Shown here: positions 1 to 64,000 of the stretch, piece after piece | Position numbering within the stretch: the stretch's first letter is position 1 | Layout: each line of letters opens with the position of its first letter | Assembly (NCBI GenBank): GCA_003599025.1 | Contig: QZIL01000002.1 | Span: forward strand, 1,371 to 65,370 | From: Nitrospiraceae bacterium | Lineage (GTDB): Bacteria; Nitrospirota; Thermodesulfovibrionia; UBA6902 | Length of the DNA stretch: 64,000 nt | Reading direction: 5' to 3' | Position numbers and translations under genes: made by a program | The notes under the pieces: generated by a model | Seen by the model: only the letters and a program-made list of their open reading frames with translations | Database searches by the model: none | Told to the model about the DNA's origin: nothing

Positions 1-231
1 CACTTTTCTAGGCCCGATTTTGTCCTGCAGTCTTCCGGCAGGAATCATGACCGCTGCAAATGTAACCAGGGCAATGGAAAAGGCCCACTGCGTAGTAGTC
101 CTGTCCCAGCCAAATTCAGTCTCGAGTGGTTTGACAAATACGCTGAAAGCATAAACAGTCCCGAGAATGATCTGGACTATCAGTGCCCCAGCCAGCACCG
201 TCCAGCGGCCGCTTTTGTTGTTCTCTGTCAT
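1..231 (-). CDS. MFS transporter, oxalate/formate antiporter (OFA)-like; N-terminal part only, gene runs off the window start
   Basis: Absent from the ORF track because no stop lies inside the window. The reverse-strand ATG at 231 reads MTENNKSGRWTVLAGALIVQIILGTVYAFSVFVKPLETEFGWDRTTTQWAFSIALVTFAAVMIPAGRLQDKIGPRKV. This is the typical TM1-loop-TM2 and GRLxDKxGPR signature of OFA-type MFS permeases. The listed ORF 116..307 is another frame and looks spurious. Confidence 0.7.
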   Translation of the reverse strand, partial: MTENNKSGRWTVLAGALIVQIILGTVYAFSVFVKPLETEFGWDRTTTQWAFSIALVTFAAVMIPAGRLQDKIGPRKV

Positions 232-584
232 GAATTTCCCTCCACATTAGAATTAGTAATAAAAGCCTGTTCCGGAACATTGTGGCAATATTGATGCCAT
301 ACATCAACCTGTTGAAATATATGAATTTTCATTTACACCTCTAATGTCATAAACAAGAAAATGACTGGCCGGTGACAGAATTGTGACATAGGCAAGAACG
401 CTTTTTTATAATGTCATTCATCGCTCTTGGACTTTTTCCTTTAGTTAACTCTATGTACTTTAGTTATAACTTATTGATTACTGATGAAATGGTAATGGTA
501 TGACTCATGAAGCTTGACTTTCAAAAATATCGTGATATATTTGTAAATATTAACAATCCTAAATTTCACAGAAAGGAAATAAAT

Positions 585-974
585 ATGAGAAACAGATGGG
601 GGAGTACACTAAAAATACTATTACTGTTGTTTTGCTGCGCATTCCTCCTGGGGTCCTGCGCAACAAAGGGAGTTCCGCCGGTCAAGGAGATAGCAACTGT
701 TGAGAGGTCCATCAATATGGCAAGGGAGAGCAATGCTGAGATTTACGCTCCCCTTGAATTAAGGTATGCGGAGGACAAATTGCAACAGGCAAAGGCGGCT
801 ATGCAGATGGAAGAATACACGAAGGCCGGCCGTTTAACAGACGAAGCAGCTATCGATGCACGACTTGCAGAGACAAAGGCATTAACCGAGAAAGAGAAAA
901 AGAGTGTGAAGGAGACCAAAGACAATATAGATATCCTGCGCAATGAGATCGAAAGGGCCAAAAAATACAAATAA
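585..974 (+). CDS. DUF4398-like helical lipoprotein
   Basis: Track ORF 507..974. I prefer the internal ATG at 585 (AGGAAATAAAT-ATG), which gives MRNRWGSTLKILLLLFCCAFLLGSC with a lipobox. The mature part (SINMARESNAEIYAPLELRYAEDKLQQAKAAM) resembles DUF4398, a domain that commonly precedes OmpA-family genes. Confidence 0.65.
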   Translation: MRNRWGSTLKILLLLFCCAFLLGSCATKGVPPVKEIATVERSINMARESNAEIYAPLELRYAEDKLQQAKAAMQMEEYTKAGRLTDEAAIDARLAETKALTEKEKKSVKETKDNIDILRNEIERAKKYK

Positions 975-1002
975 TAACACTATTAAAATGGAGAAAAATG
1001 CC

Positions 1003-2142
1003 ATGAAAAACAAAGGCACTAATTTATATTATCCGAAATTGCTAGCGATACTTTTTTTGCCGGCAGTACTGCTGCTGACACAGTGCGCAACAGTTCCTGA
1101 GAAAAACGAGGCGCTGGAACGGGCCCGTGCAGCTTATTCGAAGGCACAGAAAAATTCTGCTGTCAATACCTACTCGCCTGTAGCACTTTATGACGCATCC
1201 AAGTCACTTGAACTGGCTGAGAAGGCGAAGAGCCCGGAAGATATTCAGCACTTCTCTTACCTTGCTGAGAAACAGTCGCAGATCGCTGAACTGCTGGCTG
1301 AGAAAAAGACTTTCGAACTTGAGAAAGAAAAACTCAGCGCTGAACGGACCATGATGCTGATGCAGGTCAGGGAACGTGAAGCAGAGAAGGCAAGAAGCGA
1401 GGCAGAGAAAGCCAGGGGTGAGGCGGTTGCTGCAAGAGAGATAGCTGAGAAGCGGGCACTTGAGATTCAGAAGGCAAAGGAAGAGGCAGAGGCATTAGCG
1501 CGTCAGGCTGAGAAGGCAAGAAAAGAAGCAGAGGCAAAAACGCTGGAAATCCAAAAGGCAAAGACCCAGGCTGAAGCCAGGGCGCTGGAACTGGAGAAGG
1601 CGAAAAAAGAAGCAGAGGCAAGAACACTGGAGCTTGAGCAGGCCAGAAAAGAATCTGACATGAGGGCGATGGAGATTGCAAAGGCACGGGAAGAGACAGA
1701 AGCTGCACTGGCACAGAGAAAGCAGCTGGAAAGTGAAATCGAAACGCTGAAGGCAAAGAAAACAGAAAGAGGTCTCGTCCTTACACTGGGAGATATTCTC
1801 TTTGAAAGCGGAAAAGCTGCATTGATGCCGGGAGCGACAATGACAATAGACCAGCTCGTTGAATTCTTGAAGAAATATCCAAACCGCAACATAATAATTG
1901 AAGGGCACACTGACAGCATCGGGAGTGATACATTTAATCTGGGACTTTCTCAAGAGAGGGCCAAAGCAGTACAGGCGCCTCTGATAGCCAAGGGTATTGC
2001 AGCAGAGCGCATCACGACCAAGGGGTATGGCGAGAAATATCCTATAGCCAGCAATGCAAATCCAGCCGGAAGGCAGCAGAACCGCCGGGTGGAGATTATT
2101 ATCCTTGACGAAGGGGTCGGACCTGAAAAGATGATCAGATAA
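1003..2142 (+). CDS. OmpA-family lipoprotein: DUF4398-like N-domain, coiled-coil repeat region, OmpA_C peptidoglycan-binding domain
   Basis: Track ORF 943..2142. The ATG at 1003 follows GGAG by 9 nt and gives MKNKGTNLYYPKLLAILFLPAVLLLTQC (lipobox); ATG 988 is an alternative. The C-terminus LTLGDILFESGKAAL...IIIEGHTDSIGSDTFNLGLSQERAKAV...NRRVEIII is a classic OmpA_C domain. Confidence 0.85.
   Translation: MKNKGTNLYYPKLLAILFLPAVLLLTQCATVPEKNEALERARAAYSKAQKNSAVNTYSPVALYDASKSLELAEKAKSPEDIQHFSYLAEKQSQIAELLAEKKTFELEKEKLSAERTMMLMQVREREAEKARSEAEKARGEAVAAREIAEKRALEIQKAKEEAEALARQAEKARKEAEAKTLEIQKAKTQAEARALELEKAKKEAEARTLELEQARKESDMRAMEIAKAREETEAALAQRKQLESEIETLKAKKTERGLVLTLGDILFESGKAALMPGATMTIDQLVEFLKKYPNRNIIIEGHTDSIGSDTFNLGLSQERAKAVQAPLIAKGIAAERITTKGYGEKYPIASNANPAGRQQNRRVEIIILDEGVGPEKMIR
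1453..1704 (+). repeat. Six tandem 42-nt (14-aa) coiled-coil repeats inside the OmpA-family CDS
   Basis: In-frame units are RALEIQKAKEEAEA / LARQAEKARKEAEA / KTLEIQKAKTQAEA / RALELEKAKKEAEA / RTLELEQARKESDM / RAMEIAKAREETEA. They also generate the long spurious antisense ORFs 1367..1756, 1495..1953 and 1503..1919. Confidence 0.85.
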
Positions 2143-2167
2143 ATACTTAACTTACTCATCTTTAAAA

Positions 2168-2199
2168 GCAATAAGGCCTGGCCTTATTGCTTTTTTTTT
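2168..2199 (+). terminator. Rho-independent terminator after the OmpA-family gene
   Basis: GCAATAAGG-cctgg-CCTTATTGC followed by a T9 run, 26 nt after the stop codon. Confidence 0.8.
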
Positions 2200-2203
2200 G
2201 CTC

Positions 2204-2231
2204 TTGACATGCGCCTCTAAACTGATATGAT
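2204..2231 (+). promoter_or_regulatory. Sigma-70-type promoter for the 34-codon gene
   Basis: TTGACA (2204-2209), a 16-nt spacer, then TATGAT (2226-2231). A 7-bp hairpin GAGCAAT-tgatct-ATTGCTC (2240-2259) lies in the predicted 5' UTR. Confidence 0.55.
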
Positions 2232-2301
2232 TGAAATATGAGCAATTGATCTATTGCTCATAATACCATGTGCTCTGCTGGCCTGAAGGAGGTGAGACAG
2301 G

Positions 2302-2406
2302 ATGACAAAGCCTTTGAGCAAAAAGGCCCTTTTGAGGGAGGCCGCTTTCTGGGGAGGACTTAAGAAGATAGCAAAAGACAACCCCGGGAAGACCTGCCGT
2401 AAATGA
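2302..2406 (+). CDS. Small basic protein, 34 aa (MTKPLSKKALLREAAFWGGLKKIAKDNPGKTCRK); possible peptide precursor
   Basis: Below the ORF-track size cut-off. It has a strong SD (GAAGGAGGTGAgacaggATG), its own promoter upstream and a terminator downstream. It lies 370 nt upstream of a radical-SAM/SPASM gene. Confidence 0.5.
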   Translation: MTKPLSKKALLREAAFWGGLKKIAKDNPGKTCRK

Positions 2407-2451
2407 AAGGGCTGAAAAAGCTAAAGTTGCTGGTCAAGCAACAAAGACAGG

Positions 2452-2509
2452 GATATGGCAGCAGCTTAAAGTACATTCAGTGCGAAATGGTTGCTGCCAT
2501 ATCTTTTTT
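2452..2509 (+). terminator. Hairpin plus T-tract after the 34-codon gene
   Basis: A 12-bp stem GATATGGCAGCA (2452-2463) / TGCTGCCATATC (2492-2503) followed by TTTTTT. The 28-nt loop is long for an intrinsic terminator. Confidence 0.5.
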
Positions 2510-2779
2510 CACTTGAGCCATGAATAGTGACTTATAATCACTGCTGTCCAAAACAGTTGATACAGGAGAGGCTGAATGCCTAAGAAACACAATGACGACT
2601 CCTGTAAAAAAAGAGATTCAGGCAGTCAGTAAAACTGCCATACATCAATATGAACTGAGAAGATTTAAATTGCAAAGCAGGATATGCCATCTCAATATTC
2701 CGTCGATTCATTGTGTTTTTGAGGCATTTGGCCTTCCTTATAAATTTAGTTGGACATGTAAAAAATTAAAGCATTCACT

Positions 2780-3826
2780 ATGTCTATAAATAATTCATTT
2801 GATTTTTTTGTACAGTGGCACCTGACAGAAAGATGCAATCTTAATTGCACACACTGCTATCAGACGGGGAAGAAAACGCATGAAATGACTTTGCCGGAGA
2901 TAAAAGAGACCATAACTGAAATAACCGACACGCTCAACATATGGATGAAGACATACGGAATAAGCTTTACTCCAAGTGTTAATTTGACCGGCGGCGAACC
3001 ATTTCTGAAGAAAGACATATTCACAATCATCGATGAATTCCGCATCAGGGACTTTGAAATATTCCTTCTTACTAACGGGACTCTTGTAGATGCAGACATG
3101 GCCAAAAGACTGTATGCACTTGATATAAAAGGGGTGCAGGTCAGCATCGAAGGTCCGAAAAAAATACATGAGTCGATCAGGGGAAGAGGCAGTTTTTCTG
3201 ACTCTCTCCGTGGGGTATCCAATCTGCTTGAAGCAGGACTGGATGTGACCCTGAATGTGACTTTATCTTACTTGAATGCCGGACACTTTATGGACCTGTT
3301 CAATTTATCATCAGCCCTTGGTGTGCAGAAGCTGGGTTTTTCAAGGCTTGTTCCTTCAGGCAGGGGTGAGGCATTGGTCACGGAAATGTTGAAGACTGAA
3401 GAAGTGAAAGACCTGTATGACAACATCTTTTCCCTTAACACTAACAGCCTCGAAATCGTTACCGGAGACCCTGTAGCGTCCCAGCTAAGAAGGGGAACGG
3501 ATGACAGGGACTGCGGCGACATAGCTCTGGGAGGATGCGCAGCCGGGATTTCCGGATTGACAATACTGCCTGACGGTACACTTCTGCCCTGCCGGCGGCT
3601 GCCGGTCCCCATCGGAAACATATTAAAAGATTCATTGCGCGAGATTTGGGCCGCATCTGAAGTTCTTAATGCACTCCGCGACCGGAGTATGTATAAAGGG
3701 AGGTGCGGTTCCTGCAGGAAGTGGGCACACTGCAGAGGATGCAGGGCCATTGCTTATGCGTATTCAAATACGCAGGGACAGGGCGACTTTCTCGCTCCGG
3801 ACCCTCAGTGTTTTTTTAATCAGTAA
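2780..3826 (+). CDS. Radical SAM enzyme with C-terminal SPASM domain (peptide-maturase / AhbD-NirJ-like class)
   Basis: It carries the CNLNCTHC (CxxxCxxC) radical-SAM cluster motif, then NLTGGEPF. The C-terminal Cys-rich region GGCAAGISGLTILPDGTLLPCRRL...GRCGSCRKWAHCRGCRAIAY...PDPQCFF is typical of SPASM auxiliary clusters. Confidence 0.8.
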   Translation: MSINNSFDFFVQWHLTERCNLNCTHCYQTGKKTHEMTLPEIKETITEITDTLNIWMKTYGISFTPSVNLTGGEPFLKKDIFTIIDEFRIRDFEIFLLTNGTLVDADMAKRLYALDIKGVQVSIEGPKKIHESIRGRGSFSDSLRGVSNLLEAGLDVTLNVTLSYLNAGHFMDLFNLSSALGVQKLGFSRLVPSGRGEALVTEMLKTEEVKDLYDNIFSLNTNSLEIVTGDPVASQLRRGTDDRDCGDIALGGCAAGISGLTILPDGTLLPCRRLPVPIGNILKDSLREIWAASEVLNALRDRSMYKGRCGSCRKWAHCRGCRAIAYAYSNTQGQGDFLAPDPQCFFNQ

Positions 3827-3866
3827 AGGACCTGGTTATGTATGAAAGGGCCTGAACATCTCGCAC

Positions 3867-4031
3867 TTACTCAGCTGCCTTTATGTCCACAATCTTTTCG
3901 ACAGGCACCACGATCCACCCTGCTTCTGACTGAAGATGCACCTCGCCTGATCCAACCTCAATCAAGATTCCCCTGTATACAGTCTCAAATGTAATTACTT
4001 CAACCTCGCTGCCGGTCAATTCCTGCATCAT
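3867..4031 (-). CDS. Hypothetical 54-aa protein (MMQELTGSEVEVITFETVYRGILIEVGSGEVHLQSEAGWIVVPVEKIVDIKAAE)
   Basis: Below the track cut-off. Its ATGATG start overlaps the TGA stop of the upstream yihY-like gene (A-TGA-TG), which suggests translational coupling. I recognise no family. Confidence 0.3.
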   Translation of the reverse strand: MMQELTGSEVEVITFETVYRGILIEVGSGEVHLQSEAGWIVVPVEKIVDIKAAE

Positions 4032-4837
4032 GCCTTCCTGTTTATGCTATTTACAAATTCACCGCCCAGAAGAAATATACATGAGAGATAGTACATCCAC
4101 AGGAGGAACAGAATAAAGGTTGTCAATGAACCGTAAATGGTACCGATGTAAGAGACGTTTCCTACGGCCCATGTAAAGATATGTTTTGCAATCTCCCAGA
4201 GGACAGTAAATAGCAGTGCCCCGGCAAATGCAACTCTAGTGCCGACTTTTACATGGGGCACAATTTTATATACAGCAGTAAATGTAAGCAGGACAAGCAA
4301 AAAAGGGGCGACGTATCTCAATAAGATACCCGCCTTTGAACTTAAGCCGAGCCCGAATATCTGTATGGGATTGTGCCTGAGCACACTGGCAGAGGAACTT
4401 ACAGTGAATGACATGAGCCAGAAAAATATCACGAGGGTGACGATGAAAATGGTCCAGAACATAGACAGCAGGAAATGTCTTTTCTTGGGGACCTTGAATA
4501 TAACATCCATTGCCCGTTCAACTGAATAAAAGAGCTGCAGCGCCAGAAACCCATAAATTACGAGTGTTATAATACTGATTCCCCTGTATGTTATCAGGTT
4601 CCTGATTTCTGTCGTAATATCTGCCGTGGCTGAGGGGAAAAAACTGGTAAGCTTTGAAAGCAGGAAATGATACAGGTCCTGGTTCCCTCCGAGCACATAG
4701 CCGAAGAGGGCAACTATAAGAATACTCAATGGAATTAGCGAGACCATCAGAAAGTAGGCAATCGAGGCCGCAAGATAAAGGCAGTCATCCCGGAAAAATG
4801 ATTTCAGACTGCCGCCTATGGCTTTTAAAAAATACAT
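4028..4837 (-). CDS. YihY/BrkB (virulence factor BrkB / former RNase BN) family membrane protein
   Basis: N-terminus FFRDDCLYLAASIAYFLMVSLIPLSILIVALFGYVLGG, six predicted TM helices and C-terminal GSLTTFILFLLWMYYLSCIFLLGGEF are the YihY family pattern. Confidence 0.8.
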   Translation of the reverse strand: MYFLKAIGGSLKSFFRDDCLYLAASIAYFLMVSLIPLSILIVALFGYVLGGNQDLYHFLLSKLTSFFPSATADITTEIRNLITYRGISIITLVIYGFLALQLFYSVERAMDVIFKVPKKRHFLLSMFWTIFIVTLVIFFWLMSFTVSSSASVLRHNPIQIFGLGLSSKAGILLRYVAPFLLVLLTFTAVYKIVPHVKVGTRVAFAGALLFTVLWEIAKHIFTWAVGNVSYIGTIYGSLTTFILFLLWMYYLSCIFLLGGEFVNSINRKA

Positions 4838-4890
4838 TTATTTGTCTATTAATTCATAAAATGTATTTAACATATTCATGCAGTTATGGG

Positions 4891-6204
4891 CTACTCTTTC
4901 TTCCTCTCTCTGACATATATCTCAACAGGCACCCCCTCAAACGTAAAATGCTGCCGCAACTGCCTTTCCAGAAATTTTATATATGGCTCTTTAATACCTT
5001 CCTTGACATTAGTAAATATAGTAAACCCGGGGGGATCGGTTTTTACCTGGGTAATATAATATATTTTAACGCGCCTGTTGCGATACATCGGAGGCTCCTG
5101 CTTTGATAGCGCCTTTCTGAGAAAAATATTGAGCTCATGAGTGCCTATCCTCTTTGAACCTTCGGCAATTATCCTGTCAATGATAGGGAAAATATTCGTC
5201 ATCCTCTTCCTGCTCATTGCTGAAATGGTCAGAACAGGGACATGCCGCATAAACCAGAGTTTCTGATGTATCTGCTCTTTCACTTCTTCAACAGACACAG
5301 AGTCTTTATCTGCAAGGTCCCATTTATTGTAAATTATAAGGGCATTTTTTTTAGCGGCAAAAACAGCTCCGGCTATTTTCTGGTCCAGTTCAACAATCCC
5401 TGTGGAGGCATCAAGGACGATCAGTGCGATGTTGCTGTCCTCGATATTTTTCAAAGTCCTCATAAATGAGTATCTCTCAATAGTTTCCGCCATTTTGCCC
5501 TTTTTCCGGATGCCGGCCGTGTCTACCAGCACATATTTCCTGTTGTAATAGGAACATACCGAATCCACCGCGTCCCTTGTTGTGCCCGGGGTGGAGCTTA
5601 CGATCATCCTCTCCTTGCCGAGCAGGGAGTTCACCAGCGTTGATTTACCGACATTGGGCCTTCCCACAATCGCTATCCTGGGATATTCTGCTTTCTCTTC
5701 TCCGCCAACTGATAATAACGGTGACATCCCCTCCATAAGTTCCTCAAAGCCGTATCCGTTAAGTGCTGAGACAGGGAATATATCTACCCCAAGAGAATAG
5801 AAATCACCGAGATAGCTGCTTTCTTTTTTGGGGCCGTCTATTTTATTTACCGCATGAAACACCTTCTTGCCATATTTCCTCAGTTCATTGATAAGTTCAA
5901 TGTCCAGCGGCAGAAGACCGCTTTCACCATCCAGCAGCAACAGAATAATATCAGCCTCCTCAACCGCGAGAAGCAGCTGTTTTTTCACTTCCCCGGCAAA
6001 CTCATCTTCACCTTCATGCTGAAACCCCCCTGTATCCACGACCCAGAAGGACTTTTCTTCCCATGATGCCTCCCCGTAGAGCCGGTCCCGAGTAACACCG
6101 GGGAAATCTTCAATAATGGCACGCCGCTTCCTTATTATCCGGTTAAACAGTGTGGACTTGCCTACATTCGGTCTGCCTATAATGGCTACTATGGCCTTTC
6201 GCAT
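4891..6204 (-). CDS. der: Ribosome-associated GTPase Der (EngA), two tandem GTPase domains plus KH-like domain
   Basis: It has two P-loops, IIGRPNVGKSTLFN and IVGRPNVGKSTLVN, plus DTGG/DTAG and NKxD motifs and is 437 aa. Confidence 0.95.
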   Translation of the reverse strand: MRKAIVAIIGRPNVGKSTLFNRIIRKRRAIIEDFPGVTRDRLYGEASWEEKSFWVVDTGGFQHEGEDEFAGEVKKQLLLAVEEADIILLLLDGESGLLPLDIELINELRKYGKKVFHAVNKIDGPKKESSYLGDFYSLGVDIFPVSALNGYGFEELMEGMSPLLSVGGEEKAEYPRIAIVGRPNVGKSTLVNSLLGKERMIVSSTPGTTRDAVDSVCSYYNRKYVLVDTAGIRKKGKMAETIERYSFMRTLKNIEDSNIALIVLDASTGIVELDQKIAGAVFAAKKNALIIYNKWDLADKDSVSVEEVKEQIHQKLWFMRHVPVLTISAMSRKRMTNIFPIIDRIIAEGSKRIGTHELNIFLRKALSKQEPPMYRNRRVKIYYITQVKTDPPGFTIFTNVKEGIKEPYIKFLERQLRQHFTFEGVPVEIYVRERKKE

Positions 6205-6389
6205 TATCTTCCTGTCATATTTGAAAAAATCGGGGGAAATTAATATTAAGTCCTTAATTATAGCACAGGGCCGCCTTCATGAAAGCAGGGTATGATTTAA
6301 TGCCCTGATAATTAAAGCAAAAATAAGCAGCAGTTTTCTGGCCGGATATTAAATTGACCCGATTCGTGACCGCATGTTATCATTTAATA

Positions 6390-7019
6390 ATGAAGAAAAC
6401 CATTTTAATATGCTCTATTATTCTGGTTATCAATGCCTTCAGCATTACCTCCCGGGCTGACATTTATAAATATATTGACAGCAACGGCGTAATTCATTTT
6501 ACGAATGTCCCTGACGGCAAAGGTTATACAAAAATATTAAGTGAAAGCAGTTCCGCATTAAACGGTCCATACGATCATATAATAAGCAATAAGTCGTACA
6601 AATATAATATCGAGCCGGCAATAATCAAAGCCGTCATAACCGCCGAATCCAACTGGGACCCCGGGGCCATATCCCGTAAGGGCGCTATAGGATTGATGCA
6701 ACTTATGCCAACGACAGCGGAAGATATGAGGGTCAGTAACCCTTTTGACCCGGAAGAAAACATAGAAGGCGGCACAAAATACCTGAGGCACCTGCTCAAC
6801 AGGTTCAACGGAGACCTCAACCTTGCGCTTGCAGCGTATAATGCAGGGCCTGCAAGAGTGGAGAGAAACGGGGGCATCCCGGCAATACCAGAGACGATCC
6901 AGTACATTAAAAAAGTAAACAGGATCTACAGCGGTACATCTCAGAAGAAAAACACTCAAATATACAAAGTGACATATGACGACGGTTCAGTCCTTTATAC
7001 AAATACTCCTCCTGAATAA
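6390..7019 (+). CDS. Lytic transglycosylase (SLT domain) with N-terminal DUF4124-like segment
   Basis: Start taken at ATG 6390 (MKKTILICSIILVINAF signal). DIYKYIDSNGVIHFTN is the DUF4124 motif. AVITAESNWDPGAISRKGAIGLMQLMPTTA...AYNAG is the SLT catalytic core. Confidence 0.85.
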   Translation: MKKTILICSIILVINAFSITSRADIYKYIDSNGVIHFTNVPDGKGYTKILSESSSALNGPYDHIISNKSYKYNIEPAIIKAVITAESNWDPGAISRKGAIGLMQLMPTTAEDMRVSNPFDPEENIEGGTKYLRHLLNRFNGDLNLALAAYNAGPARVERNGGIPAIPETIQYIKKVNRIYSGTSQKKNTQIYKVTYDDGSVLYTNTPPE

Positions 7020-7066
7020 TTTATCATCTTCCAAATTTCTTCCCAATAATCTAAAATATTATCCCA

Positions 7067-8050
7067 ATGACAGATATTGCATTACTGCGTGACAGGATAC
7101 TGGAGCTCAAGGAAAAGAAAAAGGCCATTATCCTCGCCCACAATTACCAGCGCGAAGAAGTACAGGACATTGCAGACCATACCGGCGACTCCCTGGAGCT
7201 TTCCCGTATTGCCGCAACAATAGATTGCAGGATAATAGTGTTTTGCGGCGTGCATTTTATGGCTGAAAGCGCCTCGATTCTTTCTCCTGACAAAACCGTG
7301 CTCCTGCCTGAAATCAAGGCCGGCTGCCCGATGGCCGACATGATAACTGTGAGCGGCGCCCGGAACCTCAAGAACTATTTCCCCGGTTTTGAATATACGA
7401 GGGGCTACAGCTACCCTGCTGAATTCACCTTAAAGGAAATCAAGAAACTTCATCCAGGGGTCCCGGTTGTCACATATGTTAATACCACTGCAGAAGTAAA
7501 GGCAGAAAGCGATATCTGCTGCACTTCTGCCAATGGAGTAAAGATAGTGGAGTCCCTGAACACAGATAAAGTCATCTGTGTGCCCGACAAAAACCTCTCC
7601 GCCTGGATTGCCAGAAATACCAAGACAGAGGTGATCGCATGGGACGGTTTCTGCCACGTACATGACAGAGTGACTGCGGAAGATGTTGAGAGGGCAAGGC
7701 AGGAACACCCGGGGTCAGTGGTGCTTGCCCATCCGGAATGCAGGATGGAGGTACTCGAAAAGGCCGACCATGTAACCAGCACCTCAGGCATGATCAGGTT
7801 TGCGAAAGAATCCAGTGCAAAAGAATTCATCATAGGGACAGAGACAGGCCTGATGTACGGTCTCAGGAGACAGAATCCTGACAAGACGTTTTATCCATTG
7901 AGAAAAGACATGGTATGCCCGAACATGAAAAAGACCACTCTCAGCAGTGTATTGCACGCTCTTGAAAGTGAGACGTATAAGATAAAGGTCCCTGAAGAGA
8001 TCAGAGTACCCGCAAAAAGGGCTCTTGACAGAATGCTGGAAGTTAAATAA
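7067..8050 (+). CDS. nadA: Quinolinate synthase
   Basis: ILAHNYQREEVQDIADHTGDSLELS, VFCGVHFMAESA, CPMA, VTYVNTTAEVKA, and HPEC motifs match NadA across the full length. Confidence 0.9.
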   Translation: MTDIALLRDRILELKEKKKAIILAHNYQREEVQDIADHTGDSLELSRIAATIDCRIIVFCGVHFMAESASILSPDKTVLLPEIKAGCPMADMITVSGARNLKNYFPGFEYTRGYSYPAEFTLKEIKKLHPGVPVVTYVNTTAEVKAESDICCTSANGVKIVESLNTDKVICVPDKNLSAWIARNTKTEVIAWDGFCHVHDRVTAEDVERARQEHPGSVVLAHPECRMEVLEKADHVTSTSGMIRFAKESSAKEFIIGTETGLMYGLRRQNPDKTFYPLRKDMVCPNMKKTTLSSVLHALESETYKIKVPEEIRVPAKRALDRMLEVK

Positions 8051-8124
8051 CCCATTTCTTATGCCTTTGCTACCTAAGTAAAATAACCCTTCACAATCTG
8101 TCAGTTAAGTTATACTTATAAATC

Positions 8125-9270
8125 ATGACCCCTATTGAACAAAGCATAATTGACAGAATCAGGATTGAAGGGCCTATAACGTTTGAGGCCTTTATGGGCA
8201 TGGCGCTTTATCAGCCGGAGCTGGGCTATTATTCCTCCCCTCAGACGACCATAGGCAGTGACGGGGATTTTTATACAAGTCCTCACCTGCATCCGGTATT
8301 CGGGGCCGTAATCGGCAGGCAGCTCATGGAAATGTGGATGCTTATGGGAAAACCATCCTCTTTTCATGCCGTTGAAATCGGCGCAGGGGTCGGATACCTC
8401 AGCAGCGATATACTAAATTACTTGCTTAAACATTCTGAGGACCACTCCACTGCACAGGACAGAAACAGTTTCCTGAGTTCACTGAGATATGTAATTGTTG
8501 AGCCTTATGACCACTTTCAGGCAAAACAGAAGGCCCTGCTTAAAGACAGAAAAATATCCTGGGTGAAGTCGGTAAAAGAACTGAAAGATATTAAAGGCTG
8601 TATCTTCTCAAATGAACTTCTCGATGCATTTCCTGTGCATATTGTTGAAATAGACGATGGATTAAAAGAAGTATATGTGACTTATGTCAGAGACAACTTT
8701 GAAGAAAAACTGGATGACATCAGTACACCAGACCTGCTTCATTATATCAATCAGCAGCATATTGAATTACCATCCGGATACAGGACTGAAATTAATCTGC
8801 AGACCAGAAGGTGGCTTGAAGAAATAAATAAGGCTCTGACTCGGGGATTTCTGCTTACAATCGATTACGGATACACTGCAAGGGAATACTTCAGCAGCGA
8901 CAGAACAAAAGGCACCCTTCTCTGCTATCACAAGCACTTATTTAATGAGAACCCTTATCAGCATATCGGGGAGCAGGACATTACGGCACATGTTAATTAT
9001 TCTTCCCTTAAGATTTGGGGGGAGGAGCTTGGACTGAAAACCATAGGCTACTGTCCCCAGGGCACATTTCTCGTGGCTGCGGGGATAAATGAGGTCATAA
9101 CAGAACTCTATGCCGACTCACCCGACTATTTTTCAGAGATATCGAAAATAAAGGGGTTGATAGTCCCCCAGGGCATGGGAGAGTCTCACAGCATCATGGT
9201 CCAGTATAAAGGTGAAGGGCGGCCCAAGCTCCGGGGTTTCTCAATGAGGAACAATTCAGGGTCTCTCTAG
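8125..9270 (+). CDS. SAM-dependent methyltransferase, MidA/NDUFAF7 (DUF185) family
   Basis: GPITFEAFMGMALYQPELGYYSS...DFYTSPHLHPVFG...VEIGAGVGYL...SNELLDAFPVH is the DUF185 signature. Confidence 0.75.
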   Translation: MTPIEQSIIDRIRIEGPITFEAFMGMALYQPELGYYSSPQTTIGSDGDFYTSPHLHPVFGAVIGRQLMEMWMLMGKPSSFHAVEIGAGVGYLSSDILNYLLKHSEDHSTAQDRNSFLSSLRYVIVEPYDHFQAKQKALLKDRKISWVKSVKELKDIKGCIFSNELLDAFPVHIVEIDDGLKEVYVTYVRDNFEEKLDDISTPDLLHYINQQHIELPSGYRTEINLQTRRWLEEINKALTRGFLLTIDYGYTAREYFSSDRTKGTLLCYHKHLFNENPYQHIGEQDITAHVNYSSLKIWGEELGLKTIGYCPQGTFLVAAGINEVITELYADSPDYFSEISKIKGLIVPQGMGESHSIMVQYKGEGRPKLRGFSMRNNSGSL

Positions 9271-10064
9271 CTATTTGCTCTGCCCTGTCTTAAATATTTA
9301 TCTAATCTTTCCAGGCTCGTTATAGCGTCTTTCACATTGTGGGCTTCGAGGGTGTATACACAGTCAATTCCCTGCAATTCGTTGAACAACGTCACAAAAT
9401 CAAAATCACCATCGCCGATAGCAAGATGTTCATCCGCATTTCTCATGTTGTCATGCAGGTGGAGTTCCTTTATATAAGGCTTAATGATTCCAATCCATTC
9501 CTTGAGCGGGAGTTTTGAAAAGAGATTAAAATGACCCGTATCAAAGCATATCCCGAAATTCTCAGATGCCATCTCCTTTGAAAGAAGTCCGAGATGCTCC
9601 GGATCGTCCTCAAATATGTTTTCGACCGCTATTTTAACGCCTAATTCTGAGGCCCTTTTGTTGATAGGTTTCCACGTCTGCAGGCTTCCTTCAAGCCATA
9701 TATCCACCCTGCTGTCATATTTCCACTTGTCATATCCGGAATGAAATACAATCACCCTCGGCCTGAGGATTTCAGCAATGTCCAGTGTCTTTAAAAATCT
9801 ACTGATCGTGATGTCCCGGACCTTTGGGTCAACCCCGCCCGGAGAAAGGTCCATGAAAGGACCATGAATTGAGAGCTGCGGATTATAATCAAGTTTTTTT
9901 TTCAGCTTCAGGATATCGGACTTCTTTATTTTATCAAAACTCCTTGAGCCGAAATAAATCTCGAGGTTCCACTTGTTCTCCCTGAAATACGGGAGATACT
10001 TATCACACGCTTCATACGGGATATGAAAATGAGGGCCTGATAATGCCGGCTGTGATGCTGCCAC
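9267..10064 (-). CDS. Sugar phosphate isomerase/epimerase-type TIM-barrel protein (xylose isomerase-like fold)
   Basis: VFHSGY, AVENIFE, CFDTGHFNLF, and ELHLHDN metal-ligand motifs are typical of the AP-endonuclease-2 / xylose isomerase-like TIM barrel family. Its stop overlaps the end of the convergent methyltransferase gene by 4 nt. Confidence 0.6.
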   Translation of the reverse strand: MAASQPALSGPHFHIPYEACDKYLPYFRENKWNLEIYFGSRSFDKIKKSDILKLKKKLDYNPQLSIHGPFMDLSPGGVDPKVRDITISRFLKTLDIAEILRPRVIVFHSGYDKWKYDSRVDIWLEGSLQTWKPINKRASELGVKIAVENIFEDDPEHLGLLSKEMASENFGICFDTGHFNLFSKLPLKEWIGIIKPYIKELHLHDNMRNADEHLAIGDGDFDFVTLFNELQGIDCVYTLEAHNVKDAITSLERLDKYLRQGRANS

Positions 10065-10342
10065 TATTCGTTCACTGCTTTTTTACTGTCGCAGACCTTC
10101 TTGTCGCATGTTCCGCCGGAGCAGGCCGTGGACTTCTTTGCTTCAGTGGCCTTTTTCCTGTCATCAGACGGGTAATCAGTAACATACCATCCGGACCCCT
10201 TGAGCACAAACGAGGTATTGGTTATCAGCTTCTTTACCTCCCCGCCGCATGAACTGCATTGTGTAAGAGGCTCATCTGATATCTTCTGCATTATCTCGAA
10301 CTGCTGGTTGCATTTTGTACATTTGTATTCATATATCGGCAT
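10064..10342 (-). CDS. FmdB-family zinc-ribbon protein (CxxC_CxxC_SSSS)
   Basis: [40 protein letters not shown] is the FmdB regulatory zinc-ribbon signature. Confidence 0.85.
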
Positions 10343-10457
10343 AGTTATTTCCTTTTAAAGTGATCTGAATTTATCGGACTTGCTTCGGTATTCCGGACCT
10401 GATGTCATTATTTAATCGCTACAACATTTGCTTAAATATATCATATAGTTTCAATCC

Positions 10458-10486
10458 TTGACAAGTTTTCTCGGCTGTGTTAAAAG
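10458..10486 (+). promoter_or_regulatory. Candidate promoter giving a leaderless or near-leaderless nifU mRNA
   Basis: TTGACA (10458-10463), a 17-nt spacer, TAAAAG (10481-10486), then 5 nt to ATG 10492. No SD precedes this ATG. Confidence 0.3.
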
Positions 10487-10491
10487 AAGCT

Positions 10492-11325
10492 ATGTGGGAA
10501 TATACTGACAAAGTCAAAGACCTCTTCCTTCACCCCAAAAACGCAGGTGAAGTAGAAAATCCGGACGCAGTCGGTGAAGTGGGGAGCATTGTATGCGGCG
10601 ACGCGCTGAAGCTCACACTAAAGATAGATAAAGAAACGAACAGGATTACAGACGCTAAATTCAAGACCTTCGGCTGTGCAAGCGCCATAGCATCTTCAAC
10701 TGCAATGACCGAGTTAATAAAGGGCAAGACCCTTGATGAGGCCCTGAATATAACAAATCAGGACATAGCCGATTTTCTCGGGGGACTGCCGCGTGAAAAG
10801 ATGCACTGCTCGGTCATGGGATATGAAGCCCTTGAGGCAGCGGTGGCCAATTACAGGGGGGAAAAACCGTGTGAGGTCGACGAAGGAGAAATAGTTTGCC
10901 TCTGTTTTGGCGTTACGGACCAGAAGATCAGGCGGGTGATCAGGGAAAACAACCTGCATACAGTGGAAGATATTACAAACTATACAAAGGCCGGTGGCGG
11001 ATGCGGCGGATGTATATCGGATATTGAGGACATCCTGAAAGAAGTGTGGTCCGAAAAGGTGACGGAGGAGGCTGTTAAGCCAAAAAGGAAGCTAACTAAT
11101 ATTCAGAAGATCGCATTGATACAGGAGACCATAGAAAGAGAGATACGTCCCCTCCTTCAGGCGGACAATGGTGATATAGAACTTATTGATGTTGACGGAA
11201 ACAGGGTAATCATATCTTTAAGAGGGACATGCACCGGATGCCTGATGGCTGACGTAACGGTAAAGAACATAGAAAAGAAACTGAAAGAACTGGTAAACGA
11301 AGAAATCATCGTCGAGGTCGAATGA
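10492..11325 (+). CDS. nifU: NifU-type Fe-S cluster scaffold (IscU-like N-domain, BFD-like 2Fe-2S domain, NifU C-domain)
   Basis: MWEYTDKVKDLFLHPKNAGEVENPDAVGEVGSIVCGDALKLTL aligns from residue 1 with NifU, so I prefer ATG 10492 over the GTG at 10477. The protein also has central CxCFGV...GGGCGGC and a C-terminal LRGTCTGC motif. Confidence 0.9.
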   Translation: MWEYTDKVKDLFLHPKNAGEVENPDAVGEVGSIVCGDALKLTLKIDKETNRITDAKFKTFGCASAIASSTAMTELIKGKTLDEALNITNQDIADFLGGLPREKMHCSVMGYEALEAAVANYRGEKPCEVDEGEIVCLCFGVTDQKIRRVIRENNLHTVEDITNYTKAGGGCGGCISDIEDILKEVWSEKVTEEAVKPKRKLTNIQKIALIQETIEREIRPLLQADNGDIELIDVDGNRVIISLRGTCTGCLMADVTVKNIEKKLKELVNEEIIVEVE

Positions 11326-12491
11326 ACGTTGTATATCTTGACAATAACGCAACTACAAGGGTCGCTGATGAAGTAAGGGAGGCAATGCTCCCTTATCTGG
11401 ATGAACTGTACGGCAACCCGTCGAGCATGCACACCTTTGGCGGACAGGTGCACAGGAAGATAGAAGTTGCAAGGGAACAGGTTGCCACCCTGATCAATGC
11501 TGAACCAGAGGAGATAATCTTCACAAGCTGCGGCAGCGAGAGCGATAACACTGCCCTGATGAGCTCTATTCTTTCCAGTCCCGGGAAAAGACACATCATA
11601 ACCACCAGGGTGGAGCATCCCGCGGTATTGAATTTCTGCAAGACCATGGCAAGACAGGGCTACAGGGTGACCTTTCTGCCGGTTGACAAAGGCGGAAGGC
11701 TGGACCTCGCAGAACTTAGAGCTGCCATAACAGATGACACCGCAGTTGTTTCAATAATGTACGCCAACAATGAAAGCGGCGTTATCTTCCCTGTGCAGGA
11801 CATAGCGGATATCGTAAAGTCAAAAGACGTTACATTCCATACCGACGCTGTACAGGCTGCAGGGAAAATTCCCCTTGATGTCAAAAAGCTCTCCTGTGAC
11901 ATGATGTCTATCTCAGGGCACAAGATGCATGCAGCAAAAGGGGTGGCCGCACTGTTTATCAGAAGGGGCACACGTTTTTCACCTTATATAATCGGAGGCC
12001 ACCAGGAGAATGGAAGACGGGCAGGTACCGAAAATGTGGCCTCCATAGCCGGTTTTGGAATGGCTGCTGATCTTGCAAAAAAGCATCTGCAGGATGAGGG
12101 TGAAATGGTAAAAACACTCAGGGACAGGCTTGAACAGGGGCTACTGAATACGTGTCCCGATCCGAGGGTCAACGGCGACAGAGAAAACAGGCTCCCAAAT
12201 ACAACAAACATCAGCTTTGAGTATGTCGAAGGCGAAGCCATATTATTAAGGCTGAACGAATTCAACATCTGCGCCTCTTCCGGTTCTGCATGCACATCCG
12301 GCTCACTTGAGCCGTCGCATGTGCTGCGATCCATGGGAGTGCCCTTTACGGCTATTCACGGCTCTGTAAGATTTTCCCTCAGCAGATATACGACCGAAGA
12401 AGAGATAGACTTTGTCATTGAGAAAATGCCTCCGGTTATTAAAGAACTCAGGGAATTAAGCCCCTACGGAGCCAACCCTGCCTGTCATTAG
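11322..12491 (+). CDS. nifS: Cysteine desulfurase, NifS type
   Basis: VYLDNNATTRV, SCGSESDN, SGHKMHAAKGVAALFIR (PLP lysine), and ASSGSACTSGSLEPSHVL (active-site Cys loop) are present. It overlaps the nifU stop by 4 nt. Confidence 0.9.
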   Translation: MNVVYLDNNATTRVADEVREAMLPYLDELYGNPSSMHTFGGQVHRKIEVAREQVATLINAEPEEIIFTSCGSESDNTALMSSILSSPGKRHIITTRVEHPAVLNFCKTMARQGYRVTFLPVDKGGRLDLAELRAAITDDTAVVSIMYANNESGVIFPVQDIADIVKSKDVTFHTDAVQAAGKIPLDVKKLSCDMMSISGHKMHAAKGVAALFIRRGTRFSPYIIGGHQENGRRAGTENVASIAGFGMAADLAKKHLQDEGEMVKTLRDRLEQGLLNTCPDPRVNGDRENRLPNTTNISFEYVEGEAILLRLNEFNICASSGSACTSGSLEPSHVLRSMGVPFTAIHGSVRFSLSRYTTEEEIDFVIEKMPPVIKELRELSPYGANPACH

Positions 12492-12675
12492 AGAGCACCG
12501 CCAGTCCAGTCATTTCCATTTTGTAATTATTGTCCTCATTAAAGATAAACTGATGCAAGCGTCCCAACCTAAACTTCAATCATCCTCAAGGGACACAATA
12601 AAATAGGACCATCTATTGCTTCGTGATATATTAAATATTATGATGCTATATCCGGCTCAATTATCTTATTGAACA

Positions 12676-13035
12676 ATGGAAATACTAAAAAGATGGCTGA
12701 TATCAGGCGTTTCCCTTTTTGCTGCCGCATGGATCGTCCCGGGCATAAGCACGGAAGGGGATTCGCTGACCGTTTATTTAGTAATGGCTATCATACTGGG
12801 GCTAATCAATCTTACTGTGAAACCGGTACTCACACTGCTCTCCCTGCCGATCACAGTTCTTACTCTGGGACTGTTCATGCTTGTCGTTAATGCCATCATG
12901 CTCTGGCTTGCCTCTGCCATAGCAGTCAAACTGTTCAATCTGGGATTCTATGTTGACGGGTTCTGGTCCGCTTTCCTGGGGGCACTTATAGTAAGCGTTG
13001 TTTCCATGATACTGTCGTCTTTTGTCCGGGACTGA
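12676..13035 (+). CDS. Small 4-TM membrane protein, phage holin family IV / DUF360 (YvlD-like)
   Basis: LISGVSLFAAAWIVPGI...VMAIILGLINLTVKPVLTLLSLPITVLTLGLF.LVVNA is the PF04020-type pattern. Confidence 0.6.
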   Translation: MEILKRWLISGVSLFAAAWIVPGISTEGDSLTVYLVMAIILGLINLTVKPVLTLLSLPITVLTLGLFMLVVNAIMLWLASAIAVKLFNLGFYVDGFWSAFLGALIVSVVSMILSSFVRD

Positions 13036-13221
13036 CCCGGTCGTCAGCTTATTCCCTTTTTCTATCAAATTAATGTATAGTATTTCGCTGCCTGAATTAA
13101 AACGCGAATCTCCGGAAGGGCCTGAACGTCAAGGGAAAAGCACCGTTACATATGGTTAACCGCCCTGCTGTTTAATCCGACAACAATTTGTTCCGGAAAA
13201 TAAAAGAGGTAAAGGAGTGGT

Positions 13222-13422
13222 ATGTCAGGAGTGAAAATGTCATTACTGGATAAAAAAATTGCGCAATTCTGTGATAGCTCCACCGAGTTATTGACTGGTA
13301 TCCATGCCCGGCATAAGGGGGGTGCCAGGGGCAGGTCGAATCAGGCAAATAAATTGCTAAAAACCATCAACATACCAGACCCTGACATCGACGTGCCGGA
13401 TGAGGAACCTTTAGAATTATAA
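13222..13422 (+). CDS. Hypothetical 66-aa protein immediately upstream of the ABC-F gene
   Basis: It has a good SD (AAAGGAGTGGT-ATG), its stop lies 1 nt before the ABC-F start, and it has an acidic C-terminus. I recognise no family. Confidence 0.35.
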   Translation: MSGVKMSLLDKKIAQFCDSSTELLTGIHARHKGGARGRSNQANKLLKTINIPDPDIDVPDEEPLEL

Positions 13423-13423
13423 G

Positions 13424-15049
13424 ATGGTCCAGGCAAACAACTTAGACAAAAGCTATGGCCGGCAGGTCATTTTTGACAAGGCCGGATTTACCCTGAATCC
13501 GGGTGAACGCATCGGGCTTGTAGGCAGGAACGGGCATGGCAAAACAACTCTGTTCAAGATGATACTGGGGCAGGAGCGCCCTGATTCAGGTTGCATTAGT
13601 GTTCCGGGCGGATATACGATTGGTCATCTGTCACAGCATATCAGCTTTTCCGGGGAAACGGTGCTTAAGGAGGCATGCCTGAGCCTCCGGAAAAACGAGG
13701 ACGGCATTGATGAAACATATAAGGCGGAAATCATTCTTATGGGGCTGGGATTTGCCCTGGAAGATTTCGCCCTCGATCCACTCTCATTATCAGGGGGGTA
13801 CCAGGTCCGTTTAAATCTTGCAAAGGTGCTTGTCTCCGACCCGAACCTTCTCCTGCTTGACGAGCCGACCAACTACCTTGACATCGTATCTCTCCGCTGG
13901 CTTATACAGTTTCTGCGCAACTGGAAGAAGGAGCTCATAATTATTACACATGACCGTAATTTCATGGACAGCGTGACCACACACACCATGGCCATACACA
14001 GATGCAAAATGCGAAAAGAGGCCGGCCCCACTGAAAAGGTATATCAGCAGCTGCTCCTGGAAGAAGAGATACACGAAAAGACCAGGATCAATGATGATAA
14101 AAAACGTAAAGAGGTTGAGGACTTCATAAACAGGTTCAGGGCAAAGGCTACCAAGGCCAGGGCTGTCCAGTCAAGAATAAAGGCCCTGCAGAAAAAAGAC
14201 CGCCTCGAAAAACTTGCAGAGATCAGGAACCTTGATTTCGCATTCAGATCAGCGCCTTTTACAGGGAAGCAGCTTATGGAAGTCAAAGACCTTGCTTTTT
14301 CATTTGACAATGACGGTCCCGCGCTAATTAACAGACTGAGCTTCTCCGTTGGTAAAAAAGACCGCATAGCCATTATCGGGAAAAACGGCAAGGGCAAGAC
14401 CACCCTGCTGAACCTGCTTGCAAAAGAGCTGAAAGCTGGATCCGGCTCTGTCAGCCACCATGATCAGCTCCAGATGGCCTATTTCGGCCAGACAAATATA
14501 AACCGACTTAACCTGCACAAGACCATCGAAGAAGAGATCATGGATGTGCATCCTGAAGGCAACAGAGGCGCGGCCCGCAGGATATGCGGCATTATGATGT
14601 TTCCGGGAGACAATGCGGTAAAAAAAATCAGTGTCCTTTCCGGAGGGGAAAAGAGCCGGGTCCTGCTCGGCAAGCTGCTTGTCAGCCCTTCCAACATGCT
14701 CCTGCTTGATGAGCCGACAAACCATCTTGATATGGAATCCAATGATTCTCTTGTCGAGGCCATAGATGATTTCAACGGCTCTGTAATTATTGTCACCCAC
14801 AGCGAGATGATGCTCCACGCGCTCGCTACACGCCTGATAGTCTTTGATGACGGGAAGGTCACTCTATTTGAAGGCACATATCAGGACTTCCTTGACCGCG
14901 TCGGCTGGAAGAGTGAAAATGATGCAGGCTTGCCGCGTTTCAACAAGACCAGGGCACTGAACAAGTCTGCTAACAGAAAACAGCTCCGGCGCGAACGGGC
15001 AGAACTGCTGAAAAGAAAATCAGGGGTCTCGCGCATGAGCGCCGGTTAA
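13424..15049 (+). CDS. ABC-F family ATPase (two ABC domains, no TMD)
   Basis: It has two Walker A motifs (GRNGHGKTT, GKNGKGKTT), two signature motifs (LSGGYQVR, LSGGEKSR) and a charged inter-domain linker. Confidence 0.9.
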   Translation: MVQANNLDKSYGRQVIFDKAGFTLNPGERIGLVGRNGHGKTTLFKMILGQERPDSGCISVPGGYTIGHLSQHISFSGETVLKEACLSLRKNEDGIDETYKAEIILMGLGFALEDFALDPLSLSGGYQVRLNLAKVLVSDPNLLLLDEPTNYLDIVSLRWLIQFLRNWKKELIIITHDRNFMDSVTTHTMAIHRCKMRKEAGPTEKVYQQLLLEEEIHEKTRINDDKKRKEVEDFINRFRAKATKARAVQSRIKALQKKDRLEKLAEIRNLDFAFRSAPFTGKQLMEVKDLAFSFDNDGPALINRLSFSVGKKDRIAIIGKNGKGKTTLLNLLAKELKAGSGSVSHHDQLQMAYFGQTNINRLNLHKTIEEEIMDVHPEGNRGAARRICGIMMFPGDNAVKKISVLSGGEKSRVLLGKLLVSPSNMLLLDEPTNHLDMESNDSLVEAIDDFNGSVIIVTHSEMMLHALATRLIVFDDGKVTLFEGTYQDFLDRVGWKSENDAGLPRFNKTRALNKSANRKQLRRERAELLKRKSGVSRMSAG

Positions 15050-15057
15050 GCCCCCTT

Positions 15058-15729
15058 TTAATGATCAAAAGATTTTACTGCATGCATCAGCACCTCGTGG
15101 GTCCCCTTTAACTGCAGCTTGATCTTTATATGCTCGATGTATGTTTCCACGGTCTTTACGCTGAGGTTAAGGCGTTCTGCTATTTCATGTTTCTTAAGCC
15201 CCCGGCCGATAAGCTGATAGACTTCAAGCTCACGGTTGCTGAGGGTCTTGGTAGGCGAACCGGAATCGTCGAAGTTGTCTTTGACGAATCTGTGCAGGAG
15301 CTTAACATTTAATTTATCGCTTACGTATATTTCCCCGCCAAGCACCCTCCTTATCGCAGACAGGAGTTCCATTGAGGACTCCTGTTTCATTATATATCCC
15401 CTTGCACCCGCCTTAAGGCAGCGTTCGGCATAAGCAGCTTCATCGTGCATGGAAAGCACGAGGGCCGGCAGACCCGCATGTGAGTAAGCGAGGTTCTCTA
15501 TCAGCCTGATGCCGCTGCCGTCTCCGAGGGTTATATCGACCAACACAATATCGGGCCTGCTGCCGGCAATGGCCTGTAGAGCCTGAGAGGCATTATAAGC
15601 CTCCCCGCAGACAGCAAGGTCTTCCTCGCTGTTGATAAGGCGCGACAGCCCTTCGCGCAATATGGCATGGTCATCGACAATAAAAACTTTCTTCTTATGT
15701 ACCTTGTGTCCCGTCTTATTGTTCCTCAT
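15058..15729 (-). CDS. Response regulator, NarL/LuxR (REC + HTH_LuxR) family
   Basis: VFIVDDHAILREGL...PDIVLVDITLGDGSG is the receiver domain. LSNRELEVYQLIGRGLKKHEIAERLNLSVKTVETY is the LuxR HTH. Confidence 0.9.
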   Translation of the reverse strand: MRNNKTGHKVHKKKVFIVDDHAILREGLSRLINSEEDLAVCGEAYNASQALQAIAGSRPDIVLVDITLGDGSGIRLIENLAYSHAGLPALVLSMHDEAAYAERCLKAGARGYIMKQESSMELLSAIRRVLGGEIYVSDKLNVKLLHRFVKDNFDDSGSPTKTLSNRELEVYQLIGRGLKKHEIAERLNLSVKTVETYIEHIKIKLQLKGTHEVLMHAVKSFDH

Positions 15730-15785
15730 TTTCTCTCCTTCAGGTGTTGAATGTACGCTGCAGTTGCATTAAATTGTTGATGCCG

Positions 15786-15948
15786 GGCGGACGGGCATGG
15801 CGGAAAAGCTTTACCTGCGATCCCTTAGAGAGACCCACGAAAATATAAATGACGTCTTTCGGACCTCACCGCAAGTTACGTCATGCAGCCGAGGTTTAAT
15901 TCCAATATCAGATCGCATTGTAAAGGTTTTACGGCATGTCCGTCCGCC
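15786..15948. repeat. Imperfect 23-nt inverted repeat enclosing a nested hairpin, in the kinase-regulator intergenic region
   Basis: Arm 15786-15808, GGCGGACGGGCATGGCGGAAAAG, pairs with arm 15926-15948, GTTTTACGGCATGTCCGTCCGCC, at about 19 of 23 positions. An inner 7-bp inverted repeat ATGACGT (15849-15855) / ACGTCAT (15878-15884) is also present. Confidence 0.6.
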
Positions 15949-15973
15949 TGATTTATGCAACATTAAGGTGTAC

Positions 15974-17824
15974 TTATGTACTGGCCTCTCCTATTCCCGC
16001 TTTGATATTGCTTATCTCACTTTCTCTTTTATCAATGAATATACAGGTCACAATAGTGCCTTTATCGATTTCGGACCGGATATCAAGTGAGGCGTTGATT
16101 ATGGTCGCACGGAATTTCATTATTTCGAGTCCCATACTGTTCAGATGGTTTGTCATGACAAAACCCCGCCCGTCGTCTTTTATCGTCATTGTAATTATAT
16201 TATTTTCCCTGCTGAGGCGTACCTCAATATGTTTAGGTCTCGAGTGTCTTGCTGAATTTGTAATGGCCTCCTGGGCAATACGGTAGAGAGGCATCAATGC
16301 GCTTTCGTCATATAACATTACGAACTTACTGCATCTGAGATCGCAGGGTATACCGAATAACCTCTCCGAGTTTGATACAAGCTCGACCATGGCGGTCATC
16401 AGGCTGTACTCACCCTTTTCCAGTATGGGTGAAAGACCTGTTGAAAGGGTCCTTACCTGTGACTTTGACATCTCTACAAGATGTGTAATCCTGGCCGCAT
16501 CTTCGGCCTCAGGGACCATTTTCTTTCTCAATTCGTTTTCAAGCCCCTGCACCATAAAGGAGATAGCGGTAAGCTGCTGCCCGAGGTTATCGTGCAGGTC
16601 ATGCCCTATGCGCCGCTGCTCATGCTCCCTTAGCTCAAGAAGCATTTTTTCAAGATGCCTGCGCTCGTTTATCTCCCTGTTCAGATCTTCCCAGGAAGCA
16701 GTGGCCGTCTTTAAGTTCTCGATCATCTGATCAAATGTCCTTGACAACTGGCCGATTTCATCTTCTGCATCAGTACCTACCTTATAATCGAGGTCCCCCT
16801 GCCCTATTATTTCACTTCCCTTATGCAGCGACCTGATAGGGTTGGAAAATGACTTCGAGACACGAAAGGCCACCAGCATTACGCCGATTAATGTTGCAAT
16901 GAAAATCGCTATCATCCATTCCCTGAGCCGGTTGATGGGGGCGTAGACCTCTTTCAGGTCCTGTTTTGCCACAAAGCCCCAACGGGTCCGGGGGATATAG
17001 GTATAGGCAGCCAGTACAACTTCTCCTCTGTAATCAGGCGTCTCCATGATCCCGGTACCTCCACGTGTAGCTTCTGAAGCGACCCAGTCACTGATATTCA
17101 GCCTGAGGGGTGCGTCCTTCTGCCAGCGCAACTCATTGAGGGCATTGCCGTCTTTACTGACAATGAAGGTCTCTCCAGTGTCCCCAAGTCCCGTACGGTC
17201 TGACAAATGCCTGTACAGAGAAGCCTCAAGATTGAACCTGGCCACAAGAACACCGGTGACAACACTGCTGTCCTTCCTGCTGAAAACAGGGATGGAAAAC
17301 GCCATGCAGGCCTTGTCAAGAGTAGTTGAATAATGAATGTCCTCAATGAACAGCTTCCGGCTTTTCAGTGCCCCCTCAAAGTGGAAGTCATGTGCAGGCC
17401 GCTGGCCTTCACGTTCTTTAACAGTTGAAACAACTATTCTTTTGGTATCCGGGCTGACGATAAAGATCTCATAAAAGTCATCATAGTGCTGCAGATATCT
17501 CTTGAGGAGCTCGCGGGCCTCTGTGACAATGGCCGCCCTTTGCCTGTCATCTTCAGTCCAGCTTCCATACGACCCCAGCACACGCACATTGTTATCGTCA
17601 GCAATGGTGCGGATATCTACTATCCTTTCTTCCAGCCAGTGACTTAATTCAGCAACCTTAATGTCCCTTGTTGCCTCAAGCCGGTTGAATATTGATACCT
17701 TCATGGCATTCACCATATGAAAGTAAATCGCAATATTGACCATAATGAGGGGAAGCATGCCTATAATAAAGAACCAGAAGGCAAGTCGTGTGGCAATGCT
17801 GCTGAATTTAAACCTGTTTCTCAG
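15974..17824 (-). CDS. Sensor histidine kinase: TM, Cache-like periplasmic domain, TM, HAMP, HisKA_3, HATPase_c
   Basis: The HAMP domain reads NPIRSLHKGSEIIGQGDLDYKV...EIGQLSRTFDQM. The H-box is RRIGHDLHDNLGQQLT and the ATPase domain contains IKDDGRGF. The track ORF starts at ATG 17758, in the middle of the first TM helix. The frame is open to a CTG at 17824 preceded by GGAG, so the true start is uncertain. Confidence 0.85.
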   Translation of the reverse strand: MRNRFKFSSIATRLAFWFFIIGMLPLIMVNIAIYFHMVNAMKVSIFNRLEATRDIKVAELSHWLEERIVDIRTIADDNNVRVLGSYGSWTEDDRQRAAIVTEARELLKRYLQHYDDFYEIFIVSPDTKRIVVSTVKEREGQRPAHDFHFEGALKSRKLFIEDIHYSTTLDKACMAFSIPVFSRKDSSVVTGVLVARFNLEASLYRHLSDRTGLGDTGETFIVSKDGNALNELRWQKDAPLRLNISDWVASEATRGGTGIMETPDYRGEVVLAAYTYIPRTRWGFVAKQDLKEVYAPINRLREWMIAIFIATLIGVMLVAFRVSKSFSNPIRSLHKGSEIIGQGDLDYKVGTDAEDEIGQLSRTFDQMIENLKTATASWEDLNREINERRHLEKMLLELREHEQRRIGHDLHDNLGQQLTAISFMVQGLENELRKKMVPEAEDAARITHLVEMSKSQVRTLSTGLSPILEKGEYSLMTAMVELVSNSERLFGIPCDLRCSKFVMLYDESALMPLYRIAQEAITNSARHSRPKHIEVRLSRENNIITMTIKDDGRGFVMTNHLNSMGLEIMKFRATIINASLDIRSEIDKGTIVTCIFIDKRESEISNIKAGIGEAST

Positions 17825-18159
17825 GGGTTGCTCCTGTTATATCTATAACTGTAATTACTTTATTCAGGAAAATATTGTAGTAACTCCCTAACCCTGTTGC
17901 CAGGGGCCTGACTTTATTCAGTCATTACACTATAGGTTTCTTGTATCATTAACTGTGTTTGTTATCAAGTAAAATTAATTAATCAGCCTATAAGTAATAG
18001 ACCTAACAGACCTGCAACCCTCCCTTGGTATTTTCTTCCTTTCAGTGTCAGGCCAGCTCTACCGCATATGCCCCTTGACTTAATACACGAGTGTGTTAGG
18101 CTTTTTATAACAGGCTGAGATAAAACTCCGTATATTTATTTTCAGTATCAGGAGATGAC

Positions 18160-19023
18160 ATGAGACCTGAAGGGCTTAAAACAAGGATATTCCTGGATGG
18201 GGGAGACCCGGGTGAGACCCGGGAAGTCCTCGGTCTCCTCGGTTTTCTTGACGGGCAGACAACCAACCCGACCCTTATCGCCAAAAATCCTGACGCTCGC
18301 AGACGCCTGGAACAGGGCGGGAAATTCAGCGCTGAAGAAATATACCGGTTTTATAAAAGTGTCGTCAGAGAAATCTCGGCCTTTATACCGGAAGGGTCTG
18401 TCTCTGTTGAGGTATATGCAGACCGCGATACGACAGCTGAAAAGATGCTCCTTCAGGGCAAAGAGATGTCTTCATGGATTCCTAATGCGCATATCAAATT
18501 CCCCTCGTCAAGGGAAGGTCTGAGGGCTGCTGAACAGGCCGTCAGAGAGGGCCTGAGGGTCAACATGACCCTCTGTTTCACGCAGGAGCAGGCTGCTGCT
18601 GTATACGCAGCAACCCGGAGTGCAGAAAAAGGGACTGTTTTTGTTTCCCCTTTTATCGGCCGTCTTGATGACAGGGGCGAAAACGGCATGGACATCATCT
18701 CAAACATTATAAGGATGTACAGCAGAGGCGACGGGCATGTGGAAGTACTCACTGCAAGTGTCAGGACCTCTGCTCACATGTACTATGCCCTGAAACTTGG
18801 TTCAGATATCATTACAGCCCCCTTCAGGATTCTGAAGGAGTGGGGAGAGCAGGGACTTCGTATCCCCGGTGATGCCTATGAATACAATGCAGGGACTTTA
18901 ATGAAGATCCCCTATAAGGAAATTGCCCTTTCAAAAAAATGGCAGGATTATAACATCTCTCACGACCTGACGGACAAAGGGATTGAAAAGTTCTCAGAGG
19001 ACTGGAATTCACTTATCACATAA
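18160..19023 (+). CDS. Transaldolase-family protein
   Basis: IFLDGGDPGETRE...DGQTTNPTLIAKN...HIKFPSSREGLRAAEQA...GLRVNMTLCFTQEQA...VSPFIGRLDD is the class-I aldolase/transaldolase pattern with the Schiff-base Lys. Confidence 0.8.
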   Translation: MRPEGLKTRIFLDGGDPGETREVLGLLGFLDGQTTNPTLIAKNPDARRRLEQGGKFSAEEIYRFYKSVVREISAFIPEGSVSVEVYADRDTTAEKMLLQGKEMSSWIPNAHIKFPSSREGLRAAEQAVREGLRVNMTLCFTQEQAAAVYAATRSAEKGTVFVSPFIGRLDDRGENGMDIISNIIRMYSRGDGHVEVLTASVRTSAHMYYALKLGSDIITAPFRILKEWGEQGLRIPGDAYEYNAGTLMKIPYKEIALSKKWQDYNISHDLTDKGIEKFSEDWNSLIT

Positions 19024-19085
19024 CGCAGCTGCAGCAGACTTTCCCCTTTCTATGATTTCCAATTACAGACTATGGATTATATTTT

Positions 19086-19430
19086 TCAGACCCCGAGAGG
19101 CTCCCAGGATTTAAACATCAGCACTTCCTCCCCCGGATTCGGAAGCCCCGCTATCTTCCATGCCTGTACAGGATCGAGGAATTTCTCATTTAAACAGTTA
19201 CTGGGCTGGTGTACATTCTTGCAGACAGCACGGAGTATCGGAAAGAAATTGTATTTTTTATAGTATGTCCTGATGAATTTCAGTATATCGATCCTGTCTT
19301 CTGTCAGCTCCTCCACGCCTTCCCTTTCAGCCAGGGCACAGGCCACCTTTTCGTTCCAGTCTTCATAGTTAAGGAGAAAGCCGTCATCGTCTGTAGTGAC
19401 TTTCAGCTTTCCATATTCAAGTGTTTTCAT
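19086..19430 (-). CDS. DsrC/TusE-family protein lacking the C-terminal ..GCV cysteine
   Basis: Start at ATG 19430 (GAGGTGcatt-ATG). DEDGFL..EDWNEKVACALAEREGV.ELTEDRIDILKFIRTYYKKYNFFPILRAVCKNV...KIAGLPNPG is DsrC-like, but it ends EEVLMFKSWEPLGV instead of the canonical P(K/T)GCV. Confidence 0.75.
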   Translation of the reverse strand: MKTLEYGKLKVTTDDDGFLLNYEDWNEKVACALAEREGVEELTEDRIDILKFIRTYYKKYNFFPILRAVCKNVHQPSNCLNEKFLDPVQAWKIAGLPNPGEEVLMFKSWEPLGV

Positions 19431-19561
19431 AATGCACCTCGCTTCATGTCTAATTTTCTTTTTATACAGGCTATACAGAATCATTATCATAAATAAATCC
19501 GGACGTCAAGCGTCCTCTCAAAGGGCGTCATGTCGAATATGTCCGTGACTTCTACACTGCC

Positions 19562-19589
19562 TTGACTTTTTTTCAAAACATGCTAATCT
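19562..19589 (+). promoter_or_regulatory. Candidate sigma-70 promoter for the cytochrome c gene
   Basis: TTGACT (19562-19567), a 16-nt spacer, TAATCT (19584-19589). It sits about 60 nt upstream of the SD AAAGGAGGTGA. Confidence 0.35.
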
Positions 19590-19649
19590 TCCATTTAAGA
19601 TTGAAGTCAGACTGATTGCAGAGCTCTGAGTGAAAGGAGGTGATATCTA

Positions 19650-20075
19650 ATGACAATATTAATGAGAATAATCATATGCATGATAGTTTGTGGATTGCTA
19701 TCTACTGCTGCCTTTGCAGCCCACGAAGGAGATGTGGGATCGGCTGCTTTTTTATCCGGCGACATAGAAAAAGGCATGATGCTTTTTAAGGACACAAAGT
19801 TTGCCGGCGCAACATCCGGGAAGTCTTGCAACTCATGCCATCCCGACGGAAAAGGATTGGAGAAGGCCGCGGACAAAAAAGAGTTTAATATAATGGGTAA
19901 AAAGCAGACTACGCTTGAAGAAGCGGTTAATTTCTGTATTGAGATGGCTATTAAAGGAAAGGCCATTGACACCAGGTCAGACCAGATGACGGATATAGTC
20001 GCTTATATCAAGACATTGAAGGGAAAGAAGATGGAGAAAGAAAAGCCGATGAAGGAAAAAGGAACGGCTTATTAG
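19650..20075 (+). CDS. Secreted mono-haem c-type cytochrome
   Basis: It has a signal peptide MTILMRIIICMIVCGLLSTAAFA, a single CNSCH haem-binding motif, a strong SD and a Lys-rich C-terminal tail. Confidence 0.8.
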   Translation: MTILMRIIICMIVCGLLSTAAFAAHEGDVGSAAFLSGDIEKGMMLFKDTKFAGATSGKSCNSCHPDGKGLEKAADKKEFNIMGKKQTTLEEAVNFCIEMAIKGKAIDTRSDQMTDIVAYIKTLKGKKMEKEKPMKEKGTAY

Positions 20076-20094
20076 GATAATAAAATATGGTCAT

Positions 20095-20122
20095 GGGCGG
20101 CCTCGACAGGCCGCCTTCTTCA
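20095..20122 (+). terminator. GC-rich hairpin after the cytochrome c gene
   Basis: GGCGGCC-tcgaca-GGCCGCC followed by TTCTTC. The T-tract is weak. Confidence 0.35.
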
Positions 20123-20203
20123 CAAATGCAGCTTAAGTCGTTCTGTAGGCTTAATGTTAATTTATACTGATCAGACGGTAATAATAAAAAAGGAGGTGCG
20201 GTC

Positions 20204-20779
20204 ATGAAAGACAAAATCATATGGGAAACCGTCATGAATAATGCCCTGGGCAGGGCGGAGCGTGAAGGCAAATTGATTTTAGTCGATTTTTTCAATCCCG
20301 GATGAATAGGCTGTCAGCAGATGGATGCAGTTACGTATCCAGATCCCAAAGTCGCAAGTTTCATAGATCAGCATTTCATCCCTCTCAGACTTCATCATGA
20401 TGAGAAACCTTATGCGCAGGAGTTCAACATTCACTGGACCCCTAGCATACTCATACTGGATAAAACACGGAGTGAGCACCACCGCACCATGGGCTTTCTG
20501 TCGCCAGATGATTTTATTCCGTCTCTGTATATCGGAATTGCCAAGGCCTCTTTTGACTCCGAAAATATGGACAGGGCGCTGGTATATTTTGATAATTTGC
20601 TTACAGAATATCCAAAGAGCGACTTTGTACCTCAGGGGATATTTCTCAAGGGCGTCACAAGGTTTAAAATCACTCATGAAGCAAAGCTTCTGAGAGAGGC
20701 CTATGAAAAACTGAGTGCAAATTATCCGGCAAGCTACTGGACCAAGAGGGCATATCCGTACAGGCTTATCAGCACATGA
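20204..20779 (+). CDS. Thioredoxin-fold protein (Thioredoxin_7-like N-domain plus helical C-domain) with in-frame TGA read as selenocysteine in a UxxC motif
   Basis: ATG 20204 has an excellent SD (AAAGGAGGTGcggtc). The frame reads ...GKLILVDFFNPG-TGA(20303-20305)-IGCQQMDAVTYPD and continues into track ORF 20321..20779. The TGA occupies the position of the first Cys of the CxxC redox motif. Confidence 0.7.
20322..20341 (+). promoter_or_regulatory. Candidate bacterial SECIS hairpin
   Basis: U-GGAUGC-[AGUUAC]-GUAUCC-A forms 7 bp including one G-U pair, with a GU-containing apical loop. The stem starts 17 nt after the UGA. Confidence 0.45.
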
Positions 20780-20925
20780 AATTGTCTCGCTGTATGACAT
20801 TGCAGCAGAAAGGTATATAACATGTGTCTCCGGCAGTACTGATGGCGTGAAGAACACACTTGTTTTGCAGGGCAACTGCTTATTGTTATGGGCGCGTTAA
20901 TATGTTAACGATGTATTAACGGTAA

Positions 20926-21180
20926 TCAGCTGCCTTTTTCGAAATTCGTTATAAATTCCCCGATCTTGACCCCGAGATGGACACATTTGATATCGTTCAT
21001 GCACTCATCCGCATCGTTTTTATCAAGATATGTCTGTAGCTCATGGGAATTCTTCTTAAACATGATTATAAAAGCATTTTTCTCTTTACTGAAATCCAGC
21101 CCGACAGAGATATTGTGCTTCATTATCTCCGGGTACATTGCCATCACTTTGTCTTTCAACGCAACATTTGTATATCCCAT
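20926..21180 (-). CDS. Hypothetical 84-aa protein
   Basis: Intact ORF MGYTNVALKDKVMAMYPEIMKHNISVGLDFSKEKNAFIIMFKKNSHELQ... located between the selenoprotein and the TrxR-fusion genes. I recognise no family. Confidence 0.45.
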   Translation of the reverse strand: MGYTNVALKDKVMAMYPEIMKHNISVGLDFSKEKNAFIIMFKKNSHELQTYLDKNDADECMNDIKCVHLGVKIGEFITNFEKGS

Positions 21181-21339
21181 ACTTTCCTCCTTTGTTCAGC
21201 ATCGCAGGGTCATGTCCTTCAGCACCATCAAATAAACTTCGTGCCCTGACTTTATACGACCATTATATCAAATATATTTCTCATATCAAGTCCTGTTTTA
21301 CAGATTGCATTGCCGTACTTATCTGATAAAATACACGTT

Positions 21340-22947
21340 ATGGAAGACAAACTGATTTCTGAAGATGTGCGCAATTCACTGAAGAAGGCATTTACCCGTC
21401 TCACTGATACCGTGACTATTGAGGTCTACACACAGGAGGGCATGAATGATTCCTTCAATGAAGCAGCTGAAATCTTCATGAAAGCCATTTCGCAGCTTAC
21501 TGACAGGATAAAAGTCAATTTTTATAAAACCGGAGATAAAGCTGCAGGGCAGCGCGATGTAAAACGGTCTCCGACAATTCTTATTGATCCTGATAAATGC
21601 AAGATACGGTTTACAGGCTCTCCTGCCGGGGAGGAGGCCGCGGCATTTATCATGACCCTGCTCATGGCCTCCACAGGCAGGACATATCTTTCTGACGACT
21701 CACGGAAACGGCTCGATAGACTCAGGGAAAAAAGACTCGTGCGTGTCTTTGTAAGCCCGACATGTCCCTACTGCCCGCAGCAGGTCATATATGCTGTCTC
21801 TGCAGCGATCGAGAAAAAAGAGCTCATCTCAGTCGAGATCATCGAGATTTATGAGAACCCTGACCTCGCGGAAAAATACGGCGCCATGTCTGTGCCGACA
21901 ACCTTTCTGGGTGAAGAACTCATGGCAGCCGGTCTTCAGCCTGAAGACTCATTCATCGAATCAGTTGTTGAGGGAAAGAAGGTTGAATATGTAATGCCGG
22001 TGGGCCGGGAGGAAATGAGGGATTACGACATCGTTGTAGTCGGTGGCGGCCCGGCAGGGCTTACAGCCGCAATATACGGGGAGCGCAGCGGGTTGAAGTG
22101 TATAGTACTTGAAAAGGCAAATGTAGGCGGGCAGATATCTGTTACTCCGGTGGTCGAAAATTATCCGGGTTTTGCCCAGATCGCCGGGAAAACGCTCGTT
22201 GATCTCATGGCAAAACAGACGCTGGAATATTCTGCTCTTCTTCAGGGTGTGGGAGTCAGTGATGTTACAAACAAAGACGGGATACTGGAGGTGAGCACAG
22301 GCAGGGGGACTTACAGGACCAGGGCGCTTATAATAGCAACCGGCGCATACAGCCGGAAGCTGAATATACCGGGGGAGGACAGGCTTGCGGGAAGGGGAGT
22401 AGGCTACTGTGCAACATGCGACGGATATCTCTTCAAGGACGGGAAAGATGTCATTGTTGCCGGTGGGGGTAACAGTGCCCTTACAGATGCCCTGTACCTT
22501 GACAGCCTTGGGGCCCATGTAACGATCGTACACAGGCGAAACGCCTTCAGGGCAGAAGACAGACTTCAGCAGAGCGTATTCCAGAGAAACATACCTGTTG
22601 AATGGGACAGTATCGTTGAGGAAATCACCGGAGAAAAAAAGGTTGAGAAGGTGTCAGTCAGGAACAAAAAGACCGGAAAGAAAAAGAGCCTCTCTGCCCA
22701 GGGGGTTTTTGTTGCCATAGGATACGAACCGAACAACAGCATCGCAAAAAAACTGGACCTTGAGCTGGATAATGAGGGTTACATCAGGGTGGATGCTCAA
22801 ATGAGAACATCCATGCCCTCTGTTTATGCTGCCGGAGACATAACAGGCGGCATAAAGCAGATTGTTACAGCTGTGTCACAGGGCGCAACTGCCGCGCTTA
22901 CGGTATTTGAAGACATCGCAAGTCCCTACTGGAAGAAGGCCCTTTGA
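21340..22947 (+). CDS. Fusion of a glutaredoxin/PDO-like double thioredoxin-fold N-domain (CPYC) with thioredoxin-disulfide reductase (CATC); AhpF-like architecture
   Basis: The N-domain contains VFVSPTCPYCPQQV. The C-domain has DIVVVGGGPAGLTAAIY (FAD), GVGYCATCDGYLF (redox-active CxxC), VIVAGGGNSALTDALYL (NAD(P)H) and AAGDITGG. Start taken at ATG 21340. Confidence 0.85.
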   Translation: MEDKLISEDVRNSLKKAFTRLTDTVTIEVYTQEGMNDSFNEAAEIFMKAISQLTDRIKVNFYKTGDKAAGQRDVKRSPTILIDPDKCKIRFTGSPAGEEAAAFIMTLLMASTGRTYLSDDSRKRLDRLREKRLVRVFVSPTCPYCPQQVIYAVSAAIEKKELISVEIIEIYENPDLAEKYGAMSVPTTFLGEELMAAGLQPEDSFIESVVEGKKVEYVMPVGREEMRDYDIVVVGGGPAGLTAAIYGERSGLKCIVLEKANVGGQISVTPVVENYPGFAQIAGKTLVDLMAKQTLEYSALLQGVGVSDVTNKDGILEVSTGRGTYRTRALIIATGAYSRKLNIPGEDRLAGRGVGYCATCDGYLFKDGKDVIVAGGGNSALTDALYLDSLGAHVTIVHRRNAFRAEDRLQQSVFQRNIPVEWDSIVEEITGEKKVEKVSVRNKKTGKKKSLSAQGVFVAIGYEPNNSIAKKLDLELDNEGYIRVDAQMRTSMPSVYAAGDITGGIKQIVTAVSQGATAALTVFEDIASPYWKKAL

Positions 22948-22984
22948 CCTGTTTTCTGGACGGTCAACTGCTTGTCCCCGTATT

Positions 22985-23404
22985 TTAAGGACCGAGATAA
23001 CCAAGAAACTCCAGTTCCTCAAGCACCCATTCGTCTTCTGACAGCTCACCGCCGTCTACGTGCTGCAAGGCCCTGGCATATTCTTTCAGGAAGCAATATC
23101 CGAGACGTTTCCTGTCAGTGTCGAGTTTCTTTTCCATGTCAGTCACATTGTCCTTCACTGACCACCTGATCCCGAGGTTTCTGATCACGTCCGCAATCAT
23201 CTCTTCCTGTATTTCTGATTGAATTACCATCGTCATATCATTTTCAGACTCAACAACCAGCTTCATCGGCAGATGAGGCTCCCCGAGGGACAAATTGTTC
23301 TCAGCAGCCCACTCCATTATGTCCGGTACATATTTGACATTAAAAACAAGATAATCAAGACTAAGTTTTTCCAGGTCTTTTTTATATTTTTTTAATGAAA
23401 CCAC
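22985..23404 (-). CDS. Hypothetical acidic 139-aa protein
   Basis: Intact ORF with no family recognised. A 7-bp-arm palindrome TTATCAT-aataat-ATGATAA lies about 55 nt upstream of it. Confidence 0.45.
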   Translation of the reverse strand: MVSLKKYKKDLEKLSLDYLVFNVKYVPDIMEWAAENNLSLGEPHLPMKLVVESENDMTMVIQSEIQEEMIADVIRNLGIRWSVKDNVTDMEKKLDTDRKRLGYCFLKEYARALQHVDGGELSEDEWVLEELEFLGYLGP

Positions 23405-23600
23405 TTCTATCCTCCATTTCTGTTGCAGCCATTATAAATTCATTAATATAAAACCCTACCATATTATCATAATAATATGATAAGTTTCATTGTAAAAAGT
23501 AACAGGCAAAAAAATAACCGCTGTAACTGAATTATATCAAACATTCATTCTGCACCCTGAAATAAAGTTGGCCCTGTGGGAATTAGCTCCTGCAGGGCCT

Positions 23601-23632
23601 TAAAAATAAACTCCGGCAAACTCTGTTGCCGG
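23601..23632 (-). terminator. Rho-independent terminator downstream of the toxin-antitoxin cassette
   Basis: On the minus strand, CCGGCAA-cagagt-TTGCCGG is followed by AGTTTATTTTTA. A second 7-bp hairpin GGCCCTG..CAGGGCC lies just beyond it. Confidence 0.6.
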
Positions 23633-23730
23633 GGATAATAGCTGGCTCCGCGGGCGTGAGGCTCAGCAAAACTTTTTGAGCTATATTTTCGCATTTATAA
23701 TGGTTCCCGTACACTTAAAGAATCCGAGAA

Positions 23731-23749
23731 CCGCTTATCGGCTTTGCCG
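23731..23749. repeat. Direct repeat copy 1 (CCGCTTATCGGCTTTGCCG) flanking the TA cassette
   Basis: This is an exact 19-mer also present at 24698-24716. Similarity continues weakly for about 10 nt on the 3' side. Confidence 0.8.
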
Positions 23750-23828
23750 AAAATCCTGAGTATTACAAGGGCATCAAGACATTGTTTAGAAATATATCCT
23801 CTATCCCTGTTTCAGCTTCCTCAGAAAC

Positions 23829-24296
23829 TCAACGAGGATTCCTTCTTTTATCCGATAACTCTTTCTGAACCAATTCAAGCGTTAACAGTTCAACAGATTC
23901 TTTATCAAGTGCCCCCGATCTGAAAGAATCCCATATTATGCCAAGTGTTCCCTTTGGCTTAAGTCCTTTAAATCTAGCAACTGTCCTTGCTTTAGCTTCG
24001 TCAATAAAAACTCTGTCGATATTGTCTCTGACAGCAAGGCTTATAACTGCCCTTTCACCATGCCCCATAAAATTGGGAAGGTCTTTTAAAATTGTGATCT
24101 TATCAGGTTCGATTTTCCGGCTTTTAAGATATCCCATTATCTGTTTTGCATCTTCCTTCTTGTTTTTGAGTCCCCTGATAATTTCAGCTTCAACTTGTGA
24201 AGGGATGCGAAGATTATAATTATTTAGAAGCTTAAGTTTTTGCAGTTTGGCAAGAAAGATCAATGGAGAGGCGTTACATACAATCCTCTCGATCAT
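23829..24296 (-). CDS. DUF3368 (PIN-like) domain protein, putative toxin
   Basis: MIERIVCNASPLIFLAKLQKLKLL...IPSQVEAEI matches the N-terminal pattern of DUF3368 PIN-like nucleases. It is paired with an upstream UPF0175 gene. Confidence 0.75.
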   Translation of the reverse strand: MIERIVCNASPLIFLAKLQKLKLLNNYNLRIPSQVEAEIIRGLKNKKEDAKQIMGYLKSRKIEPDKITILKDLPNFMGHGERAVISLAVRDNIDRVFIDEAKARTVARFKGLKPKGTLGIIWDSFRSGALDKESVELLTLELVQKELSDKRRNPR

Positions 24297-24576
24297 TAAT
24301 TCATATCCTCTGCCAATTCTTCCATTGAGTAATCTATATGAATGTCGGCTTTTTTCAATTTCTCAATCATCTCCCATATATCTATGGAAAGCATCGAAGC
24401 CGCCTTCTGGAGGGTTATTTTGCGGTTCTTATAAAGATTAAGCACATTTGTTTCATTCAATACATTAAGCCCCTGTTCAATGCACGCGGTATCAGTTCTT
24501 CAACTTTTATTCCGTGCACCTTTGAAACCCTCTCGGCTTCTTTATAAAGATTGTCTTTCAGTTTTACCGCTTTCAT
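24296..24576 (-). pseudogene. UPF0175-family antitoxin gene interrupted by a frameshift
   Basis: The reverse-strand ATG at 24576 has a strong SD (GGGAGGTGAATA) and reads MKAVKLKDNLYKEAERVSKVHGIKVEELIPRALNRGLMY-stop (24457). The UPF0175 core LNLYKNRKITLQKAASMLSIDIWEMIEKLKKADIHIDYSMEELAEDMN continues in another frame to 24296, overlapping the toxin ATG. Total length is 281 nt, which is not a multiple of 3. The shift is near AACAGGGGCTTAATG. Confidence 0.65.
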
Positions 24577-24697
24577 TATTCACCTCCCATTTTCCGTTAT
24601 TATATCAGAGATCCCTTAACTCCACAAAAAGTTGTCCTCTCTCTCTACTAATGACATTCACGGTAATGGGGGGCGTGTCCAGTTGAAAAAAATTAGC

Positions 24698-24716
24698 CCG
24701 CTTATCGGCTTTGCCG
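24698..24716. repeat. Direct repeat copy 2 (CCGCTTATCGGCTTTGCCG) flanking the TA cassette
   Basis: Exact match to 23731-23749. It lies between the stop of the DUF4143 ATPase gene and the antitoxin start. Confidence 0.8.
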
Positions 24717-24763
24717 GATTTCTTGACGGTGGCTGAATTCTATAAAAAGGCTGACGCGGAGGA

Positions 24764-25972
24764 CTAAAGCAGTGTTTTAATAAACTGTGTGATATGCATA
24801 TGCCTTATGCCTTTTTCACCGCCTTCGATCATCTTGTCCATCGAGACAACGAATTTGGGGTAATTGTCGGATATCCGGAGCAAATTTCCAAATTCTCTGT
24901 CCCAGGTCTTTTTATCAGGCACAAGGTACGCTACCTGCACATAAAGCTTCTCTCCCTTCTTCTCGCCGACAAAATCGACTTCCCTTGTGCCCATCTGCCC
25001 TACTGTAACTGCATATCCTGATGCCCTGAGATGCATATAAACTATGTTTTCGAGTACCTTGTTAATGTCGGAGAGGCGGTAACTGATAAGTGCATGTCTT
25101 AGCCCGCAGTCCTGGAAATAATATTTATCATTGATCTCAAAAATCCGTTTGCCGCCTATCTCAGAGCGGCGCACCTTAAAGATGAGAAACGCGTCCGATA
25201 AGAAAGAAAGGTAATTGAGAACTATATTGGGTGAGATATTTGTCTTCTGGGATTTAAGAAAATCACTGATCTTCTTTGCAGAAACCAGACTCCCCACATT
25301 ATCCGCTACATACTCTACAAGTCTCTCAAGAAATGCTACGTTTCTAACGCTGTACCTTGCTACTACGTCCTTGAAAAGTATTGTGTTGGTTACGCTCTTC
25401 AGATAATCATAGACAACTTCATCGTTCATCTCCAGATTGATCAGATACGGGAGTCCCCCGTATTTGATATATTTCAAAAGGGAATCTTCGTTATTTTCAA
25501 GTTTGTGGAAAATCAGGAATTCGGGGTATGACAGGCTATAAACCTCAATTTCTACATATCTGCCCGATAAATAAGTTGCCAGCTCTCCAGAGAGAAGATC
25601 GGCATTGCTTCCGGTACAGTAAATATCATATCCACCGCTTGCCTGAAGGTCCCTCAGTGCCTTTTCAAACTGAGAAATACCCTGAATTTCATCTATAAAA
25701 AGGAAGAGCTTCTTCTTCCCTTTGGCTGACTGCTTAACATAGCGCAGCAGGTCCCGGTAATCCCGGATAGCTTCAAATTCATGCAGCTCCTTGTTGATAT
25801 AGAGGATATTGTTCTTTTTAATCCCCTGCCCGAAAAGCTCATCCATGATTTGAAGCAGCAGATAACTTTTCCCTACCCTCCTCTGACCCACAAGGACTTT
25901 GATTACGTCCTTATTCATGAAGGGTCTTATCCGCTCAAGATAATATGTCCGCTTAATATTCTTTTTATTCAT
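24764..25972 (-). CDS. AAA+ ATPase of the AAA_14/DUF4143 family
   Basis: YLERIRPFMNKDVIKVLVGQRRVGKSYLL (Walker A), LFLFIDEIQ (Walker B) and a C-terminal DUF4143-like region are present. Confidence 0.8.
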   Translation of the reverse strand: MNKKNIKRTYYLERIRPFMNKDVIKVLVGQRRVGKSYLLLQIMDELFGQGIKKNNILYINKELHEFEAIRDYRDLLRYVKQSAKGKKKLFLFIDEIQGISQFEKALRDLQASGGYDIYCTGSNADLLSGELATYLSGRYVEIEVYSLSYPEFLIFHKLENNEDSLLKYIKYGGLPYLINLEMNDEVVYDYLKSVTNTILFKDVVARYSVRNVAFLERLVEYVADNVGSLVSAKKISDFLKSQKTNISPNIVLNYLSFLSDAFLIFKVRRSEIGGKRIFEINDKYYFQDCGLRHALISYRLSDINKVLENIVYMHLRASGYAVTVGQMGTREVDFVGEKKGEKLYVQVAYLVPDKKTWDREFGNLLRISDNYPKFVVSMDKMIEGGEKGIRHMHITQFIKTLL

Positions 25973-26143
25973 GATTAAAACTCTTGCATTATTGTCTAAT
26001 AGTTTTAATTGTACTTAAAACTCATAATTTGAGCAACAAGGATTGTGCGATAATTAAGCCGGACGAAAAATATCATCCATTTCCCACAGAGTGTTCCCCA
26101 GGAGACACCCAGGACGGAAAGAATGACATGATGAGATTTATAG

Positions 26144-26533
26144 TTACGTGTTGCCGCCATGAAAAATAAAGTATATCGCACTTGCCCATAACACGATTGC
26201 CAGAATCAGGCTGATCAACACAGCGGCGCTGCCAAGGTCTTTTGCATGCTTGGCAAGGACATGATACTCGGGGGAGGTCATGTCCACAATCGACTCAATG
26301 GAAGAATTTATCAGTTCGACAATGAGGACTATCGTGTGGGCTACGAACAGCAAGCATTTAAAAGCGATAGACAGAGGCAGAAGAAACAGAATAACTGACA
26401 GGACAGCAAAAAAGAATATCTCCTGACGGAATGAGGCCTCGTTCTTAAAAGCAAAGCACAGACCATTAATTGAATATAAAAAAGCGGATATGATGCGGGC
26501 AAAACCCCTCTTTGTGTATGGCTTTCCGTTCAT
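26144..26533 (-). CDS. dgkA: Diacylglycerol kinase (prokaryotic DgkA family)
   Basis: The protein is 129 aa with 3 TM helices. AFKNEASFRQE and ELINSSIESIVD are DgkA motifs. Confidence 0.85.
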   Translation of the reverse strand: MNGKPYTKRGFARIISAFLYSINGLCFAFKNEASFRQEIFFFAVLSVILFLLPLSIAFKCLLFVAHTIVLIVELINSSIESIVDMTSPEYHVLAKHAKDLGSAAVLISLILAIVLWASAIYFIFHGGNT

Positions 26534-26539
26534 GAAAAG

Positions 26540-27205
26540 TCATGCCTCGTGATGGGGGACAGCGTGCCTGATCATCTTTCCTTCTGCGAGATAAATCACC
26601 ATCTCGGCTATGTTGGTCGCATGGTCGGCAATTCGTTCAAGATACTGCGTTACAAAGCTTATCTTCATCGCCCTTGAAACCGTCGTCGGGTCCTGGGCCA
26701 TGAAAAATGCCAGTTCTCTCAATACCTCATGCTTCAGGTCGTCTACTTCATCGTCCCTCATGATCACATCCATCGCAAGCTTTTTGTCTTTTCTTACAAA
26801 GGCATCAAGCGCATCACGCGTCATCCCCTGGGCGAGTTCTCTCATCTTCGGGATATCTATATATGGCTTCAAAATGGGCTCTTCGTTCAGTTCAATCGCC
26901 CGCTCCGCGATGTTGACCGCAAGGTCTCCCATCCTTTCAAGGTCCGTGGTTATCTTCATTGCGGTTGTGATAAACCGCAGGTCAACGGCCATCGGCTGTT
27001 TCAATGCTATGAGCCTTATTGAATCTTCGTCAATCTCCACGTCCAGCATGTTTATTATGCGGTCGGTCTCGATGACCCTGCCAGCCAGCTCATTGTCCCT
27101 TTTCACAAGGGCGTGTATGGAATTCCTGATCGCATCCTCGACCAAAGCGCCCATTTTCAGCAGCTTGTCCTTTAACTTATGCAACTCTTCATCGAAAACA
27201 CTCAT
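26540..27205 (-). CDS. phoU: Phosphate signalling complex protein PhoU
   Basis: It has two PhoU repeats with E(R)xGD motifs (DLERMGDLAVNIAE, YLERIADHATNIAE) and is the last gene of the pst operon. Confidence 0.9.
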   Translation of the reverse strand: MSVFDEELHKLKDKLLKMGALVEDAIRNSIHALVKRDNELAGRVIETDRIINMLDVEIDEDSIRLIALKQPMAVDLRFITTAMKITTDLERMGDLAVNIAERAIELNEEPILKPYIDIPKMRELAQGMTRDALDAFVRKDKKLAMDVIMRDDEVDDLKHEVLRELAFFMAQDPTTVSRAMKISFVTQYLERIADHATNIAEMVIYLAEGKMIRHAVPHHEA

Positions 27206-27969
27206 TATCCAAACCTCCCCGTGACATAGTCTTCGGTCAGTTTTTCCGAAGGTGCGGTGAATATTTTTTGGGTCATGTCGAATTCAATCAACTCACCGAG
27301 CATCATGAACCCGGTCCAGTCGGATATCCGCGCTGCCTGCTGCATATTGTGGGTCACGATAACGATAGTGACGTCCTTCTTCAGGACCGCGGTAAGCTCT
27401 TCTATCTTGGCCGTGGATATAGGATCAAGGGCCGATGTCGGCTCGTCAAAAAGCAGCACCTGCGGGTCAACTGCCAGGGCCCTCGCAATGACGAGTCTCT
27501 GCTGCTGCCCGCCGGAAAGTTCATACGCGCTTGCATTGAGCTTGTCCTTTACCTCGTCCCAGAGCACTGAATGCACAAGCGCCCGCTCAACCTGTTCTGC
27601 AAGGGCGGCCTTCTTGCTGACACCCTTGAGTTTCAACCCATAAGCGATATTGTCAAATATGCTCATGGGAAAAGGCGTCGGTTTCTGGAAGACCATCCCG
27701 ATCCGGCTTCTCAGGGCGATGAGGTCCGAGCTGTTTGAGAGGATATTCTCGCCCTGAAAAAGTATATCCCCTTTATAAATGTTCCCTGGATAAAGGTCAT
27801 GCATCCTGTTAAAACACCTGAGCAGAGTGGTCTTTCCGCAGCCCGACGGGCCGATCAGTGACGTGACCATGTTTTTGTGAATAGGCAGATTTATCTTTTT
27901 GAGGGCATGAACATTCCCCGCATAATGGAAATCAAGGTCTTTGACCTCGATCTCAATATTGTCAGCCAC
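27205..27969 (-). CDS. pstB: Phosphate ABC transporter ATP-binding protein
   Basis: [36 protein letters not shown], and [12 protein letters not shown] are present, and the C-terminus is typical of PstB. Confidence 0.95.
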
Positions 27970-28808
27970 TATTTATACCTCCATTTGATAATGAGTCGTC
28001 CGGCCATTGTAAGGACCAGTATGAATATCGTAATGACAAATGATGCGGCCCAGGCCTGCTCATGCCAGTTATCATAAGGCCCCATCGCGTACTGGAATAT
28101 GGTGACCGTCAGTGAAGCAACGGGCTGGCCCATATTTGTAGAGAAAAAAGAATTATTAAAGGCTGTAAACAGAAGAGGAGCGGTCTCTCCGGCCACTCTT
28201 GCTATCGAAAGCAAAATCCCCGTAAGTATCCCTGTTGCCGCGCCGCGGTACACCACCTGCGTAATGACTTTATAATACGGGGCGCCGAGCGCAAAGGCGG
28301 CCTCTCTCAGGGTCCAGGGGACAAGAGAAAGCATGTCTTCCGTAGTCCTGAGCACTACCGGGACCATAATGACCGAAAGCGCGACAGCGCCTGCCCAACC
28401 GCTGAAATGTCCGAGCGGCCTTACAAGAACGGCATATATAAAAGTGCCTATTACGATAGACGGGACACTGACCATGATATCTGAGAGGATGCTGATGATC
28501 AGCGCTATCTTTCTGCCTCTGGCGTATTCCGCAAGGAACGTGCCTCCAAGCACGCCGAGAGGCACGCCTATCAATGTCGCGAATCCCGTTATCAGCAACT
28601 GTCCGATAAAGGCATGCCTCAGCCCTCCCCCCGCAACCCCCGGAGGCACGGGATCATTAATAAAGAGACCCGGCTTCAACGCCTTTATCCCGTGTATGAG
28701 AACGTCGCCTAAAATGATTACAAGCCAGAAAAGTCCCAGCAAAGCTGCTAATGTGCACAGTACAAGAGCGACAAATCCTCCTATTTTCCTCCGACTCTGC
28801 CTTGTCAT
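27969..28808 (-). CDS. pstA: Phosphate ABC transporter permease PstA
   Basis: It is a six-TM permease with the EAAxALG-type motif [14 protein letters not shown], in operon context. Confidence 0.9.
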
Positions 28809-29746
28809 CGTGAATATTTCCTCTCAGCCCTGAGTAGAAAGAATTTCGCTATTGCAAGTGTGATAAAGCTCATTACGAACAGAATAAGAGCGAGATAATA
28901 AAGTGATGAAAAATACATGTCGGTGTCCGCTTCCGAAAACTCGTTGGCAAGGGTGACTGTAATTGTTGCCGCCGCATCAAAAAGGGATGTTGTTATCCGG
29001 TGGTTGTTTCCCAGGACAAATGCGACCGCCATAGTCTCTCCGAGCGCCCTCCCCAGGGAGAGGACAATGCCGCCGAATACGCCGAGCTTTGAATAGGGGA
29101 TAACGATGTTTTTGACGACCTCCCATTTTGTGGCGCCGAGCGCATACGCGGATTCCTTCACTATAGAGGGGGTGAGATTAAAGGCGTCTCTGGATATGCT
29201 CGCGGTAAAGGGGATGATCATGATGCTCAGGATAACGCTTGCCGTCAGGATGTCTATCCCCATAGGCGTCCCCTGAAAAAGGATGCCTATAAACGGCACA
29301 TCGGCAAATATCGATTTAAGCAATGGTTCTATATGCCTGCTCATTATCGGGGTCAGGGTAAAGAGCCCCCACATGCCGTAGATGATGCTCGGGATAGCAG
29401 CAAGGAGTTCAATGGCTGCGCCGATAGGCCCCTTTAAGAAATTCGGGGATATCTCTGTGACAAATATCGCGATCCCCACGGCAACCGGGATGGCGATCAT
29501 TAATGAAAGGAAGGTCGTCAGAATCGTTCCGTATATATTCGTCAGCGCCCCGAACGATTCCCTGACCGGGTCCCAATCCGTAGATGTAAGAAAATTCCAG
29601 ATGCCGAATTTTTCTATCGCGGGATAAGACTCGTCAACAAGGGTATAAAGTATCCCGGCAATAAGTATGATGACGGAGAAGGCAGAAACCGCGGTAATGG
29701 ACGAAAATATTGTATCAACAGAATTCTTTTTCGGAGTTGTCGGCAC
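28805..29746 (-). CDS. pstC: Phosphate ABC transporter permease PstC
   Basis: It is a permease with KESAYALGATKWEV, in operon context, and overlaps pstA by 4 nt. Confidence 0.9.
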   Translation of the reverse strand: MPTTPKKNSVDTIFSSITAVSAFSVIILIAGILYTLVDESYPAIEKFGIWNFLTSTDWDPVRESFGALTNIYGTILTTFLSLMIAIPVAVGIAIFVTEISPNFLKGPIGAAIELLAAIPSIIYGMWGLFTLTPIMSRHIEPLLKSIFADVPFIGILFQGTPMGIDILTASVILSIMIIPFTASISRDAFNLTPSIVKESAYALGATKWEVVKNIVIPYSKLGVFGGIVLSLGRALGETMAVAFVLGNNHRITTSLFDAAATITVTLANEFSEADTDMYFSSLYYLALILFVMSFITLAIAKFFLLRAERKYSR

Positions 29747-29819
29747 TTATCGTAACCTTTCATCGACAGGGGAAAAAGAGAGGCAGGCGCAAGACCTGCC
29801 CCTCCTTCGAAGTTATTGT

Positions 29820-30830
29820 CTACTGAATGCCGTTGGCCTTCCAGTAAGCCCTGATCTTTTCCTTCAGCGATCCGGGCAGCGGCACATATACAAGCTCTTT
29901 GGCCTTTGCATCGCCGTTTTTAAATGCCCAGTCATAAAATTTCACTACGTTTTTATTCTCATCTGTTTTTTCCTTTGCAAGGAGTATGAAGGTCGCGCCT
30001 GCAACCGGCCAGGCGTTTTTGCCGGGGGCGTTCACAAGCCAGAGATGAAAATGTTTTTTAGGGTCAAAATCACCTGTTGCGGCAGCATCTTCAAAAGCGT
30101 CGAAACTCGGCGCCACAAAATTACCCGCGGGATTCTTGAGAAGAGTATATGCGAGCCTGTTCTGCTCCGCATAGGCAAACTCGACATAGCCGATAGAGTT
30201 TGCTGTCCTTTGTGTATAATTTGCAACCCCTTCATTGCCTTTGCCGCCTATGCCGGCAGGCCATTTCACCGATGTCCCGGCCCCTACCTTATCTTTCCAT
30301 GAAGGGCAGACGCCGCTGAGATACTCAGTAAATATGGCGGTCGTTCCCGAGCCATCCGACCTGTGCACAACCGTAATCTCATTGTGCGCCAGATCTGTTT
30401 TAGGGTTTAAGGACTTGATGCCCTTGTCATCCCAATATTTGATATCTCCGAGATATATCTTGCAGACAGTGTCGGAATCAAGCCTCAGTTCTCCAGCTTT
30501 TACCCCCGGGAGATTCACCACAGGGACAACTCCGCCGATAACGGCAGGGAATTGCAGTAGATTGTCTTTGTTCAACTGCTCCGTTGTCAGAGGCTTATCA
30601 GATGCGCCGAAGTCCACGGTCCTCTCGGTAATCTGCTTGATCCCCCCGCCCGAACCGATGGACTGATAGTTCAACTGGGTCCCGGTCACCTTGTTATAGT
30701 CAAAAGCCCATGCGGAATACACGGGATAGGGAAATGTGGCCCCTGCTCCGTTTATCATCTCAGCCGCATACGCCTGAGCAAATGACATAATCAATAACAC
30801 AATAATTGTTAATTTCAAAATCGTCTTCAT
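29820..30830 (-). CDS. pstS: Phosphate-binding protein PstS
   Basis: A signal peptide is followed by INGAGATFPYPVYSAWA..YQSIGSGGGIKQ...FGASD, the PstS phosphate-binding signature. Confidence 0.9.
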   Translation of the reverse strand: MKTILKLTIIVLLIMSFAQAYAAEMINGAGATFPYPVYSAWAFDYNKVTGTQLNYQSIGSGGGIKQITERTVDFGASDKPLTTEQLNKDNLLQFPAVIGGVVPVVNLPGVKAGELRLDSDTVCKIYLGDIKYWDDKGIKSLNPKTDLAHNEITVVHRSDGSGTTAIFTEYLSGVCPSWKDKVGAGTSVKWPAGIGGKGNEGVANYTQRTANSIGYVEFAYAEQNRLAYTLLKNPAGNFVAPSFDAFEDAAATGDFDPKKHFHLWLVNAPGKNAWPVAGATFILLAKEKTDENKNVVKFYDWAFKNGDAKAKELVYVPLPGSLKEKIRAYWKANGIQ

Positions 30831-31174
30831 GTTGTCTCCTTTTCAGATTTTTAAGCTTTACTTCAAATGTTATGGCAGGCTTACAAAGAGATTAATTTTA
30901 AAACACTATTGCATTCCCCCTTTCTTCTGCAGCGTTAATGCCCTGCTATATGGTCTTCCTGGTCGTCAAAAACATTCTCTATCAGCTGGAAAACAAAAAG
31001 ATTCGGTTTGGCTTTGAGGACCATTATCAACACGATTACGCAGATTGAAAGGGCTATAACGAGTAAAATCATGCTCTACGATAGCATCAGGAATGTTACA
31101 GCAATATGAAACATGTGTTAAATTATGATGAAGAAGAGATTGTGTCGTGATGTACGTACCATGGACCACATTAT

Positions 31175-31429
31175 TTATGCAACCATTTCCGCATTGCACG
31201 GGACTTTATGGATTATCCTGATCATATAAAATCCGCCTGCTTCGTTAATAACGGTTTTGCACCCTAACAGAATTTCGGCAAACCCTTTTATTGCCATGCA
31301 TTTTTCATATTCCTTAGAATCACAAAAAACGAGAACCTCCCCTTTGCTCATGTCCGCGTTGACGGCATCTCTTATCTGCATAAAAGCGTCTTTGTAAGGA
31401 ATCCCTCTCATATCAAGAATCACAGTCAT
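31175..31429 (-). CDS. TusA/SirA-fold small protein lacking the catalytic Cys
   Basis: ILDMRGIPYKDAFMQIRDAVNADMSKGEVLVFCDSKE...IKGFAE aligns with the TusA pattern LDxRGLxCPxPxxxxxxALxxMxxGExLxVxxDD. The CP is replaced here by PY. Confidence 0.45.
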   Translation of the reverse strand: MTVILDMRGIPYKDAFMQIRDAVNADMSKGEVLVFCDSKEYEKCMAIKGFAEILLGCKTVINEAGGFYMIRIIHKVPCNAEMVA

Positions 31430-31591
31430 ACCTCCTCTTAAAAATTATTTTCATTTAAATATCATGAAATGTTCGTACATAGCATTGATTGCTATGAAGA
31501 TAACAGAAGAATGTTAAAACAATATTAAAGTCATATGAAATTCAGATTAAATCATGCGTTTGCATCCGCAATCACCGGACTTCCGTCTTTG

Positions 31592-31876
31592 TTAATACGG
31601 TCTGTTTTCCCTTCCTCGCAAAGTAAGATGATGCAGTTCTTCGCTCGCGGCCAGGTCTTTTATATACGCATAAATATCTATTGCGGATGGATCATACATT
31701 ATGGTTATGCTGCCGGTCAGTGGATTTGCGCTGATATCTTTTATGCCTTCAGATCGATTATCGGCAGATATTTTCTCTGCAAGCACTTTCAGTTCTGCCA
31801 TCGTCATCGATTTCAGCATAGGTATGTGTACTCTGATTCTTCCCGGTATGTGATGTTTGACGGTATAAGAAATCAT
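31592..31876 (-). CDS. HMA-like (HMA_2-type) domain protein, no CxxC (paralogue 1)
   Basis: From ATG 31876 it reads MISYTVKHHIPGRIRVHIPMLK...IKDISANPLTGSITIMYDP. The same xPGRxRV...N.xTGSxxIxY pattern recurs in three other proteins of this locus. The track ORF starts at a GTG at 31897. Confidence 0.6.
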   Translation of the reverse strand: MISYTVKHHIPGRIRVHIPMLKSMTMAELKVLAEKISADNRSEGIKDISANPLTGSITIMYDPSAIDIYAYIKDLAASEELHHLTLRGRENRPY

Positions 31877-32073
31877 TTTCCACCCATAACTATCCACTTT
31901 TTTTTAATTGTGATCGAGCGTCATCAATACGGTATCAAGATTATTGTTACACCGTTATAACACTAGTGTTACATTCCAGTGAAAAGTAGGCATGTAATGA
32001 AAGATCCTATAGACGCGCTGTTTTGACGGTGTTAGACTTCTTGTATCGATATACAAGAATCACTGGAGGCATT

Positions 32074-32364
32074 ATGGGATTACTCAATAATGGTTTAAAA
32101 GGGAATGTGTTGACCGGACTCGCAATCGGTCTCGGCGCTGCGATACTGGCCCCGGCAGTGCTCCCGGCGCTGGCAGGAGCGGCAAAGCCCCTGCTCAAAG
32201 CCGCCATCAAGGGCGGTCTTGTTCTCTATGAGAAGGGAAAAGAGACTTTTGCCGAGCTGAGTGAAGTCACGGAAGATATCATCGCGGAGGCCAAAGCCGA
32301 AATGGCTGAAGTACACAACGAAGCTGAGCCCGCCCCGGCTCCTGAAGGAGAAACGGGGGCATGA
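32074..32364 (+). CDS. DUF5132-like small protein
   Basis: Start at ATG 32074 (GGAGGcatt-ATG). GLAIGLGAAILAPAVLPALAGAAKPLLKAAIKGGLVLYEKGKETFAELSEVTEDIIAEAKAE matches the DUF5132 pattern. Confidence 0.6.
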   Translation: MGLLNNGLKGNVLTGLAIGLGAAILAPAVLPALAGAAKPLLKAAIKGGLVLYEKGKETFAELSEVTEDIIAEAKAEMAEVHNEAEPAPAPEGETGA

Positions 32365-32365
32365 T

Positions 32366-32845
32366 ATGCAGGTTGCTTTTGTAAGTCACCAGACAGGGAC
32401 CCGGCTCAGGATCAAGGTGCCTTCAAAGAGGAAGGACAAAGATTTTCTTTCTTCTCTTGCAGCAGAGATATCCGGGATTGATGGAGTAACAAATGTTGAG
32501 ATCAACAAGCATACCGGCAGCATATTGATCCATCATTCACATGTTCCCGTCAGCATTGTTGAAACGATAAAAGCAAATAAGCTTCTCGCATTTGCAGGTC
32601 AACGATTTGCCCGCACACACCTTCACCGGAGGGTCAACGATGCATTCAAGGAGGCTGACGTCGCCATGCGCGATATTACGGGGAACGAGCTGGATATCGG
32701 CGGGGCCGCGTTTCTCGCGCTTATAGGAGCAGGAATCTATCAGGTATGGAGGGGGAATGTCACTGCAATCCCCTGGTACGCAGCCGGATGGTATGCCCTT
32801 AATATTTTTCTTAAAGCTACTTCCGATAAAGAGCACTCCGTCTGA
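32366..32845 (+). CDS. HMA-like domain protein with C-terminal membrane segment (paralogue 2)
   Basis: The ATG lies 1 nt after the DUF5132 stop (ATGATATG). It reads MQVAFVSHQTGTRLRIKVPSKR...VTNVEINKHTGSILIHHS, followed by C-terminal hydrophobic helices GGAAFLALIGAGIYQVW..AIPWYAAGWYALNIFL. Confidence 0.6.
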   Translation: MQVAFVSHQTGTRLRIKVPSKRKDKDFLSSLAAEISGIDGVTNVEINKHTGSILIHHSHVPVSIVETIKANKLLAFAGQRFARTHLHRRVNDAFKEADVAMRDITGNELDIGGAAFLALIGAGIYQVWRGNVTAIPWYAAGWYALNIFLKATSDKEHSV

Positions 32846-32969
32846 TTTAACAGAAATTTAACCGGGCAGTCACGGGCCTGTAAAGGGGGGTTCGTTATCA
32901 TAATGTATCATTTTTTTTAATTGCATAACCAGTCGATTCATTTCAAAACGTCAAAAAAGGAGGTCTACT

Positions 32970-33650
32970 ATGACGAATGAACAAGCAATAGGCGAAGAGG
33001 ATTTTCAGGAAGGCATCGGCAGGGCCGGTTCCACGGTAAAGGAGGGCGTCATCAGCAGCCTTAAAGGAATCAATGAGATCGAGGCTGAGATCGTAACGCT
33101 TGTACGAAGCACCGTATCCAATGCGATCCGTGCAGCGGGGGAAGTAGCGACAGAGAGCGTCGATATCACGAGAGATGTCATGAAGGGCGCGATTCAGGCA
33201 ACTGAAGAAGTTGGCACAGGTCTCATCCTGAGCACCAAAAGCGTTGCAAAGGGAATAGTCATGGGCGTAAGTGACGTTGGCGGAGATGTAATTACCGTTT
33301 CCAGCCAGACAGTAAAAGGCGCTGTAAAGGGGGCTGCAGATATAGGAGCAGATGTGGCTCTCGTGGCGCGGCGGGCAGTTGACGGCGTAATCGAAGCAGG
33401 CAAGGAAGTCGGCGCCAATGCGGGTGATGTCGCAATATCTGCGGTAAACGGCGCTTTGGAAGCAGCAGGCGCTATCGGCAGCACGGCAGTGCACTCTGTC
33501 AGGGAGATGCTTCTGGGCGTGGTTGGAGGGGTAAAGGATGTTGCAAACGCCGCGCTCCCGAAACCGCGGAGGACTGAAACTGCTGCATCAGCCAGGACTG
33601 CGGCCCCGGTGAAGGTTACTACCAAGACACGGGGCAAACGGGGTAAATAA
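32970..33650 (+). CDS. Ala/Gly/Val-rich repeat protein with basic C-terminal tail
   Basis: It has a strong SD (AAAAAGGAGGTCTACT-ATG). Degenerate repeats of the type V..(K)GA(I/V)..A...G..V run through most of the 226 aa, and the tail is KPRRTETAASARTAAPVKVTTKTRGKRGK. I recognise no family. Confidence 0.55.
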   Translation: MTNEQAIGEEDFQEGIGRAGSTVKEGVISSLKGINEIEAEIVTLVRSTVSNAIRAAGEVATESVDITRDVMKGAIQATEEVGTGLILSTKSVAKGIVMGVSDVGGDVITVSSQTVKGAVKGAADIGADVALVARRAVDGVIEAGKEVGANAGDVAISAVNGALEAAGAIGSTAVHSVREMLLGVVGGVKDVANAALPKPRRTETAASARTAAPVKVTTKTRGKRGK

Positions 33651-33655
33651 TTAGT

Positions 33656-36600
33656 GTGGTCCATACCGTTCACGATTCAGTAAAAGGCCGGGTCAGATTT
33701 AGGGTTGAAGGACTTTACAGAACAGAGACTCTCAGGACAAAAATTGAAGAGGCGCTAGGTCGTCATCCGGACATAACAGGCTTTTCCTCAAATGTCCTGA
33801 CCGGGAGCGTTATTGTCAATTTCAACTCAGGCAATACCTCTGAAATAATAAGCAGGGTCATCGAGGCCGTGGTAAAGGAGTATAACGGCAATAATCATGC
33901 GCCCGGGAGACTTCGCTCACAACAAAATTCCCGCAGCCTGACCGCATCAGTCAATAGATCAACAGGGAGCAATACGGAGCCGGGCGGGAAACTGAACAAG
34001 AGCAGGCGACAGGTCCGCCAGAGCGTCATCCATGCAGAAGACCAGCCTCGTACGCATTGGCACCAGAAAAGCGCCGGTGAAGCCCTTGATTCTGCGGGTG
34101 TGATGCCGGCAGCGGGGCTTTCGGGCAGCGCCGCGTCTGAGCGGCTAAAAAAATTCGGACCAAATCTTCTCCCGGAATCCGTTCCTCGTTCCGGCCTCAG
34201 TATATTTTTTGACCAGTTTAAATCCCTTCCTGTTGCCCTTCTTGGGGTTGCGGCAGCCGTCTCCATAGCTACAGGAGGCATCGCCGATGCTGTCGTAATC
34301 GCGGGAGTGGTCGTCATTAACGGAGTCATCGGCTATACAACCGAGACACAGGCGGAAAAGACCATCCATTCTCTAAAAAGCCTTGTGAGGCCGTCTGCAT
34401 TATGCATAAGAGACGGGGCGCTGAATAATATTTCTGCTGAAAGTATAGTCCCCGGTGATGTTCTTCTCCTGAAACCGGGAAGTTATATAGCAGCGGACGC
34501 ACGGCTGATCGAATCACATCATCTGAGCGTTGATGAATCAGCGCTTACCGGTGAGAGCATGCCGGTCATAAAAAGCGTCCAGACGCTGACTGAATGGGAT
34601 ATACCGCTTGCAGACAGGACGAATATGGTTTATATGGGAACGCTTGTGACCGGGGGACAGGGCCTTGCAGTTGTAACGGCAACCGGTAAATTTACGGAGA
34701 TCGGCAAAATACAGACACTTGTAGGCGACGCGCGTCCTCCTGAAACGCCGATGGAACGGCAGCTTGACAAAATGGGCACACAGCTTGTTTTTATCAGCGG
34801 CGCTGTATGCGGTCTTGTCTTTGTGATCGGACTGCTTAGAGGGTACGGGTTCGTACAGATGCTCAAGACCTCTATTTCACTTGCCGTAGCAGCGGTGCCG
34901 GAGGGACTGCCGACGGTTGCGACTACAACACTGGCGCTCGGCATCAGGAATATGAGAAAACACAACGTCCTTATCCGTCACCTTGACGCGGTAGAAACCC
35001 TCGGCTCTGTACAGACCATCTGTCTTGACAAGACCGGGACCATTACCCTGAACAAAATGACCGTTACCTCCATGTTCATCGGGATGAAGAGGTTAAAGGT
35101 CTCTGACGGAAGATTCCGAAACGGCGACTGTGATATAAATCCGTATGAGTGCGATGAGCTGCTGAGACTTATTCATATCTCATGTCTATGTAATGAAAGC
35201 GACGTCTCCAGTGAAAACGGTGAGTTATTACTCAGGGGCTCGTCTACCGAGAACGCCCTTCTCCAGGTGGCAATAAGCACGGGCGTTCATGTGCCTGAAC
35301 TCCGGCACAAATTCCCTCTCAGGACTATAAGGCACAGGTCTGAAAACAGCAATATTATGGTCACCGTGCACGATATGCATCCTAATTCATCTCACGACAG
35401 GAGGGCGACGATATTCGCAGTAAAAGGCAGTCCGCAGGATGTCCTGTCAATCTGTGCGTGGCACATGCAGGACGGTCGTAAACTCCCCCTCACTACAGAG
35501 AGCAGGGAGGCGATTCAGATCGAAAATGAAAGGATGGCCGGAGAGGCCCTGCGGGTGCTTGGATTTGCCTATGAGTATTCCGATGAATTGAATGAATTGC
35601 CGGAAATGCCGAATATCACCGATAAGGCGCTCGGTTCCATGCCCTTTGTCTGGCTCGGTCTTTCCGGAATGATGGACCCTGTAAGAAACGGCGTAAAGGA
35701 GCTTATAGGCATGTATCATGTAGCAGGAATTGATACGGTCATGATCACCGGAGACCAGGGACCGACCGCTTACTCCATCGGCAAAGAACTGGACCTCAGC
35801 AACGGCAGTCAACTTGAAATACTCGATTCAACACACCTGAACAGCCTTGATCCGGATATCCTGAAGGCGCTGGCTGAAAAGGTACACGTATTCTCGCGCG
35901 TAAGTCCAGCCAATAAGCTCCAGATCGTCCAGTCGCTTCAGTCCTCCGGCAGGGTTGTGGCGATGACAGGGGACGGCATCAATGACGGACCGGCGCTTAA
36001 GGCTGCCGATATAGGCATTGCGATGGGGCACACCGGCACGGACGTGGCGCGTGAAGTCGCCGACGTCGTGATTGAAGACGACAACCTCGAGACTATGATC
36101 ATAGCGATCAGTCAGGGGAGAACTATCTATAACAATATCAGGAAATCAGTCCACTTTCTCCTTTCAACAAACCTGAGTGAGATCATGGTCATGTTCACTT
36201 CCCTGTCTACAGGCATGGGACAGCCGCTCACTGCCATGCAGCTGCTCTGGATCAATCTCATCTCGGACATAGCGCCGGGACTTGCGCTCGCGCTTGAGCC
36301 GCCTGAACCTGATGTGCTCAGCATGCCTCCGAGAAATCCTGCTGAACCGATTATCAGAAAAGATGATTTTAAACGGATAGCCTTTGAATCAGCAATGCTT
36401 TCAGCAGGGGCTATGGGGGCCTACGGCTATGGGATCATGAGATATGGAATGGGGGCGCAGGCAGGTACTATGGCATTTATGAGCCTCACCTTCGGACAGA
36501 TACTCCATGCATTAAGCTGCCGTTCAGAAAACCACAGTATTTATGACAATGCAGGGGCGAACGGCCGTTCGCCCCTACCGCCGAACCGTTATCTTAATGC

Positions 36601-36841
36601 CGCCCTTGCAGGCTCTGCGGCATTGCAGGGACTGGTAATGTTTGTGCCCGGTCTGCGAAACCTGCTCGGACTTTCGCCACTCGGTTTTGCAGACTGGCTT
36701 GTCGTTGGAGGCGCATCAGTAACGCCTCTCCTGATAAATGAAGCTACCAAGAAATCTCATGGAAAGCTGCTGAAGCCATTCGGAGGAGACACGAATGGCA
36801 ACGCTATAAGCGTTCATCACGCAGAGGAGGCATTGGCATGA
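33656..36841 (+). CDS. P2-type cation-translocating P-type ATPase with N-terminal HMA-like domain (paralogue 3)
   Basis: Motifs present are TGES (ALTGESMPV), PEGLP in TM4, DKTGTITLN, MITGD and TGDGINDGPALKAADIGIAMG, plus Cation_ATPase_N and C regions. The first ~70 aa, VHTVHDSVKGRVRFRVEGLYR...SSNVLTGSVIVNFN, are the HMA-like fold without CxxC. It has a GTG start. Confidence 0.9.
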   Translation: MVHTVHDSVKGRVRFRVEGLYRTETLRTKIEEALGRHPDITGFSSNVLTGSVIVNFNSGNTSEIISRVIEAVVKEYNGNNHAPGRLRSQQNSRSLTASVNRSTGSNTEPGGKLNKSRRQVRQSVIHAEDQPRTHWHQKSAGEALDSAGVMPAAGLSGSAASERLKKFGPNLLPESVPRSGLSIFFDQFKSLPVALLGVAAAVSIATGGIADAVVIAGVVVINGVIGYTTETQAEKTIHSLKSLVRPSALCIRDGALNNISAESIVPGDVLLLKPGSYIAADARLIESHHLSVDESALTGESMPVIKSVQTLTEWDIPLADRTNMVYMGTLVTGGQGLAVVTATGKFTEIGKIQTLVGDARPPETPMERQLDKMGTQLVFISGAVCGLVFVIGLLRGYGFVQMLKTSISLAVAAVPEGLPTVATTTLALGIRNMRKHNVLIRHLDAVETLGSVQTICLDKTGTITLNKMTVTSMFIGMKRLKVSDGRFRNGDCDINPYECDELLRLIHISCLCNESDVSSENGELLLRGSSTENALLQVAISTGVHVPELRHKFPLRTIRHRSENSNIMVTVHDMHPNSSHDRRATIFAVKGSPQDVLSICAWHMQDGRKLPLTTESREAIQIENERMAGEALRVLGFAYEYSDELNELPEMPNITDKALGSMPFVWLGLSGMMDPVRNGVKELIGMYHVAGIDTVMITGDQGPTAYSIGKELDLSNGSQLEILDSTHLNSLDPDILKALAEKVHVFSRVSPANKLQIVQSLQSSGRVVAMTGDGINDGPALKAADIGIAMGHTGTDVAREVADVVIEDDNLETMIIAISQGRTIYNNIRKSVHFLLSTNLSEIMVMFTSLSTGMGQPLTAMQLLWINLISDIAPGLALALEPPEPDVLSMPPRNPAEPIIRKDDFKRIAFESAMLSAGAMGAYGYGIMRYGMGAQAGTMAFMSLTFGQILHALSCRSENHSIYDNAGANGRSPLPPNRYLNAALAGSAALQGLVMFVPGLRNLLGLSPLGFADWLVVGGASVTPLLINEATKKSHGKLLKPFGGDTNGNAISVHHAEEALA

Positions 36842-38046
36842 AAAAGGACTTCATATTTTCCTCGGAGTCGGTCACTGAAGGGCACCCGGACAAGTTATGC
36901 GATCAGATCAGTGACGCGATCGTCGATCATTTTCTCCAGCAGGACCCTTTTTCGTCCGTTATAGCTGAGTGCGCTGTCTCGACCGCCATTCTCTTCATCG
37001 CTGCCAGGTTTTCATCTGAAGCATATGTCGACTTCTCAAACGTGGCGCGCAATGTTATAAGCCAGATAGGTTACGAACAGAAGGAGTTCAACAGTAAGAC
37101 CTGCAGCATTATTACGAGCCTTAAGGAACTGCCCCTCACTGAAGAACATAATTTCGATGAGCGGAAGCTCACGGAGGAGGAGATGGACCATATTCCGGTA
37201 AGGAACCAGGTCACGCTCTTTGGTTTTGCGTGCGATCAGACAGCCTCCTTTATGCCTCTTCCGGTATGGCTTGCACACAAGCTCTCAAGACGGTTGACAT
37301 CGGTAAGGGTACAGAAAATCCTTCCCTACCTCATGCCTGACGGCAAAACACAGGTGGGAGTTGAATATGTAGACAGCAGGCCGCGCAGGATCCACAGTGT
37401 TACTGTTATTGCTTCCCAGCTTAAGCCGTCTGTCAAAGGGGGGCCTGATCTTCAGCAGTTGAGGGACGATATTATTGACAACATAGTCACCCCGGCATTC
37501 CATGATGAAGAAATAAAGCCTGATGACAGGACAGGAATTTTTATTAATCCTGACGGCCCTTTCATCGTCGGCGGGCCTTCTGTCCATTCCGGACTCACCG
37601 GGCGCAAAAATGCGATAGACACCTATGGAGAGTATTCACGCCACAGCGGCGCAGCCCTCAGCGGAAAGGACCCGGTAAGGATCGACCGGGTAGGCGCGTA
37701 CGCAGCGCGCTACGCGGCCAAAAATGCGGTTGCGGCAGGACTGGCCCGTGAATGCGAGGTCCAGCTCAGCTATTCGATAGGTCGTGCACGGCCGGTCAGC
37801 ATCCAGGTCGAGACCTTCGGCACCGGCAGGATACCGGACGATAAGATTGCCGGACTCATCGGGAGACACTTTGATTTTCGTATCGCCGGCATACTCCGGC
37901 GGTTCAACCTAAGATACCTTCCCTCCATCATCAAGGGAGGGTTTTACAGAAAGCTTAGCGCCTATGGTCACGTAGGTAGAATGGACATCGGGCTCCCCTG
38001 GGAGCTGACAGACAAGTCGGCAGAAATCAGGGACGACGCAAAATGA
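36838..38046 (+). CDS. Divergent S-adenosylmethionine synthetase (MetK)-like protein
   Basis: SESVTEGHPDKLCDQISDAIVD, PDGKTQV, GLTGRKNAIDTYG, SGKDPVRIDRVGAYAARYAAKNAVAAGLA, and AYGHVGR align with MetK over the full length. Several catalytic motifs are altered (see findings). The start overlaps the ATPase stop (ATGA). Confidence 0.75.
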   Translation: MKKDFIFSSESVTEGHPDKLCDQISDAIVDHFLQQDPFSSVIAECAVSTAILFIAARFSSEAYVDFSNVARNVISQIGYEQKEFNSKTCSIITSLKELPLTEEHNFDERKLTEEEMDHIPVRNQVTLFGFACDQTASFMPLPVWLAHKLSRRLTSVRVQKILPYLMPDGKTQVGVEYVDSRPRRIHSVTVIASQLKPSVKGGPDLQQLRDDIIDNIVTPAFHDEEIKPDDRTGIFINPDGPFIVGGPSVHSGLTGRKNAIDTYGEYSRHSGAALSGKDPVRIDRVGAYAARYAAKNAVAAGLARECEVQLSYSIGRARPVSIQVETFGTGRIPDDKIAGLIGRHFDFRIAGILRRFNLRYLPSIIKGGFYRKLSAYGHVGRMDIGLPWELTDKSAEIRDDAK

Positions 38047-39020
38047 CACTGAGCGAGTTACTTGCAACATACACGGCGCATTCCGGCAATTTCACGTGGA
38101 TAAATATAGACGACCCTGACACCGAGCATTTAAACGCCCTGAAAACGCTCCACCCGTTCAATGACCTCAATCTCGAAGACTGTCTTTCAGAGACCCAGAT
38201 ACCGAAGATCGATGAGTATGATGACTACCTCTTCATCGTCCTCCACTTCCCGCGCTATGTGAAGGCAAAAAGATATTCCGTCCCCATACAGCTCTCGGTC
38301 TTCCTGGGGAAGAATTTTCTCGTGACCGTTCATAACGGCGAACTGAAGCCGCTGCAAAATCTCTTCTCCACGTACCGGAAAGGCAATCACCCTGTTGCGG
38401 AATCGAACGGCAGGAATCAACCTGCAAACGGCCTGTCATCGCCTGCAAGCCTGCTTTACTCGATCATTTACAATCTGTCTGAAAACCTGTTTGTGATGTC
38501 TTCAAAAATACTGACCAGCATTGTGGAGATTGAAGAGGCTGTCTTTGACGAGCACGTCAGCGCGGTCCACGAGGTGACCGGGCTTCGTCATAACCTTGCC
38601 AACTTCAGAAGGATCGTGTTTCCGCTGAAACGCGTCATCCATGATCTCGAAAAAAAGGTCCTGCAGTTTACGAGGGAAGACATGGGCATATACTTCAGCG
38701 ACCTCACGGACTACATAGACAAGGTCTGGACGACCCTTGAAGAATGCAGGGAGACGCTCGATATCTACAAGGAAACAGACATAATCATAAGCTCCAACAG
38801 GACCAACAAGATACTGACCGTCCTCACCATCCTGTTCACCTTTTCCATACCCGTGACAGTAATGGGGACCCTTTACGGCATGAATGTTCACCTGCCCGGC
38901 GGCGTGGACAAGCCATGGATGTTTCTCGGCCCCTATACGACCTTTATTGTCATAATGACCGCTTCGATCATGCAGGTGCTGTGCATGTTCTATATTTTCA
39001 GGCGATTGAGGTGGCTTTGA
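38043..39020 (+). CDS. corA: CorA-family divalent cation channel
   Basis: It has a cytoplasmic alpha/beta domain, two C-terminal TM helices and the YGMN signature (GTLYGMNVHLPGG). It overlaps the metK-like stop by 4 nt. Confidence 0.85.
   Translation: MTLSELLATYTAHSGNFTWINIDDPDTEHLNALKTLHPFNDLNLEDCLSETQIPKIDEYDDYLFIVLHFPRYVKAKRYSVPIQLSVFLGKNFLVTVHNGELKPLQNLFSTYRKGNHPVAESNGRNQPANGLSSPASLLYSIIYNLSENLFVMSSKILTSIVEIEEAVFDEHVSAVHEVTGLRHNLANFRRIVFPLKRVIHDLEKKVLQFTREDMGIYFSDLTDYIDKVWTTLEECRETLDIYKETDIIISSNRTNKILTVLTILFTFSIPVTVMGTLYGMNVHLPGGVDKPWMFLGPYTTFIVIMTASIMQVLCMFYIFRRLRWL
38969..39014 (+). repeat. 46-nt exact direct repeat, copy 1 (3' end of corA)
   Basis: CATGCAGGTGCTGTGCATGTTCTATATTTTCAGGCGATTGAGGTGG is repeated exactly at 40004-40049. 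Confidence 0.9.
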
Positions 39021-39121
39021 AGGAATAGACAGCGTGCCTGCCTGTTGTCAGACAGGTTACCTGACCCGGAGCATCGGTACCGCAGGTTTAACGAGACACA
39101 ATGAGACGAAGGAGACTTACC

Positions 39122-39673
39122 ATGACAGATACATTTGAAACAGTACTCGCAAATGTTCACACAGGCATTGGACAGGGTGGCGTTTTAGAGCAGATCGATA
39201 AACTGTATCGTAAGCAGCAAAGGCTGACATTATTTCAAATGCTCGAAAAGGTTGATAATGAAGAGATAGAATATTTTCCGGTCGTTCTCTATAAGCATAT
39301 TAAGCAAGTTGGGAAAAAGAGGCCGGCCTCATTGCGGTTCTCCCTGCCGCTATGGAAATATCATGATGAGATTTTTTGGCAATCGCTCGGCGATTATGTC
39401 ATTCTCGCAGTGCATCGTGTAAAAGACATAGACTTCGACAGGGAAAGAGGCCTGATGAAGGTGGAATATTTTGCTAAAATAAAAGGCCGGATAAAATATC
39501 CGGAAGACATCAGGGAGATAATCCGGAAGATTGCTTATCTTGTGGATACTGAAGCCTTACCGACTGATTTCACACGCTTCCGGCGCATGACAGAGCGGCG
39601 TGACAGCCTGGGCGAGATGAGCAAAGAACAGGCTGCACTCATCGGGGCGGCATTGAAGTTTATCCAAATATAG
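39122..39673 (+). CDS. Hypothetical 183-aa protein inside the corA-flanked insert
   Basis: Start at ATG 39122 (GAAGGAGActtacc-ATG). I recognise no family. Confidence 0.5.
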   Translation: MTDTFETVLANVHTGIGQGGVLEQIDKLYRKQQRLTLFQMLEKVDNEEIEYFPVVLYKHIKQVGKKRPASLRFSLPLWKYHDEIFWQSLGDYVILAVHRVKDIDFDRERGLMKVEYFAKIKGRIKYPEDIREIIRKIAYLVDTEALPTDFTRFRRMTERRDSLGEMSKEQAALIGAALKFIQI

Positions 39674-39699
39674 CAGAGGGCAATTCACACCAGCCCCAG

Positions 39700-39906
39700 A
39701 TGAGGCTTGTTCATAACGGGGTACAAGGAGCTATGCAAAAGGTTCTATCCGTAGTTAATCTCAAGGGCGGCGCCGTGATACTCACTGACCGGATTTCACA
39801 CGGGGCAGACGACTACCGCTTTGTAGCGCTCTGGCTTGACGAGCGCATCAGCGGGATGGCGGGATCCGGGTCAACTCAGGTTCGCCATATGATATCTTCT
39901 CTATAA
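39700..39906 (+). CDS. Hypothetical small ORF (weak)
   Basis: It is an open frame only. A possible internal start is MQKVLSVV after AAGGAG. I recognise no family. Confidence 0.2.
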   Translation: MRLVHNGVQGAMQKVLSVVNLKGGAVILTDRISHGADDYRFVALWLDERISGMAGSGSTQVRHMISSL

Positions 39907-39950
39907 AACAGGTTTGAACTTCTAAACAGTTCGGTCTTGCGCAGAACCGA

Positions 39951-40055
39951 TTATCGTTTCTCAGTTCTTACACAACTTTTATGATTGCTCTTGCCGCTTC
40001 ATGCATGCAGGTGCTGTGCATGTTCTATATTTTCAGGCGATTGAGGTGGTTATAG
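39951..40055 (+). pseudogene. Remnant of a second corA 3' end (last TM helix only)
   Basis: It reads LSFLSSYTTFMIALAASCMQVLCMFYIFRRLRWL-stop, compared with FLGPYTTFIVIMTASIMQVLCMFYIFRRLRWL-stop at the end of intact corA. An in-frame TGA lies at 39915. Confidence 0.75.
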
Positions 40056-40213
40056 CGGGATGATTTCTTCTGTTCCGATTCTTCGCCTCCACTGCCCGGT
40101 TCAGGGACCGTTCTGATACCTTCCAGCAAGTCGGCAAGATCATGACCTTCCGCCTTTCCTCTTCTCTCGTAGAGCTCATAGGCTGCATGACCTGTCATGT
40201 TTTGCGGATTCAT
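40025..40213 (-). CDS. DUF2934-like small protein
   Basis: Start at ATG 40213 (AAGGAGGTGcatcc-ATG). AAYELYERRGKAEGHDLADLLEG matches the DUF2934 core (AYxLWExRGxxxGxDxxDW). Confidence 0.55.
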   Translation of the reverse strand: MNPQNMTGHAAYELYERRGKAEGHDLADLLEGIRTVPEPGSGGEESEQKKSSRYNHLNRLKI

Positions 40214-40246
40214 GGATGCACCTCCTTTCATCTTAATCTCATTCTC

Positions 40247-40639
40247 CTATAAGACATGCCTGGACGGTGTAGCCATTCGTCTCAGCGTCTCGTAATGTTC
40301 CTGGCAGTTCCTGCAGTGGCGGGTAAAAGGAACGGCCCTCAGCCTTTCCTCCCCGATTTCATTATCACACGCTTCACATATGTGATAAGTCCCGTCATTG
40401 AGCCGCTTCAGTGCCTCATCAATTGATTTGATCAGATAAGCCTGGTTGCCGAACAGCGTGCTCTGCATATTCTCGATTTGAGTAATTACCGCCATATCAC
40501 CCTCATCAAATCCCGGACCAAGGATTTCTCTTACTTCTCCCGAACGCATGGTCTTCATACCATCTTTTGTGCTTTGCAGTATGATTTTTCTTTTTTCAAA
40601 AAGCATACTCTTTACTTCTTGACTCACGATATTTTTCAT
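40247..40639 (-). CDS. DksA/TraR-family C4 zinc-finger protein
   Basis: A coiled-coil N-part is followed by GTYHICEACDNEIGEERLRAVPFTRHCRNCQE, the CxxC-N17-CxxC DksA/TraR finger. Confidence 0.85.
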   Translation of the reverse strand: MKNIVSQEVKSMLFEKRKIILQSTKDGMKTMRSGEVREILGPGFDEGDMAVITQIENMQSTLFGNQAYLIKSIDEALKRLNDGTYHICEACDNEIGEERLRAVPFTRHCRNCQEHYETLRRMATPSRHVL

Positions 40640-40869
40640 AGCAGCCTCCTGATAAATTTATTAAATACAGGATCAGTATATAAAGAAGATGGTTGCCTTT
40701 TGATGACAGCCGTATGAAATCTCGGTTAAAGCGTAAGAGGGGCATGAGGACAGCTCTTATAATTTAACAACCTTTTAATTGAATCTTCATAATAACGTAA
40801 CGCTGCCGGGATTAAAATTAATTTCTTTAAAAGAAACTGAAAGACAGTTGCTTATCACGGAGCGCTGAC

Positions 40870-41628
40870 ATGAAAAGGAATTTGCGCATGCGTCGCATGC
40901 CTGACATCATACTCTACACAGTTGCATTCCTGCTGATCACCTGCTCCCACGTGTCCGGCCAGGAGAATTTCGGCCCGGAAGAATGGATCAGGCGGGCGGA
41001 ACGGACGTTGTCCTCAGTTACCAGTTACGCGGCCGTTTTTCACAAGCAGGAAAGGATAGGAGACACACTCAACAAGAAAGAAACGATTTATCTGAAATTC
41101 ATGAAGCCTTTTAAAGTTTATATGAAATGGATAAAGGAACCTTCTTGTGGAAGGGAGGCCATTTATGCGGACGGCAGCAATAAAAATCTCGTGAAGGTCC
41201 ATGAATGCGGACTTGCAGGGTTTATGGACCTGGACCTCGATCCTGGCGGGCACATAATAATGAGGGGGAGCCGTCATCCGATGACTGATGCCGGTATTGA
41301 GAACCTCGTTCATTTCATCGGACGGGAGATCCGGACAGGGATGAAAAACAAAGAGCTTGATGTTATCGACAGGGGCGATGAAATTGTTTATGGCCGCAAG
41401 ACCAGAAAGGTGGAATTCATCTTCCCCTCATCCGCGATAAAAGGGTATTACTGTTACAGGTCAATATTAAATATCGATATTGAAACCGATCTGCCGGTCA
41501 AGGCGTGTCTGTTCGACTGGAAGGACAGGGTCATCGAGAGGTATGGATATGAATCCCTGCATCTGGACCCCGGTCTCACAGATACTGACTTTGACCCATC
41601 CAACCCGGAATACGCGTTCAGGGGGTAG
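40870..41628 (+). CDS. DUF1571-like secreted protein (LolA-like fold family)
   Basis: It has a signal sequence, then SYAAVFHKQERIGDTLNKKETIYLKFMKPFKVYMKWIKEPSCGREAIYADG...HPMTDAGIENL, which resembles DUF1571. Confidence 0.55.
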   Translation: MKRNLRMRRMPDIILYTVAFLLITCSHVSGQENFGPEEWIRRAERTLSSVTSYAAVFHKQERIGDTLNKKETIYLKFMKPFKVYMKWIKEPSCGREAIYADGSNKNLVKVHECGLAGFMDLDLDPGGHIIMRGSRHPMTDAGIENLVHFIGREIRTGMKNKELDVIDRGDEIVYGRKTRKVEFIFPSSAIKGYYCYRSILNIDIETDLPVKACLFDWKDRVIERYGYESLHLDPGLTDTDFDPSNPEYAFRG

Positions 41629-41815
41629 GCCGTCCGCATTTCTCTTACATCCCGTATTCGGAACAACGGATTGTTTCACCGGCAAATTGCTTGAGCACTA
41701 CAGGAAGAGGCTGAGACATGCGGCTTTACATCATGATGACGGGAACATTAGCAGGGGGAATGCAACAGATATGCAACAGATATGCAATAGGGAGGTAAAA
41801 CAACAAAGCAGCCGC

Positions 41816-42187
41816 TCAGATCAGCAGACCGATGAGCGAAAGTGCGGAGCCTTCAAAGGCCTTTTCAAGCGCCATACCAAGGGCGGCCCTGCCTATAACA
41901 CGGCCTGTCTTTTCCGCGGCATTATGTAAGTATCCATCATTTGACATCGCCTTTTTCCGGTCGAAATACCCTTTGCGCTCAAGCAGGCCGATTATGTCCT
42001 CATAGTTCGTTGTGCGGTTGTTATAGTTAATCAGGAGACTCCCTGTGATGGGATTGAAGTCAACTGCGGCAATCCCCTGAATTGTGCTGAGGGCAAACTT
42101 GAGTTCGTCTGCGGCAGCATCGTTTCTCTTAAGAAGCGGGCTCTTTACCCTGAGCCTTCCCGGAACATTATGCATGTAATAGCTCAT
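41816..42187 (-). CDS. HMA-like domain protein (paralogue 4)
   Basis: ATG 42187 (AAGGAGGAAGC-ATG) overlaps the stop of the upstream zinc-ribbon gene (ATGA). It reads MSYYMHNVPGRLRVKSPLLKR...IAAVDFNPITGSLLINYNN and has a hydrophobic C-terminus SALSLIGLLI. Confidence 0.6.
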   Translation of the reverse strand: MSYYMHNVPGRLRVKSPLLKRNDAAADELKFALSTIQGIAAVDFNPITGSLLINYNNRTTNYEDIIGLLERKGYFDRKKAMSNDGYLHNAAEKTGRVIGRAALGMALEKAFEGSALSLIGLLI

Positions 42188-42483
42188 GCTTCCTCCTTGA
42201 GAAAATATTTTTTGAAGGTTTTGCATACCGGATATCCCGAACATCTGAACCTGATGACATTGCCCTCCAGCTTATAAACATTCATGGGCTTCCCGCATTC
42301 AGGACACACCGGCTTGCCCTGTACCATCGGCTTCCTTGTCCCCATGGTGAATTGCCTGCTGCACATAAGACACAGGTAACGCTGCTTCCCTGTCTTGATC
42401 CTGCCGTTTTTGTATACTGCATCAGCAGAACAGGCTGGGCACTGTATCTCTGCCTTGTCGGTCATGACAGTATCTGTTTTCAT
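42184..42483 (-). CDS. Double zinc-ribbon protein (InsA-like CxxC..CxxC ribbon plus topoisomerase-type C4 finger)
   Basis: The first ribbon is CPACSADAVYKNGRIKTGKQRYLCLMCSRQF, similar to the IS1 InsA finger. The second is CPECGKPMNVYKLEGNVIRFRCSGYPVCK, similar to zf-C4_Topoisom. Confidence 0.6.
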   Translation of the reverse strand: MKTDTVMTDKAEIQCPACSADAVYKNGRIKTGKQRYLCLMCSRQFTMGTRKPMVQGKPVCPECGKPMNVYKLEGNVIRFRCSGYPVCKTFKKYFLKEEA

Positions 42484-42596
42484 ATTATTATGATATACAT
42501 GCTATGTTGCGCAATGATGAACGGCATATTAAATTTCTGTAACATTTCCTGCGGGTGAAGACGAGGTGGGATGAGTTGTTCTGCGGACAATTATGC

Positions 42597-43040
42597 TTAT
42601 TTTACTTCTTCTGTTTCCTTGATCCATGTTTCAATCTTTGCCCTGATCGCGTCTCTTATCTTTCTTGTCTCCCGGAGTTTTTCTTCATGTGTCCCTTTCA
42701 GCGCTGAAGGGTCGGGAAAGCTCCAGTGCAGCCTCTTCGCAAATCCGGGAAAGACTGGGCATTTCTGGCCGCTGGTTTCATCACACACGGTTATAACATA
42801 GTGGAACAGCTTCCCCTGCCTGAGGAAATCAAAAACACTTTTTGCGACATTCCGGGAAATGTCCGTCCCTGTTTCCTTCATGACCTCCACGACAAGGGGG
42901 TTCAGTGCGCCCGGTTCAAGTCCTGCGCTTTCAGCCTCGAACCTGCCGGCCCCGAGGGTGTTTAAAAACACCTCGGCCATCTGGCTGCGCGCGCTGTTAT
43001 GGATGCATACGAAGAGGACTTTCTTTTTGCCCACGATCAA
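42597..43040 (-). CDS. arsC: Arsenate reductase, LMW-PTP (thioredoxin-coupled) type
   Basis: [16 protein letters not shown] is the CX5R P-loop. The distal cysteines lie in [18 protein letters not shown]. Confidence 0.85.
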
Positions 43041-43255
43041 TGCTCCAGGCTGTGCGAACTGACTGAGTAAGAGCCGAACTCAATCATATTCTGCAGCGAC
43101 CGTTTATATACTGAACATGCCTCATGATGCCTGCTCATGCATAATTTAATTTCAACACCTTCCATATTTTTAATAAGACTGTTGGCGGCCTCGCACACGC
43201 TCCCGCCTATACTGCCTTTAAGGTTCGGACAAATGACAACGCCTATGGATCTCAT
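43037..43255 (-). CDS. Hypothetical Cys-containing 72-aa protein co-transcribed with arsC
   Basis: Start at ATG 43255 (AAGGAGGGaacagga-ATG). It reads [51 protein letters not shown]... and overlaps the arsC start by 4 nt. I recognise no family. Confidence 0.45.
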
Positions 43256-43388
43256 TCCTGTTCCCTCCTTAACATAAGTTATAGACAAATTATAGAGGAC
43301 CGGCTGTTACATGTGCGTTACAGTAAGGTTAAGATTTTTTTACCATCAGCAGGCGCCGTGATACGTTACAGTCGACAATGTACAGGAT

Positions 43389-44402
43389 TTACAGCTGTTT
43401 TGCAGTGCTGATTTCATCTTTCAGAAGTATCTCCACAGACGCCTTCCCGCGCAGGGACTTTGCGTAGAGATCAGCTTCCTGTTTTGCCTTTTCCTCAACG
43501 AGGGACTGACGTATCTGATCCTTGACGCTGTCATATGCCAGGATGGTTTCCGGCTTTCTTTCGCTGACCTTGAAAATATGAAACCCATATCCGGTCTCTA
43601 CAACATCGCTTGTTTCTCCAGGCTTCAGACTGAAGACAACGGCTTCGAGTTCCTTTTCAAGCTGCCCTGTCCTGACATAGCCTATATCGCCGCCGTCCGT
43701 CCTTGTAGGACCATCCGACTGCTCACGCGCAAGGGCCGCAAAATCCTGCCCGGCCTTCAGCTTCTTCATGATCTGGTCGGCCTTCTTCCTCGCCTCCTGT
43801 TTGCGGGAGTCCTCCAATTTAGGGTCAAGGTGAATGAGGATATGGCTTGCCCTGACCTGAAGCGGCTGCTTGAAGAGGTCCAGACGGCCCTCGTAATAGT
43901 TCATCATTTCGCTGTCAGTGACCGCAACCTTTGCGGCAAAGCGCCGTTCAATAAACTGCTGCACTGCGCTGTTTCTCTCCAGCCTGGCCCGCAATATATC
44001 CTCCGACATATTTTTCCTGCTTAACTGGTTTCTGAACTCCGTCACGCTCGGGAACTGCTGCATCAGCGCATTTATCCCCTTATTGACAGAGTTCTCATCC
44101 GGCTTGATGCCTGCCTTCCGGCTCTCCTGATTGAGGATTTCGAGCCGGACCAGGCTTTCAAGAACATCTACCTGGACGGCTTCGACCTGGCGCGTGGTAA
44201 GAGGCCTTCCAAACTCCAGAAGCGCCCTCTGTATTTTCAGGACCGCTTCATCAAATTCCACCTTTTCAATCGGCGCCCCGTTCACCATGGCCGCTTTATT
44301 GACCGGCTGGGGCTTCGCATCTTCCGCCCTGGCGGGAAAGGACATAACCATGAGACTGACAACCATTAACACGATATGATAAGTTAAGACTCTTCTCAGC
44401 AT
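43389..44402 (-). CDS. Periplasmic SurA/PpiD-like chaperone with parvulin (PpiC) PPIase domain
   Basis: It has a signal peptide and a SurA_N-like helical part, then RASHILIHL...DFAALAREQSDGPTRTDGGDIGYV...GYGFHIFKV, the parvulin rotamase core. Confidence 0.85.
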   Translation of the reverse strand: MLRRVLTYHIVLMVVSLMVMSFPARAEDAKPQPVNKAAMVNGAPIEKVEFDEAVLKIQRALLEFGRPLTTRQVEAVQVDVLESLVRLEILNQESRKAGIKPDENSVNKGINALMQQFPSVTEFRNQLSRKNMSEDILRARLERNSAVQQFIERRFAAKVAVTDSEMMNYYEGRLDLFKQPLQVRASHILIHLDPKLEDSRKQEARKKADQIMKKLKAGQDFAALAREQSDGPTRTDGGDIGYVRTGQLEKELEAVVFSLKPGETSDVVETGYGFHIFKVSERKPETILAYDSVKDQIRQSLVEEKAKQEADLYAKSLRGKASVEILLKDEISTAKQL

Positions 44403-44418
44403 TTTTCTTTACCTCACT

Positions 44419-45105
44419 TTATTTATTAATTTTCTTTTTTTCAATTTCCTCACGGTACTGCTGGAGGAGCTGCTCCAGCTCCACCTTCTTTACCTGTGTC
44501 AGGGGCTCCTTCTCCAGAAGGATTGTCCCCAGTCCCTTGTTCCTGTAATTCGTCACCAGCTCCTCCGCGATAATACCGAGGTCGGCATTATTCGCTTTGC
44601 AGCGGCCCAGGTCCTGCGCCGTCTTTTCCTGTTCAGCCTGAACAGTCTTTTTCTCAGCCGCTGACTTTTTTAACTCTGCCTGAAGCGCCTGCTTTTCTTC
44701 GGCCAGCTTTTTCAACTCACTGTCAAGGTCCTTGTTCTTCCGTCCCGTTTCCCGGGCCTCTTTATCGGCCCTGACAGCCGCCTCTTCCGATGTTTTGACC
44801 CTCAGCTCCAGCCCCTGCATCTGTCCGTTAAGTTTATTTAACTGCGCATCAAGTGTCTGCTTCTCGCTTCCGAGCCTGTCCAGTTCCGCCTGGGCCTGCT
44901 GTTCGGAAACAGACTCCTCATATTTCCCCTCCGCCATCTTTTTTTGCATGAAGGCGACTTTCTTTCCGGCCTCCTTGATCTTTTCATGCGCGGCCTCCCG
45001 CTCCTTATTGACTCTGCTGTTGCCAATGCTCAATCCGATGATCAGGCCGATAATGAGCGCTGCTACGGGGATTATGATTTTTAAAGGCCGGGACATACTG
45101 TTCAT
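44419..45105 (-). CDS. Membrane-anchored coiled-coil protein
   Basis: An N-terminal TM helix (IIIPVAALIIGLIIGLSIG) is followed by about 190 aa of heptad-rich Glu/Lys/Gln sequence. I recognise no family. Confidence 0.6.
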   Translation of the reverse strand: MNSMSRPLKIIIPVAALIIGLIIGLSIGNSRVNKEREAAHEKIKEAGKKVAFMQKKMAEGKYEESVSEQQAQAELDRLGSEKQTLDAQLNKLNGQMQGLELRVKTSEEAAVRADKEARETGRKNKDLDSELKKLAEEKQALQAELKKSAAEKKTVQAEQEKTAQDLGRCKANNADLGIIAEELVTNYRNKGLGTILLEKEPLTQVKKVELEQLLQQYREEIEKKKINK

Positions 45106-45120
45106 TTTTTACCTCCAGAC

Positions 45121-46977
45121 TTAAAATCTTGCATTTAAATCCACCTGCAGCACATCTATCGCCTGCTTAGGGCCGCTTATCTCATCCGCGGTCAGCCATC
45201 GAAGGGTAAGCCAGGCGTTCTTCATCAGGCCATATTCCGCTCCCAGTATCCAGCCCCTGGCATTTGTGCCTCCAAGGTGAAAGTCAGAATCCGTGAAGGC
45301 ATCCACAACTGCGTCGCCCCCCAGGTATTTATAATAGAGATACGCCTTCCAGGACGGGACCCAATCGTCGGGTGTCTCAATAGCGGGGGAATCAACGGAC
45401 ATCCCGAACTGATAGCCTGTAATATCTTTTTCAGGATCTGCTAGCCCGGTAAGATCAGAAACCTCGGATTTATCAAACCCGTAGTTCTTGACAAAATCGC
45501 CGAGGAAAACAACATGAACAGGGTCCCAGAACCCGATATCGAGGGTCCCGGTCAGGTTCATCTCCTTGAACTTTGATGCAAGCCCCACCTTGAAACTGTT
45601 GTTCGGATCAATATAGAACAAGGTGTTTCCCTTTTGCTGATACTGGGGGGCCGACCAGTCGGTGGGTCCGCTTTTATCCAGGGAATTATTGTTTCTCACG
45701 CCGGTGATGTTACTGAATAAATAGTAGGCCGCTCCGACTTTCGCGGATATCCCTTTCTTATGCTTCTTTTCCATCCCGATCTGTCCGCCCGTGAGCCACT
45801 TGGCCTTGGTGGAGAAGTCATCATACTGCAGGGGGAAAGCGCCTTCGGTAAGATAAAATGTCCATGAGTCTGTAATTGGCTTCCGCAAATTCAGGGCAAG
45901 CCCCTCGAAGTTTAAATCGCTGTCCCACACAAGGTCTGATGAAAACCAGGGATTGGGCATCCTTCCGCCATATGCAGTGAAAAGGGTCGGGAGGTAACCA
46001 GGTGACTTCTGATTAAACTTGAGATAGGCCTGCTCCAGGACTATGCCGTCTTTGTTCATATAATCGCCCAGGAGGGTATTGGTTGAAACTGGATTTGACG
46101 AATTCCCTGTAGCGAGACGTAAAGCGGCCTGCAGCTTTTGAGTTCCAAGCGGGTCTTCCGATATGTCCAGCTCAGTTCCGAAGCGGACCCGGTACTTGAA
46201 GCGATACTGGTTCGACCGTGTGTTAATAAGCTCCTGTGTATCAGCGCCCTGAGATATCCTGGTGAACTCATCAAAGTTGTTCTCGTCATACCGGTCATTC
46301 TCATACCGCAGCCGAACATCGCCGCTGAAACGCACGCGCTTGGTCCACTCAGGCGCGGCCGCGGCAAGTTCGGCGACCTTTCCGCCGTACAGCAGCTCCG
46401 CGATCTTCTGTTCAACGTATGACACTTTTTGATTGAGCTCCGCGATCTTTTCTTTCTCCTGTGCAGACGCCTCTTCAGCGGCAGGGACTGCATCTGCCGT
46501 CTTTATTTCCTTCGGCAGCGCCTCCTGCGCTTCGGTCTTCAACTGTTCAGGGATGCTTTTCCTGATCTCCTCGGTGACACTCGCAGTGATCTTCCCGATC
46601 TGTTCCTTCTCACGGTCCTGAAGCTCCCTGGACAACTCCTCCCTGACCTGGGCCATGATCTGTTCCTTGAGCTTTTGCATAAGTTCAGCGGTAACGGCTG
46701 CTGATATCCTGTCGATCATTTCCTGCTCGCTGAGCTGTGAAGCCGCAGGACCACCGTCTTTTTCTCCGGCCGGGGCAGATCCATCCTCCCGGCGCTGCTG
46801 ATCAGACCGGTCCGCTTCACTCCGGGGAGGTGTCTTCTCATGCCTGATCGTCAGCGGCACAGGGGCCGTGGCGCATCCGAAAATAATCGTCAGAAGCAAA
46901 ACCGCGATGCCTTTACTGATATGTCTTCTCAATTCCGTTGATGCTGTAAACACCGTAACTATGTCACTTCTTTTCAT
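45121..46977 (-). CDS. Outer-membrane protein: signal/possible lipobox, Glu-rich coiled-coil N-region, porin-like beta-barrel
   Basis: The N-terminus LLLTIIFGCATAP is a possible lipobox. Roughly residues 90-200 are charged coiled coil. The remainder shows alternating aromatic/Gly beta-strand patterning, and the C-terminal ...VLQVDLNARF is an OMP beta-signal with terminal Phe. Confidence 0.65.
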   Translation of the reverse strand: MKRSDIVTVFTASTELRRHISKGIAVLLLTIIFGCATAPVPLTIRHEKTPPRSEADRSDQQRREDGSAPAGEKDGGPAASQLSEQEMIDRISAAVTAELMQKLKEQIMAQVREELSRELQDREKEQIGKITASVTEEIRKSIPEQLKTEAQEALPKEIKTADAVPAAEEASAQEKEKIAELNQKVSYVEQKIAELLYGGKVAELAAAAPEWTKRVRFSGDVRLRYENDRYDENNFDEFTRISQGADTQELINTRSNQYRFKYRVRFGTELDISEDPLGTQKLQAALRLATGNSSNPVSTNTLLGDYMNKDGIVLEQAYLKFNQKSPGYLPTLFTAYGGRMPNPWFSSDLVWDSDLNFEGLALNLRKPITDSWTFYLTEGAFPLQYDDFSTKAKWLTGGQIGMEKKHKKGISAKVGAAYYLFSNITGVRNNNSLDKSGPTDWSAPQYQQKGNTLFYIDPNNSFKVGLASKFKEMNLTGTLDIGFWDPVHVVFLGDFVKNYGFDKSEVSDLTGLADPEKDITGYQFGMSVDSPAIETPDDWVPSWKAYLYYKYLGGDAVVDAFTDSDFHLGGTNARGWILGAEYGLMKNAWLTLRWLTADEISGPKQAIDVLQVDLNARF

Positions 46978-47083
46978 TATGTTCTCTCATGACCTCTCTT
47001 TCTGGGAAGTAAAACCAAACACTCATTAAGCAGTTTTTTTTAACTTCTGACTTCTCACTTCTTACTTTCCAACTTCTTTGTTG

Positions 47084-47797
47084 TTAGCTCTTAAAAGTCA
47101 TTTTGATCTTCATCGTACGAGGCATGCCGTCAGGCGGCGAATCGCTGAAACTGATATTGCCCAGGACCTGGTTTACCGTCTCATCCATTTTATGGTTCCC
47201 TGATGAGCCTATGATCCTGTGCTCAACGATATCGCCATCCGTGTCCACTTTCAATTTCACAACTACCTGAAGCGTTCCTCTTGGCAGCCCGCCTTCCATG
47301 TCCCAGAGCTTCATGATCCTTTTATGGATCTCACTTTCCACAAAGTGTGCATATCCGCCGTATTTAGACAGGAGAGACAGATTGCCGAGCCCGTTCCCTC
47401 CTTCTCCGGCAAGGAGGCTTCTCCCCCCTTTTTTCGCAACCAGCCCGAAGGCGTCGCTCCCCGCTGTGCCGTCCGAATCCACGCCGAGGCTGTCCCCCGC
47501 AGGCGCGTTGTCCGGCTCACCGGCAGGCCTGTCATTCGAGGCCGCCTCTTGCGGGACCTGAGCAATAACTTCCTCCTTCTGCTCCTGCCTGACCGGCTCA
47601 GGCTCCGGCGGTTTTTCCTTTATCTGCGGCGGGGGCGGCTTCAACAGGGTCACCATGGTAACGTTGTTTTTTTTCTGCGGACTATCGTCAGATATCACCA
47701 TTATTATGAAATAAACTGCAACAACGCACAGAGCGACCATCAGGGCAATGAACCCCCATGAGGCAGCGGACATTTTTTCAGTTTGTCTGTCGGACAT
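47084..47797 (-). CDS. tonB: TonB-family energy transducer
   Basis: It has an N-terminal TM anchor, a Pro-rich spacer (LKPPPPQIKEKPPEPEPV) and a C-terminal TonB_C-like domain (LQVVVKLKVDTDGDIVEHRIIGSSGNHKMDETV). Confidence 0.8.
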   Translation of the reverse strand: MSDRQTEKMSAASWGFIALMVALCVVAVYFIIMVISDDSPQKKNNVTMVTLLKPPPPQIKEKPPEPEPVRQEQKEEVIAQVPQEAASNDRPAGEPDNAPAGDSLGVDSDGTAGSDAFGLVAKKGGRSLLAGEGGNGLGNLSLLSKYGGYAHFVESEIHKRIMKLWDMEGGLPRGTLQVVVKLKVDTDGDIVEHRIIGSSGNHKMDETVNQVLGNISFSDSPPDGMPRTMKIKMTFKS

Positions 47798-47806
47798 ACG
47801 TTCCTC

Positions 47807-48217
47807 CTATTTGACGAGCTTTTGCGTCACGAGCGCAAGCTGGGTAATCTCCAGCCTCTGGAGCAAATCCAGCACCTCTATGACGCCTTTGTACGCTATT
47901 TTTTCATCTCCCCGGATCACCACGGGCAAATTAGGGTCCGCAGCTTTGTATTGGCGGAGCCTGTCTTCCAGTTCTCCCATAGTCACAGGGAAGCTGTCGA
48001 GATACATGGTCCCTTCCGAGGTGATGGTGATCGCCTTTGTCGTGGCCTTGACCTTGCCGGCAGCCGCGCTCGCCTTTGGAAGGTTGACGCTGATCCCCTG
48101 TACGGACGCCGTCACTACGATCATGAACACTAAAAGGAGGTTCCATGCAAGGTCCAGCATGGGAACGACGTTGATCTCATCGTATATCTCATGTTCTTCG
48201 TAGGGGTTATGCCTCAT
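47807..48217 (-). CDS. exbD: ExbD/TolR-family protein
   Basis: From ATG 48217 it reads MRHNPYEEHEIYDEINVVPMLDLAWNLLLVFMIV, the canonical ExbD TM with conserved Asp. This is followed by VNLPKA....ITITSEG..YLD and VVIRGDEKIAYKGVIEVLD. It overlaps the exbB-like gene by 11 nt. Confidence 0.85.
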   Translation of the reverse strand: MRHNPYEEHEIYDEINVVPMLDLAWNLLLVFMIVVTASVQGISVNLPKASAAAGKVKATTKAITITSEGTMYLDSFPVTMGELEDRLRQYKAADPNLPVVIRGDEKIAYKGVIEVLDLLQRLEITQLALVTQKLVK

Positions 48218-50063
48218 GACGCGGCCCTTTCTCCTCTTCCAGCTTAAGAATGAAGTCATCGATGAAGACATTGACGTCCGCATTCATGTTCTTGATATTG
48301 CCGGTAATATAGCTGCTTGCGAACAGGGCTGGAATTGCGATCAGGAGGCCTGCCATGGTACAGGCAAGCGCAGAGGCGACCCCGGGCGCAATGGCTGCGA
48401 GGTTCGCTTCGCCGCTCTCTGCAAGGCTTGCAAAGGTGTTCATGACCCCCCAGACCGTGCCGAGAAGACCCAAAAACGGCCCGCCCGCAACACTCATGTT
48501 CATGATAACCATGCCAGCCGCCAGTTTTCTGCTTTCATACATGGCCTGCTTTTCCACCGCTGCTTTAAACCCGTTCATGGCCCTTTCCGACAACCCGCTC
48601 CCGTGTTTTGATGTTTCCCCTTTTTTCTCCATCAAACGCCTCAGCTCAACACAGCCTGCGCGATACACCCGGTAGAGCGTCGAATGCTGAAAGTCCTGTT
48701 CCTTGTCAAAGAGGGACATCGGATTATCCATCCCTCTGAAATTCTCCGAGAAGGTTTCGTTCCCTTTTCCGGCAAGACGGAATATTGTTATCTTCTGCTG
48801 AAAGATGTACACGGACGCGAATCCCATGAGGATCAGAAATCCGATAATAAGCCAGCCGTCAAGGGTGATGGTCCTGATAATGACCTTCATGAGATGGACT
48901 GTCAGCGATTCTCCGCTGCCTCCGCCTTCCTCCGGCTCCATGTAAGACATCAGCATGCCGTCCGGTCCCTGGCCCTGGAAGGCGGCCCTTATCCATCCGG
49001 CAGATCTGGCTGTGCCGGACAATTGCATCTCGTCCACATCTCCGGTAAAGACATTGCTCCCTTTCACCGATGCGCCGATGATGATGTCGGCAGCCGGCGC
49101 AGGGACCATTCCCTTGAGTTTGATATACGCGGCCTGTCTGCCGTCGAGATACAGTGTGATCTGGTTGTCAGGGTCTGCTGTCACGGCCAGATGGTGCCAG
49201 CCCTTCGGGGTCAGTACCGCTGTTTTCGGCGTCACCGTCGCCTGCCCCTTGCCGGTACTGAGACTACAGTAGACCTTCGATTCTTCCACTCCAACAGTGA
49301 ACGACTGCTTCCCGTCGTCCCAGGATAAAAAATGCGTATTGCCTTCAGACTGGTTGACGCGGACCCACGTGGAGAAGGTAAACCCCTTGGTAAAATTAAG
49401 CGACGACGCCCTGGTAATAGTCATCAACTCTCCGGCCCCGCTGAACTGGGCGCCGTTTCCCACAACTGAAGGGACACCGAGCTTCCCTGAAAACGAGGCC
49501 GCGTGATTGCTGTAGGCCGTTGCGTCACGCGGATTGCCATCCTCATCGCCCAGGTGATAGACAGCCACCTGGTTCACATCGTACGTGCCGCCCGCGTCCT
49601 GGCCGTCAGGTGCAGAATCATTCCCATAATACATCCATATGGAATCCTGACTGCCGCCCCCGGATATCCTGGGGACCTTGACCCATATGAGGGCGATCTC
49701 TTCTATAGGATCAAACTTCTCTATGTGATATTTCAGGGGAGACTTATCGTCAAGGCTTACAAACCTGAGGTCCGAACCATCCTCTTTTGCGCTTGGAAAA
49801 CTGAAGTTGCCTGTATGCAGGCGGACCAGCAGCGGGACATCAGCGACATTCTCATCGATTCCGGCCCCGTTTGAAGAAGTATCAAATTGAATCTTCATCC
49901 TCTGCTGCCACTTCCCGTCCCACCATGCATTAGCATCAGGGACCATAAACAGTCCGATAGTAATCATCAGCAACACAATCAGCGCTGAGATTTTATTCAG
50001 CCTCAGTTCCGATAAAAAGGCCCCCGGAACACCTCTTTCAACTTTGTCTTTCTTTCTGTCCAC
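48207..50063 (-). CDS. Fusion protein: DUF2341 + LamG/concanavalin-like lectin domain + MotA/TolQ/ExbB proton channel
   Basis: A signal-anchor is followed by WWDGKWQQRMKIQFDTS...VPLLVRLH...GSDLRFV (DUF2341). Next comes FTFSTWVR...GWHHLAVTAD...ITLYLDG..VDEMQLS (LamG-like). It ends with three TM helices containing GGPFLGLLGTVWGVMNTF...IAPGVASALACTMAGLLIAIPA (ExbB core). Confidence 0.8.
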   Translation of the reverse strand: MDRKKDKVERGVPGAFLSELRLNKISALIVLLMITIGLFMVPDANAWWDGKWQQRMKIQFDTSSNGAGIDENVADVPLLVRLHTGNFSFPSAKEDGSDLRFVSLDDKSPLKYHIEKFDPIEEIALIWVKVPRISGGGSQDSIWMYYGNDSAPDGQDAGGTYDVNQVAVYHLGDEDGNPRDATAYSNHAASFSGKLGVPSVVGNGAQFSGAGELMTITRASSLNFTKGFTFSTWVRVNQSEGNTHFLSWDDGKQSFTVGVEESKVYCSLSTGKGQATVTPKTAVLTPKGWHHLAVTADPDNQITLYLDGRQAAYIKLKGMVPAPAADIIIGASVKGSNVFTGDVDEMQLSGTARSAGWIRAAFQGQGPDGMLMSYMEPEEGGGSGESLTVHLMKVIIRTITLDGWLIIGFLILMGFASVYIFQQKITIFRLAGKGNETFSENFRGMDNPMSLFDKEQDFQHSTLYRVYRAGCVELRRLMEKKGETSKHGSGLSERAMNGFKAAVEKQAMYESRKLAAGMVIMNMSVAGGPFLGLLGTVWGVMNTFASLAESGEANLAAIAPGVASALACTMAGLLIAIPALFASSYITGNIKNMNADVNVFIDDFILKLEEEKGPRHEA

Positions 50064-50066
50064 CTC

Positions 50067-53000
50067 TTACTCCTCCTCTTCCTCTTGAACTAAATCTATG
50101 ACTTTCACGTCCAGCCACTTCATTAAGATGTCATCTATCATCTGGGCCGCCTGGGCAGTCCTTTCCGCAGCTATGCCGGGGGTCGCATCACCAGCCATCT
50201 GGCCGGGCTGCGCAACGGAGCCGGCGCCGCCTGTGAGACCTCCAAGGGCCGCGCCGCTTGTAGACGCCTGAGGCACGCCGACAGACCCTGCCGAGAAACT
50301 GATATTGGCCGAATTCTTGACTTCCAGCGCCGCAAGGATGATCTTTCCTCCTGTGATCCCTGCCTCGCCTGCATCGATCACGCCGCTTGGGGCGGTGAGA
50401 TGTATATCTCCAGGCTCCGGCATCGCCAGAGGTCCCGACCCGTCAGGATCAAAGGTCACGGCGCGGATGCCGCTGCCAAGGACTGGGGGGCTGAACACTT
50501 TTCTGTAAATGCCTGAGCCGGCGGGATATTCCTCCATCCTGGCAGGCGAAGCGCTGACAGCCGTTCTCGATCCCCGTCCGGCATTTATGTTTCCCTCGTC
50601 GCTCCAGATAGTGATATCACCGCCATAAAAGGTCATGATCCGTGATTCGTTTACGTTCACGTCATACCCGGTAAAGATGTTGATTGCGCCGCCTCCCCCC
50701 GTCCATACGCCGGTAAAGTCATCACTTTTCTGACCGGCAATGGGCAAGGCTGTCTTGCCGAGGTTCATGCTACCAGCGGCGATAACAAAGATATCGGACT
50801 GCCCGATCGACGTTCCTATCTGAGAGGCGATCATGTTTATGTTGCCTTCGCCTGAGGGTGTTCCAAGCAGCGGTTTGATTGTCGCGTCCCTTGTTGTCTC
50901 CCGAAGCTCGGCAGCCTCCGCTGATTTGCCTTCAGAAAGCAATTCCGCATACTGATCGCCTGCATCGCGAATATCGTCAAAGAAGGTCCTGATCATGTCG
51001 GCAGGCAGGTTCTGATCATACCCCGACAAGACGACGAGTGTGCTCTTTTCAGTGCCTAACAGGACATTGTTGCCGTTTCCGATCGCCTGGAGACCGCCAT
51101 ATATCAATTTCTGATCTACCACGGCGTTGTTTGAAGTTCCCAGGTCGATCGAGTTGCCTGCCTGGACCAGGAAAACGCCCGGGCCGCCCTGGATCAGGCC
51201 TCCTGTTTTGCTCTTTTTTTCATACTGCATCCGGATATCGCGCCCTGCCTTGATCATGGTGACATCCCCCGTACTAATGTTCTGTCCCTCATAGGTCATA
51301 TCGAGGATGTCCCGTCCTGCCCGTATCTCGGTCTTTTTCGCCGCGTAAAGTCCGAGGTTTCTGATGTCCCTGCCCGCGCTGATCCCGATTTCCCGGGTGT
51401 CGCCGGAGTGCAGCGGCGAGGCAAGTGCCTGGAGTACGGCATCTTCAGGCTTAAAGTAGCCATGATGGTTATAAAGAGTCCTTTCCGTATTCCAGGTCAG
51501 ACCGCCGTTACTTACTAAATCTTTGTAAACCCGGAAGAGGCCATACCAGTACTTTGGAGCGATATCGGACATCGTGATACCCGCCGCCTTGCCGGAATAA
51601 CTGGATGCCGTGCGTACTGCCTGTACAATATCCACCCCGGCATCAAGCCGAAGCCTGCCATCCGGAGAAGATGTCAGGGTAAGGTCATCACTGAGCAGTA
51701 GGATGTTCCCCCCGGCTTTAATTTCTACATTGGCCGGTAAGATTTTCGCGAACTTCGATATATCATGTCCAGTAGGTGTATATAGCGGAGATACACCGGC
51801 AAAGGTCAGATCTTCCCCTGCCTTCAGGCTGATACCGGTATATTGCGTGTAAGTGCAGTTTATCCAGTAGTATTGATTTAATTGATCGCTTGCAAGTGAG
51901 GGGTTCAACACCGAGCCGATCTTCATCGCTCCCTCAGCGGCCACGGACATCCGGCTGTCAAAGAGCTCGATCTGCTGGGACTTATCAGCGCTGCCGAAAT
52001 TCCCCATGGCGTGAATCTCTCCTTGCCCCATCCTGTTCAGTAACCGGCCATCGACGTTGCCGCCGGCATAGATGGCGAGGTCACCTTCGCCAAAGGCGCC
52101 TGCCTGGGTCAGGAAATCCGAACCAGTGCGGATGTAAAGATCGCCCCCCCCCATGGCGGCAAGACCGGACGTCGTATCAAACTGTTTCTTTTCTTTGGGT
52201 GATGATAAGGTATAAACAGACTGCCGCGCATAACTTGCCGAGAACCAGCCGTATTTTTCCAAAACGGTGTTATTCCGCGTGCTCCCCCCGGGCTTCAAGA
52301 TGGGCGTGAAATAATCCCAGGCATTCGTAGCAGGAGGCATGGCGCTGGTCCATTCTCCATTTGAAATCGTCCCCACATGCCGGCCCACATCCAGAGTGAT
52401 GTTCCCGCCATCGGCATATCTCCAGTAATATGTGAGGGTGTTGGAATTAGGGGTGTTAAAGTAATTGTCTTTATCAGCCAGCATGGGTTTAGGCTTACTT
52501 GACGGGTCATCATAAGGCGGGTCTACATCTGTCGTATCATCTGTTCGAAGCATACCAGTCGTGCGAATAGCGCCCAGGGTGCTCAGACCGGATACTATTG
52601 CCGTATTGAGCTGGAGGTCCCGGCCGATATCTATAGCGATATCCCCGGTGGCGGTCTGTATGGCGCCGCCGTTGATTATAAGGTCCCGTCCGATGTCCCC
52701 TTGTATGTCCCCGTAAGGAGAGGCAAGGTTATATCGCATGGTCGGATCAATCATAAAGCCTAACGGAGTGTCCTGCCCCCTGCCGACAAGCGTGTCTCGC
52801 CCCGAGGCGAATCTGACAGGCGCGTGTTCGGTGTAAACAACTTTCTGGTCCGCGATTTTCAGGTCCCCTTTGCCATGGACAACTGCAAGGGGGGCTGCGC
52901 CAACAGTGTACGAACCCGCGACGAGGTTGAATGCCCAGGAATCCCTGCCCGCGCTGCCCGGCAGGTTTGCCAGGGACGTAGGATGGTCGACAAGGTTGTT

Positions 53001-56000
53001 ATTGATGTAGAGATTGCCGCCTGCCCGGAGTGTAAGGACACCCGGCTCCTGTTCGCCGCCGAAGCGGACACCGCTCACGTCCCATTGCGTGTTCCAGTTG
53101 ATATCGCCGATGCTCACCACTTCGATGCCGGGAAGGTAGTGGAAGGAGGTGGTATCGGCGTCCACTTTGTTACTCAGCCTCTCGACAGGGGCATTTGCGT
53201 AGTGGGCATGAGCATCATCAAGCGCCGATGTAAAGTTAAAACCATCGTAGCCATACCTCCTGACGGCCTCCACGTAGAGCGCTGATGCGCCTGTTACAGA
53301 GTGGTTGAGTGAGATGGCGACATCTCTGAAACCTTCACTGTCATTTCTCCTGGCCCGCAGATAGACGATGCCGCCTTCGCTGCCGGACACATTTATCTCT
53401 TCCGCATTGACGATGACATCTCCTTCACTGGAACTGAGCTGAACATAACCACCCTCTCCGCCGTTTATTCCACCGGCTAAAATACTCCCATCGAGGTTGA
53501 GGTCATCTTGTGCATATAACTCTACTGTCCCGCCGTCCGGGTAGTAAGAACCCTCGTAAGCAGAGGCGTCAATTATCCCGTCAACATTGATTGCCCCACC
53601 GTCGGCAGTCAATTTGATCTTGTGCGCTTTTAACATCTCGCCGTTGTCAATGTCGATGTCTCCGGACCGGGCCCTGAGGTCGAGGGAAGCCGTGAAGCCG
53701 CCTTCTTCGACTTTACTGATCAGAGTAGAAAATTCAATGATCTCTTTCGCAAATTTATTCGTGTCAACGACCAGTGAGCCGCCGCGCCCGATGCTTTTAT
53801 CCTTTTTCTTTCCTGCGGCGCCCTTGACGTCGCCATAGATCATAACCCCTCCCACCGGCGCCGACAAGGTTATAATTCCTGCATCGCCCTGCGCACCGGC
53901 AGAGACATCGATGAGAGAGCCATTCTGCAGCTCGATTTTGCCGCTTTGTTCCTGTCCGGTTTCATCGATGAAGTTAGTTGCCAGGACCACACGCCCGCCG
54001 GGTGCGTCGTCAGTCCCCCGCGCAATGATCGAGCCGCCATCTTTCAAGATAATACCGTCTTCATCGCTGGGGGCCAGGAATTTGCCGTCTTCACCTTTTG
54101 CTCCCGCAGTTGTGAGTTTAATGTCCCCTCCGTCCACCTGCAGGACGGTCCCCAACTCGATTTTCCGTGCAGCAAACTCCAGTGTCCCGCCCGGGACACC
54201 GGTCGTCGCGGCCTGTCCATTATCCGGTCTCATCATCCTGATAAGGTTGGCCGGGTTGAGATCATTCTTGCCGGCCCCGGCAATCACACGAAAATCCGGC
54301 GGCTGATAGGTCCCTCCGGCCTCGTGGGCCGCGCCGGTCGTCACGCGTGCGGCTGTGATCTCAAGGTCGGCATTCCCCGTAGCAAGGCTCCCTTTCCCCT
54401 TGAAAACAACATCGCCTGCGCTGTTGAGCGCAATGGTCCTGAATCCTCCTAAAAGTATGTCTCCACTGCCCACTGTAACCTGTTCAGAGGCATTCACTGC
54501 AAAAATCCCCGCCTCTGTATCGTGCCCGGCGGTTGATGATGCATCCGTCCTGTCTCCTGAATTCGTGAGGGTAACTGCCGGCGCCGCAAGAGTAACTCCC
54601 GGACCATTATCTCCGATGATCCTTGCAGCGTCCATGGTAATGCTTTCTGCTGCGATAAGGTCATAGGCGTCCATAAACCTGATTTCTGTGGCAACGTCGG
54701 AATAACCTGCGATAAACGTCATGTCCTCAAACTGGCTGAATGCCTGAAGTAACTTCTTGTTCAGAAAAAGGCCGGCGTCATTTGATGTCTTCCGGGCCTC
54801 CGTGAATGTAATGGCCCGGCTTTTCAGCGTAATTGCACTGTTGTCCACCTGAAGGGCTCCCTGAATTTCATCTACTTTATTCACTTCGAAAATGATATTG
54901 TGGGCAGCATGCAAAAGGGAGTCCGGCCCGGCGGAAAGACTGCCCGGGGTATTCAGTGTGAGCACCCCTTCACCGCTGTCTTTATCTTTTTCCGTCCTGG
55001 CATAAAGCGTCGTGGGCCTCTCAGAGGTCCCCTCCATGATCGTAATATTGTCCCGGGCCGATACCGAGATGCCGGCTGCCTCCAGGTACGTTCCGCTTTC
55101 AAATATGATCGATTCCGTATTGAGCTTATCCTGCGGTGTATCAGGGTTCAGATATCCCAGTTCGACCTCTCTGAATTCCCTGTTTGACAGCCCGCGGGCG
55201 TCTATGGTTAATTTATCCTTCAGGTCCATGAGGTATGCAGTGGAATCAAAGCTGGTTTCGTAACCGAATCCACCGGGGAGAAGACTGCCGGTCATCTGCT
55301 CAACGCTTATGTTTTTGCCGCTCAGGGAGATTTTACCACCCCGGTAAATGGAGGCAAGCGGGCCGGCATTCAAGTCGCCGTCGATAATCGTAGTGTTCCC
55401 CTTGACTGTCAAATCCCCCGCATTACCCGCGATCATGCCCTGTTTGTCGAAATGCCCCTCTGTCATGACATCAGACGCGGACCTGACACTGTAGACCTGG
55501 GGCCGCGTGCCGAGTATCGTGGTGTCCGCAACGCCCGCATATCCGACGACCAGCGGATATCCATATTTCGACACCAACCACGGACCAGGGATGGATGGGC
55601 CGGCCTGAAGCTCGAGTATATAAGCCCCGGGCATGAAGGCATACCGCGCATTTTGTGCGTTCCCGGGGCCGAGCGGGACCATGGTATACATGCCCTCACT
55701 CAGACCACCCCCTCCCTTTAAATATACTGACGTCCCCGGCATCTGGAACCCGTTGTCCTTAAACACGATATAGCGGCCGCTCTTTTCAAGAGGATTACCG
55801 GTCCCTTCTATGCCCGGCAGGAACCTGTAGGCAAAAAATGAACCGCCGCCCGAGGCGTCAATCTTCGCTCCTTCACGGACAATGGTTTCATCAGCTTCGA
55901 GCTCAATACCCTTTTGGGGAAGAGTCTCTTGACCGAAAGGTAACGTTACGATATTTGTATCATCGGCGGCGTCGAACTGTCCCGGCTTCTTTTTGTCCTC

Positions 56001-59000
56001 GGTGACCCAGATGTTGTTGGAGTTGATCGCATCGTACAGTACCTCCGTATCTCCGGCGGTTGTCAAAACACTGCCCCCGGCCAGATAGATGCGGCTGCCG
56101 GCAGCGGTGGTAAGCGGGTTGTCATCATGATAAGGGTCCTCGTCGATGACAGCAGTTGTGAGTGTGATAGTCCCCAGGGGAGCTGCTAATGTGCCCCTGT
56201 GTTCGATCCCTGTGCCTGCCTCAACCGTAAGGTTTCCGCCTGCCGAGTAGATTGGACCGCCCGTACGTGTATCCGAGGGGAGAATGGTAATCTTGCCGTC
56301 GGCATGCAGGGTGTAATCAGAGTATATATTGGGATAGATTGTGCCGAGTGTATCCTGATACGTGTAAAAATTCCCCGGATAGATGCGGTCTGCTTTAAAA
56401 ATCATATCGCCTGCTGTGACAAGCTTGCCGGGTTTTACAAGCGCCTCTCCGGCTTTGCCTGAGAGCTTGTATGACGCCTGGCTCAGGCGAATGTCCCGCC
56501 TCGCTTCAATATGGACGTCCTTAAACCCGGTAAACTGCACGGTCCCGATCACATCGACCCATGTGCCTTTCAGGTTAATGAGAGCGTCTCCTGTCACGCC
56601 GCTTACCCCTGGTGTTTGTGTAACGGGGTAGTAACTGTTTGCCAGAACGATCCACGGCGCTTCAAGAGTCACCCCGTTCGACCCGGGACCCTCGATTTCC
56701 GGGGCATCGAGGGTCAACTTTCTGTTGAGTGCGACATTCATGGGCCCGCTGAACCGGAGAGATTTCCAGCTCCTCAGGGTCAGGTCATCGAAACCCAGGT
56801 CCTTATAACGGACAATGTCTTCGGCCCTGACAACCAGTGGATTGTTTTCATTTTGCCGGCTGATGGCCAGGGCGGCCCTCTTTATCCCTGCCATGTTCAC
56901 CCCGGTCTTCACATCGCCCATCCAGTCCATAGCATTTATGTAATTCAGAGTAAGGCTCCCGGGGTCTCCGGCCTCCTGGAAAGTGATAATGCTTCCATCC
57001 GCGGCCCTTATCCTGTTCTCGATTCTTTCAGACCCGGAGATGTCAATAATGGAACCTTCCTCCAGGGTCACATTGTACCCCGTAAGGGTAACGCTCCCTG
57101 CCTTGACCGGCTGATAATTCACCTCAAAGCCCTTTGGCGTTGTTGAAGGATCAGGCCGGTTGTAGCCTCCGGCCAATATTCTCGCGGTCGATTTGATTAT
57201 CATATCCGCGCTATTGCCTTCACCTTTAAGATTGATCGCACCCCCGCGAGCTTCGAGTGTCCCTGCTATCGTAACAGAGGTTTTCGCCTTACCCGAACCT
57301 GAAAAAGTGATTTCCCCCCCGGGCGCCGTCCGGACCGAGGCCCTTTCGGAAACAGTAATTCCAGCCTGATCGACATCAATGTCGTGCTGTCTTAAATTTC
57401 CCTGGTTATATCCCGTGGCCCCGGTAAAGTCACTGCCGGCAGTCCCTTTGAAGGAAGATGTCCCGGCCATGTATGCCGTGGACTCACTGAGCCTGAGGAG
57501 ATCGGGCCGGACGGGGACCTCAGCGCCCGCGACATTTGCCGCCTGCAGGGCAGACACAGGGGCGTTCAGCCGTACCAGAGACGTGGAGATGGCAATGTCG
57601 GGATCTATAACAATGTCTCCATAACTTTTAAGCGTGATGTTCGTAAAGCCTGTATCGTCGAAGCGATCGCCGGCCAGCAGGAGCGTCCCGCTGTTCAGAT
57701 CATCTTTGTACAGACCGCCAGATGCCGCATTAAAACCCGACCAGTCATTCCCTTCGGACCCCACACGGATCTCCGTGGATGTCAAGGTGATGGAGCCTCC
57801 TGATATCTTCCCGCTCCCATCAGCCAGTGCATATCCCCGGAGATCTCCATCAAGCATGATATTCGATCCCTGGATGGTCAATGCGCCTGCATTCGCGCCC
57901 TTGACTTTGCCCCCGGGGTCAATAGAATAACCGCCGCTTACATCCGCAATGGCCCCGGCCTGTATGAAGACACCATCTCCCAAATCCGTTTCATCAAGAA
58001 TTTCAATAACGCCGCCCCCGGTCAGGCCGTATCTGAAATCGGTATTGCCTGCTTTTCCCGCATGAGTATTGTCGATCCTCTCCCCTGAAACATCCAGCAT
58101 GCTTCCTTGTCCGAGGACAATCCTCTCCTGCAGCGGAACAAAGCTGCCTTCCTCTTTAAGGTTCCCGTTATAATCCGTGGGACTTGTAAGGTTCTCCCTG
58201 ATTAACATCCTGATCGTACCGGCAGGCGCCTTAATCTTCCCTCTGTGCTCAATCCTGCGCGTATCAATTTCAAAAGCGCCTCCCGGCTGCAAAGTAATAC
58301 CGGCCCCCTGCGCCGTCTGGACAGTCTCCAGCGCCGCTAACTGTATGGTATCCAGTTTCGCGTCATTCAGGGTCTTCGCTGAAAGGACAGTAGGCTGTTT
58401 CTCCGGCAAGCTGGAATCAGGGGTGATACCGGAATGGGGTGATGTTTCGGAAAGGATTAATATAGAAGACGGCTGGCTGCTCAACGCTTCATTATATGTA
58501 TCAATATCGCCTAAGATAAACGTGCCTGCCTTCGGAGCTTCAAGGCCGCGCGCCGCAGAAATGGCATACTCCTCTGATCCCCTGTCTGTAGTTACAAGAT
58601 TCTGGTGAATTCCACGCATCACACTCCCGTCGAGCCGACCGTCCAGGTAGACCGTAGCCGCTTTCAACCTGAGTGTACCTGCATCGCCGCCCTTTAACTG
58701 GCTGGGGACATGCGTCTGCAGCGGAGATGCGCCGCCGTAATAAAGGCCGTAATATGAGTCCTTAGTGCCGAACCGTTCAAATACCTTCTCATACTGCCCG
58801 ATAGTCTTGTCATACCTGATATTCAAGGGGGCACTGCTGATATCATATATCTTCTTGCCTGACACTAATTTTGTTGAATTTATAAAACCCTCGGCATAGC
58901 GGGCCGCGCCGCCGGAAAAATCAAGCAGCGCCCCCTCTTTGATAATTATGTCGCCCGCATTGACTGTTATGTCTATCATCCCGGTCTGGGACTTCCACTT

Positions 59001-60473
59001 CCACGTTCCGGTTTTGTCGTCTTTTTCTTTTCTAAGGGCGCCCCCGATGCTGCGCTCCAGGGCCGTCCTTTCCCCGCTCAGGTACACCTGTGAAAGATCG
59101 CCGATGGCAGTGCCTGAAGTGACAGGGGTTGTGATCTTCATTCCCGGTACGAGACCGCTCTTCTGTCCATAGGCATCGCGGAGCTCGACACTGGTCAGTT
59201 TGAAGTCAGAGAGGATTGATGGAGGAAGATATGCCTCAACGCCGCTTACATCGATACGGCTGCCTGCTTCGAGATATACCCTCTGTCCGGCTTTCAGCAC
59301 GACATTTCCTGCAGGCGCAGTAACGGCCCCCCTCAGCTCGATCGAGCCTGCTGACGTCTCTGAAATACTGCCTTCAGGATCCAGAATATCCAGGCCCTTG
59401 ATGGTCACCTCAGGCTGGATAATAAATGTATCACTGACCGTTTCTGTTGTTGACGGGTTGACCGGAAGGGAGATTTCACTGTTCTTCCCTGTTGTTACTT
59501 TGCCTGCGGCCCTGAGCTCTACCTCTCCTTTGTTGTTCTTGAAGGCGGTCATGGACCGAATCGTCCCCATCTGATCAACAGCTCCTCCGTACATGCCTGC
59601 CAGTCCCCCATCGGCATACAGCCGTCCCCCTTCCTGGTTCACGGAATAGCCGGACCCGGCTTGTTTTACGATGACATAATAAGCCACTCTATTATTGTTA
59701 TGTACCAGATCTGCATCAGTACCCGCAATCAGGCCTATCTGCCCTGCCGGGGTGTTAATCACTCCGGCATTTTCTGTAAAAGGCCCGAGGAGAAAGACCT
59801 GCCCTCCGTCTTTGGCGTTTATCTCTCCATGGTTCGAGACGAAGGCGTTAGGATCAAGCGTTGCCGTGTCGTCAATCTCTTTGCGGTAATTCTCATGTTT
59901 GAATTTGAGGACGTTGCCGATAAAATCCTCATCCTTGATGTTCAAAGCCGAGGCCGCGAGGCTGCCGACGTTGATCCTGGAGCCAGGGCCGAAGAGGATG
60001 CCGTTCTGGTTTATGAGATATATCTTTCCGTCTGCTGTAAGTTTTCCTAAAATGTAGGAAGGGTCCTTGTCCCATATCCGGTTGAGGGCGGCCCAGTCTG
60101 CATTTCCCTTCTGGTCGAAACGGACCTCTGAATCAGCTCCGATATCAAAGGTCTTCCAGTTTATTATGGCCTTTTCTTCGGTCTGGTTAATTGTCATTTT
60201 ATTGCCCTGAATACCCGGCGTTTCCGCGCCCCTCTCAATGTTGTTTAACTCTGGAAGAGCATGCGCCGATGGTCCATTGAACGTCCTCATCCCCCCGGAA
60301 AAGCCGGGGATAGTGACCCCGGGACCTGTTTTATTGGGTAAATTTATATTAGGAGCCGCGGACTTTCCGCTGTATACGCCGGGTTGGGCGGCCAGTACGA
60401 AATCAGGAAGCAGCACAAGGAGGCACAAAATCACCCGGAGCATCTTGTCTATAAAGCCCTTTAACATATTCAT
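50067..60473 (-). CDS. Giant two-partner-secretion exoprotein (TpsA; filamentous haemagglutinin family), 3468 aa
   Basis: After the signal peptide, the N-terminal TPS domain reads NQTEEKAIINWKTFDIGADSEVRFDQ...ALNRI...SYILGKLTADGKIYLINQNGILFGPGSRINVGSLAASAL. About 3000 aa of Gly/Asp/Thr/Ala-rich beta-helix-type sequence follow. The conserved C-terminal region GDITIWSDEGNINAGRGS... is like the C-terminal domain of FHA-family proteins, and the acidic tail is QEEEEE. Confidence 0.9.
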   Translation of the reverse strand: MNMLKGFIDKMLRVILCLLVLLPDFVLAAQPGVYSGKSAAPNINLPNKTGPGVTIPGFSGGMRTFNGPSAHALPELNNIERGAETPGIQGNKMTINQTEEKAIINWKTFDIGADSEVRFDQKGNADWAALNRIWDKDPSYILGKLTADGKIYLINQNGILFGPGSRINVGSLAASALNIKDEDFIGNVLKFKHENYRKEIDDTATLDPNAFVSNHGEINAKDGGQVFLLGPFTENAGVINTPAGQIGLIAGTDADLVHNNNRVAYYVIVKQAGSGYSVNQEGGRLYADGGLAGMYGGAVDQMGTIRSMTAFKNNKGEVELRAAGKVTTGKNSEISLPVNPSTTETVSDTFIIQPEVTIKGLDILDPEGSISETSAGSIELRGAVTAPAGNVVLKAGQRVYLEAGSRIDVSGVEAYLPPSILSDFKLTSVELRDAYGQKSGLVPGMKITTPVTSGTAIGDLSQVYLSGERTALERSIGGALRKEKDDKTGTWKWKSQTGMIDITVNAGDIIIKEGALLDFSGGAARYAEGFINSTKLVSGKKIYDISSAPLNIRYDKTIGQYEKVFERFGTKDSYYGLYYGGASPLQTHVPSQLKGGDAGTLRLKAATVYLDGRLDGSVMRGIHQNLVTTDRGSEEYAISAARGLEAPKAGTFILGDIDTYNEALSSQPSSILILSETSPHSGITPDSSLPEKQPTVLSAKTLNDAKLDTIQLAALETVQTAQGAGITLQPGGAFEIDTRRIEHRGKIKAPAGTIRMLIRENLTSPTDYNGNLKEEGSFVPLQERIVLGQGSMLDVSGERIDNTHAGKAGNTDFRYGLTGGGVIEILDETDLGDGVFIQAGAIADVSGGYSIDPGGKVKGANAGALTIQGSNIMLDGDLRGYALADGSGKISGGSITLTSTEIRVGSEGNDWSGFNAASGGLYKDDLNSGTLLLAGDRFDDTGFTNITLKSYGDIVIDPDIAISTSLVRLNAPVSALQAANVAGAEVPVRPDLLRLSESTAYMAGTSSFKGTAGSDFTGATGYNQGNLRQHDIDVDQAGITVSERASVRTAPGGEITFSGSGKAKTSVTIAGTLEARGGAINLKGEGNSADMIIKSTARILAGGYNRPDPSTTPKGFEVNYQPVKAGSVTLTGYNVTLEEGSIIDISGSERIENRIRAADGSIITFQEAGDPGSLTLNYINAMDWMGDVKTGVNMAGIKRAALAISRQNENNPLVVRAEDIVRYKDLGFDDLTLRSWKSLRFSGPMNVALNRKLTLDAPEIEGPGSNGVTLEAPWIVLANSYYPVTQTPGVSGVTGDALINLKGTWVDVIGTVQFTGFKDVHIEARRDIRLSQASYKLSGKAGEALVKPGKLVTAGDMIFKADRIYPGNFYTYQDTLGTIYPNIYSDYTLHADGKITILPSDTRTGGPIYSAGGNLTVEAGTGIEHRGTLAAPLGTITLTTAVIDEDPYHDDNPLTTAAGSRIYLAGGSVLTTAGDTEVLYDAINSNNIWVTEDKKKPGQFDAADDTNIVTLPFGQETLPQKGIELEADETIVREGAKIDASGGGSFFAYRFLPGIEGTGNPLEKSGRYIVFKDNGFQMPGTSVYLKGGGGLSEGMYTMVPLGPGNAQNARYAFMPGAYILELQAGPSIPGPWLVSKYGYPLVVGYAGVADTTILGTRPQVYSVRSASDVMTEGHFDKQGMIAGNAGDLTVKGNTTIIDGDLNAGPLASIYRGGKISLSGKNISVEQMTGSLLPGGFGYETSFDSTAYLMDLKDKLTIDARGLSNREFREVELGYLNPDTPQDKLNTESIIFESGTYLEAAGISVSARDNITIMEGTSERPTTLYARTEKDKDSGEGVLTLNTPGSLSAGPDSLLHAAHNIIFEVNKVDEIQGALQVDNSAITLKSRAITFTEARKTSNDAGLFLNKKLLQAFSQFEDMTFIAGYSDVATEIRFMDAYDLIAAESITMDAARIIGDNGPGVTLAAPAVTLTNSGDRTDASSTAGHDTEAGIFAVNASEQVTVGSGDILLGGFRTIALNSAGDVVFKGKGSLATGNADLEITAARVTTGAAHEAGGTYQPPDFRVIAGAGKNDLNPANLIRMMRPDNGQAATTGVPGGTLEFAARKIELGTVLQVDGGDIKLTTAGAKGEDGKFLAPSDEDGIILKDGGSIIARGTDDAPGGRVVLATNFIDETGQEQSGKIELQNGSLIDVSAGAQGDAGIITLSAPVGGVMIYGDVKGAAGKKKDKSIGRGGSLVVDTNKFAKEIIEFSTLISKVEEGGFTASLDLRARSGDIDIDNGEMLKAHKIKLTADGGAINVDGIIDASAYEGSYYPDGGTVELYAQDDLNLDGSILAGGINGGEGGYVQLSSSEGDVIVNAEEINVSGSEGGIVYLRARRNDSEGFRDVAISLNHSVTGASALYVEAVRRYGYDGFNFTSALDDAHAHYANAPVERLSNKVDADTTSFHYLPGIEVVSIGDINWNTQWDVSGVRFGGEQEPGVLTLRAGGNLYINNNLVDHPTSLANLPGSAGRDSWAFNLVAGSYTVGAAPLAVVHGKGDLKIADQKVVYTEHAPVRFASGRDTLVGRGQDTPLGFMIDPTMRYNLASPYGDIQGDIGRDLIINGGAIQTATGDIAIDIGRDLQLNTAIVSGLSTLGAIRTTGMLRTDDTTDVDPPYDDPSSKPKPMLADKDNYFNTPNSNTLTYYWRYADGGNITLDVGRHVGTISNGEWTSAMPPATNAWDYFTPILKPGGSTRNNTVLEKYGWFSASYARQSVYTLSSPKEKKQFDTTSGLAAMGGGDLYIRTGSDFLTQAGAFGEGDLAIYAGGNVDGRLLNRMGQGEIHAMGNFGSADKSQQIELFDSRMSVAAEGAMKIGSVLNPSLASDQLNQYYWINCTYTQYTGISLKAGEDLTFAGVSPLYTPTGHDISKFAKILPANVEIKAGGNILLLSDDLTLTSSPDGRLRLDAGVDIVQAVRTASSYSGKAAGITMSDIAPKYWYGLFRVYKDLVSNGGLTWNTERTLYNHHGYFKPEDAVLQALASPLHSGDTREIGISAGRDIRNLGLYAAKKTEIRAGRDILDMTYEGQNISTGDVTMIKAGRDIRMQYEKKSKTGGLIQGGPGVFLVQAGNSIDLGTSNNAVVDQKLIYGGLQAIGNGNNVLLGTEKSTLVVLSGYDQNLPADMIRTFFDDIRDAGDQYAELLSEGKSAEAAELRETTRDATIKPLLGTPSGEGNINMIASQIGTSIGQSDIFVIAAGSMNLGKTALPIAGQKSDDFTGVWTGGGGAINIFTGYDVNVNESRIMTFYGGDITIWSDEGNINAGRGSRTAVSASPARMEEYPAGSGIYRKVFSPPVLGSGIRAVTFDPDGSGPLAMPEPGDIHLTAPSGVIDAGEAGITGGKIILAALEVKNSANISFSAGSVGVPQASTSGAALGGLTGGAGSVAQPGQMAGDATPGIAAERTAQAAQMIDDILMKWLDVKVIDLVQEEEEE

Positions 60474-60490
60474 TGGTCCCTCCAGGCCGA

Positions 60491-62092
60491 TTAAAAAATT
60501 GCCTTTACCAGAAAATGGACTCTCTGGTCGCCGCTCTTTATCCTGTCCGTCGACCTGAGGGCCACTGCCCAGTCCAGTTCGTATTCAATATTCTTTGTTA
60601 TCGAGCCCCGCACTCCTGCCCCCGCCCCCTCTATTTTTGTGCTCTTGTCCTGTCCGGGAAGCGGTGATTTGATGGACATTGCCGCCACGTCATAGAAGAT
60701 ATAGGGGCCCGTCCGGAGCCACTTTCCAATTCCGGTCGTTTCAACAGGGTCAGGGAAAGAGACCTCCAACGTACAATGCACACCGTTGTCTCCTGAGGCT
60801 TCGCTTTCTTTATATCCCCTCACGGTGTCCATGCCGCCTGCCGTATATTGCTCATTGTCGATAAGCGGCTGATCAGACACCTGTCCGTCCACTTTAGCGA
60901 AAAGGACCATTCCGAGCGGCAGCTTCTGTGTCCGCTGGATGCCCAGATTGGCATAGAGGTAATTTGCCCTTGCCTTGAAGCGCTTGTCCTCAAACTCCGT
61001 TTCCCTGGAGCCTAATCCGCGCAGGGACAGGTTAAGTCCCCCGCTGAACTGGGTCGTCCCGCCCAACTCATCAGGCAGTGAAGCGCTGTACGAAAGTGAG
61101 AGCGGCAGATACGAAACGGGGGTCTCCGTTGTCTCTCCGCTTTCTGTTGTGAAACCGACGGCCTGATCGAAATGCTTGTAATCTATGCCGAGTGTCATGT
61201 TATGGTCGTAGAGCTTATATGACGGCAGGGGCATCACATAGCGCGCCCCGAATATCTCCCCCTTGCCTGTCACCTTGAACCCCTCGCCGAACGCGGTGTC
61301 ACTGTCAGACCAGATGCCGTAAAACGCAAGCTGGCGGTCTTTGTCCCATGGCGACGGAAGTACATATGAAGCGCCCAGCACCTGCGCCTCCTTTATCTTC
61401 TGCGGCGATGCCTGGTACTGAAAGGACAGGCTGTGTTCCTTTTGCCAGAGATTGTCATAGCGGACCATGGCGTTCAGCCGCAGTTCAGACGTGTCATGAC
61501 TGGCCCTGTTGTTGAGCTCAAGGGAGCCGTGCAAAGGCAGACGGTCCTCAACTTTCAGCTCTATATCGATGGTCCCCGGTTTCTTTCCGGGGGACATACT
61601 CGGGGTGACCTTGAAATCAGGATTTCTGTTCAGGAAGGCGATATCACTCTGCACGTCCGGCAGATAGATTATCCTTCCCGGCCAGAGGGACTTCAGGTCC
61701 CTCATGACCTTCCCCGATGTAAAATACCGGTTTCCGGTGACCTTCACTTGCCCTATCCGTCCCTCTATTACCTCAAGCTTTACGATGTTGTCCTGCAATG
61801 TCTGTTCCGGGATATTCACGATCACCGAAGGATACCCTGCATTGTGATAGAGCCTCTCAAGGGCGTCCCGCGCCTTTTCTACGTCAGCAACTGTCTTTCC
61901 GGTGCCGGTGAAGGGCATAACGGCGGCCCTCAGCTCAAGCGGGGACAAAAGGCTGTTCCCTGTTATTTCAAAATCCCTGATCATAAATCCTATGTCCTCG
62001 TTGTCCGCAGCCGGGCATTCTTCATGCGCCAGCGCATTGATCACAAAAATAGCAGCCATAAGATAGAAGATGAACGGAGTAATCCTCTTCAT
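60491..62092 (-). CDS. TpsB transporter (ShlB/FhaC/HecB family; POTRA domains plus Omp85-type barrel)
   Basis: POTRA reads IRDFEITGNSLLSPLELRAAVMPFTGTGKTVADVEKARDALERLYHNAGY. A second POTRA follows, then a barrel containing the TAGGMDTVRGY (VRGY/F L6 loop) motif and a terminal Phe (LVKAIF). Confidence 0.9.
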   Translation of the reverse strand: MKRITPFIFYLMAAIFVINALAHEECPAADNEDIGFMIRDFEITGNSLLSPLELRAAVMPFTGTGKTVADVEKARDALERLYHNAGYPSVIVNIPEQTLQDNIVKLEVIEGRIGQVKVTGNRYFTSGKVMRDLKSLWPGRIIYLPDVQSDIAFLNRNPDFKVTPSMSPGKKPGTIDIELKVEDRLPLHGSLELNNRASHDTSELRLNAMVRYDNLWQKEHSLSFQYQASPQKIKEAQVLGASYVLPSPWDKDRQLAFYGIWSDSDTAFGEGFKVTGKGEIFGARYVMPLPSYKLYDHNMTLGIDYKHFDQAVGFTTESGETTETPVSYLPLSLSYSASLPDELGGTTQFSGGLNLSLRGLGSRETEFEDKRFKARANYLYANLGIQRTQKLPLGMVLFAKVDGQVSDQPLIDNEQYTAGGMDTVRGYKESEASGDNGVHCTLEVSFPDPVETTGIGKWLRTGPYIFYDVAAMSIKSPLPGQDKSTKIEGAGAGVRGSITKNIEYELDWAVALRSTDRIKSGDQRVHFLVKAIF

Positions 62093-62098
62093 CTTTCG

Positions 62099-62989
62099 CT
62101 ATTTCCCCATGCCGCTTGCGGCCAGCTTTGCGTGCTCAGCCTTGTCGACCGTCACGTCACAGAACAGTTTTTCCCCTCCGAATGGATGCCTGTAGTTAAT
62201 GGTAATAATTTCGTCAGTTACGTCGGTAATACGGCCTACAAGGGGACCGCTGCGGACCAGGCTGCCTTTGCGGGCTTTGATATCGAGTTTATAATTCTTT
62301 TCATCATGATAAATACGTCCCAGTCCAAAAGGTGTCTGTATCACATCTCCGGGAGTAGCGTTAAAACGGACCGTTACCTTCCCCCCGGTGACAGCGGTAA
62401 CTCTCCCCGGGAATGACGGGTCGATGCTAAATGATTGCCCTACTTCCGGTGACTTGCCGGTCCGGTCCGCGTATTCGTCCACCGGCATTGTCATTACCTT
62501 CGGCCGCGTGCGAACACGCGCCATTCGCAGTATGTAATACTCTTCGTCTTTCGCCGATGACTCCAGGGCAGTGATCTCCAGTTGACGCCGCTCTCCCTCT
62601 TGCATGCCGGCCACCGCTCTGGCAAGCCGTTCCAGGACCGCTTCATCAAAGGGCTCTTCAGGCCTTAATGGGAACGGCTCATCAGGGCGGACCGCTACAA
62701 CCGAGAGGGGGCCGGTCTCTTTTCTCGTGACAAAAATACCGGACTTCGACTGTTCATCGGGGACGCTGCCGGAGGCCGCGACCACTTCTCCGCTTTTCAA
62801 ACGGCATAAATAACTGATTTCAGCCCTGTCCCCGGTCTCAACAATCCCGGCCTTTGCAGTGTCTGAGACATCACCTTGAACATCCTTAGCAGTGTCTGCT
62901 GCCCAACTAAACACGGATTGCGTCAGCAGCAAAGCCGCCGTCAAACTGATCATAGTCCCGCGGGAAAATATCCGGGGATTACCCCTCAT
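62099..62989 (-). CDS. Secreted FKBP-type PPIase, SlyD-like with insert-in-flap domain
   Basis: Start taken at ATG 62989 (GGGGGAGAca-ATG), giving MRGNPRIFSRGTMISLTAALLLTQSVFSWA; the track ORF extends to 63079. GDRAEISYLCRLKSGEVV, VAGMQEGERRQLEI, and INYRHPFGGEKLFCDVTV match FKBP/SlyD (DFNHPLAGKxLxFxV). Confidence 0.7.
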   Translation of the reverse strand: MRGNPRIFSRGTMISLTAALLLTQSVFSWAADTAKDVQGDVSDTAKAGIVETGDRAEISYLCRLKSGEVVAASGSVPDEQSKSGIFVTRKETGPLSVVAVRPDEPFPLRPEEPFDEAVLERLARAVAGMQEGERRQLEITALESSAKDEEYYILRMARVRTRPKVMTMPVDEYADRTGKSPEVGQSFSIDPSFPGRVTAVTGGKVTVRFNATPGDVIQTPFGLGRIYHDEKNYKLDIKARKGSLVRSGPLVGRITDVTDEIITINYRHPFGGEKLFCDVTVDKAEHAKLAASGMGK

Positions 62990-63044
62990 TGTCTCCCCCA
63001 GCGATTGTGTCCGCGCAAAAACCTGTTTTTGATATGCCGATTTT

Positions 63045-63251
63045 TTATAAAGCTCCATGATGCACACCATTCCCTCCATTTTTCTTTATCCCGTTCCCTC
63101 CATGCATGAGCGCCGTCTGTGCGACTTCGACCTCCTCGGATTTTTCTACCCGCCCGAGGCTGCCCTGGGTGAAGTTGATTTTTAGGTACCCGCTGAATTC
63201 CTCATCGGAAAGACTCTTGATTGCATCGGCAAGTCTTTTCATTCTGTCCAT
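63045..63251 (-). CDS. Small protein, YezD/DUF2292-like; first gene of the TPS operon
   Basis: Start at ATG 63251 (ACAGGAGGTttatca-ATG). FSGYLKINFTQGSLGRVEKSEEVEV resembles the DUF2292 pattern (GSVTIxxxxGRVVQIEKTEK). Confidence 0.4.
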   Translation of the reverse strand: MDRMKRLADAIKSLSDEEFSGYLKINFTQGSLGRVEKSEEVEVAQTALMHGGNGIKKNGGNGVHHGAL

Positions 63252-63493
63252 TGATAAACCTCCTGTCATAAGTCAAACCTCGTGATATGAACTTATTGAA
63301 TTACACTTCAATGCCACACATTGGAAAGTAAATGCAACAGAGAATTACAAGTTGATGACTGGTATCGTACCACCCGCTTTGTTAATACATCATTACATGG
63401 TTGTTAAACTTTTATTAAAAGAAAGTAAGGGCGTCGGAGTAAAGATTTTTTCCATTCAGCCGATAATGAATGCCAGGATATGCAACACTATTA

Positions 63494-63584
63494 GTCGTTT
63501 TCGATAAAGGCAAACCATGGGCAACCATGGGACGCAAAGCCACGGGTCCCGATTATCGGGACAGCCGGGTCGCCGAAAAAACGA
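63494..63584 (+). ncRNA. c-di-GMP-I (GEMM-I) class riboswitch aptamer
   Basis: The conserved core is GGCAAACC(63509-16)-AUGG-GCAA-CCAU-GGGACGCAAAGCC(63529-41), with a 6-bp CCAUGG/CCAUGG stem capped by a GNRA loop. The second hairpin is CGG-GUCCCGA-UUA-UCGGGAC-AG-CCG, followed by GGGUCGCC. The closing P1 stem pairs UUUUCG(63498-503) with CGAAAA(63574-79). This is a near base-for-base match to the invariant blocks of the V. cholerae Vc2 aptamer as I remember it. Confidence 0.8.
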
Positions 63585-63638
63585 GTCCCTCCGGAGCAGG
63601 GCCGTTTTCGGTAAGCAAAACAGCTTTGGGAGGGATGG
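63585..63638 (+). promoter_or_regulatory. Riboswitch expression platform with anti-SD element
   Basis: UCCCUCC (63586-92) is complementary to the SD GGAGGGA (63629-35) of the protease gene. CCGUUUUCGG (63602-11) can compete for the 3' strand of P1. Confidence 0.5.
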
Positions 63639-64000
63639 ATGTTCAATCCGCAGAGGCTCATCGTCATTATTTTTTTTCTCATCGGCATTACTGCATCAGG
63701 AAGCAATAAGACAATCTCAGACCACACCTTAAAACCCCACTTTATTCCCCGCGATGTTTATTATTCATGGCAGTGGCATCTGCCCGGGATAAAGGCCCCT
63801 GCCGCATGGGACATTACAAGGGGAGACCCGGGGGTCATCATTGCGGTGCTTGATTCAGGAGTGGACAGCGCACACCCGAACTTAAGCGGAGGCAAGGTGA
63901 TGAACGGGTATAATTTTGTCGATGATACTTCAAATACATTGACCGATTCCTATGGACACGGGACCATGATCGCGGGAATTGCAGCGGCCCCCACTGGAAC
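63639..64000 (+). CDS. Subtilisin-like (S8) serine protease, N-terminal part; gene runs off the window end
   Basis: Not in the ORF track because there is no stop in the window. It reads MFNPQRLIVIIFFLIGITASG (signal) ...WHLPGIKAPAAWDITRGDPGVIIAVLDSGVDSAHPNL (catalytic Asp) ...DSYGHGTMIAGIAAA (catalytic His). Confidence 0.85.
   Translation, partial: MFNPQRLIVIIFFLIGITASGSNKTISDHTLKPHFIPRDVYYSWQWHLPGIKAPAAWDITRGDPGVIIAVLDSGVDSAHPNLSGGKVMNGYNFVDDTSNTLTDSYGHGTMIAGIAAAPTG

What the first reader, a model, noticed from the sequence alone, without database searches (positions are those of the whole stretch)
20204..20779. Selenoprotein missed by ORF calling: thioredoxin-fold protein with a U-x-x-C redox motif and candidate SECIS
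The ORF track starts this gene at 20321. An upstream ATG (20204) has one of the best SDs in the window (AAAGGAGGTG). It opens the same frame: MKDKIIWETVMNNALGRAEREGKLILVDFFNPG, then TGA at 20303-20305, then IGCQQMDAVTYPDPKV.... In thioredoxin-fold proteins of this type the motif is ..(V/I)DFxAxWCxxCxxM.. . The TGA therefore replaces exactly the first redox Cys, giving UIGC. The hairpin at 20322-20341 has 7 bp and the apical loop AGUUAC. It lies at a distance from the UGA that is compatible with bacterial SECIS elements. Thiol-disulfide oxidoreductase-like proteins are a known class of bacterial selenoproteins. Neighbouring redox genes (cytochrome c, DsrC-like, PDO-TrxR fusion) fit this reading.
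Basis: partly seen in the sequence, partly recalled or inferred. Interest (0 to 1): 0.65.

Follow-up and report, generated by a model that had tools for sequence, protein, structure and literature searches.

The report
Truncated thioredoxin-like selenoprotein gene, known family
The gene at 20204-20779 is a real selenoprotein gene that standard gene callers cut short at its selenocysteine (TGA) codon, but it belongs to a selenoprotein family already catalogued in Geobacter and Syntrophus, listed with sequences in 2006 and credited to a 2004 paper, so it is a correct but ordinary finding.

Summary
There is a Shine-Dalgarno sequence and ATG at 20204, an in-frame TGA at 20303-20305, and a 7-bp hairpin with loop AGUUAC at 22 to 41 of the 20300s (20322-20341).

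The selenoprotein reading is strongly supported:
- The thioredoxin-fold domain runs across the TGA.
- 160 related loci from Nitrospirota, Thermodesulfobacteriota, Geobacterales and Ca. Brocadia carry TGA at exactly this column. Rare homologues carry Cys there.
- The 33-residue N-terminus is conserved.
- TGA is also the ordinary stop of 46/158 family genes, including this one.
- The hairpin meets all four published bacterial SECIS criteria. It shows strong synonymous-site constraint and compensatory base changes, and it decays in half of the Cys forms.

The family is not new. It is the "Thiol:disulfide interchange protein" selenoprotein (PF13098, UxxC) of Kryukov & Gladyshev 2004 and Zhang et al. 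2006. Their published Geobacter and Syntrophus sequences carry the same FFNPGUIGC motif, and one is 52% identical over 185 aa, E 6e-80.

The Sec machinery of this MAG could not be checked, because the window holds no sel genes. The family's function is untested. The predicted fold is a DsbD-gamma-like thioredoxin domain plus a TPR domain, an architecture like YbbN/CnoX.

Verdict: new member of a known kind, low interest.

The parts
20190..20198 (+). Shine-Dalgarno sequence AAGGAGGTG, 5 nt upstream of the true start codon
   Evidence: Read directly. 139/158 family genes have an SD-like motif before the equivalent start. No SD precedes the annotated start at 20321.
20204..20779 (+). Full selenoprotein coding sequence, 191 codons including Sec34. 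Member of the 'Thiol:disulfide interchange protein' selenoprotein family.
   Evidence: It is 52% identical over 185 aa, without gaps, to the published G. uraniireducens selenoprotein (E 6e-80).
20303..20305 (+). Sec-encoding UGA (residue 34), first position of the U-I-G-C redox motif
   Evidence: TGA sits at this column in 160 loci. Rare homologues have Cys there.
20312..20314 (+). Cys37 codon (TGT), the resolving Cys of the UxxC motif
   Evidence: Invariant in alignments A1 and A3.
20322..20341 (+). Bacterial SECIS hairpin. The conserved 6-bp core is GGAUGC/GUAUCC (20323-20328 with 20335-20340). The window has a seventh U-A pair (20322 with 20341). The apical loop is AGUUAC (20329-20334), with invariant G20330 and U20331.
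   Evidence: The loop starts 23 nt after the UGA. The six core pairs form in 125/132 distinct Sec-form sequences, and the loop GU is present in 131/132.
20222..20518 (+). Thioredoxin-fold domain (about residues 7-105). The cis-Pro loop W78-T79-P80 lies at 20435-20443.
   Evidence: Pfam Thioredoxin_2 46.8 bits, Thioredoxin_7 44.4 bits, Thioredox_DsbH 39.3 bits. AF2 model pLDDT 96.3. DsbD-gamma matches with TMt about 0.70.
20504..20767 (+). C-terminal all-helical TPR-like domain (about residues 101-188)
   Evidence: PDB profile hits to the CpoB/YbgF and BamD TPR domains. Helices 101-188 in the model. Weak Pfam TPR_6 and YfiO hits.
20777..20779 (+). True terminator, also a TGA
   Evidence: Homologues end at the same position. 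The terminator is TAA in 66, TAG in 46 and TGA in 46 genes across the family, so TGA is not globally reassigned.
20321..20323 (+). Internal Met40 codon, wrongly used as the start by gene callers. It lies inside the SECIS region.
   Evidence: P0001, the public annotation of this very gene, is a 152-aa 'hypothetical protein'.
21310..22947 (+). AhpF-like fusion of a Thioredoxin_3 domain and a pyridine-nucleotide disulphide oxidoreductase. A possible reductant of the selenoprotein (inferred, not shown).
   Evidence: Pfam. A TrxR-like flavoprotein lies within 3.5 kb in 9 other loci, most of them 30-180 nt downstream and mostly on the same strand.
20926..21180 (-). 84-aa conserved Cys-containing protein of unknown family that recurs near family members. 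Any link to the selenoprotein is only an association.
   Evidence: No Pfam hit. Homologues lie within 3.5 kb in 11 other loci.

Best explanation
Window 20204-20779 (+) encodes a 191-residue cytoplasmic selenoprotein. It is a member of the previously catalogued 'Thiol:disulfide interchange protein' selenoprotein family (PF13098, UxxC).

How the codon is read. Translation starts at ATG 20204. UGA 20303-20305 is read as selenocysteine because the mRNA hairpin 20322-20341, whose loop starts 23 nt after the UGA, acts as a bacterial SECIS. By analogy with the E. coli mechanism it would recruit SelB-GTP-Sec-tRNA(Sec) through the exposed G-U of its apical loop. This step is inferred.

What the protein is. 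It has a DsbD-gamma-like thioredoxin fold. The redox motif Sec34-Ile-Gly-Cys37 sits at the N-terminus of helix 36-44, opposite the cis-Pro loop W78-T79-P80. A TPR-like helical domain (residues 101-188) follows.

Most likely chemistry (inferred). Sec34 attacks a substrate disulfide or other oxidised sulfur. Cys37 resolves the mixed selenenylsulfide. The internal Se-S bond is then re-reduced, perhaps by the TrxR-like flavoprotein that is sometimes encoded directly downstream. The TPR domain would hold a protein partner or client, as in the Trx-TPR protein YbbN/CnoX.

Shown here: the recoding signature, the conservation, the SECIS features and family membership. Inferred: actual Sec insertion, the substrate and the reductant.
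For: (1) Pfam Thioredoxin_2, Thioredoxin_7 and Thioredox_DsbH domains span the TGA (residues 2/7/18 to 73/86/105). The AF2 model of the read-through product has pLDDT 96.3 and pTM 0.90 with a complete Trx fold.

(2) TGA sits at the same column in 80/80 GTDB species-representative loci and 78/80 metagenome loci, from at least four phyla or classes.

(3) Cys occupies the column in 7/20 full-length database homologues. The 13 'W' entries are TGA translated with code 4: P0016 is encoded by L001 with TGA at that codon.

(4) Codons just upstream of the TGA vary synonymously (AAC/AAT, CCN, GGN) while the residues are kept. The N-terminus is 33 aa in about 150/158 genes.

(5) TGA is the normal stop of 46/158 family genes, including this one.

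(6) The hairpin has six core pairs formed in 97-100% of cells, with compensatory double changes at two stem pairs (AU to GC, UA to AU). TAC at Tyr is used only when its partner is G. Asp is GAT 72: GAC 0, against 30:22 at a nearby Asp codon. Thr is ACG in 72/72 and Ser is TCG in 10/10. The loop G-U is invariant in 131/132 sequences.

(7) All four bSECIS model criteria are met for the window: 6-nt loop, 6-7 bp stem, G at loop position 2 followed by U, 23-nt spacing, -8.8 kcal/mol.

(8) Of six distinct Cys forms, three have lost stem pairs or the loop G, against 8/132 Sec forms (Fisher p = 0.007).

(9) Published family sequences carry LLDFFNPGUIGCKQMDAV. The window protein is 52% identical to the G. 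uraniireducens member over 185 aa without gaps, E 6e-80.
Against: No selA, selB, selD or tRNA-Sec gene, and no second TGA-bridged gene, was found in the 64-kb window. Sec decoding in this particular MAG is therefore assumed from the gene itself and from the review's statement that Nitrospirae carry selB/selC (PMC13188914).

No member of this family has been shown experimentally to contain Se. The 2026 review lists it as 'predicted with high confidence'.

The hairpin is not thermodynamically exceptional (z = -0.66). It lies in a stretch encoding highly conserved residues (QQMDAVTYP), which by itself explains part of the nucleotide conservation.

The compensatory changes come from a few related clades, probably two or three events.

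Three of six Cys forms still keep the hairpin intact.

No Rfam family matches.

The proposed reductant and the client-binding role of the TPR domain rest on weak neighbourhood data (9-11 of 166 loci) and on a low-TM architectural analogy.
Confidence: 0.93

Rival explanations
1. The TGA is a genuine stop. The locus then encodes a 33-aa leader peptide and a separate 152-aa TPR protein starting at ATG 20321, as currently annotated in public databases.
For: This is what gene callers produce. About 80% of the top 120 database relatives are 150-152 aa entries. Met40 is invariant.
Against: The 152-aa product would start in the middle of the thioredoxin fold, without strand 24-30 or the redox motif. 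No Shine-Dalgarno sequence precedes 20321. The upstream 33 codons are conserved in frame, in length and at the protein level across phyla. Homologues with Cys at the column are continuous proteins. Met40 is invariant because ATG forms part of the hairpin and of the conserved QQMDA helix.
Confidence: 0.03
2. The gene is a pseudogene, or the TGA is a sequencing or assembly error in this MAG.
For: MAG assemblies contain errors, and a single in-frame stop is the commonest signature of a pseudogene.
Against: The same TGA occurs at the same column in 160 independent loci from isolates and metagenomes. The flanking residues are under purifying selection and there are no other disruptions.
Confidence: 0.005
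3. TGA is read as a standard amino acid, Trp or Gly, because the organisms use an alternative genetic code (table 4 or 25). This would explain the 'W' seen in many database entries.
For: 13 of 20 full-length database homologues show W at the column.
Against: The DNA of one such entry (P0016, locus L001) has TGA, and the locus does not translate to the protein under code 11, so the W is a gene-caller choice on short contigs. TGA terminates 46/158 family genes, including this one at 20777. The column aligns with the catalytic Cys of a CxxC motif, not with Trp. The carriers are Nitrospirota, Thermodesulfobacteriota, Geobacter and Brocadia, which are not known to use code 4 or 25 (established knowledge).
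Confidence: 0.01
4. The protein is a selenoprotein, but the 20322-20341 hairpin is not the SECIS. Its conservation would merely reflect the conserved peptide QQMDAVTYP, and the real signal would lie elsewhere.
For: The hairpin overlaps highly conserved codons. Three Cys forms keep it. The fold z-score is unremarkable.
Against: The constraint is at synonymous sites, which the peptide does not dictate: GAT 72:0, ACG 72/72, TCG 10/10, TAT 78:0, and TAC only opposite G. The amino-acid changes D to G and Y to F occur together and preserve pairing. No other conserved structure lies within the 60 nt after the UGA. All bSECIS criteria are met.
Confidence: 0.03

Closest known systems
'Thiol:disulfide interchange protein' selenoprotein family (Kryukov & Gladyshev 2004, EMBO Rep 5:538; Zhang et al. 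2006, PMC1794560; Table 1 of PMC13188914: PF13098, UxxC, representative WP_011366075.1)
   Same: The motif is the same (LLDFFNPGUIGC(Q/K)QMDAV(T/A)YP). The length is the same (186-191 aa). The C-terminus is the same (PY(R/S/K)LL). PF13098 is the top Pfam hit. The window protein is 52% identical to the G. uraniireducens member over 185 aa without gaps. It is a member of this family.
   Different: Only the host differs. This is a Nitrospirota (Thermodesulfovibrionia-like) MAG, whereas the members listed in 2006 were Geobacter and Syntrophus. This copy is annotated in public databases as a truncated 152-aa hypothetical protein. The historical name suggests a periplasmic Dsb protein, but the protein has no signal peptide or membrane segment and carries a TPR domain.
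Bacterial SECIS consensus (bSECISearch model, Zhang & Gladyshev 2005; criteria as given in PMC13188914 Fig. 2)
   Same: 6-nt apical loop, 6-7 bp upper stem, G at loop position 2 followed by U, 23 nt between the UGA and the loop, -8.8 kcal/mol.
   Different: In the published loop pattern, N1 and N2 pair across three nucleotides (N1-G-[G/U]-N-N2). Here the covarying positions are loop positions 1 and 4, which flank only the G-U (132/132 complementary). No lower stem is conserved.
DsbD C-terminal domain (DsbD-gamma), e.g. PDB 2fwh, 1uc7, 1vrs
   Same: It has the same thioredoxin-fold subtype (Thioredoxin_7-like). Foldseek gives TMt about 0.70 and rmsd 2.3-3 A over about 115 residues at 19-24% identity. 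The PDB profile E-value is about 2e-8.
   Different: DsbD-gamma is the periplasmic domain of a three-domain membrane electron transporter with a CxxC motif. This protein is small and soluble, has Sec in place of the first Cys, and adds a TPR domain. The NCBIfam DsbD score is 34 bits against a cutoff of 330.
YbbN/CnoX 'chaperedoxin' (PDB 3qou, 3qdn)
   Same: It is the only solved proteins with the same two-domain layout, an N-terminal thioredoxin fold followed by a C-terminal TPR domain. These are the top Foldseek hits (E about 1.5e-6).
   Different: Sequence identity is 13-14%. Whole-chain TM is only 0.40-0.42 (rmsd 11-12 A). YbbN is about 285 aa with a longer TPR domain. That E. coli YbbN lacks a CxxC motif is from memory, not tested here. 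The resemblance is architectural, and homology of the whole protein is not shown.
Other thioredoxin-like selenoprotein models in NCBIfam (seleno_TsoB NF045694; Trx_VPGUxxT_two NF041383)
   Same: They are thioredoxin-like folds with Sec in or near the redox motif. Local similarity is weak (33.5 and 21.2 bits).
   Different: The scores are far below the cutoffs (805 and 275 bits) and the motifs differ. No NCBIfam model reaches its cutoff for this family, which probably explains why annotation pipelines keep truncating it.

Membership tests
'Thiol:disulfide interchange protein' selenoprotein family (PF13098, UxxC) | Full-length sequence homology to the catalogued members (G. metallireducens, G. 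uraniireducens, S. aciditrophicus) | tested here: met
   The published sequences were retrieved from Additional file 4 of PMC1794560. BLASTP against the G. uraniireducens member gives 52% identity over 185 aa, no gaps, E 6e-80.
'Thiol:disulfide interchange protein' selenoprotein family (PF13098, UxxC) | In-frame TGA giving a U-x-x-C motif at the thioredoxin-fold active site | tested here: met
   TGA at 20303-20305 is followed by ATA GGC TGT, giving U-I-G-C. The motif FFNPGUIGC is identical to the published members.
'Thiol:disulfide interchange protein' selenoprotein family (PF13098, UxxC) | PF13098 (Thioredoxin_2) domain | tested here: met
   46.8 bits against a cutoff of 27, residues 18-105, spanning the Sec position.
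'Thiol:disulfide interchange protein' selenoprotein family (PF13098, UxxC) | Cys-containing homologues that align Cys with the TGA | tested here: met
   7/20 full-length database homologues have Cys there. Six distinct Cys-form genes were confirmed at the DNA level with TGC or TGT.
'Thiol:disulfide interchange protein' selenoprotein family (PF13098, UxxC) | Selenium actually incorporated into the protein | not testable with these tools
   This needs 75Se labelling or mass spectrometry. The family is listed as predicted, not experimentally verified (PMC13188914 Table 1).
Bacterial SECIS element (bSECIS consensus model) | Apical loop of 3-9 nt on an upper stem of 4-16 bp, immediately downstream of the UGA | tested here: met
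   The loop AGUUAC is 6 nt. The stem is 7 bp in the window, with a 6-bp core conserved in 125/132 distinct Sec forms.
Bacterial SECIS element (bSECIS consensus model) | G in one of the first two loop positions, usually followed by G or U | tested here: met
   G at loop position 2 and U at position 3, in 131/132 sequences.
Bacterial SECIS element (bSECIS consensus model) | [quoted passage not shown] | tested here: met
   23 nt (20306-20328). The spacing is the same, without indels, in all 76 aligned sequences.
Bacterial SECIS element (bSECIS consensus model) | Minimum free energy of -7.5 kcal/mol or lower | tested here: met
   -8.8 kcal/mol for the window's 24-nt segment. Across the family, 95/132 segments reach -7.5 and the mean is -8.6.
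Bacterial SECIS element (bSECIS consensus model) | Loop pattern N1-G-[G/U]-N-N2 in which N1 and N2 pair | tested here: inconclusive
   Positions 1 and 5 of the loop do not pair (A and A). Instead, positions 1 and 4 covary perfectly: AU, GU, CG and GC types, 132/132. This is a variant of the pattern.
Bacterial SECIS element (bSECIS consensus model) | Binding by SelB and UGA recoding dependent on the element | not testable with these tools
   This needs a reporter assay or a binding assay.
Sec-decoding trait of the host genome | selA, selB, selC (tRNA-Sec) and selD present | tested here: inconclusive
   None is in the 64-kb window: ARAGORN found 0 tRNAs, Pfam of 20 larger ORFs found no sel gene, and no second TGA-bridged gene turned up. 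At phylum level, the review notes selB/selC in Nitrospirae.
YbbN/CnoX chaperedoxin | Homologous Trx plus TPR two-domain protein | tested here: inconclusive
   The architecture is the same and these are the top Foldseek hits (E 1.4e-6). However, TM is 0.40-0.42, identity is 13-14%, and the protein is about 95 residues shorter. It is not filed as a member.
DsbD (protein-disulfide reductase) | Three-domain membrane protein reaching the NCBIfam cutoff | tested here: not met
   34.3 bits against a cutoff of 330. Only the gamma-domain region matches. The protein is 191 aa with no hydrophobic segment.

The most novel reading that the evidence does not exclude
This family may be an almost obligately Sec-dependent cytoplasmic Trx-TPR 'chaperedoxin-like' oxidoreductase of anaerobes. 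It would be re-reduced by a dedicated TrxR-like flavoprotein. It would have spread across at least four phyla together with a nearly frozen SECIS, whose loop has a covarying pair flanking the G-U that differs from the published consensus. The historical label 'thiol:disulfide interchange protein' would then be a misnomer. The family's extreme Sec:Cys ratio (about 132 distinct Sec forms to 6 Cys forms among close relatives) would mark a reaction for which Cys is a poor substitute.
Probability: 0.2. Interest if true: 0.4.

Novelty: new member of a known kind. Interest (0 to 1): 0.2.

Why it matters
The practical value is for annotation. This gene, and most of its hundreds of relatives in public databases, are stored either as truncated 150-152 aa 'hypothetical' or 'tetratricopeptide repeat' proteins, or as code-4 artefacts with Trp at the active site. 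No NCBIfam model reaches its cutoff for the family. A dedicated protein model, plus the very uniform SECIS (UGA, 17 nt, GGAUGC-NGUNAC-GUAUCC), would fix these entries automatically.

Biologically it adds nothing fundamental. The family and its Sec codon have been listed since 2004-2006. The results extend the documented range to Nitrospirota/Thermodesulfovibrionia and Ca. Brocadia. They also show that the family is overwhelmingly Sec rather than Cys, and they give a testable structural hypothesis (Trx plus TPR, YbbN/CnoX-like) for a selenoprotein of unknown function.

Tried and rejected
(1) Rfam. The gathering scan of the whole window found only a c-di-GMP riboswitch. The permissive scan of 20250-20420 gave no SECIS family hit, only chance snoRNA-like matches at E above 0.5. 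Rfam does not model this element.

(2) Single-sequence thermodynamics. The fold z-score is -0.66, which is uninformative.

(3) Sec machinery and a second selenoprotein in the window. There are no tRNAs and no sel genes among 20 larger ORFs. Of 43 TGA-bridged frames, only this one is credible.

(4) A metagenome scan seeded with Cys forms was meant to collect a large Cys control set. It returned 78 Sec forms, one Cys form and one Ser form. The Cys control therefore rests on only six distinct genes, obtained through look-ups of individual proteins.

(5) The redox-neighbour argument. DsrC-like, cytochrome c and transaldolase genes are not conserved neighbours: 2, 1 and 0 of 166 loci.

(6) NCBIfam. 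No family-specific model was found.

(7) The 2004 paper with the original description (PMC1299047) is not held, so it is cited through the 2026 review and the 2006 paper.

(8) The pseudogene, split-gene and alternative-code readings were considered and rejected (see the rival explanations).
Full report
OBSERVATION. AAGGAGGTG lies at 20190-20198, ATG at 20204 and TGA at 20303-20305. The same frame continues to the TGA stop at 20777-20779. The mechanical ORF list begins the gene at ATG 20321, giving 152 aa. The hairpin is TGGATGC (20322-20328), loop AGTTAC (20329-20334) and GTATCCA (20335-20341), and it is the predicted minimum-energy element of the region. On its own it is not exceptional, with a z-score of -0.66 against shuffles, so its support has to come from comparison with other sequences.

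THE PROTEIN CROSSES THE TGA. With Cys as a stand-in at residue 34, Pfam finds Thioredoxin_2 (46.8 bits), Thioredoxin_7 (44.4) and Thioredox_DsbH (39.3). These start at residues 18, 7 and 2, well upstream of the TGA. An AlphaFold2 model of the read-through product is very confident (pLDDT 96.3, pTM 0.90). It shows a complete thioredoxin fold with residue 34 at the N-terminal cap of helix 36-44, followed by an all-helical domain from 101 to 188. A product starting at Met40 would lack the first strand and the active site.

HOMOLOGUES. A search of 5.8 billion proteins gave 820 relatives. Most of the best 120 are 150-152 aa entries that begin at the Met after the TGA. This includes the public annotation of this very gene (P0001, 100% identical, 'hypothetical protein C4581_00350, Nitrospiraceae bacterium'). 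The roughly 189-aa entries conserve the N-terminal 33 residues and show either C (7/20) or W (13/20) in the TGA column, inside an almost invariant FFNPG-x-IGCQQMDA. The W is an artefact. The contig encoding the 'W' protein P0016 has TGA at that codon and does not translate to the protein under code 11.

THE DNA OF RELATED LOCI. A scan of one genome per GTDB species found 469 relatives. All of the best 80 match query residues 1-189/191 and carry TGA at the column. They come from these groups:
- Thermodesulfovibrionia and other Nitrospirota
- Thermodesulfobacteriota (Desulfobacteria, Syntrophia, Desulfomonilia, Desulfurivibrio)
- Geobacter and Geomobilimonas
- Ca. Brocadia

A metagenome scan deliberately seeded with Cys forms still returned 78 TGA, 1 TGC and 1 TCA. 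Across 158 Sec-form genes the N-terminal segment is 33 codons in about 150, the start is ATG in 150, and a Shine-Dalgarno motif is present in 139. The terminator is TAA in 66, TAG in 46 and TGA in 46. TGA is therefore an ordinary stop in these organisms, and in this gene, which excludes a reassigned code. The codons just before the TGA vary synonymously (AAC/AAT, all four CCN, all four GGN) while the residues are kept. That is the mark of a translated region.

THE SECIS. In 76 distinct sequences aligned without any indel, the six core pairs GGAUGC/GUAUCC form in 97-100% of cells. The window's seventh U-A pair is not conserved.

The constraint lies at synonymous sites:
- Asp seven codons after the TGA is GAT in 72 and GAC in 0. 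An Asp six codons further on is GAT in 30 and GAC in 22.
- Thr is ACG in 72/72 and Ser is TCG in 10/10.
- Tyr is TAT in 78 and TAC in 0.

Compensatory changes exist:
- L027, L035 and L070 change Asp to Gly and Tyr to Phe together. This converts A-U to G-C and U-A to A-U.
- L152, L153, L159 and L161 use TAC only where the partner base has become G.

The loop is N-G-U-N-(A/U)-C, with G-U present in 131/132 distinct Sec forms. Loop positions 1 and 4 are complementary in 132/132, with AU, GU, CG and GC types.

Scored against the published bacterial SECIS model (3-9 nt loop, 4-16 bp stem, G in the first two loop positions, 16-37 nt from the UGA to the loop, MFE of -7.5 kcal/mol or lower; PMC13188914 Fig. 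2), the window element meets every criterion. It has a 6-nt loop, 6-7 bp stem, G at position 2 followed by U, 23-nt spacing and -8.8 kcal/mol. The one departure is that the covarying loop pair flanks two nucleotides rather than three.

As a negative control, six distinct Cys-form genes were examined. Three keep the hairpin. Three have broken it: L162 has lost the loop G-U and the ACG codon, L167 has a U-U mismatch, and L169 has lost the loop G and has a C-A mismatch. An intact stem plus G-U is present in 124/132 Sec forms against 3/6 Cys forms (Fisher p = 0.007). The sample is small and the sequences are related, so this is supporting evidence rather than proof.

WHAT COULD NOT BE SHOWN. The window holds no tRNA, no selA, selB or selD among its larger ORFs, and no other credible TGA-bridged gene. 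At phylum level, the 2026 review mentions selB/selC arrangements in Nitrospirae. No experiment exists for any member of the family.

IT IS A KNOWN FAMILY. [quoted passage not shown] It cites Kryukov & Gladyshev 2004. Zhang et al. 2006 record it in Geobacter metallireducens, G. uraniireducens and Syntrophus aciditrophicus. Their Additional file 4 prints the three sequences, which read ...LLDFFNPGUIGCKQMDAV(T/A)YP... and end in PY(S/K/R)LL. The window protein is 52% identical to the G. uraniireducens entry over 185 residues without a gap (E 6e-80). Membership is therefore established. NCBIfam has no model that reaches its cutoff for the family. The best selenoprotein models, TsoB and VPGUxxT type 2, score 33.5 and 21.2 bits against cutoffs of 805 and 275. 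This plausibly explains the persistent truncation in databases.

MECHANISM AND FUNCTION. The recoding signature, the SECIS features and the fold are shown here. Sec insertion through SelB is inferred by analogy with the E. coli mechanism.

By sequence and by structure, the N-terminal domain is closest to the gamma domain of DsbD (PDB profile E about 2e-8; Foldseek TMt about 0.70, rmsd 2.3-3 A). The C-terminal domain is closest to the TPR domains of CpoB/YbgF and BamD. The only solved proteins with both domains in this order are YbbN/CnoX of E. coli and Salmonella (3qou, 3qdn). They are the top Foldseek hits, but with a whole-chain TM of only 0.40-0.42 and 13-14% identity.

The protein has no signal peptide or hydrophobic segment, so the historical Dsb-style name probably misleads. 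My best guess is a cytoplasmic Sec/Cys oxidoreductase whose TPR domain holds a protein partner. Sec34 would be the attacking nucleophile, Cys37 the resolving residue and W78-T79-P80 the cis-Pro loop.

Gene neighbourhood gives little help:
- An FKBP/SlyD-like isomerase lies directly upstream in 19 of 166 loci.
- A conserved 84-aa Cys-containing protein lies nearby in 11 other loci.
- A TrxR-like flavoprotein lies within 3.5 kb in 9 other loci, most of them 30-180 nt downstream and mostly on the same strand.
- In the window, the AhpF-like fusion at 21310-22947 fills the flavoprotein position.

VERDICT. This is a selenoprotein gene truncated by ORF calling, with a good bacterial SECIS. It is, however, a straightforward orthologue of a family catalogued about twenty years ago. 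Its value lies in annotation repair and in modest extensions: the wider host range, the very high Sec:Cys ratio, the uniform SECIS with a loop covariation, and the Trx-TPR architecture. Novelty: new member of a known kind. Interest: low.

Noticed in passing
window 63500-63578 (+): A c-di-GMP-I-GGC riboswitch aptamer (RF03167) scores 73.3 bits against a gathering score of 59, E 1.8e-15.
   Followed up: no
window 50067-60473 (-) and 60491-62092 (-): A giant 3468-aa ORF lies immediately downstream of a ShlB/FhaC-type POTRA transporter (Pfam ShlB, POTRA_2). This is the layout of a two-partner secretion system.
   Followed up: no
window 20926-21180 (-): An 84-aa protein with conserved Cys residues (...DADECMNDIKCVHLG...) has no Pfam match. 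Homologues lie within 3.5 kb of the selenoprotein gene in 11 other loci from several lineages, at 34-82% identity. It is a possible functional partner of unknown family.
   Followed up: partly
L055, L080, L122, L139, L146, L154 (+50 to +113 nt, same strand); L007, L008 (+30 and +181 nt, opposite strand); window 21310-22947: A thioredoxin-reductase-like flavoprotein of about 300 aa lies close downstream of the selenoprotein gene in these other loci. In six of them it is on the same strand, 50-113 nt away. The window has an AhpF-like Thioredoxin_3 plus Pyr_redox_2 fusion in that position. It is a candidate reductant.
   Followed up: partly
19 related loci, e.g. L102 1530-2081, L165 273-743: An FKBP/SlyD-like peptidyl-prolyl isomerase gene lies immediately upstream on the same strand, overlapping or abutting the selenoprotein start. 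It is absent from the window.
   Followed up: no
Public protein databases (P0016, P0017, P0020 and others; P0001-P0015 and others): Family entries are either truncated to 150-152 aa or carry Trp at the Sec position, because gene callers applied genetic code 4 to short contigs. This is a systematic annotation artefact.
   Followed up: yes
L156 (metagenome contig Ga0184631_10001181): One family member has TCA (Ser) at the Sec/Cys column (NLG-S-TGC) while keeping the downstream hairpin. It is either a natural Ser variant or a sequencing error.
   Followed up: no
window 20329 and 20332; alignment A2 columns 27 and 30: The two loop nucleotides that flank the invariant G-U of the SECIS loop are complementary in 132/132 distinct sequences, with four pair types. 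Only two nucleotides separate them. The published bSECIS loop pattern has three nucleotides between its pairing positions.
   Followed up: partly
window 19086-19490 (-): A DsrC-family protein (Pfam DsrC, 74.7 bits) ends in ...KIAGLPNPGEEVLMFKSWEPLGV. This differs from the Cys-containing C-terminal arm that I recall as typical of DsrC/TusE. The stop is TGA.
   Followed up: no
window 48207-50063 (-): An unusual fusion combines DUF2341 and Laminin_G_3 (concanavalin-like) domains with a C-terminal MotA/TolQ/ExbB proton-channel domain. It lies next to the giant secreted-protein gene.
   Followed up: no

What the first reader, a model, noticed from the sequence alone, without database searches (positions are those of the whole stretch)
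31592..42483. Four CxxC-less HMA-like paralogues organised around a P2-type ATPase / MetK-like / CorA operon
The same ~65-aa module occurs four times within 11 kb. Its pattern is x-(P/K/T)G-R-(I/L/V)-R-(V/I/F) near the N-terminus and N-x-x-TGS-(I/L/V)-x-(I/V) at the end:
- a stand-alone protein (31592-31876);
- fused to a C-terminal membrane segment (32366-32845);
- the N-terminal extension of a P-type ATPase (33656-);
- a stand-alone protein translationally coupled to a double zinc-ribbon protein (41816-42187).
None contains Cys, so these are not classical metal-binding HMA domains. The ATPase they decorate has PEGL in TM4, making it P2-type (Ca/Mg/Na-like), not the CPx-type heavy-metal pumps that normally carry HMA domains.
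The ATPase, a divergent MetK-like protein and a CorA channel are linked by 4-nt ATGA overlaps. A DUF5132 protein and a 226-aa Ala/Gly/Val repeat protein sit just upstream.
A pump, a channel and multiple soluble or membrane-tethered copies of the pump's own N-domain suggest an uncharacterised cation-handling or regulatory module. In that reading the free domains would compete with or mimic the ATPase N-terminus.
Basis: partly seen in the sequence, partly recalled or inferred. Interest (0 to 1): 0.65.

Follow-up and report, generated by a model that had tools for sequence, protein, structure and literature searches.

The report
Conserved cation-pump cassette with MetK-like enzyme
This 11-kb stretch holds a gene cassette found in the same order in dozens of species: a calcium-type ion pump, several copies of a cysteine-free "CoBaHMA" domain, two small accessory proteins and an altered copy of the enzyme that normally makes SAM; it resembles the gene sets that build mineral-storing compartments in bacteria, and no paper I could search describes it.

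Summary
Four Cys-free modules, and only four in 64 kb, pass Pfam's threshold for HMA_2 (PF19991). This is the published "CoBaHMA" domain, so the domain itself is not new.

The gene set is strongly co-conserved. In 84 sources chosen only by ATPase similarity (57-89% identity), the order is DUF5132 > CoBaHMA+hydrophobic hairpin > 226-aa helical-repeat protein > CoBaHMA-P2A ATPase > MetK-like. The submitters assign these sources to Nitrospirota, several Desulfobacterota orders, Planctomycetota and Binatia. Cyanobacteria keep only the ATPase > MetK-like pair.

- **MetK-like:** it follows the pump in 81 of 84 sources.
- **CorA:** present in only 7 sources, so it is a local add-on.
- **The pump:** it has SERCA-like ion-site residues.
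- **MetK-like active site:** this distinct clade keeps every triphosphate and metal residue but has E55R and D238H in 75 of 75 sequences and an unconserved gating loop. It is probably not an ordinary SAM synthetase.
- **Regulation:** a conserved DNA motif precedes the cassette and, in five loci, a CDF transporter gene.

Best reading, by analogy only: a ferrosome-like or calcyanin-locus-like module that loads a Ca2+-type cation into a specialised membrane compartment. The idea that free domains compete with the pump's N-terminus is untested.

The parts
31592..31876 (-). cA: stand-alone soluble CoBaHMA (HMA_2) protein, 94 aa, divergent from the main operon
   Evidence: Pfam HMA_2 44.4 bits. No hydrophobic segment. 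A homologue sits at the same position, about -2.1 kb on the opposite strand, in many loci.
31987..32003 (+). Conserved DNA motif TAGGCATGTAATGAAAG in the divergent intergenic region. It is followed by a tentative -35-like TAGACG (32010-32015) and -10-like TAGACT (32033-32038).
   Evidence: It is the only 0-mismatch match in the window. The core AGGYANGTAATG occurs 53 times in 1.44 Mb of loci against about 1.4 expected. Of these, 41 lie just upstream of DUF5132 and 5 upstream of CDF transporter genes. The promoter hexamers were read by eye. The generic sigma-70 scan does not exceed its shuffles.
32074..32364 (+). DUF5132 protein, 96 aa: N-terminal hydrophobic helix with a conserved GLAIG (GxxxG) motif, then an amphipathic or charged helix. 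First gene of the operon.
   Evidence: Pfam DUF5132 46.5 bits. Hydrophobic stretch at aa 10-40. Conserved GLAIG and KP..KA.IKGG in 70 sequences. GGAGG lies before ATG 32074. Present in 56 of 59 informative non-cyanobacterial loci.
32366..32845 (+). cB: CoBaHMA domain plus a C-terminal hydrophobic hairpin, 159 aa. Its start lies 1 nt after the DUF5132 stop.
   Evidence: Pfam HMA_2 50.3 bits over profile positions 8-140 of 154. The C-terminal part alone matches profile positions 90-141. Hydrophobic segment at aa 108-127. Present in 56 of 59 informative loci.
32970..33650 (+). rep226: soluble all-helical repeat protein, 226 aa, with a basic disordered C-terminal tail. No Pfam family.
   Evidence: No Pfam or NCBIfam hit. 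AF2 pLDDT 83, pTM 0.71, with one long helix and six helices of about 19 aa. The only PDB fold matches are de novo designed helical repeats. Family size is 917 representatives at E<=1e-3. Highly conserved in 78 sequences. Present in 55 of 59 informative loci.
33656..36841 (+). P2A-type (Ca2+-type) P-type ATPase, 1061 aa. It has an N-terminal CoBaHMA domain (aa 1-78, nt 33656-33889) and a low-complexity linker (aa ~79-135).
   Evidence: Pfam domains and HMA_2 33.8 bits. Best NCBIfam models are the PMR1 and SERCA types, both below cut-off. The closest solved structures are SPCA1, LMCA1 and SERCA. Ion-site residues E(M4), N..E(M5), N..SD(M6), Q(M8). The N-domain model has an HMA fold plus beta0.
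36838..38046 (+). MetK-like paralogue, 402 aa, translationally coupled to the pump by an ATGA overlap. The triphosphate and metal site is intact and the methionine pocket is remodelled.
   Evidence: TIGR01034 373 bits against a cut-off of 309. E55R, D238H and K269R in 75 of 75 sequences, D118N in 66 of 75, and Q98, I102, R229 changed. H14, D16, K17, E42, D163, K245, K265 and D271 are kept in 75 of 75, R244 in 73 and K165 in 69. Directly downstream of the pump in 81 of 84 sources. The reverse look-up agrees.
38043..39020 (+). CorA-family channel, 325 aa, with a GMN motif. ATGA-coupled here, but a lineage-specific addition.
   Evidence: Pfam CorA 177.6 bits. NCBIfam corA 130 bits, below the 200.75 cut-off. 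Found in only 7 of 84 sources.
41816..42187 (-). cD: stand-alone CoBaHMA protein, 123 aa, with a C-terminal amphipathic tail. ATGA-coupled to the Zn-ribbon gene.
   Evidence: Pfam HMA_2 53.1 bits. At least one extra stand-alone CoBaHMA gene occurs in 36 of 39 loci that have >=9 kb on both sides.
42184..42483 (-). Double zinc-ribbon protein, 99 aa (an IS1/IS1595-type ribbon plus a topoisomerase/ligase-type ribbon). Partner of cD and a candidate nucleic-acid-binding regulator.
   Evidence: Pfam Zn_ribbon_InsA 37.7 bits and Zn_ribbon_IS1595 27.5 bits. NCBIfam NF050000 49.2 bits. Both CxxC...CxxC pairs are conserved in 47 sequences. Present in 26 of 39 full-flank loci, usually next to cD.

Best explanation
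The region is one copy of a widely conserved, uncharacterised cassette built around a Ca2+-type (P2A) P-type ATPase.

Shown:
- The pump carries an N-terminal CoBaHMA domain with an RxRxR strand.
- The cassette also encodes a CoBaHMA protein with a hydrophobic hairpin (cB), a small GxxxG membrane protein (DUF5132) and a soluble helical-repeat protein (rep226).
- One to three free CoBaHMA proteins lie nearby, one of them paired with a zinc-ribbon protein.
- A MetK-derived protein is translationally coupled to the pump.
- A shared upstream DNA motif links the cassette to a CDF transporter gene in five related genomes.

Inferred mechanism:
- The CoBaHMA domains use their basic face to dock the pump and the accessory proteins onto an anionic surface. 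The published hypothesis for this domain is anionic lipids.
- DUF5132 and cB shape or mark a specialised membrane, and rep226 coats or scaffolds it.
- The ATPase pumps a Ca2+-like divalent cation out of the cytosol into that compartment or domain.
- This makes the cassette a calcium-type counterpart of the ferrosome (fez) cluster and of the CoBaHMA/DUF5132/Ca-exchanger neighbourhood of calcyanin.
- The MetK-like protein still binds ATP or tripolyphosphate with Mg2+ but no longer binds methionine in the canonical way. I infer it acts with the pump as a triphosphate-processing or ATP-sensing partner, or adenosylates an unknown anionic substrate. It is probably not a housekeeping SAM synthetase.
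For: Domain identity and fold:
- All four modules pass Pfam HMA_2. There are exactly four in 64 kb.
- The AF2 model of the pump's N-domain reads beta0-beta1-alpha1-beta2-beta3-alpha2. It matches MerP, PacS, CopP and Ccc2a at TM 0.74-0.81.
- R12 and R14 are invariant and H6 nearly so in 26 sequences.
- HMA_2 is CoBaHMA, with a beta0 strand, a basic patch and an anionic-lipid hypothesis.

Co-conservation, in loci chosen by the ATPase alone:
- MetK-like follows the pump in 81 of 84 sources.
- DUF5132 + cB + rep226 occur in order in 53 of 59 informative non-cyanobacterial loci.
- Extra free CoBaHMA genes occur in 36 of 39 full-flank loci.
- The cassette is present in MAGs labelled Nitrospirota, Syntrophorhabdales, Syntrophales, Geobacteraceae, Desulfuromonadales, Brocadia/Loosdrechtia and Binatia. 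The pump+MetK-like pair is present in Fischerella, Nostocaceae and related cyanobacteria.
- A look-up starting from a MetK-like protein lands in the same cassette.

Pump type:
- PEGL, DKTGT and TGES are present.
- The closest solved structures are SPCA1, LMCA1 and SERCA.
- The SERCA-like ligands E309, N768, E771, N796, S(T799) and D800 are kept, and E908 is Q.

Parallels with organelle loci:
- fez clusters have a P-type ATPase with an N-terminal RxR/RxRxR motif, FezC (HMA annotation plus 2 TM), soluble R-rich proteins and small GxxxG proteins. They are necessary for ferrosomes.
- The Microcystis ccyA neighbourhood has two DUF5132 genes, a CoBaHMA+helical hairpin protein, a CoBaHMA protein and a Ca2+/H+ exchanger, with DUF5132 and the exchanger co-expressed with ccyA.
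- rep226 relatives lie between a phasin and a WS/DGAT gene in Noviherbaspirillum. Others are fused to a MucR DNA-binding domain next to a DUF5132 gene.

MetK-like:
- E55R, D238H and K269R in 75 of 75 sequences, R229P in 57 of 75, Q98 and I102 variable. All triphosphate and metal residues are kept.
- E55, Q98, I102, R229 and D238 are SAM contacts in E. coli MAT (PMC8727953).
- Clade members are 65-80% identical to each other across phyla but 41-45% identical to E. coli and Thermus MetK.

Regulation: the motif AGGYANGTAATG gives 53 hits against about 1.4 expected, 41 of them before DUF5132 and 5 before CDF genes.
Against: - No direct evidence exists for a compartment, a granule, or the transported ion. 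Everything about localisation is by analogy.
- The defining FezB feature, a P1B-6 pump, is absent, and no calcyanin was identified.
- Bacterial P2A Ca2+-ATPases that have been studied, such as LMCA1, are plasma-membrane efflux pumps (my own knowledge). A regulated efflux complex explains much of the same data.
- Cyanobacteria keep only pump+MetK-like, without DUF5132, cB or rep226. The accessory trio is therefore not obligatory for pump function.
- rep226 is very strongly conserved. That is unusual for a simple coat protein.
- I could not check whether these genomes hold a second, canonical metK. If they do not, the MetK-like protein must still make SAM.
- The E. coli MetK sequence used for numbering was recalled from memory, although every literature-numbered residue matched.
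- Submitters' taxon labels of MAGs may be wrong.
Confidence: 0.4

Rival explanations
1. Regulated plasma-membrane efflux pump. The cassette encodes an ordinary Ca2+ (or Mn2+/Mg2+) exporter in the cell membrane. Its N-terminal CoBaHMA domain is an autoinhibitory or lipid-sensing regulator. The free CoBaHMA proteins, DUF5132 and rep226 tune the pump by competing with or mimicking that domain. No compartment is involved.
For: - The pump is P2A-type with SERCA-like ion ligands.
- Terminal regulatory extensions are common in P2 and P3 pumps (established knowledge, recalled).
- The published hypothesis for CoBaHMA is a regulatory role through anionic lipids.
- Cyanobacteria keep the CoBaHMA-pump without the accessory trio.
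- A CDF efflux gene shares the upstream motif.
- CorA is appended to the operon in this lineage.
Against: - It does not explain why a soluble helical-repeat protein, two small membrane proteins and a MetK-derived enzyme are kept in fixed order across phyla.
- It does not explain why rep226 relatives sit by phasin and WS/DGAT genes or carry DNA-binding domains.
- No test of competition or mimicry was possible.
Confidence: 0.3
2. Phosphate-linked module. The cassette belongs to a phosphate-economy response, such as Ca/Mg-(poly)phosphate granule formation or membrane remodelling under phosphate stress. The MetK-like protein acts as a tripolyphosphatase or PPi/Pi-releasing enzyme.
For: - pstSCAB-phoU lies next to the cassette in the window and about 20 Nitrospirota loci. 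PstS-like genes also flank it in a Geobacteraceae MAG (L070) and an unclassified MAG (L082).
- An OlsB-like N-acyltransferase (ornithine-lipid type, 182 bits, below the 320 cut-off) follows MetK-like in 14 loci.
- The MetK-like protein keeps all triphosphate and Mg ligands.
- Ferrosomes store iron as a phosphate mineral (abstract of PMC13307979).
- From memory (Taylor & Markham 1999): D118N and D238N E. coli MetK mutants lose SAM synthesis about 1000-fold but largely keep PPPi hydrolysis.
Against: - Most pst adjacency is within one order and may be inherited synteny.
- The conserved upstream motif is not found before pstS in the window.
- No ppk, ppx or PPase gene was seen among the recurrent neighbours.
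- Tripolyphosphatase activity is only inferred.
Confidence: 0.12
3. Chance neighbourhood. The four HMA-like genes are a lineage-specific expansion of small chaperone-like proteins, metK is the housekeeping gene, and the pump merely happens to lie beside them.
For: - MetK passes the NCBIfam equivalog cut-off. Databases name the clade methionine adenosyltransferase.
- Part of the wider synteny (pst, GT21, PHP, GH1) looks lineage-specific.
Against: - The gene order is kept in 53 of 59 informative loci. The pump/MetK-like pair is kept in 81 of 84 sources from several phyla, including cyanobacteria, where the flanks are unrelated.
- The MetK-like clade has fixed substitutions at SAM-contact residues.
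- ATGA coupling is present.
- The upstream motif is position-specific.
Confidence: 0.03

Closest known systems
CoBaHMA domain family (Pfam HMA_2, PF19991; Benzerara et al. 2022, PMC8890360; Gaschignard et al. 2024, not readable here)
   Same: - All four modules pass the Pfam threshold.
- They share the HMA ferredoxin-like fold with an extra N-terminal beta0 strand, a conserved His, and basic residues in beta1 (RxRxR/K/H).
- None has a CxxC motif.
- They occur both as single-domain proteins and fused to membrane proteins.
   Different: Nothing separates them from the family. They are members. What I did not find in the searchable literature is this architecture in context: a P2A pump fusion within a fixed five-gene cassette with a MetK-like gene.
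Ferrosome (fez) gene clusters: FezB, FezC, FezA and related proteins (bioRxiv 10.1101/2020.01.10.902569)
   Same: - A P-type ATPase with an N-terminal RxR/RxRxR motif.
- A protein with an HMA-type N-domain plus two TM helices (FezC here, cB in the window).
- Additional soluble R-rich proteins (cA, cD).
- Small hydrophobic GxxxG proteins (FezA-like there; DUF5132 with GLAIG here).
   Different: - The pump is P2A (PEGL, SERCA-like site), not P1B-6 (D[Y/F]SCA and HNxxT).
- No FeoA, DUF4405 or ferritin-like gene is present.
- The cassette has rep226 and a MetK-like gene, which are not listed for fez.
- Homology of DUF5132 to FezA and of cB to FezC was not tested, because no Fez sequences were available here.
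- No granule has been observed.
Microcystis ccyA (calcyanin) neighbourhood for intracellular amorphous CaCO3 (bioRxiv 10.1101/2024.07.07.602159)
   Same: DUF5132 genes, a CoBaHMA protein with a C-terminal helical hairpin, a free CoBaHMA protein and a Ca2+ transporter lie side by side. DUF5132 and the transporter are co-expressed with ccyA.
   Different: - The transporter there is a CAX Ca2+/H+ exchanger, not a P-type ATPase.
- The hairpin there matches DUF454. cB's hairpin does not.
- No calcyanin, rep226 or MetK-like gene is shared.
- The cyanobacterial copies of this pump (Fischerella, Nostocaceae) lie in unrelated contexts.
P2A Ca2+-ATPases: SPCA1 (7yag), LMCA1 (6zhf), SERCA (1su4 and related entries)
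   Same: Full P-type core, 10-TM layout by Pfam, PEGL in M4, N and D in M6. N and E in M5 match SERCA N768 and E771.
   Different: - It has a 135-aa N-terminal extension, made of the CoBaHMA domain and a linker, that the three compared pump types lack in the alignments.
- Gln stands at the position of SERCA E908 and Ser at T799.
- Scores are below the NCBIfam equivalog cut-offs for the PMR1 and SERCA types.
- Ion specificity is untested.
MetK / methionine adenosyltransferase (E. coli 1RG9, Thermus 5H9U)
   Same: Three-domain MetK fold by Pfam, TIGR01034 above cut-off, and the GHPDK, PDGK, GLTGRK and SGKDP..DR motifs. All triphosphate, Mg and K ligands are kept.
   Different: - Fixed changes at SAM and methionine contacts: E55R, D238H, K269R, mostly D118N and R229P.
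- The GAGDQG signature is replaced by (V/A)(R/K)NQV, and the gating loop is unconserved.
- The clade is 41-45% identical to canonical MetK but 65-80% identical within itself across phyla.
- The gene is always coupled to the pump gene.
Granule-surface proteins with DNA-binding tails (PhaF/PhaM-type phasins, MLDS of Rhodococcus). Recalled from memory, an analogy only.
   Same: rep226 is a soluble helical protein with a basic tail. Relatives sit beside phasin and WS/DGAT genes or carry a MucR DNA-binding domain.
   Different: There is no sequence or fold similarity to phasins. Pfam gives no hit and Foldseek returns only designed repeat proteins. Binding to any inclusion is untested.

Membership tests
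CoBaHMA / Pfam HMA_2 (PF19991) | Match to the family profile above Pfam's gathering score | tested here: met
   44.4, 50.3, 33.8 and 53.1 bits against a gathering score of 30, for all four modules.
CoBaHMA / Pfam HMA_2 (PF19991) | HMA-superfamily ferredoxin-like fold with an additional N-terminal strand beta0 | tested here: met
   Tested on the ATPase N-domain only. The AF2 model (pLDDT 84) has E2-6, E12-17, H24-36, E40-46, E51-56, H62-78. Foldseek top hits are MerP, PacS, CopP and Ccc2a at TMt 0.74-0.81. The other three modules are inferred from the alignment.
CoBaHMA / Pfam HMA_2 (PF19991) | Conserved basic residues in beta1/beta2 and a His in beta0 | tested here: met
   RxRx(R/K/H) is present in all four, with R13 and R15 invariant. 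A His lies 5-6 residues upstream in all four. R12 and R14 are invariant and H6 >=90% conserved in 26 sequences.
Classical HMA (PF00403) metal-binding domain | CxxC metal-binding motif in the beta1-alpha1 loop | tested here: not met
   No Cys in any of the four modules. PF00403 scores only 17.1 bits against a gathering score of 24.8, for one module.
P2A-type Ca2+ P-type ATPase | P-type core motifs and PEGL in M4 | tested here: met
   DKTGT 458, TGES 298, GDGIND 772, PEGL 415. Pfam E1-E2_ATPase, Cation_ATPase_N, Cation_ATPase_C and Hydrolase.
P2A-type Ca2+ P-type ATPase | Ca2+-site ligands equivalent to SERCA E309, N768, E771, N796, T799, D800, E908 | tested here: inconclusive
   E, N, E, N, S, D are present and Q stands at 908. 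This comes from alignments to SPCA1 and LMCA1 plus my recalled SERCA motifs. The residues are conserved in the family. The pattern is compatible with Ca2+ but does not prove it.
P2A-type Ca2+ P-type ATPase | NCBIfam equivalog cut-off for the PMR1-type or SERCA-type | tested here: not met
   620 bits against 798.3 (TIGR01522) and 544.7 against 703.4 (TIGR01116).
P1B heavy-metal ATPase, including FezB/P1B-6 | CPx/SPC-type or D[Y/F]SCA motif in the metal-binding TM helix | tested here: not met
   M4 is AVPEGLPT. The best P1B model scores 237.9 bits against a cut-off of 346.
MetK (SAM synthetase) | Three MetK domains and the NCBIfam equivalog score | tested here: met
   PF00438, PF02772 and PF02773. 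TIGR01034 373.2 bits against 309.4.
MetK (SAM synthetase) | Triphosphate, Mg2+ and K+ ligands (H14, D16, K17, E42, D163, K165, R244, K245, K265, D271) | tested here: met
   H14, D16, K17, E42, D163, K245, K265 and D271 are kept in 75 of 75, R244 in 73 and K165 in 69.
MetK (SAM synthetase) | SAM and methionine contacts E55, Q98, I102, R229, D238 (PMC8727953) and the GAGDQG signature | tested here: not met
   E55R and D238H in 75 of 75, R229P in 57 of 75, Q98 and I102 variable, GAGDQG replaced by (V/A)(R/K)NQV.
MetK (SAM synthetase) | Catalyses ATP + Met -> SAM | not testable with these tools
   This needs an enzyme assay.
Ferrosome (fez) cluster | FezB-type P1B-6 ATPase | tested here: not met
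   The pump is P2A.
Ferrosome (fez) cluster | R-rich N-terminal motif on the pump and on extra soluble or membrane proteins, plus small GxxxG proteins | tested here: met
   GRVRFRV on the pump; RIRVH, RLRIK and RLRVK on cA, cB and cD. GLAIG is conserved in DUF5132. This is a resemblance of pattern. Homology to Fez proteins was not tested.
Ferrosome (fez) cluster | Needed for membrane-bound, metal-rich granules | not testable with these tools
   This needs microscopy and genetics.
Calcyanin (ccyA) iACC locus | Calcyanin with a C-terminal (GlyZip)3 domain | not tested
   No calcyanin profile or sequence was available. None of the cassette proteins was compared with one.
CorA Mg2+/Co2+ channel | Pfam CorA and the GMN motif | tested here: met
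   177.6 bits against 27. YGMN is in the sequence. The NCBIfam corA equivalog cut-off is not reached, 130 against 200.75.

The most novel reading that the evidence does not exclude
The cassette specifies a previously unrecognised membrane-bound storage compartment for a Ca2+-type cation, probably as a phosphate or carbonate phase. It would occur in anaerobic Nitrospirota, Desulfobacterota, anammox Planctomycetota and Binatia. It would be built on the same CoBaHMA/GxxxG logic as ferrosomes but with a P2A pump. A MetK-derived enzyme would have been recruited from SAM synthesis to a new ATP/tripolyphosphate-dependent reaction that serves the pump.
Probability: 0.25. Interest if true: 0.9.

Novelty: new variant of a known kind. 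Interest (0 to 1): 0.72.

Why it matters
Ferrosomes and cyanobacterial carbonate inclusions showed that small gene sets can build mineral-storing organelles in bacteria. This cassette may extend that logic to a different pump class and a different cation. It occurs in many uncultured anaerobes that matter for sulfur, nitrogen and carbon cycling.

It also gives the CoBaHMA domain, whose function is still only hypothesised, a well-defined and widely conserved genetic context in which to be tested.

It exposes a large clade of proteins that databases call methionine adenosyltransferase but whose methionine pocket has been rebuilt. Either SAM synthetase tolerates far more active-site change than thought, or this is a new enzyme or regulatory partner of a P-type ATPase, and thousands of annotations are wrong.

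The pump+MetK-like pair exists in a cultured cyanobacterium, Fischerella muscicola PCC 7414, so part of this is directly testable.

Tried and rejected
- **Riboswitch control:** no Rfam match in 30800-43400 even at E<=1. The only hit in the window is a c-di-GMP riboswitch at 63.5 kb.
- **Generic promoter and terminator scan:** counts are not above the shuffles. The promoter hexamers I give were read by eye.
- **CorA as a core member:** rejected, since it occurs in 7 of 84 sources. hyp190, DksA-like, DUF1571 and LMW-PTP are also not conserved with the cassette (3-12 sources).
- **A fifth CoBaHMA copy in the window:** none found.
- **cB's hairpin as DUF454 (as in Microcystis):** no hit even at E<=1. 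It matches only the rest of the HMA_2 profile.
- **A natural structural relative of rep226:** Foldseek against the PDB gave only de novo designed helical repeats.
- **Calcyanin near the cyanobacterial pump copies:** the Fischerella locus L081 has unrelated neighbours.
- **Upstream motif as a Pho box:** it does not occur before pstS in the window.
- **Literature:**
  - A search for MetK-like paralogues returned nothing relevant.
  - DUF5132 appears in a single paper.
  - CoBaHMA appears in five papers, none describing this cassette.
  - The CoBaHMA family paper (10.1002/prot.26668) is not held, so its list of architectures could not be checked.
- **Word-indexed protein search with rep226:** it missed the close orthologues seen in the loci. 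The exhaustive profile search was used for family size instead.
- **A second, canonical metK in the same genomes:** I could not test this.

Full report
**1. The observation**

Pfam assigns the same family, HMA_2 (PF19991, gathering score 30), to all four modules:
- 31592-31876(-): 44.4 bits.
- 32366-32845(+): 50.3 bits.
- N-terminus of the ATPase at 33656: 33.8 bits.
- 41816-42187(-): 53.1 bits.

They align with invariant RxR and NxxTGS residues and contain no cysteine. An HMM built from the four finds exactly those four in the six-frame translation of the whole 64-kb window, at 98-112 bits. The next hit scores 7 bits.

The remaining details also hold:
- PEGL, DKTGT, TGES and GDGIND are present in the pump.
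- The three ATGA overlaps are real: pump/MetK, MetK/CorA and Zn-ribbon/CoBaHMA.
- DUF5132 is confirmed, and its likely start is ATG 32074 behind a GGAGG.
- The 226-aa protein has no Pfam or NCBIfam family.

**2. What the domain is**

HMA_2 is the Pfam model of the CoBaHMA domain ("Conserved Basic residues HMA"). It was first seen at the N-terminus of calcyanin, the marker of intracellular amorphous Ca-carbonate in cyanobacteria. It is defined by the HMA fold, an extra strand beta0 with a conserved His, a patch of basic residues and the absence of CxxC. Its proposed role is regulatory, possibly through anionic lipids.

I modelled the pump's N-domain with 26 aligned sequences. The model has pLDDT 84 and reads beta0-beta1-alpha1-beta2-beta3-alpha2. 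Its best PDB matches are classical HMA domains (MerP, PacS, CopP, Ccc2a), at TM 0.74-0.81 and rmsd about 1.3-1.5 Å. So the four modules are bona fide CoBaHMA domains. The domain is known; its function is not.

**3. Is the gene set conserved?**

I scanned one genome per GTDB species with the ATPase alone. The scan found 292 relatives, and 80 loci were kept at 57-89% identity. The submitters label them as follows:
- Mostly Nitrospirota/Thermodesulfovibrionia.
- Also Syntrophorhabdales, Syntrophales, Syntrophobacteraceae, Geobacteraceae and Desulfuromonadales.
- Also Ca. Brocadia and Ca. Loosdrechtia, Binatia and Deferrimicrobium.
- Five cyanobacteria, including Fischerella muscicola PCC 7414.

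I searched the six-frame ORFs of these loci, plus three fetched by exact protein, with the window's proteins. The result was a constant order: DUF5132 > cB (CoBaHMA + hairpin) > rep226 > CoBaHMA-ATPase > MetK-like.
- MetK-like lies directly after the pump in 81 of 84 sources. Two of the three exceptions are contigs that end at the pump's stop codon.
- All three upstream genes are present in order in 53 of 59 non-cyanobacterial loci with enough upstream sequence.
- At least one further stand-alone CoBaHMA gene is present in 36 of 39 loci with 9 kb on both sides. A Zn-ribbon gene is present in 26 of 39, usually as a pair with cD.
- Cyanobacterial pumps carry the CoBaHMA domain and the MetK-like neighbour but not the upstream trio.
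- CorA is present in 7 sources only.
- A look-up that started from a MetK-like protein landed in the same cassette.

**4. The pump**

The closest solved structures are SPCA1 (496 bits), LMCA1 (488 bits) and SERCA2 (413 bits). The alignments show the following ion-site residues:
- M4: PEGL.
- M5: STNLSE. These are the equivalents of SERCA N768 and E771. SPCA1 and LMCA1 have Ala at the E771 position.
- M6: INLISD (N796, Ser for T799, D800).
- M8: Gln where SERCA has E908, SPCA1 has Asp and LMCA1 has Arg.

These residues are conserved in the family. The SERCA numbering is from my own knowledge. The pump is thus a P2A, Ca2+-type ATPase. It falls below NCBIfam's equivalog cut-offs for both the PMR1 and SERCA types. 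Its ion is inferred, not shown.

**5. The MetK-like protein**

It passes TIGR01034, but it belongs to a clade that is 65-80% identical within itself. The window's copy is 65-68% identical to the cyanobacterial copies. The clade is only 41-45% identical to E. coli or Thermus MetK, which are 60% identical to each other.

In 75 pump-linked sequences:
- The triphosphate and metal residues H14, D16, K17, E42, D163, K245, K265 and D271 are invariant. R244 (73 of 75) and K165 (69 of 75) are nearly so.
- E55 is Arg, D238 is His and K269 is Arg in 75 of 75.
- D118 is Asn in 66 of 75 and R229 is Pro in 57 of 75.
- Q98, I102 and the rest of the gating loop are not conserved.
- GAGDQG has become (V/A)(R/K)NQV.

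E55, Q98, I102, R229 and D238 are listed as SAM contacts of E. coli MAT in PMC8727953. From memory (Taylor & Markham 1999), D118N and D238N mutants of E. coli MetK lose SAM synthesis about 1000-fold but largely keep tripolyphosphatase activity.

I infer that this protein still binds ATP or PPPi with Mg2+ but does not bind methionine in the usual way. The two acidic residues that hold the amino group are replaced by basic ones. That suggests either an anionic co-substrate or no co-substrate. I could not check whether the same genomes hold a canonical metK.

**6. The accessory proteins**

- **DUF5132** has one hydrophobic helix with a conserved GLAIG (GxxxG) motif, followed by a charged helix.
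- **cB** has a CoBaHMA domain and a C-terminal hydrophobic hairpin that belongs to the HMA_2 profile itself.
- **rep226** is predicted as one long helix plus six helices of about 19 residues, with a disordered basic tail (pLDDT 83, pTM 0.71).
  - Only designed helical-repeat proteins resemble it in the PDB.
  - The family has 917 representatives at E<=1e-3 in 1.84 billion proteins and no Pfam model.
  - In Noviherbaspirillum autotrophicum a homologue lies between a phasin gene and a WS/DGAT gene.
  - Elsewhere the domain is fused to a MucR zinc-finger DNA-binding domain, with a DUF5132 gene next door and no pump, or to a CheY receiver.

**7. Regulation**

A motif, TAGGCATGTAATGAAAG (31987-32003), lies about 70 nt upstream of the DUF5132 start, measured from the motif's end. 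Its core, AGGYANGTAATG, occurs 53 times in 1.44 Mb of loci against about 1.4 expected. Of these, 41 are before DUF5132, 5 are before CDF cation-efflux genes and 1 is before a second rep226 gene. No riboswitch was found. The binding factor is unknown. The Zn-ribbon protein is a candidate only by position.

**8. Interpretation**

The composition mirrors two experimentally anchored systems.

- **Ferrosome clusters.** They have a P-type ATPase with an N-terminal RxR/RxRxR motif, FezC (HMA-annotated N-domain plus two TM helices), extra soluble R-rich proteins and small GxxxG proteins. Deleting fezBC abolishes ferrosomes.
- **The Microcystis ccyA neighbourhood.** It has two DUF5132 genes, a CoBaHMA protein with a helical hairpin, a free CoBaHMA protein and a Ca2+/H+ exchanger. 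DUF5132 and the exchanger are co-expressed with ccyA.

I therefore favour, at about 0.4, a module that assembles a Ca2+-type pump and its accessory proteins on a specialised anionic membrane and loads a cation into it, with the MetK-like protein as a coupled partner.

A phosphate-linked variant, at about 0.12, rests on three observations:
- Recurrent pst/PstS adjacency.
- An OlsB-like gene after MetK-like in 14 loci.
- The retained triphosphate site of the MetK-like protein.

Membership in the fez family is excluded by the pump type. The claim is "works like", not "is".

**9. Novelty**

The domain is known. The searchable literature does not describe any of the following:
- The cassette as a whole.
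- The strict pump/MetK-like coupling.
- The remodelled MetK clade.
- The rep226 family.
- The shared upstream motif.

The CoBaHMA family paper could not be read. It may already list P-type ATPase fusions. I recall that its abstract mentions transport and lipid-metabolism proteins.

Noticed in passing
window 63500-63578 (+): c-di-GMP-I-GGC riboswitch aptamer (RF03167), 73.3 bits against a gathering score of 59. EAL-domain genes are also recurrent neighbours of the cassette, in 32 loci.
   Followed up: no
window 38959-39014 and 39994-40049: A 56-nt direct repeat, 95% identical. The 3' end of corA is duplicated about 1 kb downstream and brackets the non-conserved 190-aa ORF (39101-39673). This looks like an insertion or partial duplication behind corA.
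   Followed up: partly
window 32040-32057 (+): Inverted repeat CTTGTAT-CGAT-ATACAAG between the putative -10 element and the DUF5132 ribosome-binding site. It is only partly kept in the closest relative, L004 (CTTGTATAAATATTTAAG).
   Followed up: no
L005 18926-19828; also L001, L006, L022, L034: A CDF transporter gene preceded by the same upstream motif as the cassette. By eye, against CDF motifs recalled from memory, its TM2 and TM5 site-A positions read F..N / L..D instead of the usual H..D / H..D. NCBIfam gives only the generic CDF superfamily above its cut-off.
   Followed up: partly
window 26540-30830 (-); L001, L003 and about 20 other loci; L070 3018-4094: The pstSCAB-phoU operon lies next to the cassette in many Nitrospirota. 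PstS-like genes also flank the cassette in a Geobacteraceae MAG and an unclassified MAG.
   Followed up: partly
L017 16380-17210 and 13 other loci (about +4.7 kb, same strand): An OlsB-like N-acyltransferase (ornithine-lipid type, 182 bits, below the 320 cut-off) lies directly after the MetK-like gene. L003 has a PlsC-type acyltransferase nearby.
   Followed up: partly
L086 8001-9077 and 9381-9659; L084 10001-10708: The rep226 domain is fused to a MucR/Ros zinc-finger DNA-binding domain and followed by a DUF5132 gene, with no pump. A free rep226 homologue lies between phasin and WS/DGAT genes in Noviherbaspirillum autotrophicum.
   Followed up: partly
L001 7940-8197 (-) and 17 other loci; L005 22266-22517 (-) and 20 other loci: Two families of small Cys-rich ORFs (about 85 aa, no Pfam or NCBIfam hit for the one tested) recur near the cassette. 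One sits at about -2.3 kb.
   Followed up: no
window 50067-60473 (-): A single ORF of 3468 aa. It was not examined.
   Followed up: no
L070 1100-2846 (-), L074, L076: Some Desulfobacterota and Binatia loci carry second copies of rep226 and DUF5132 beside the cassette.
   Followed up: no
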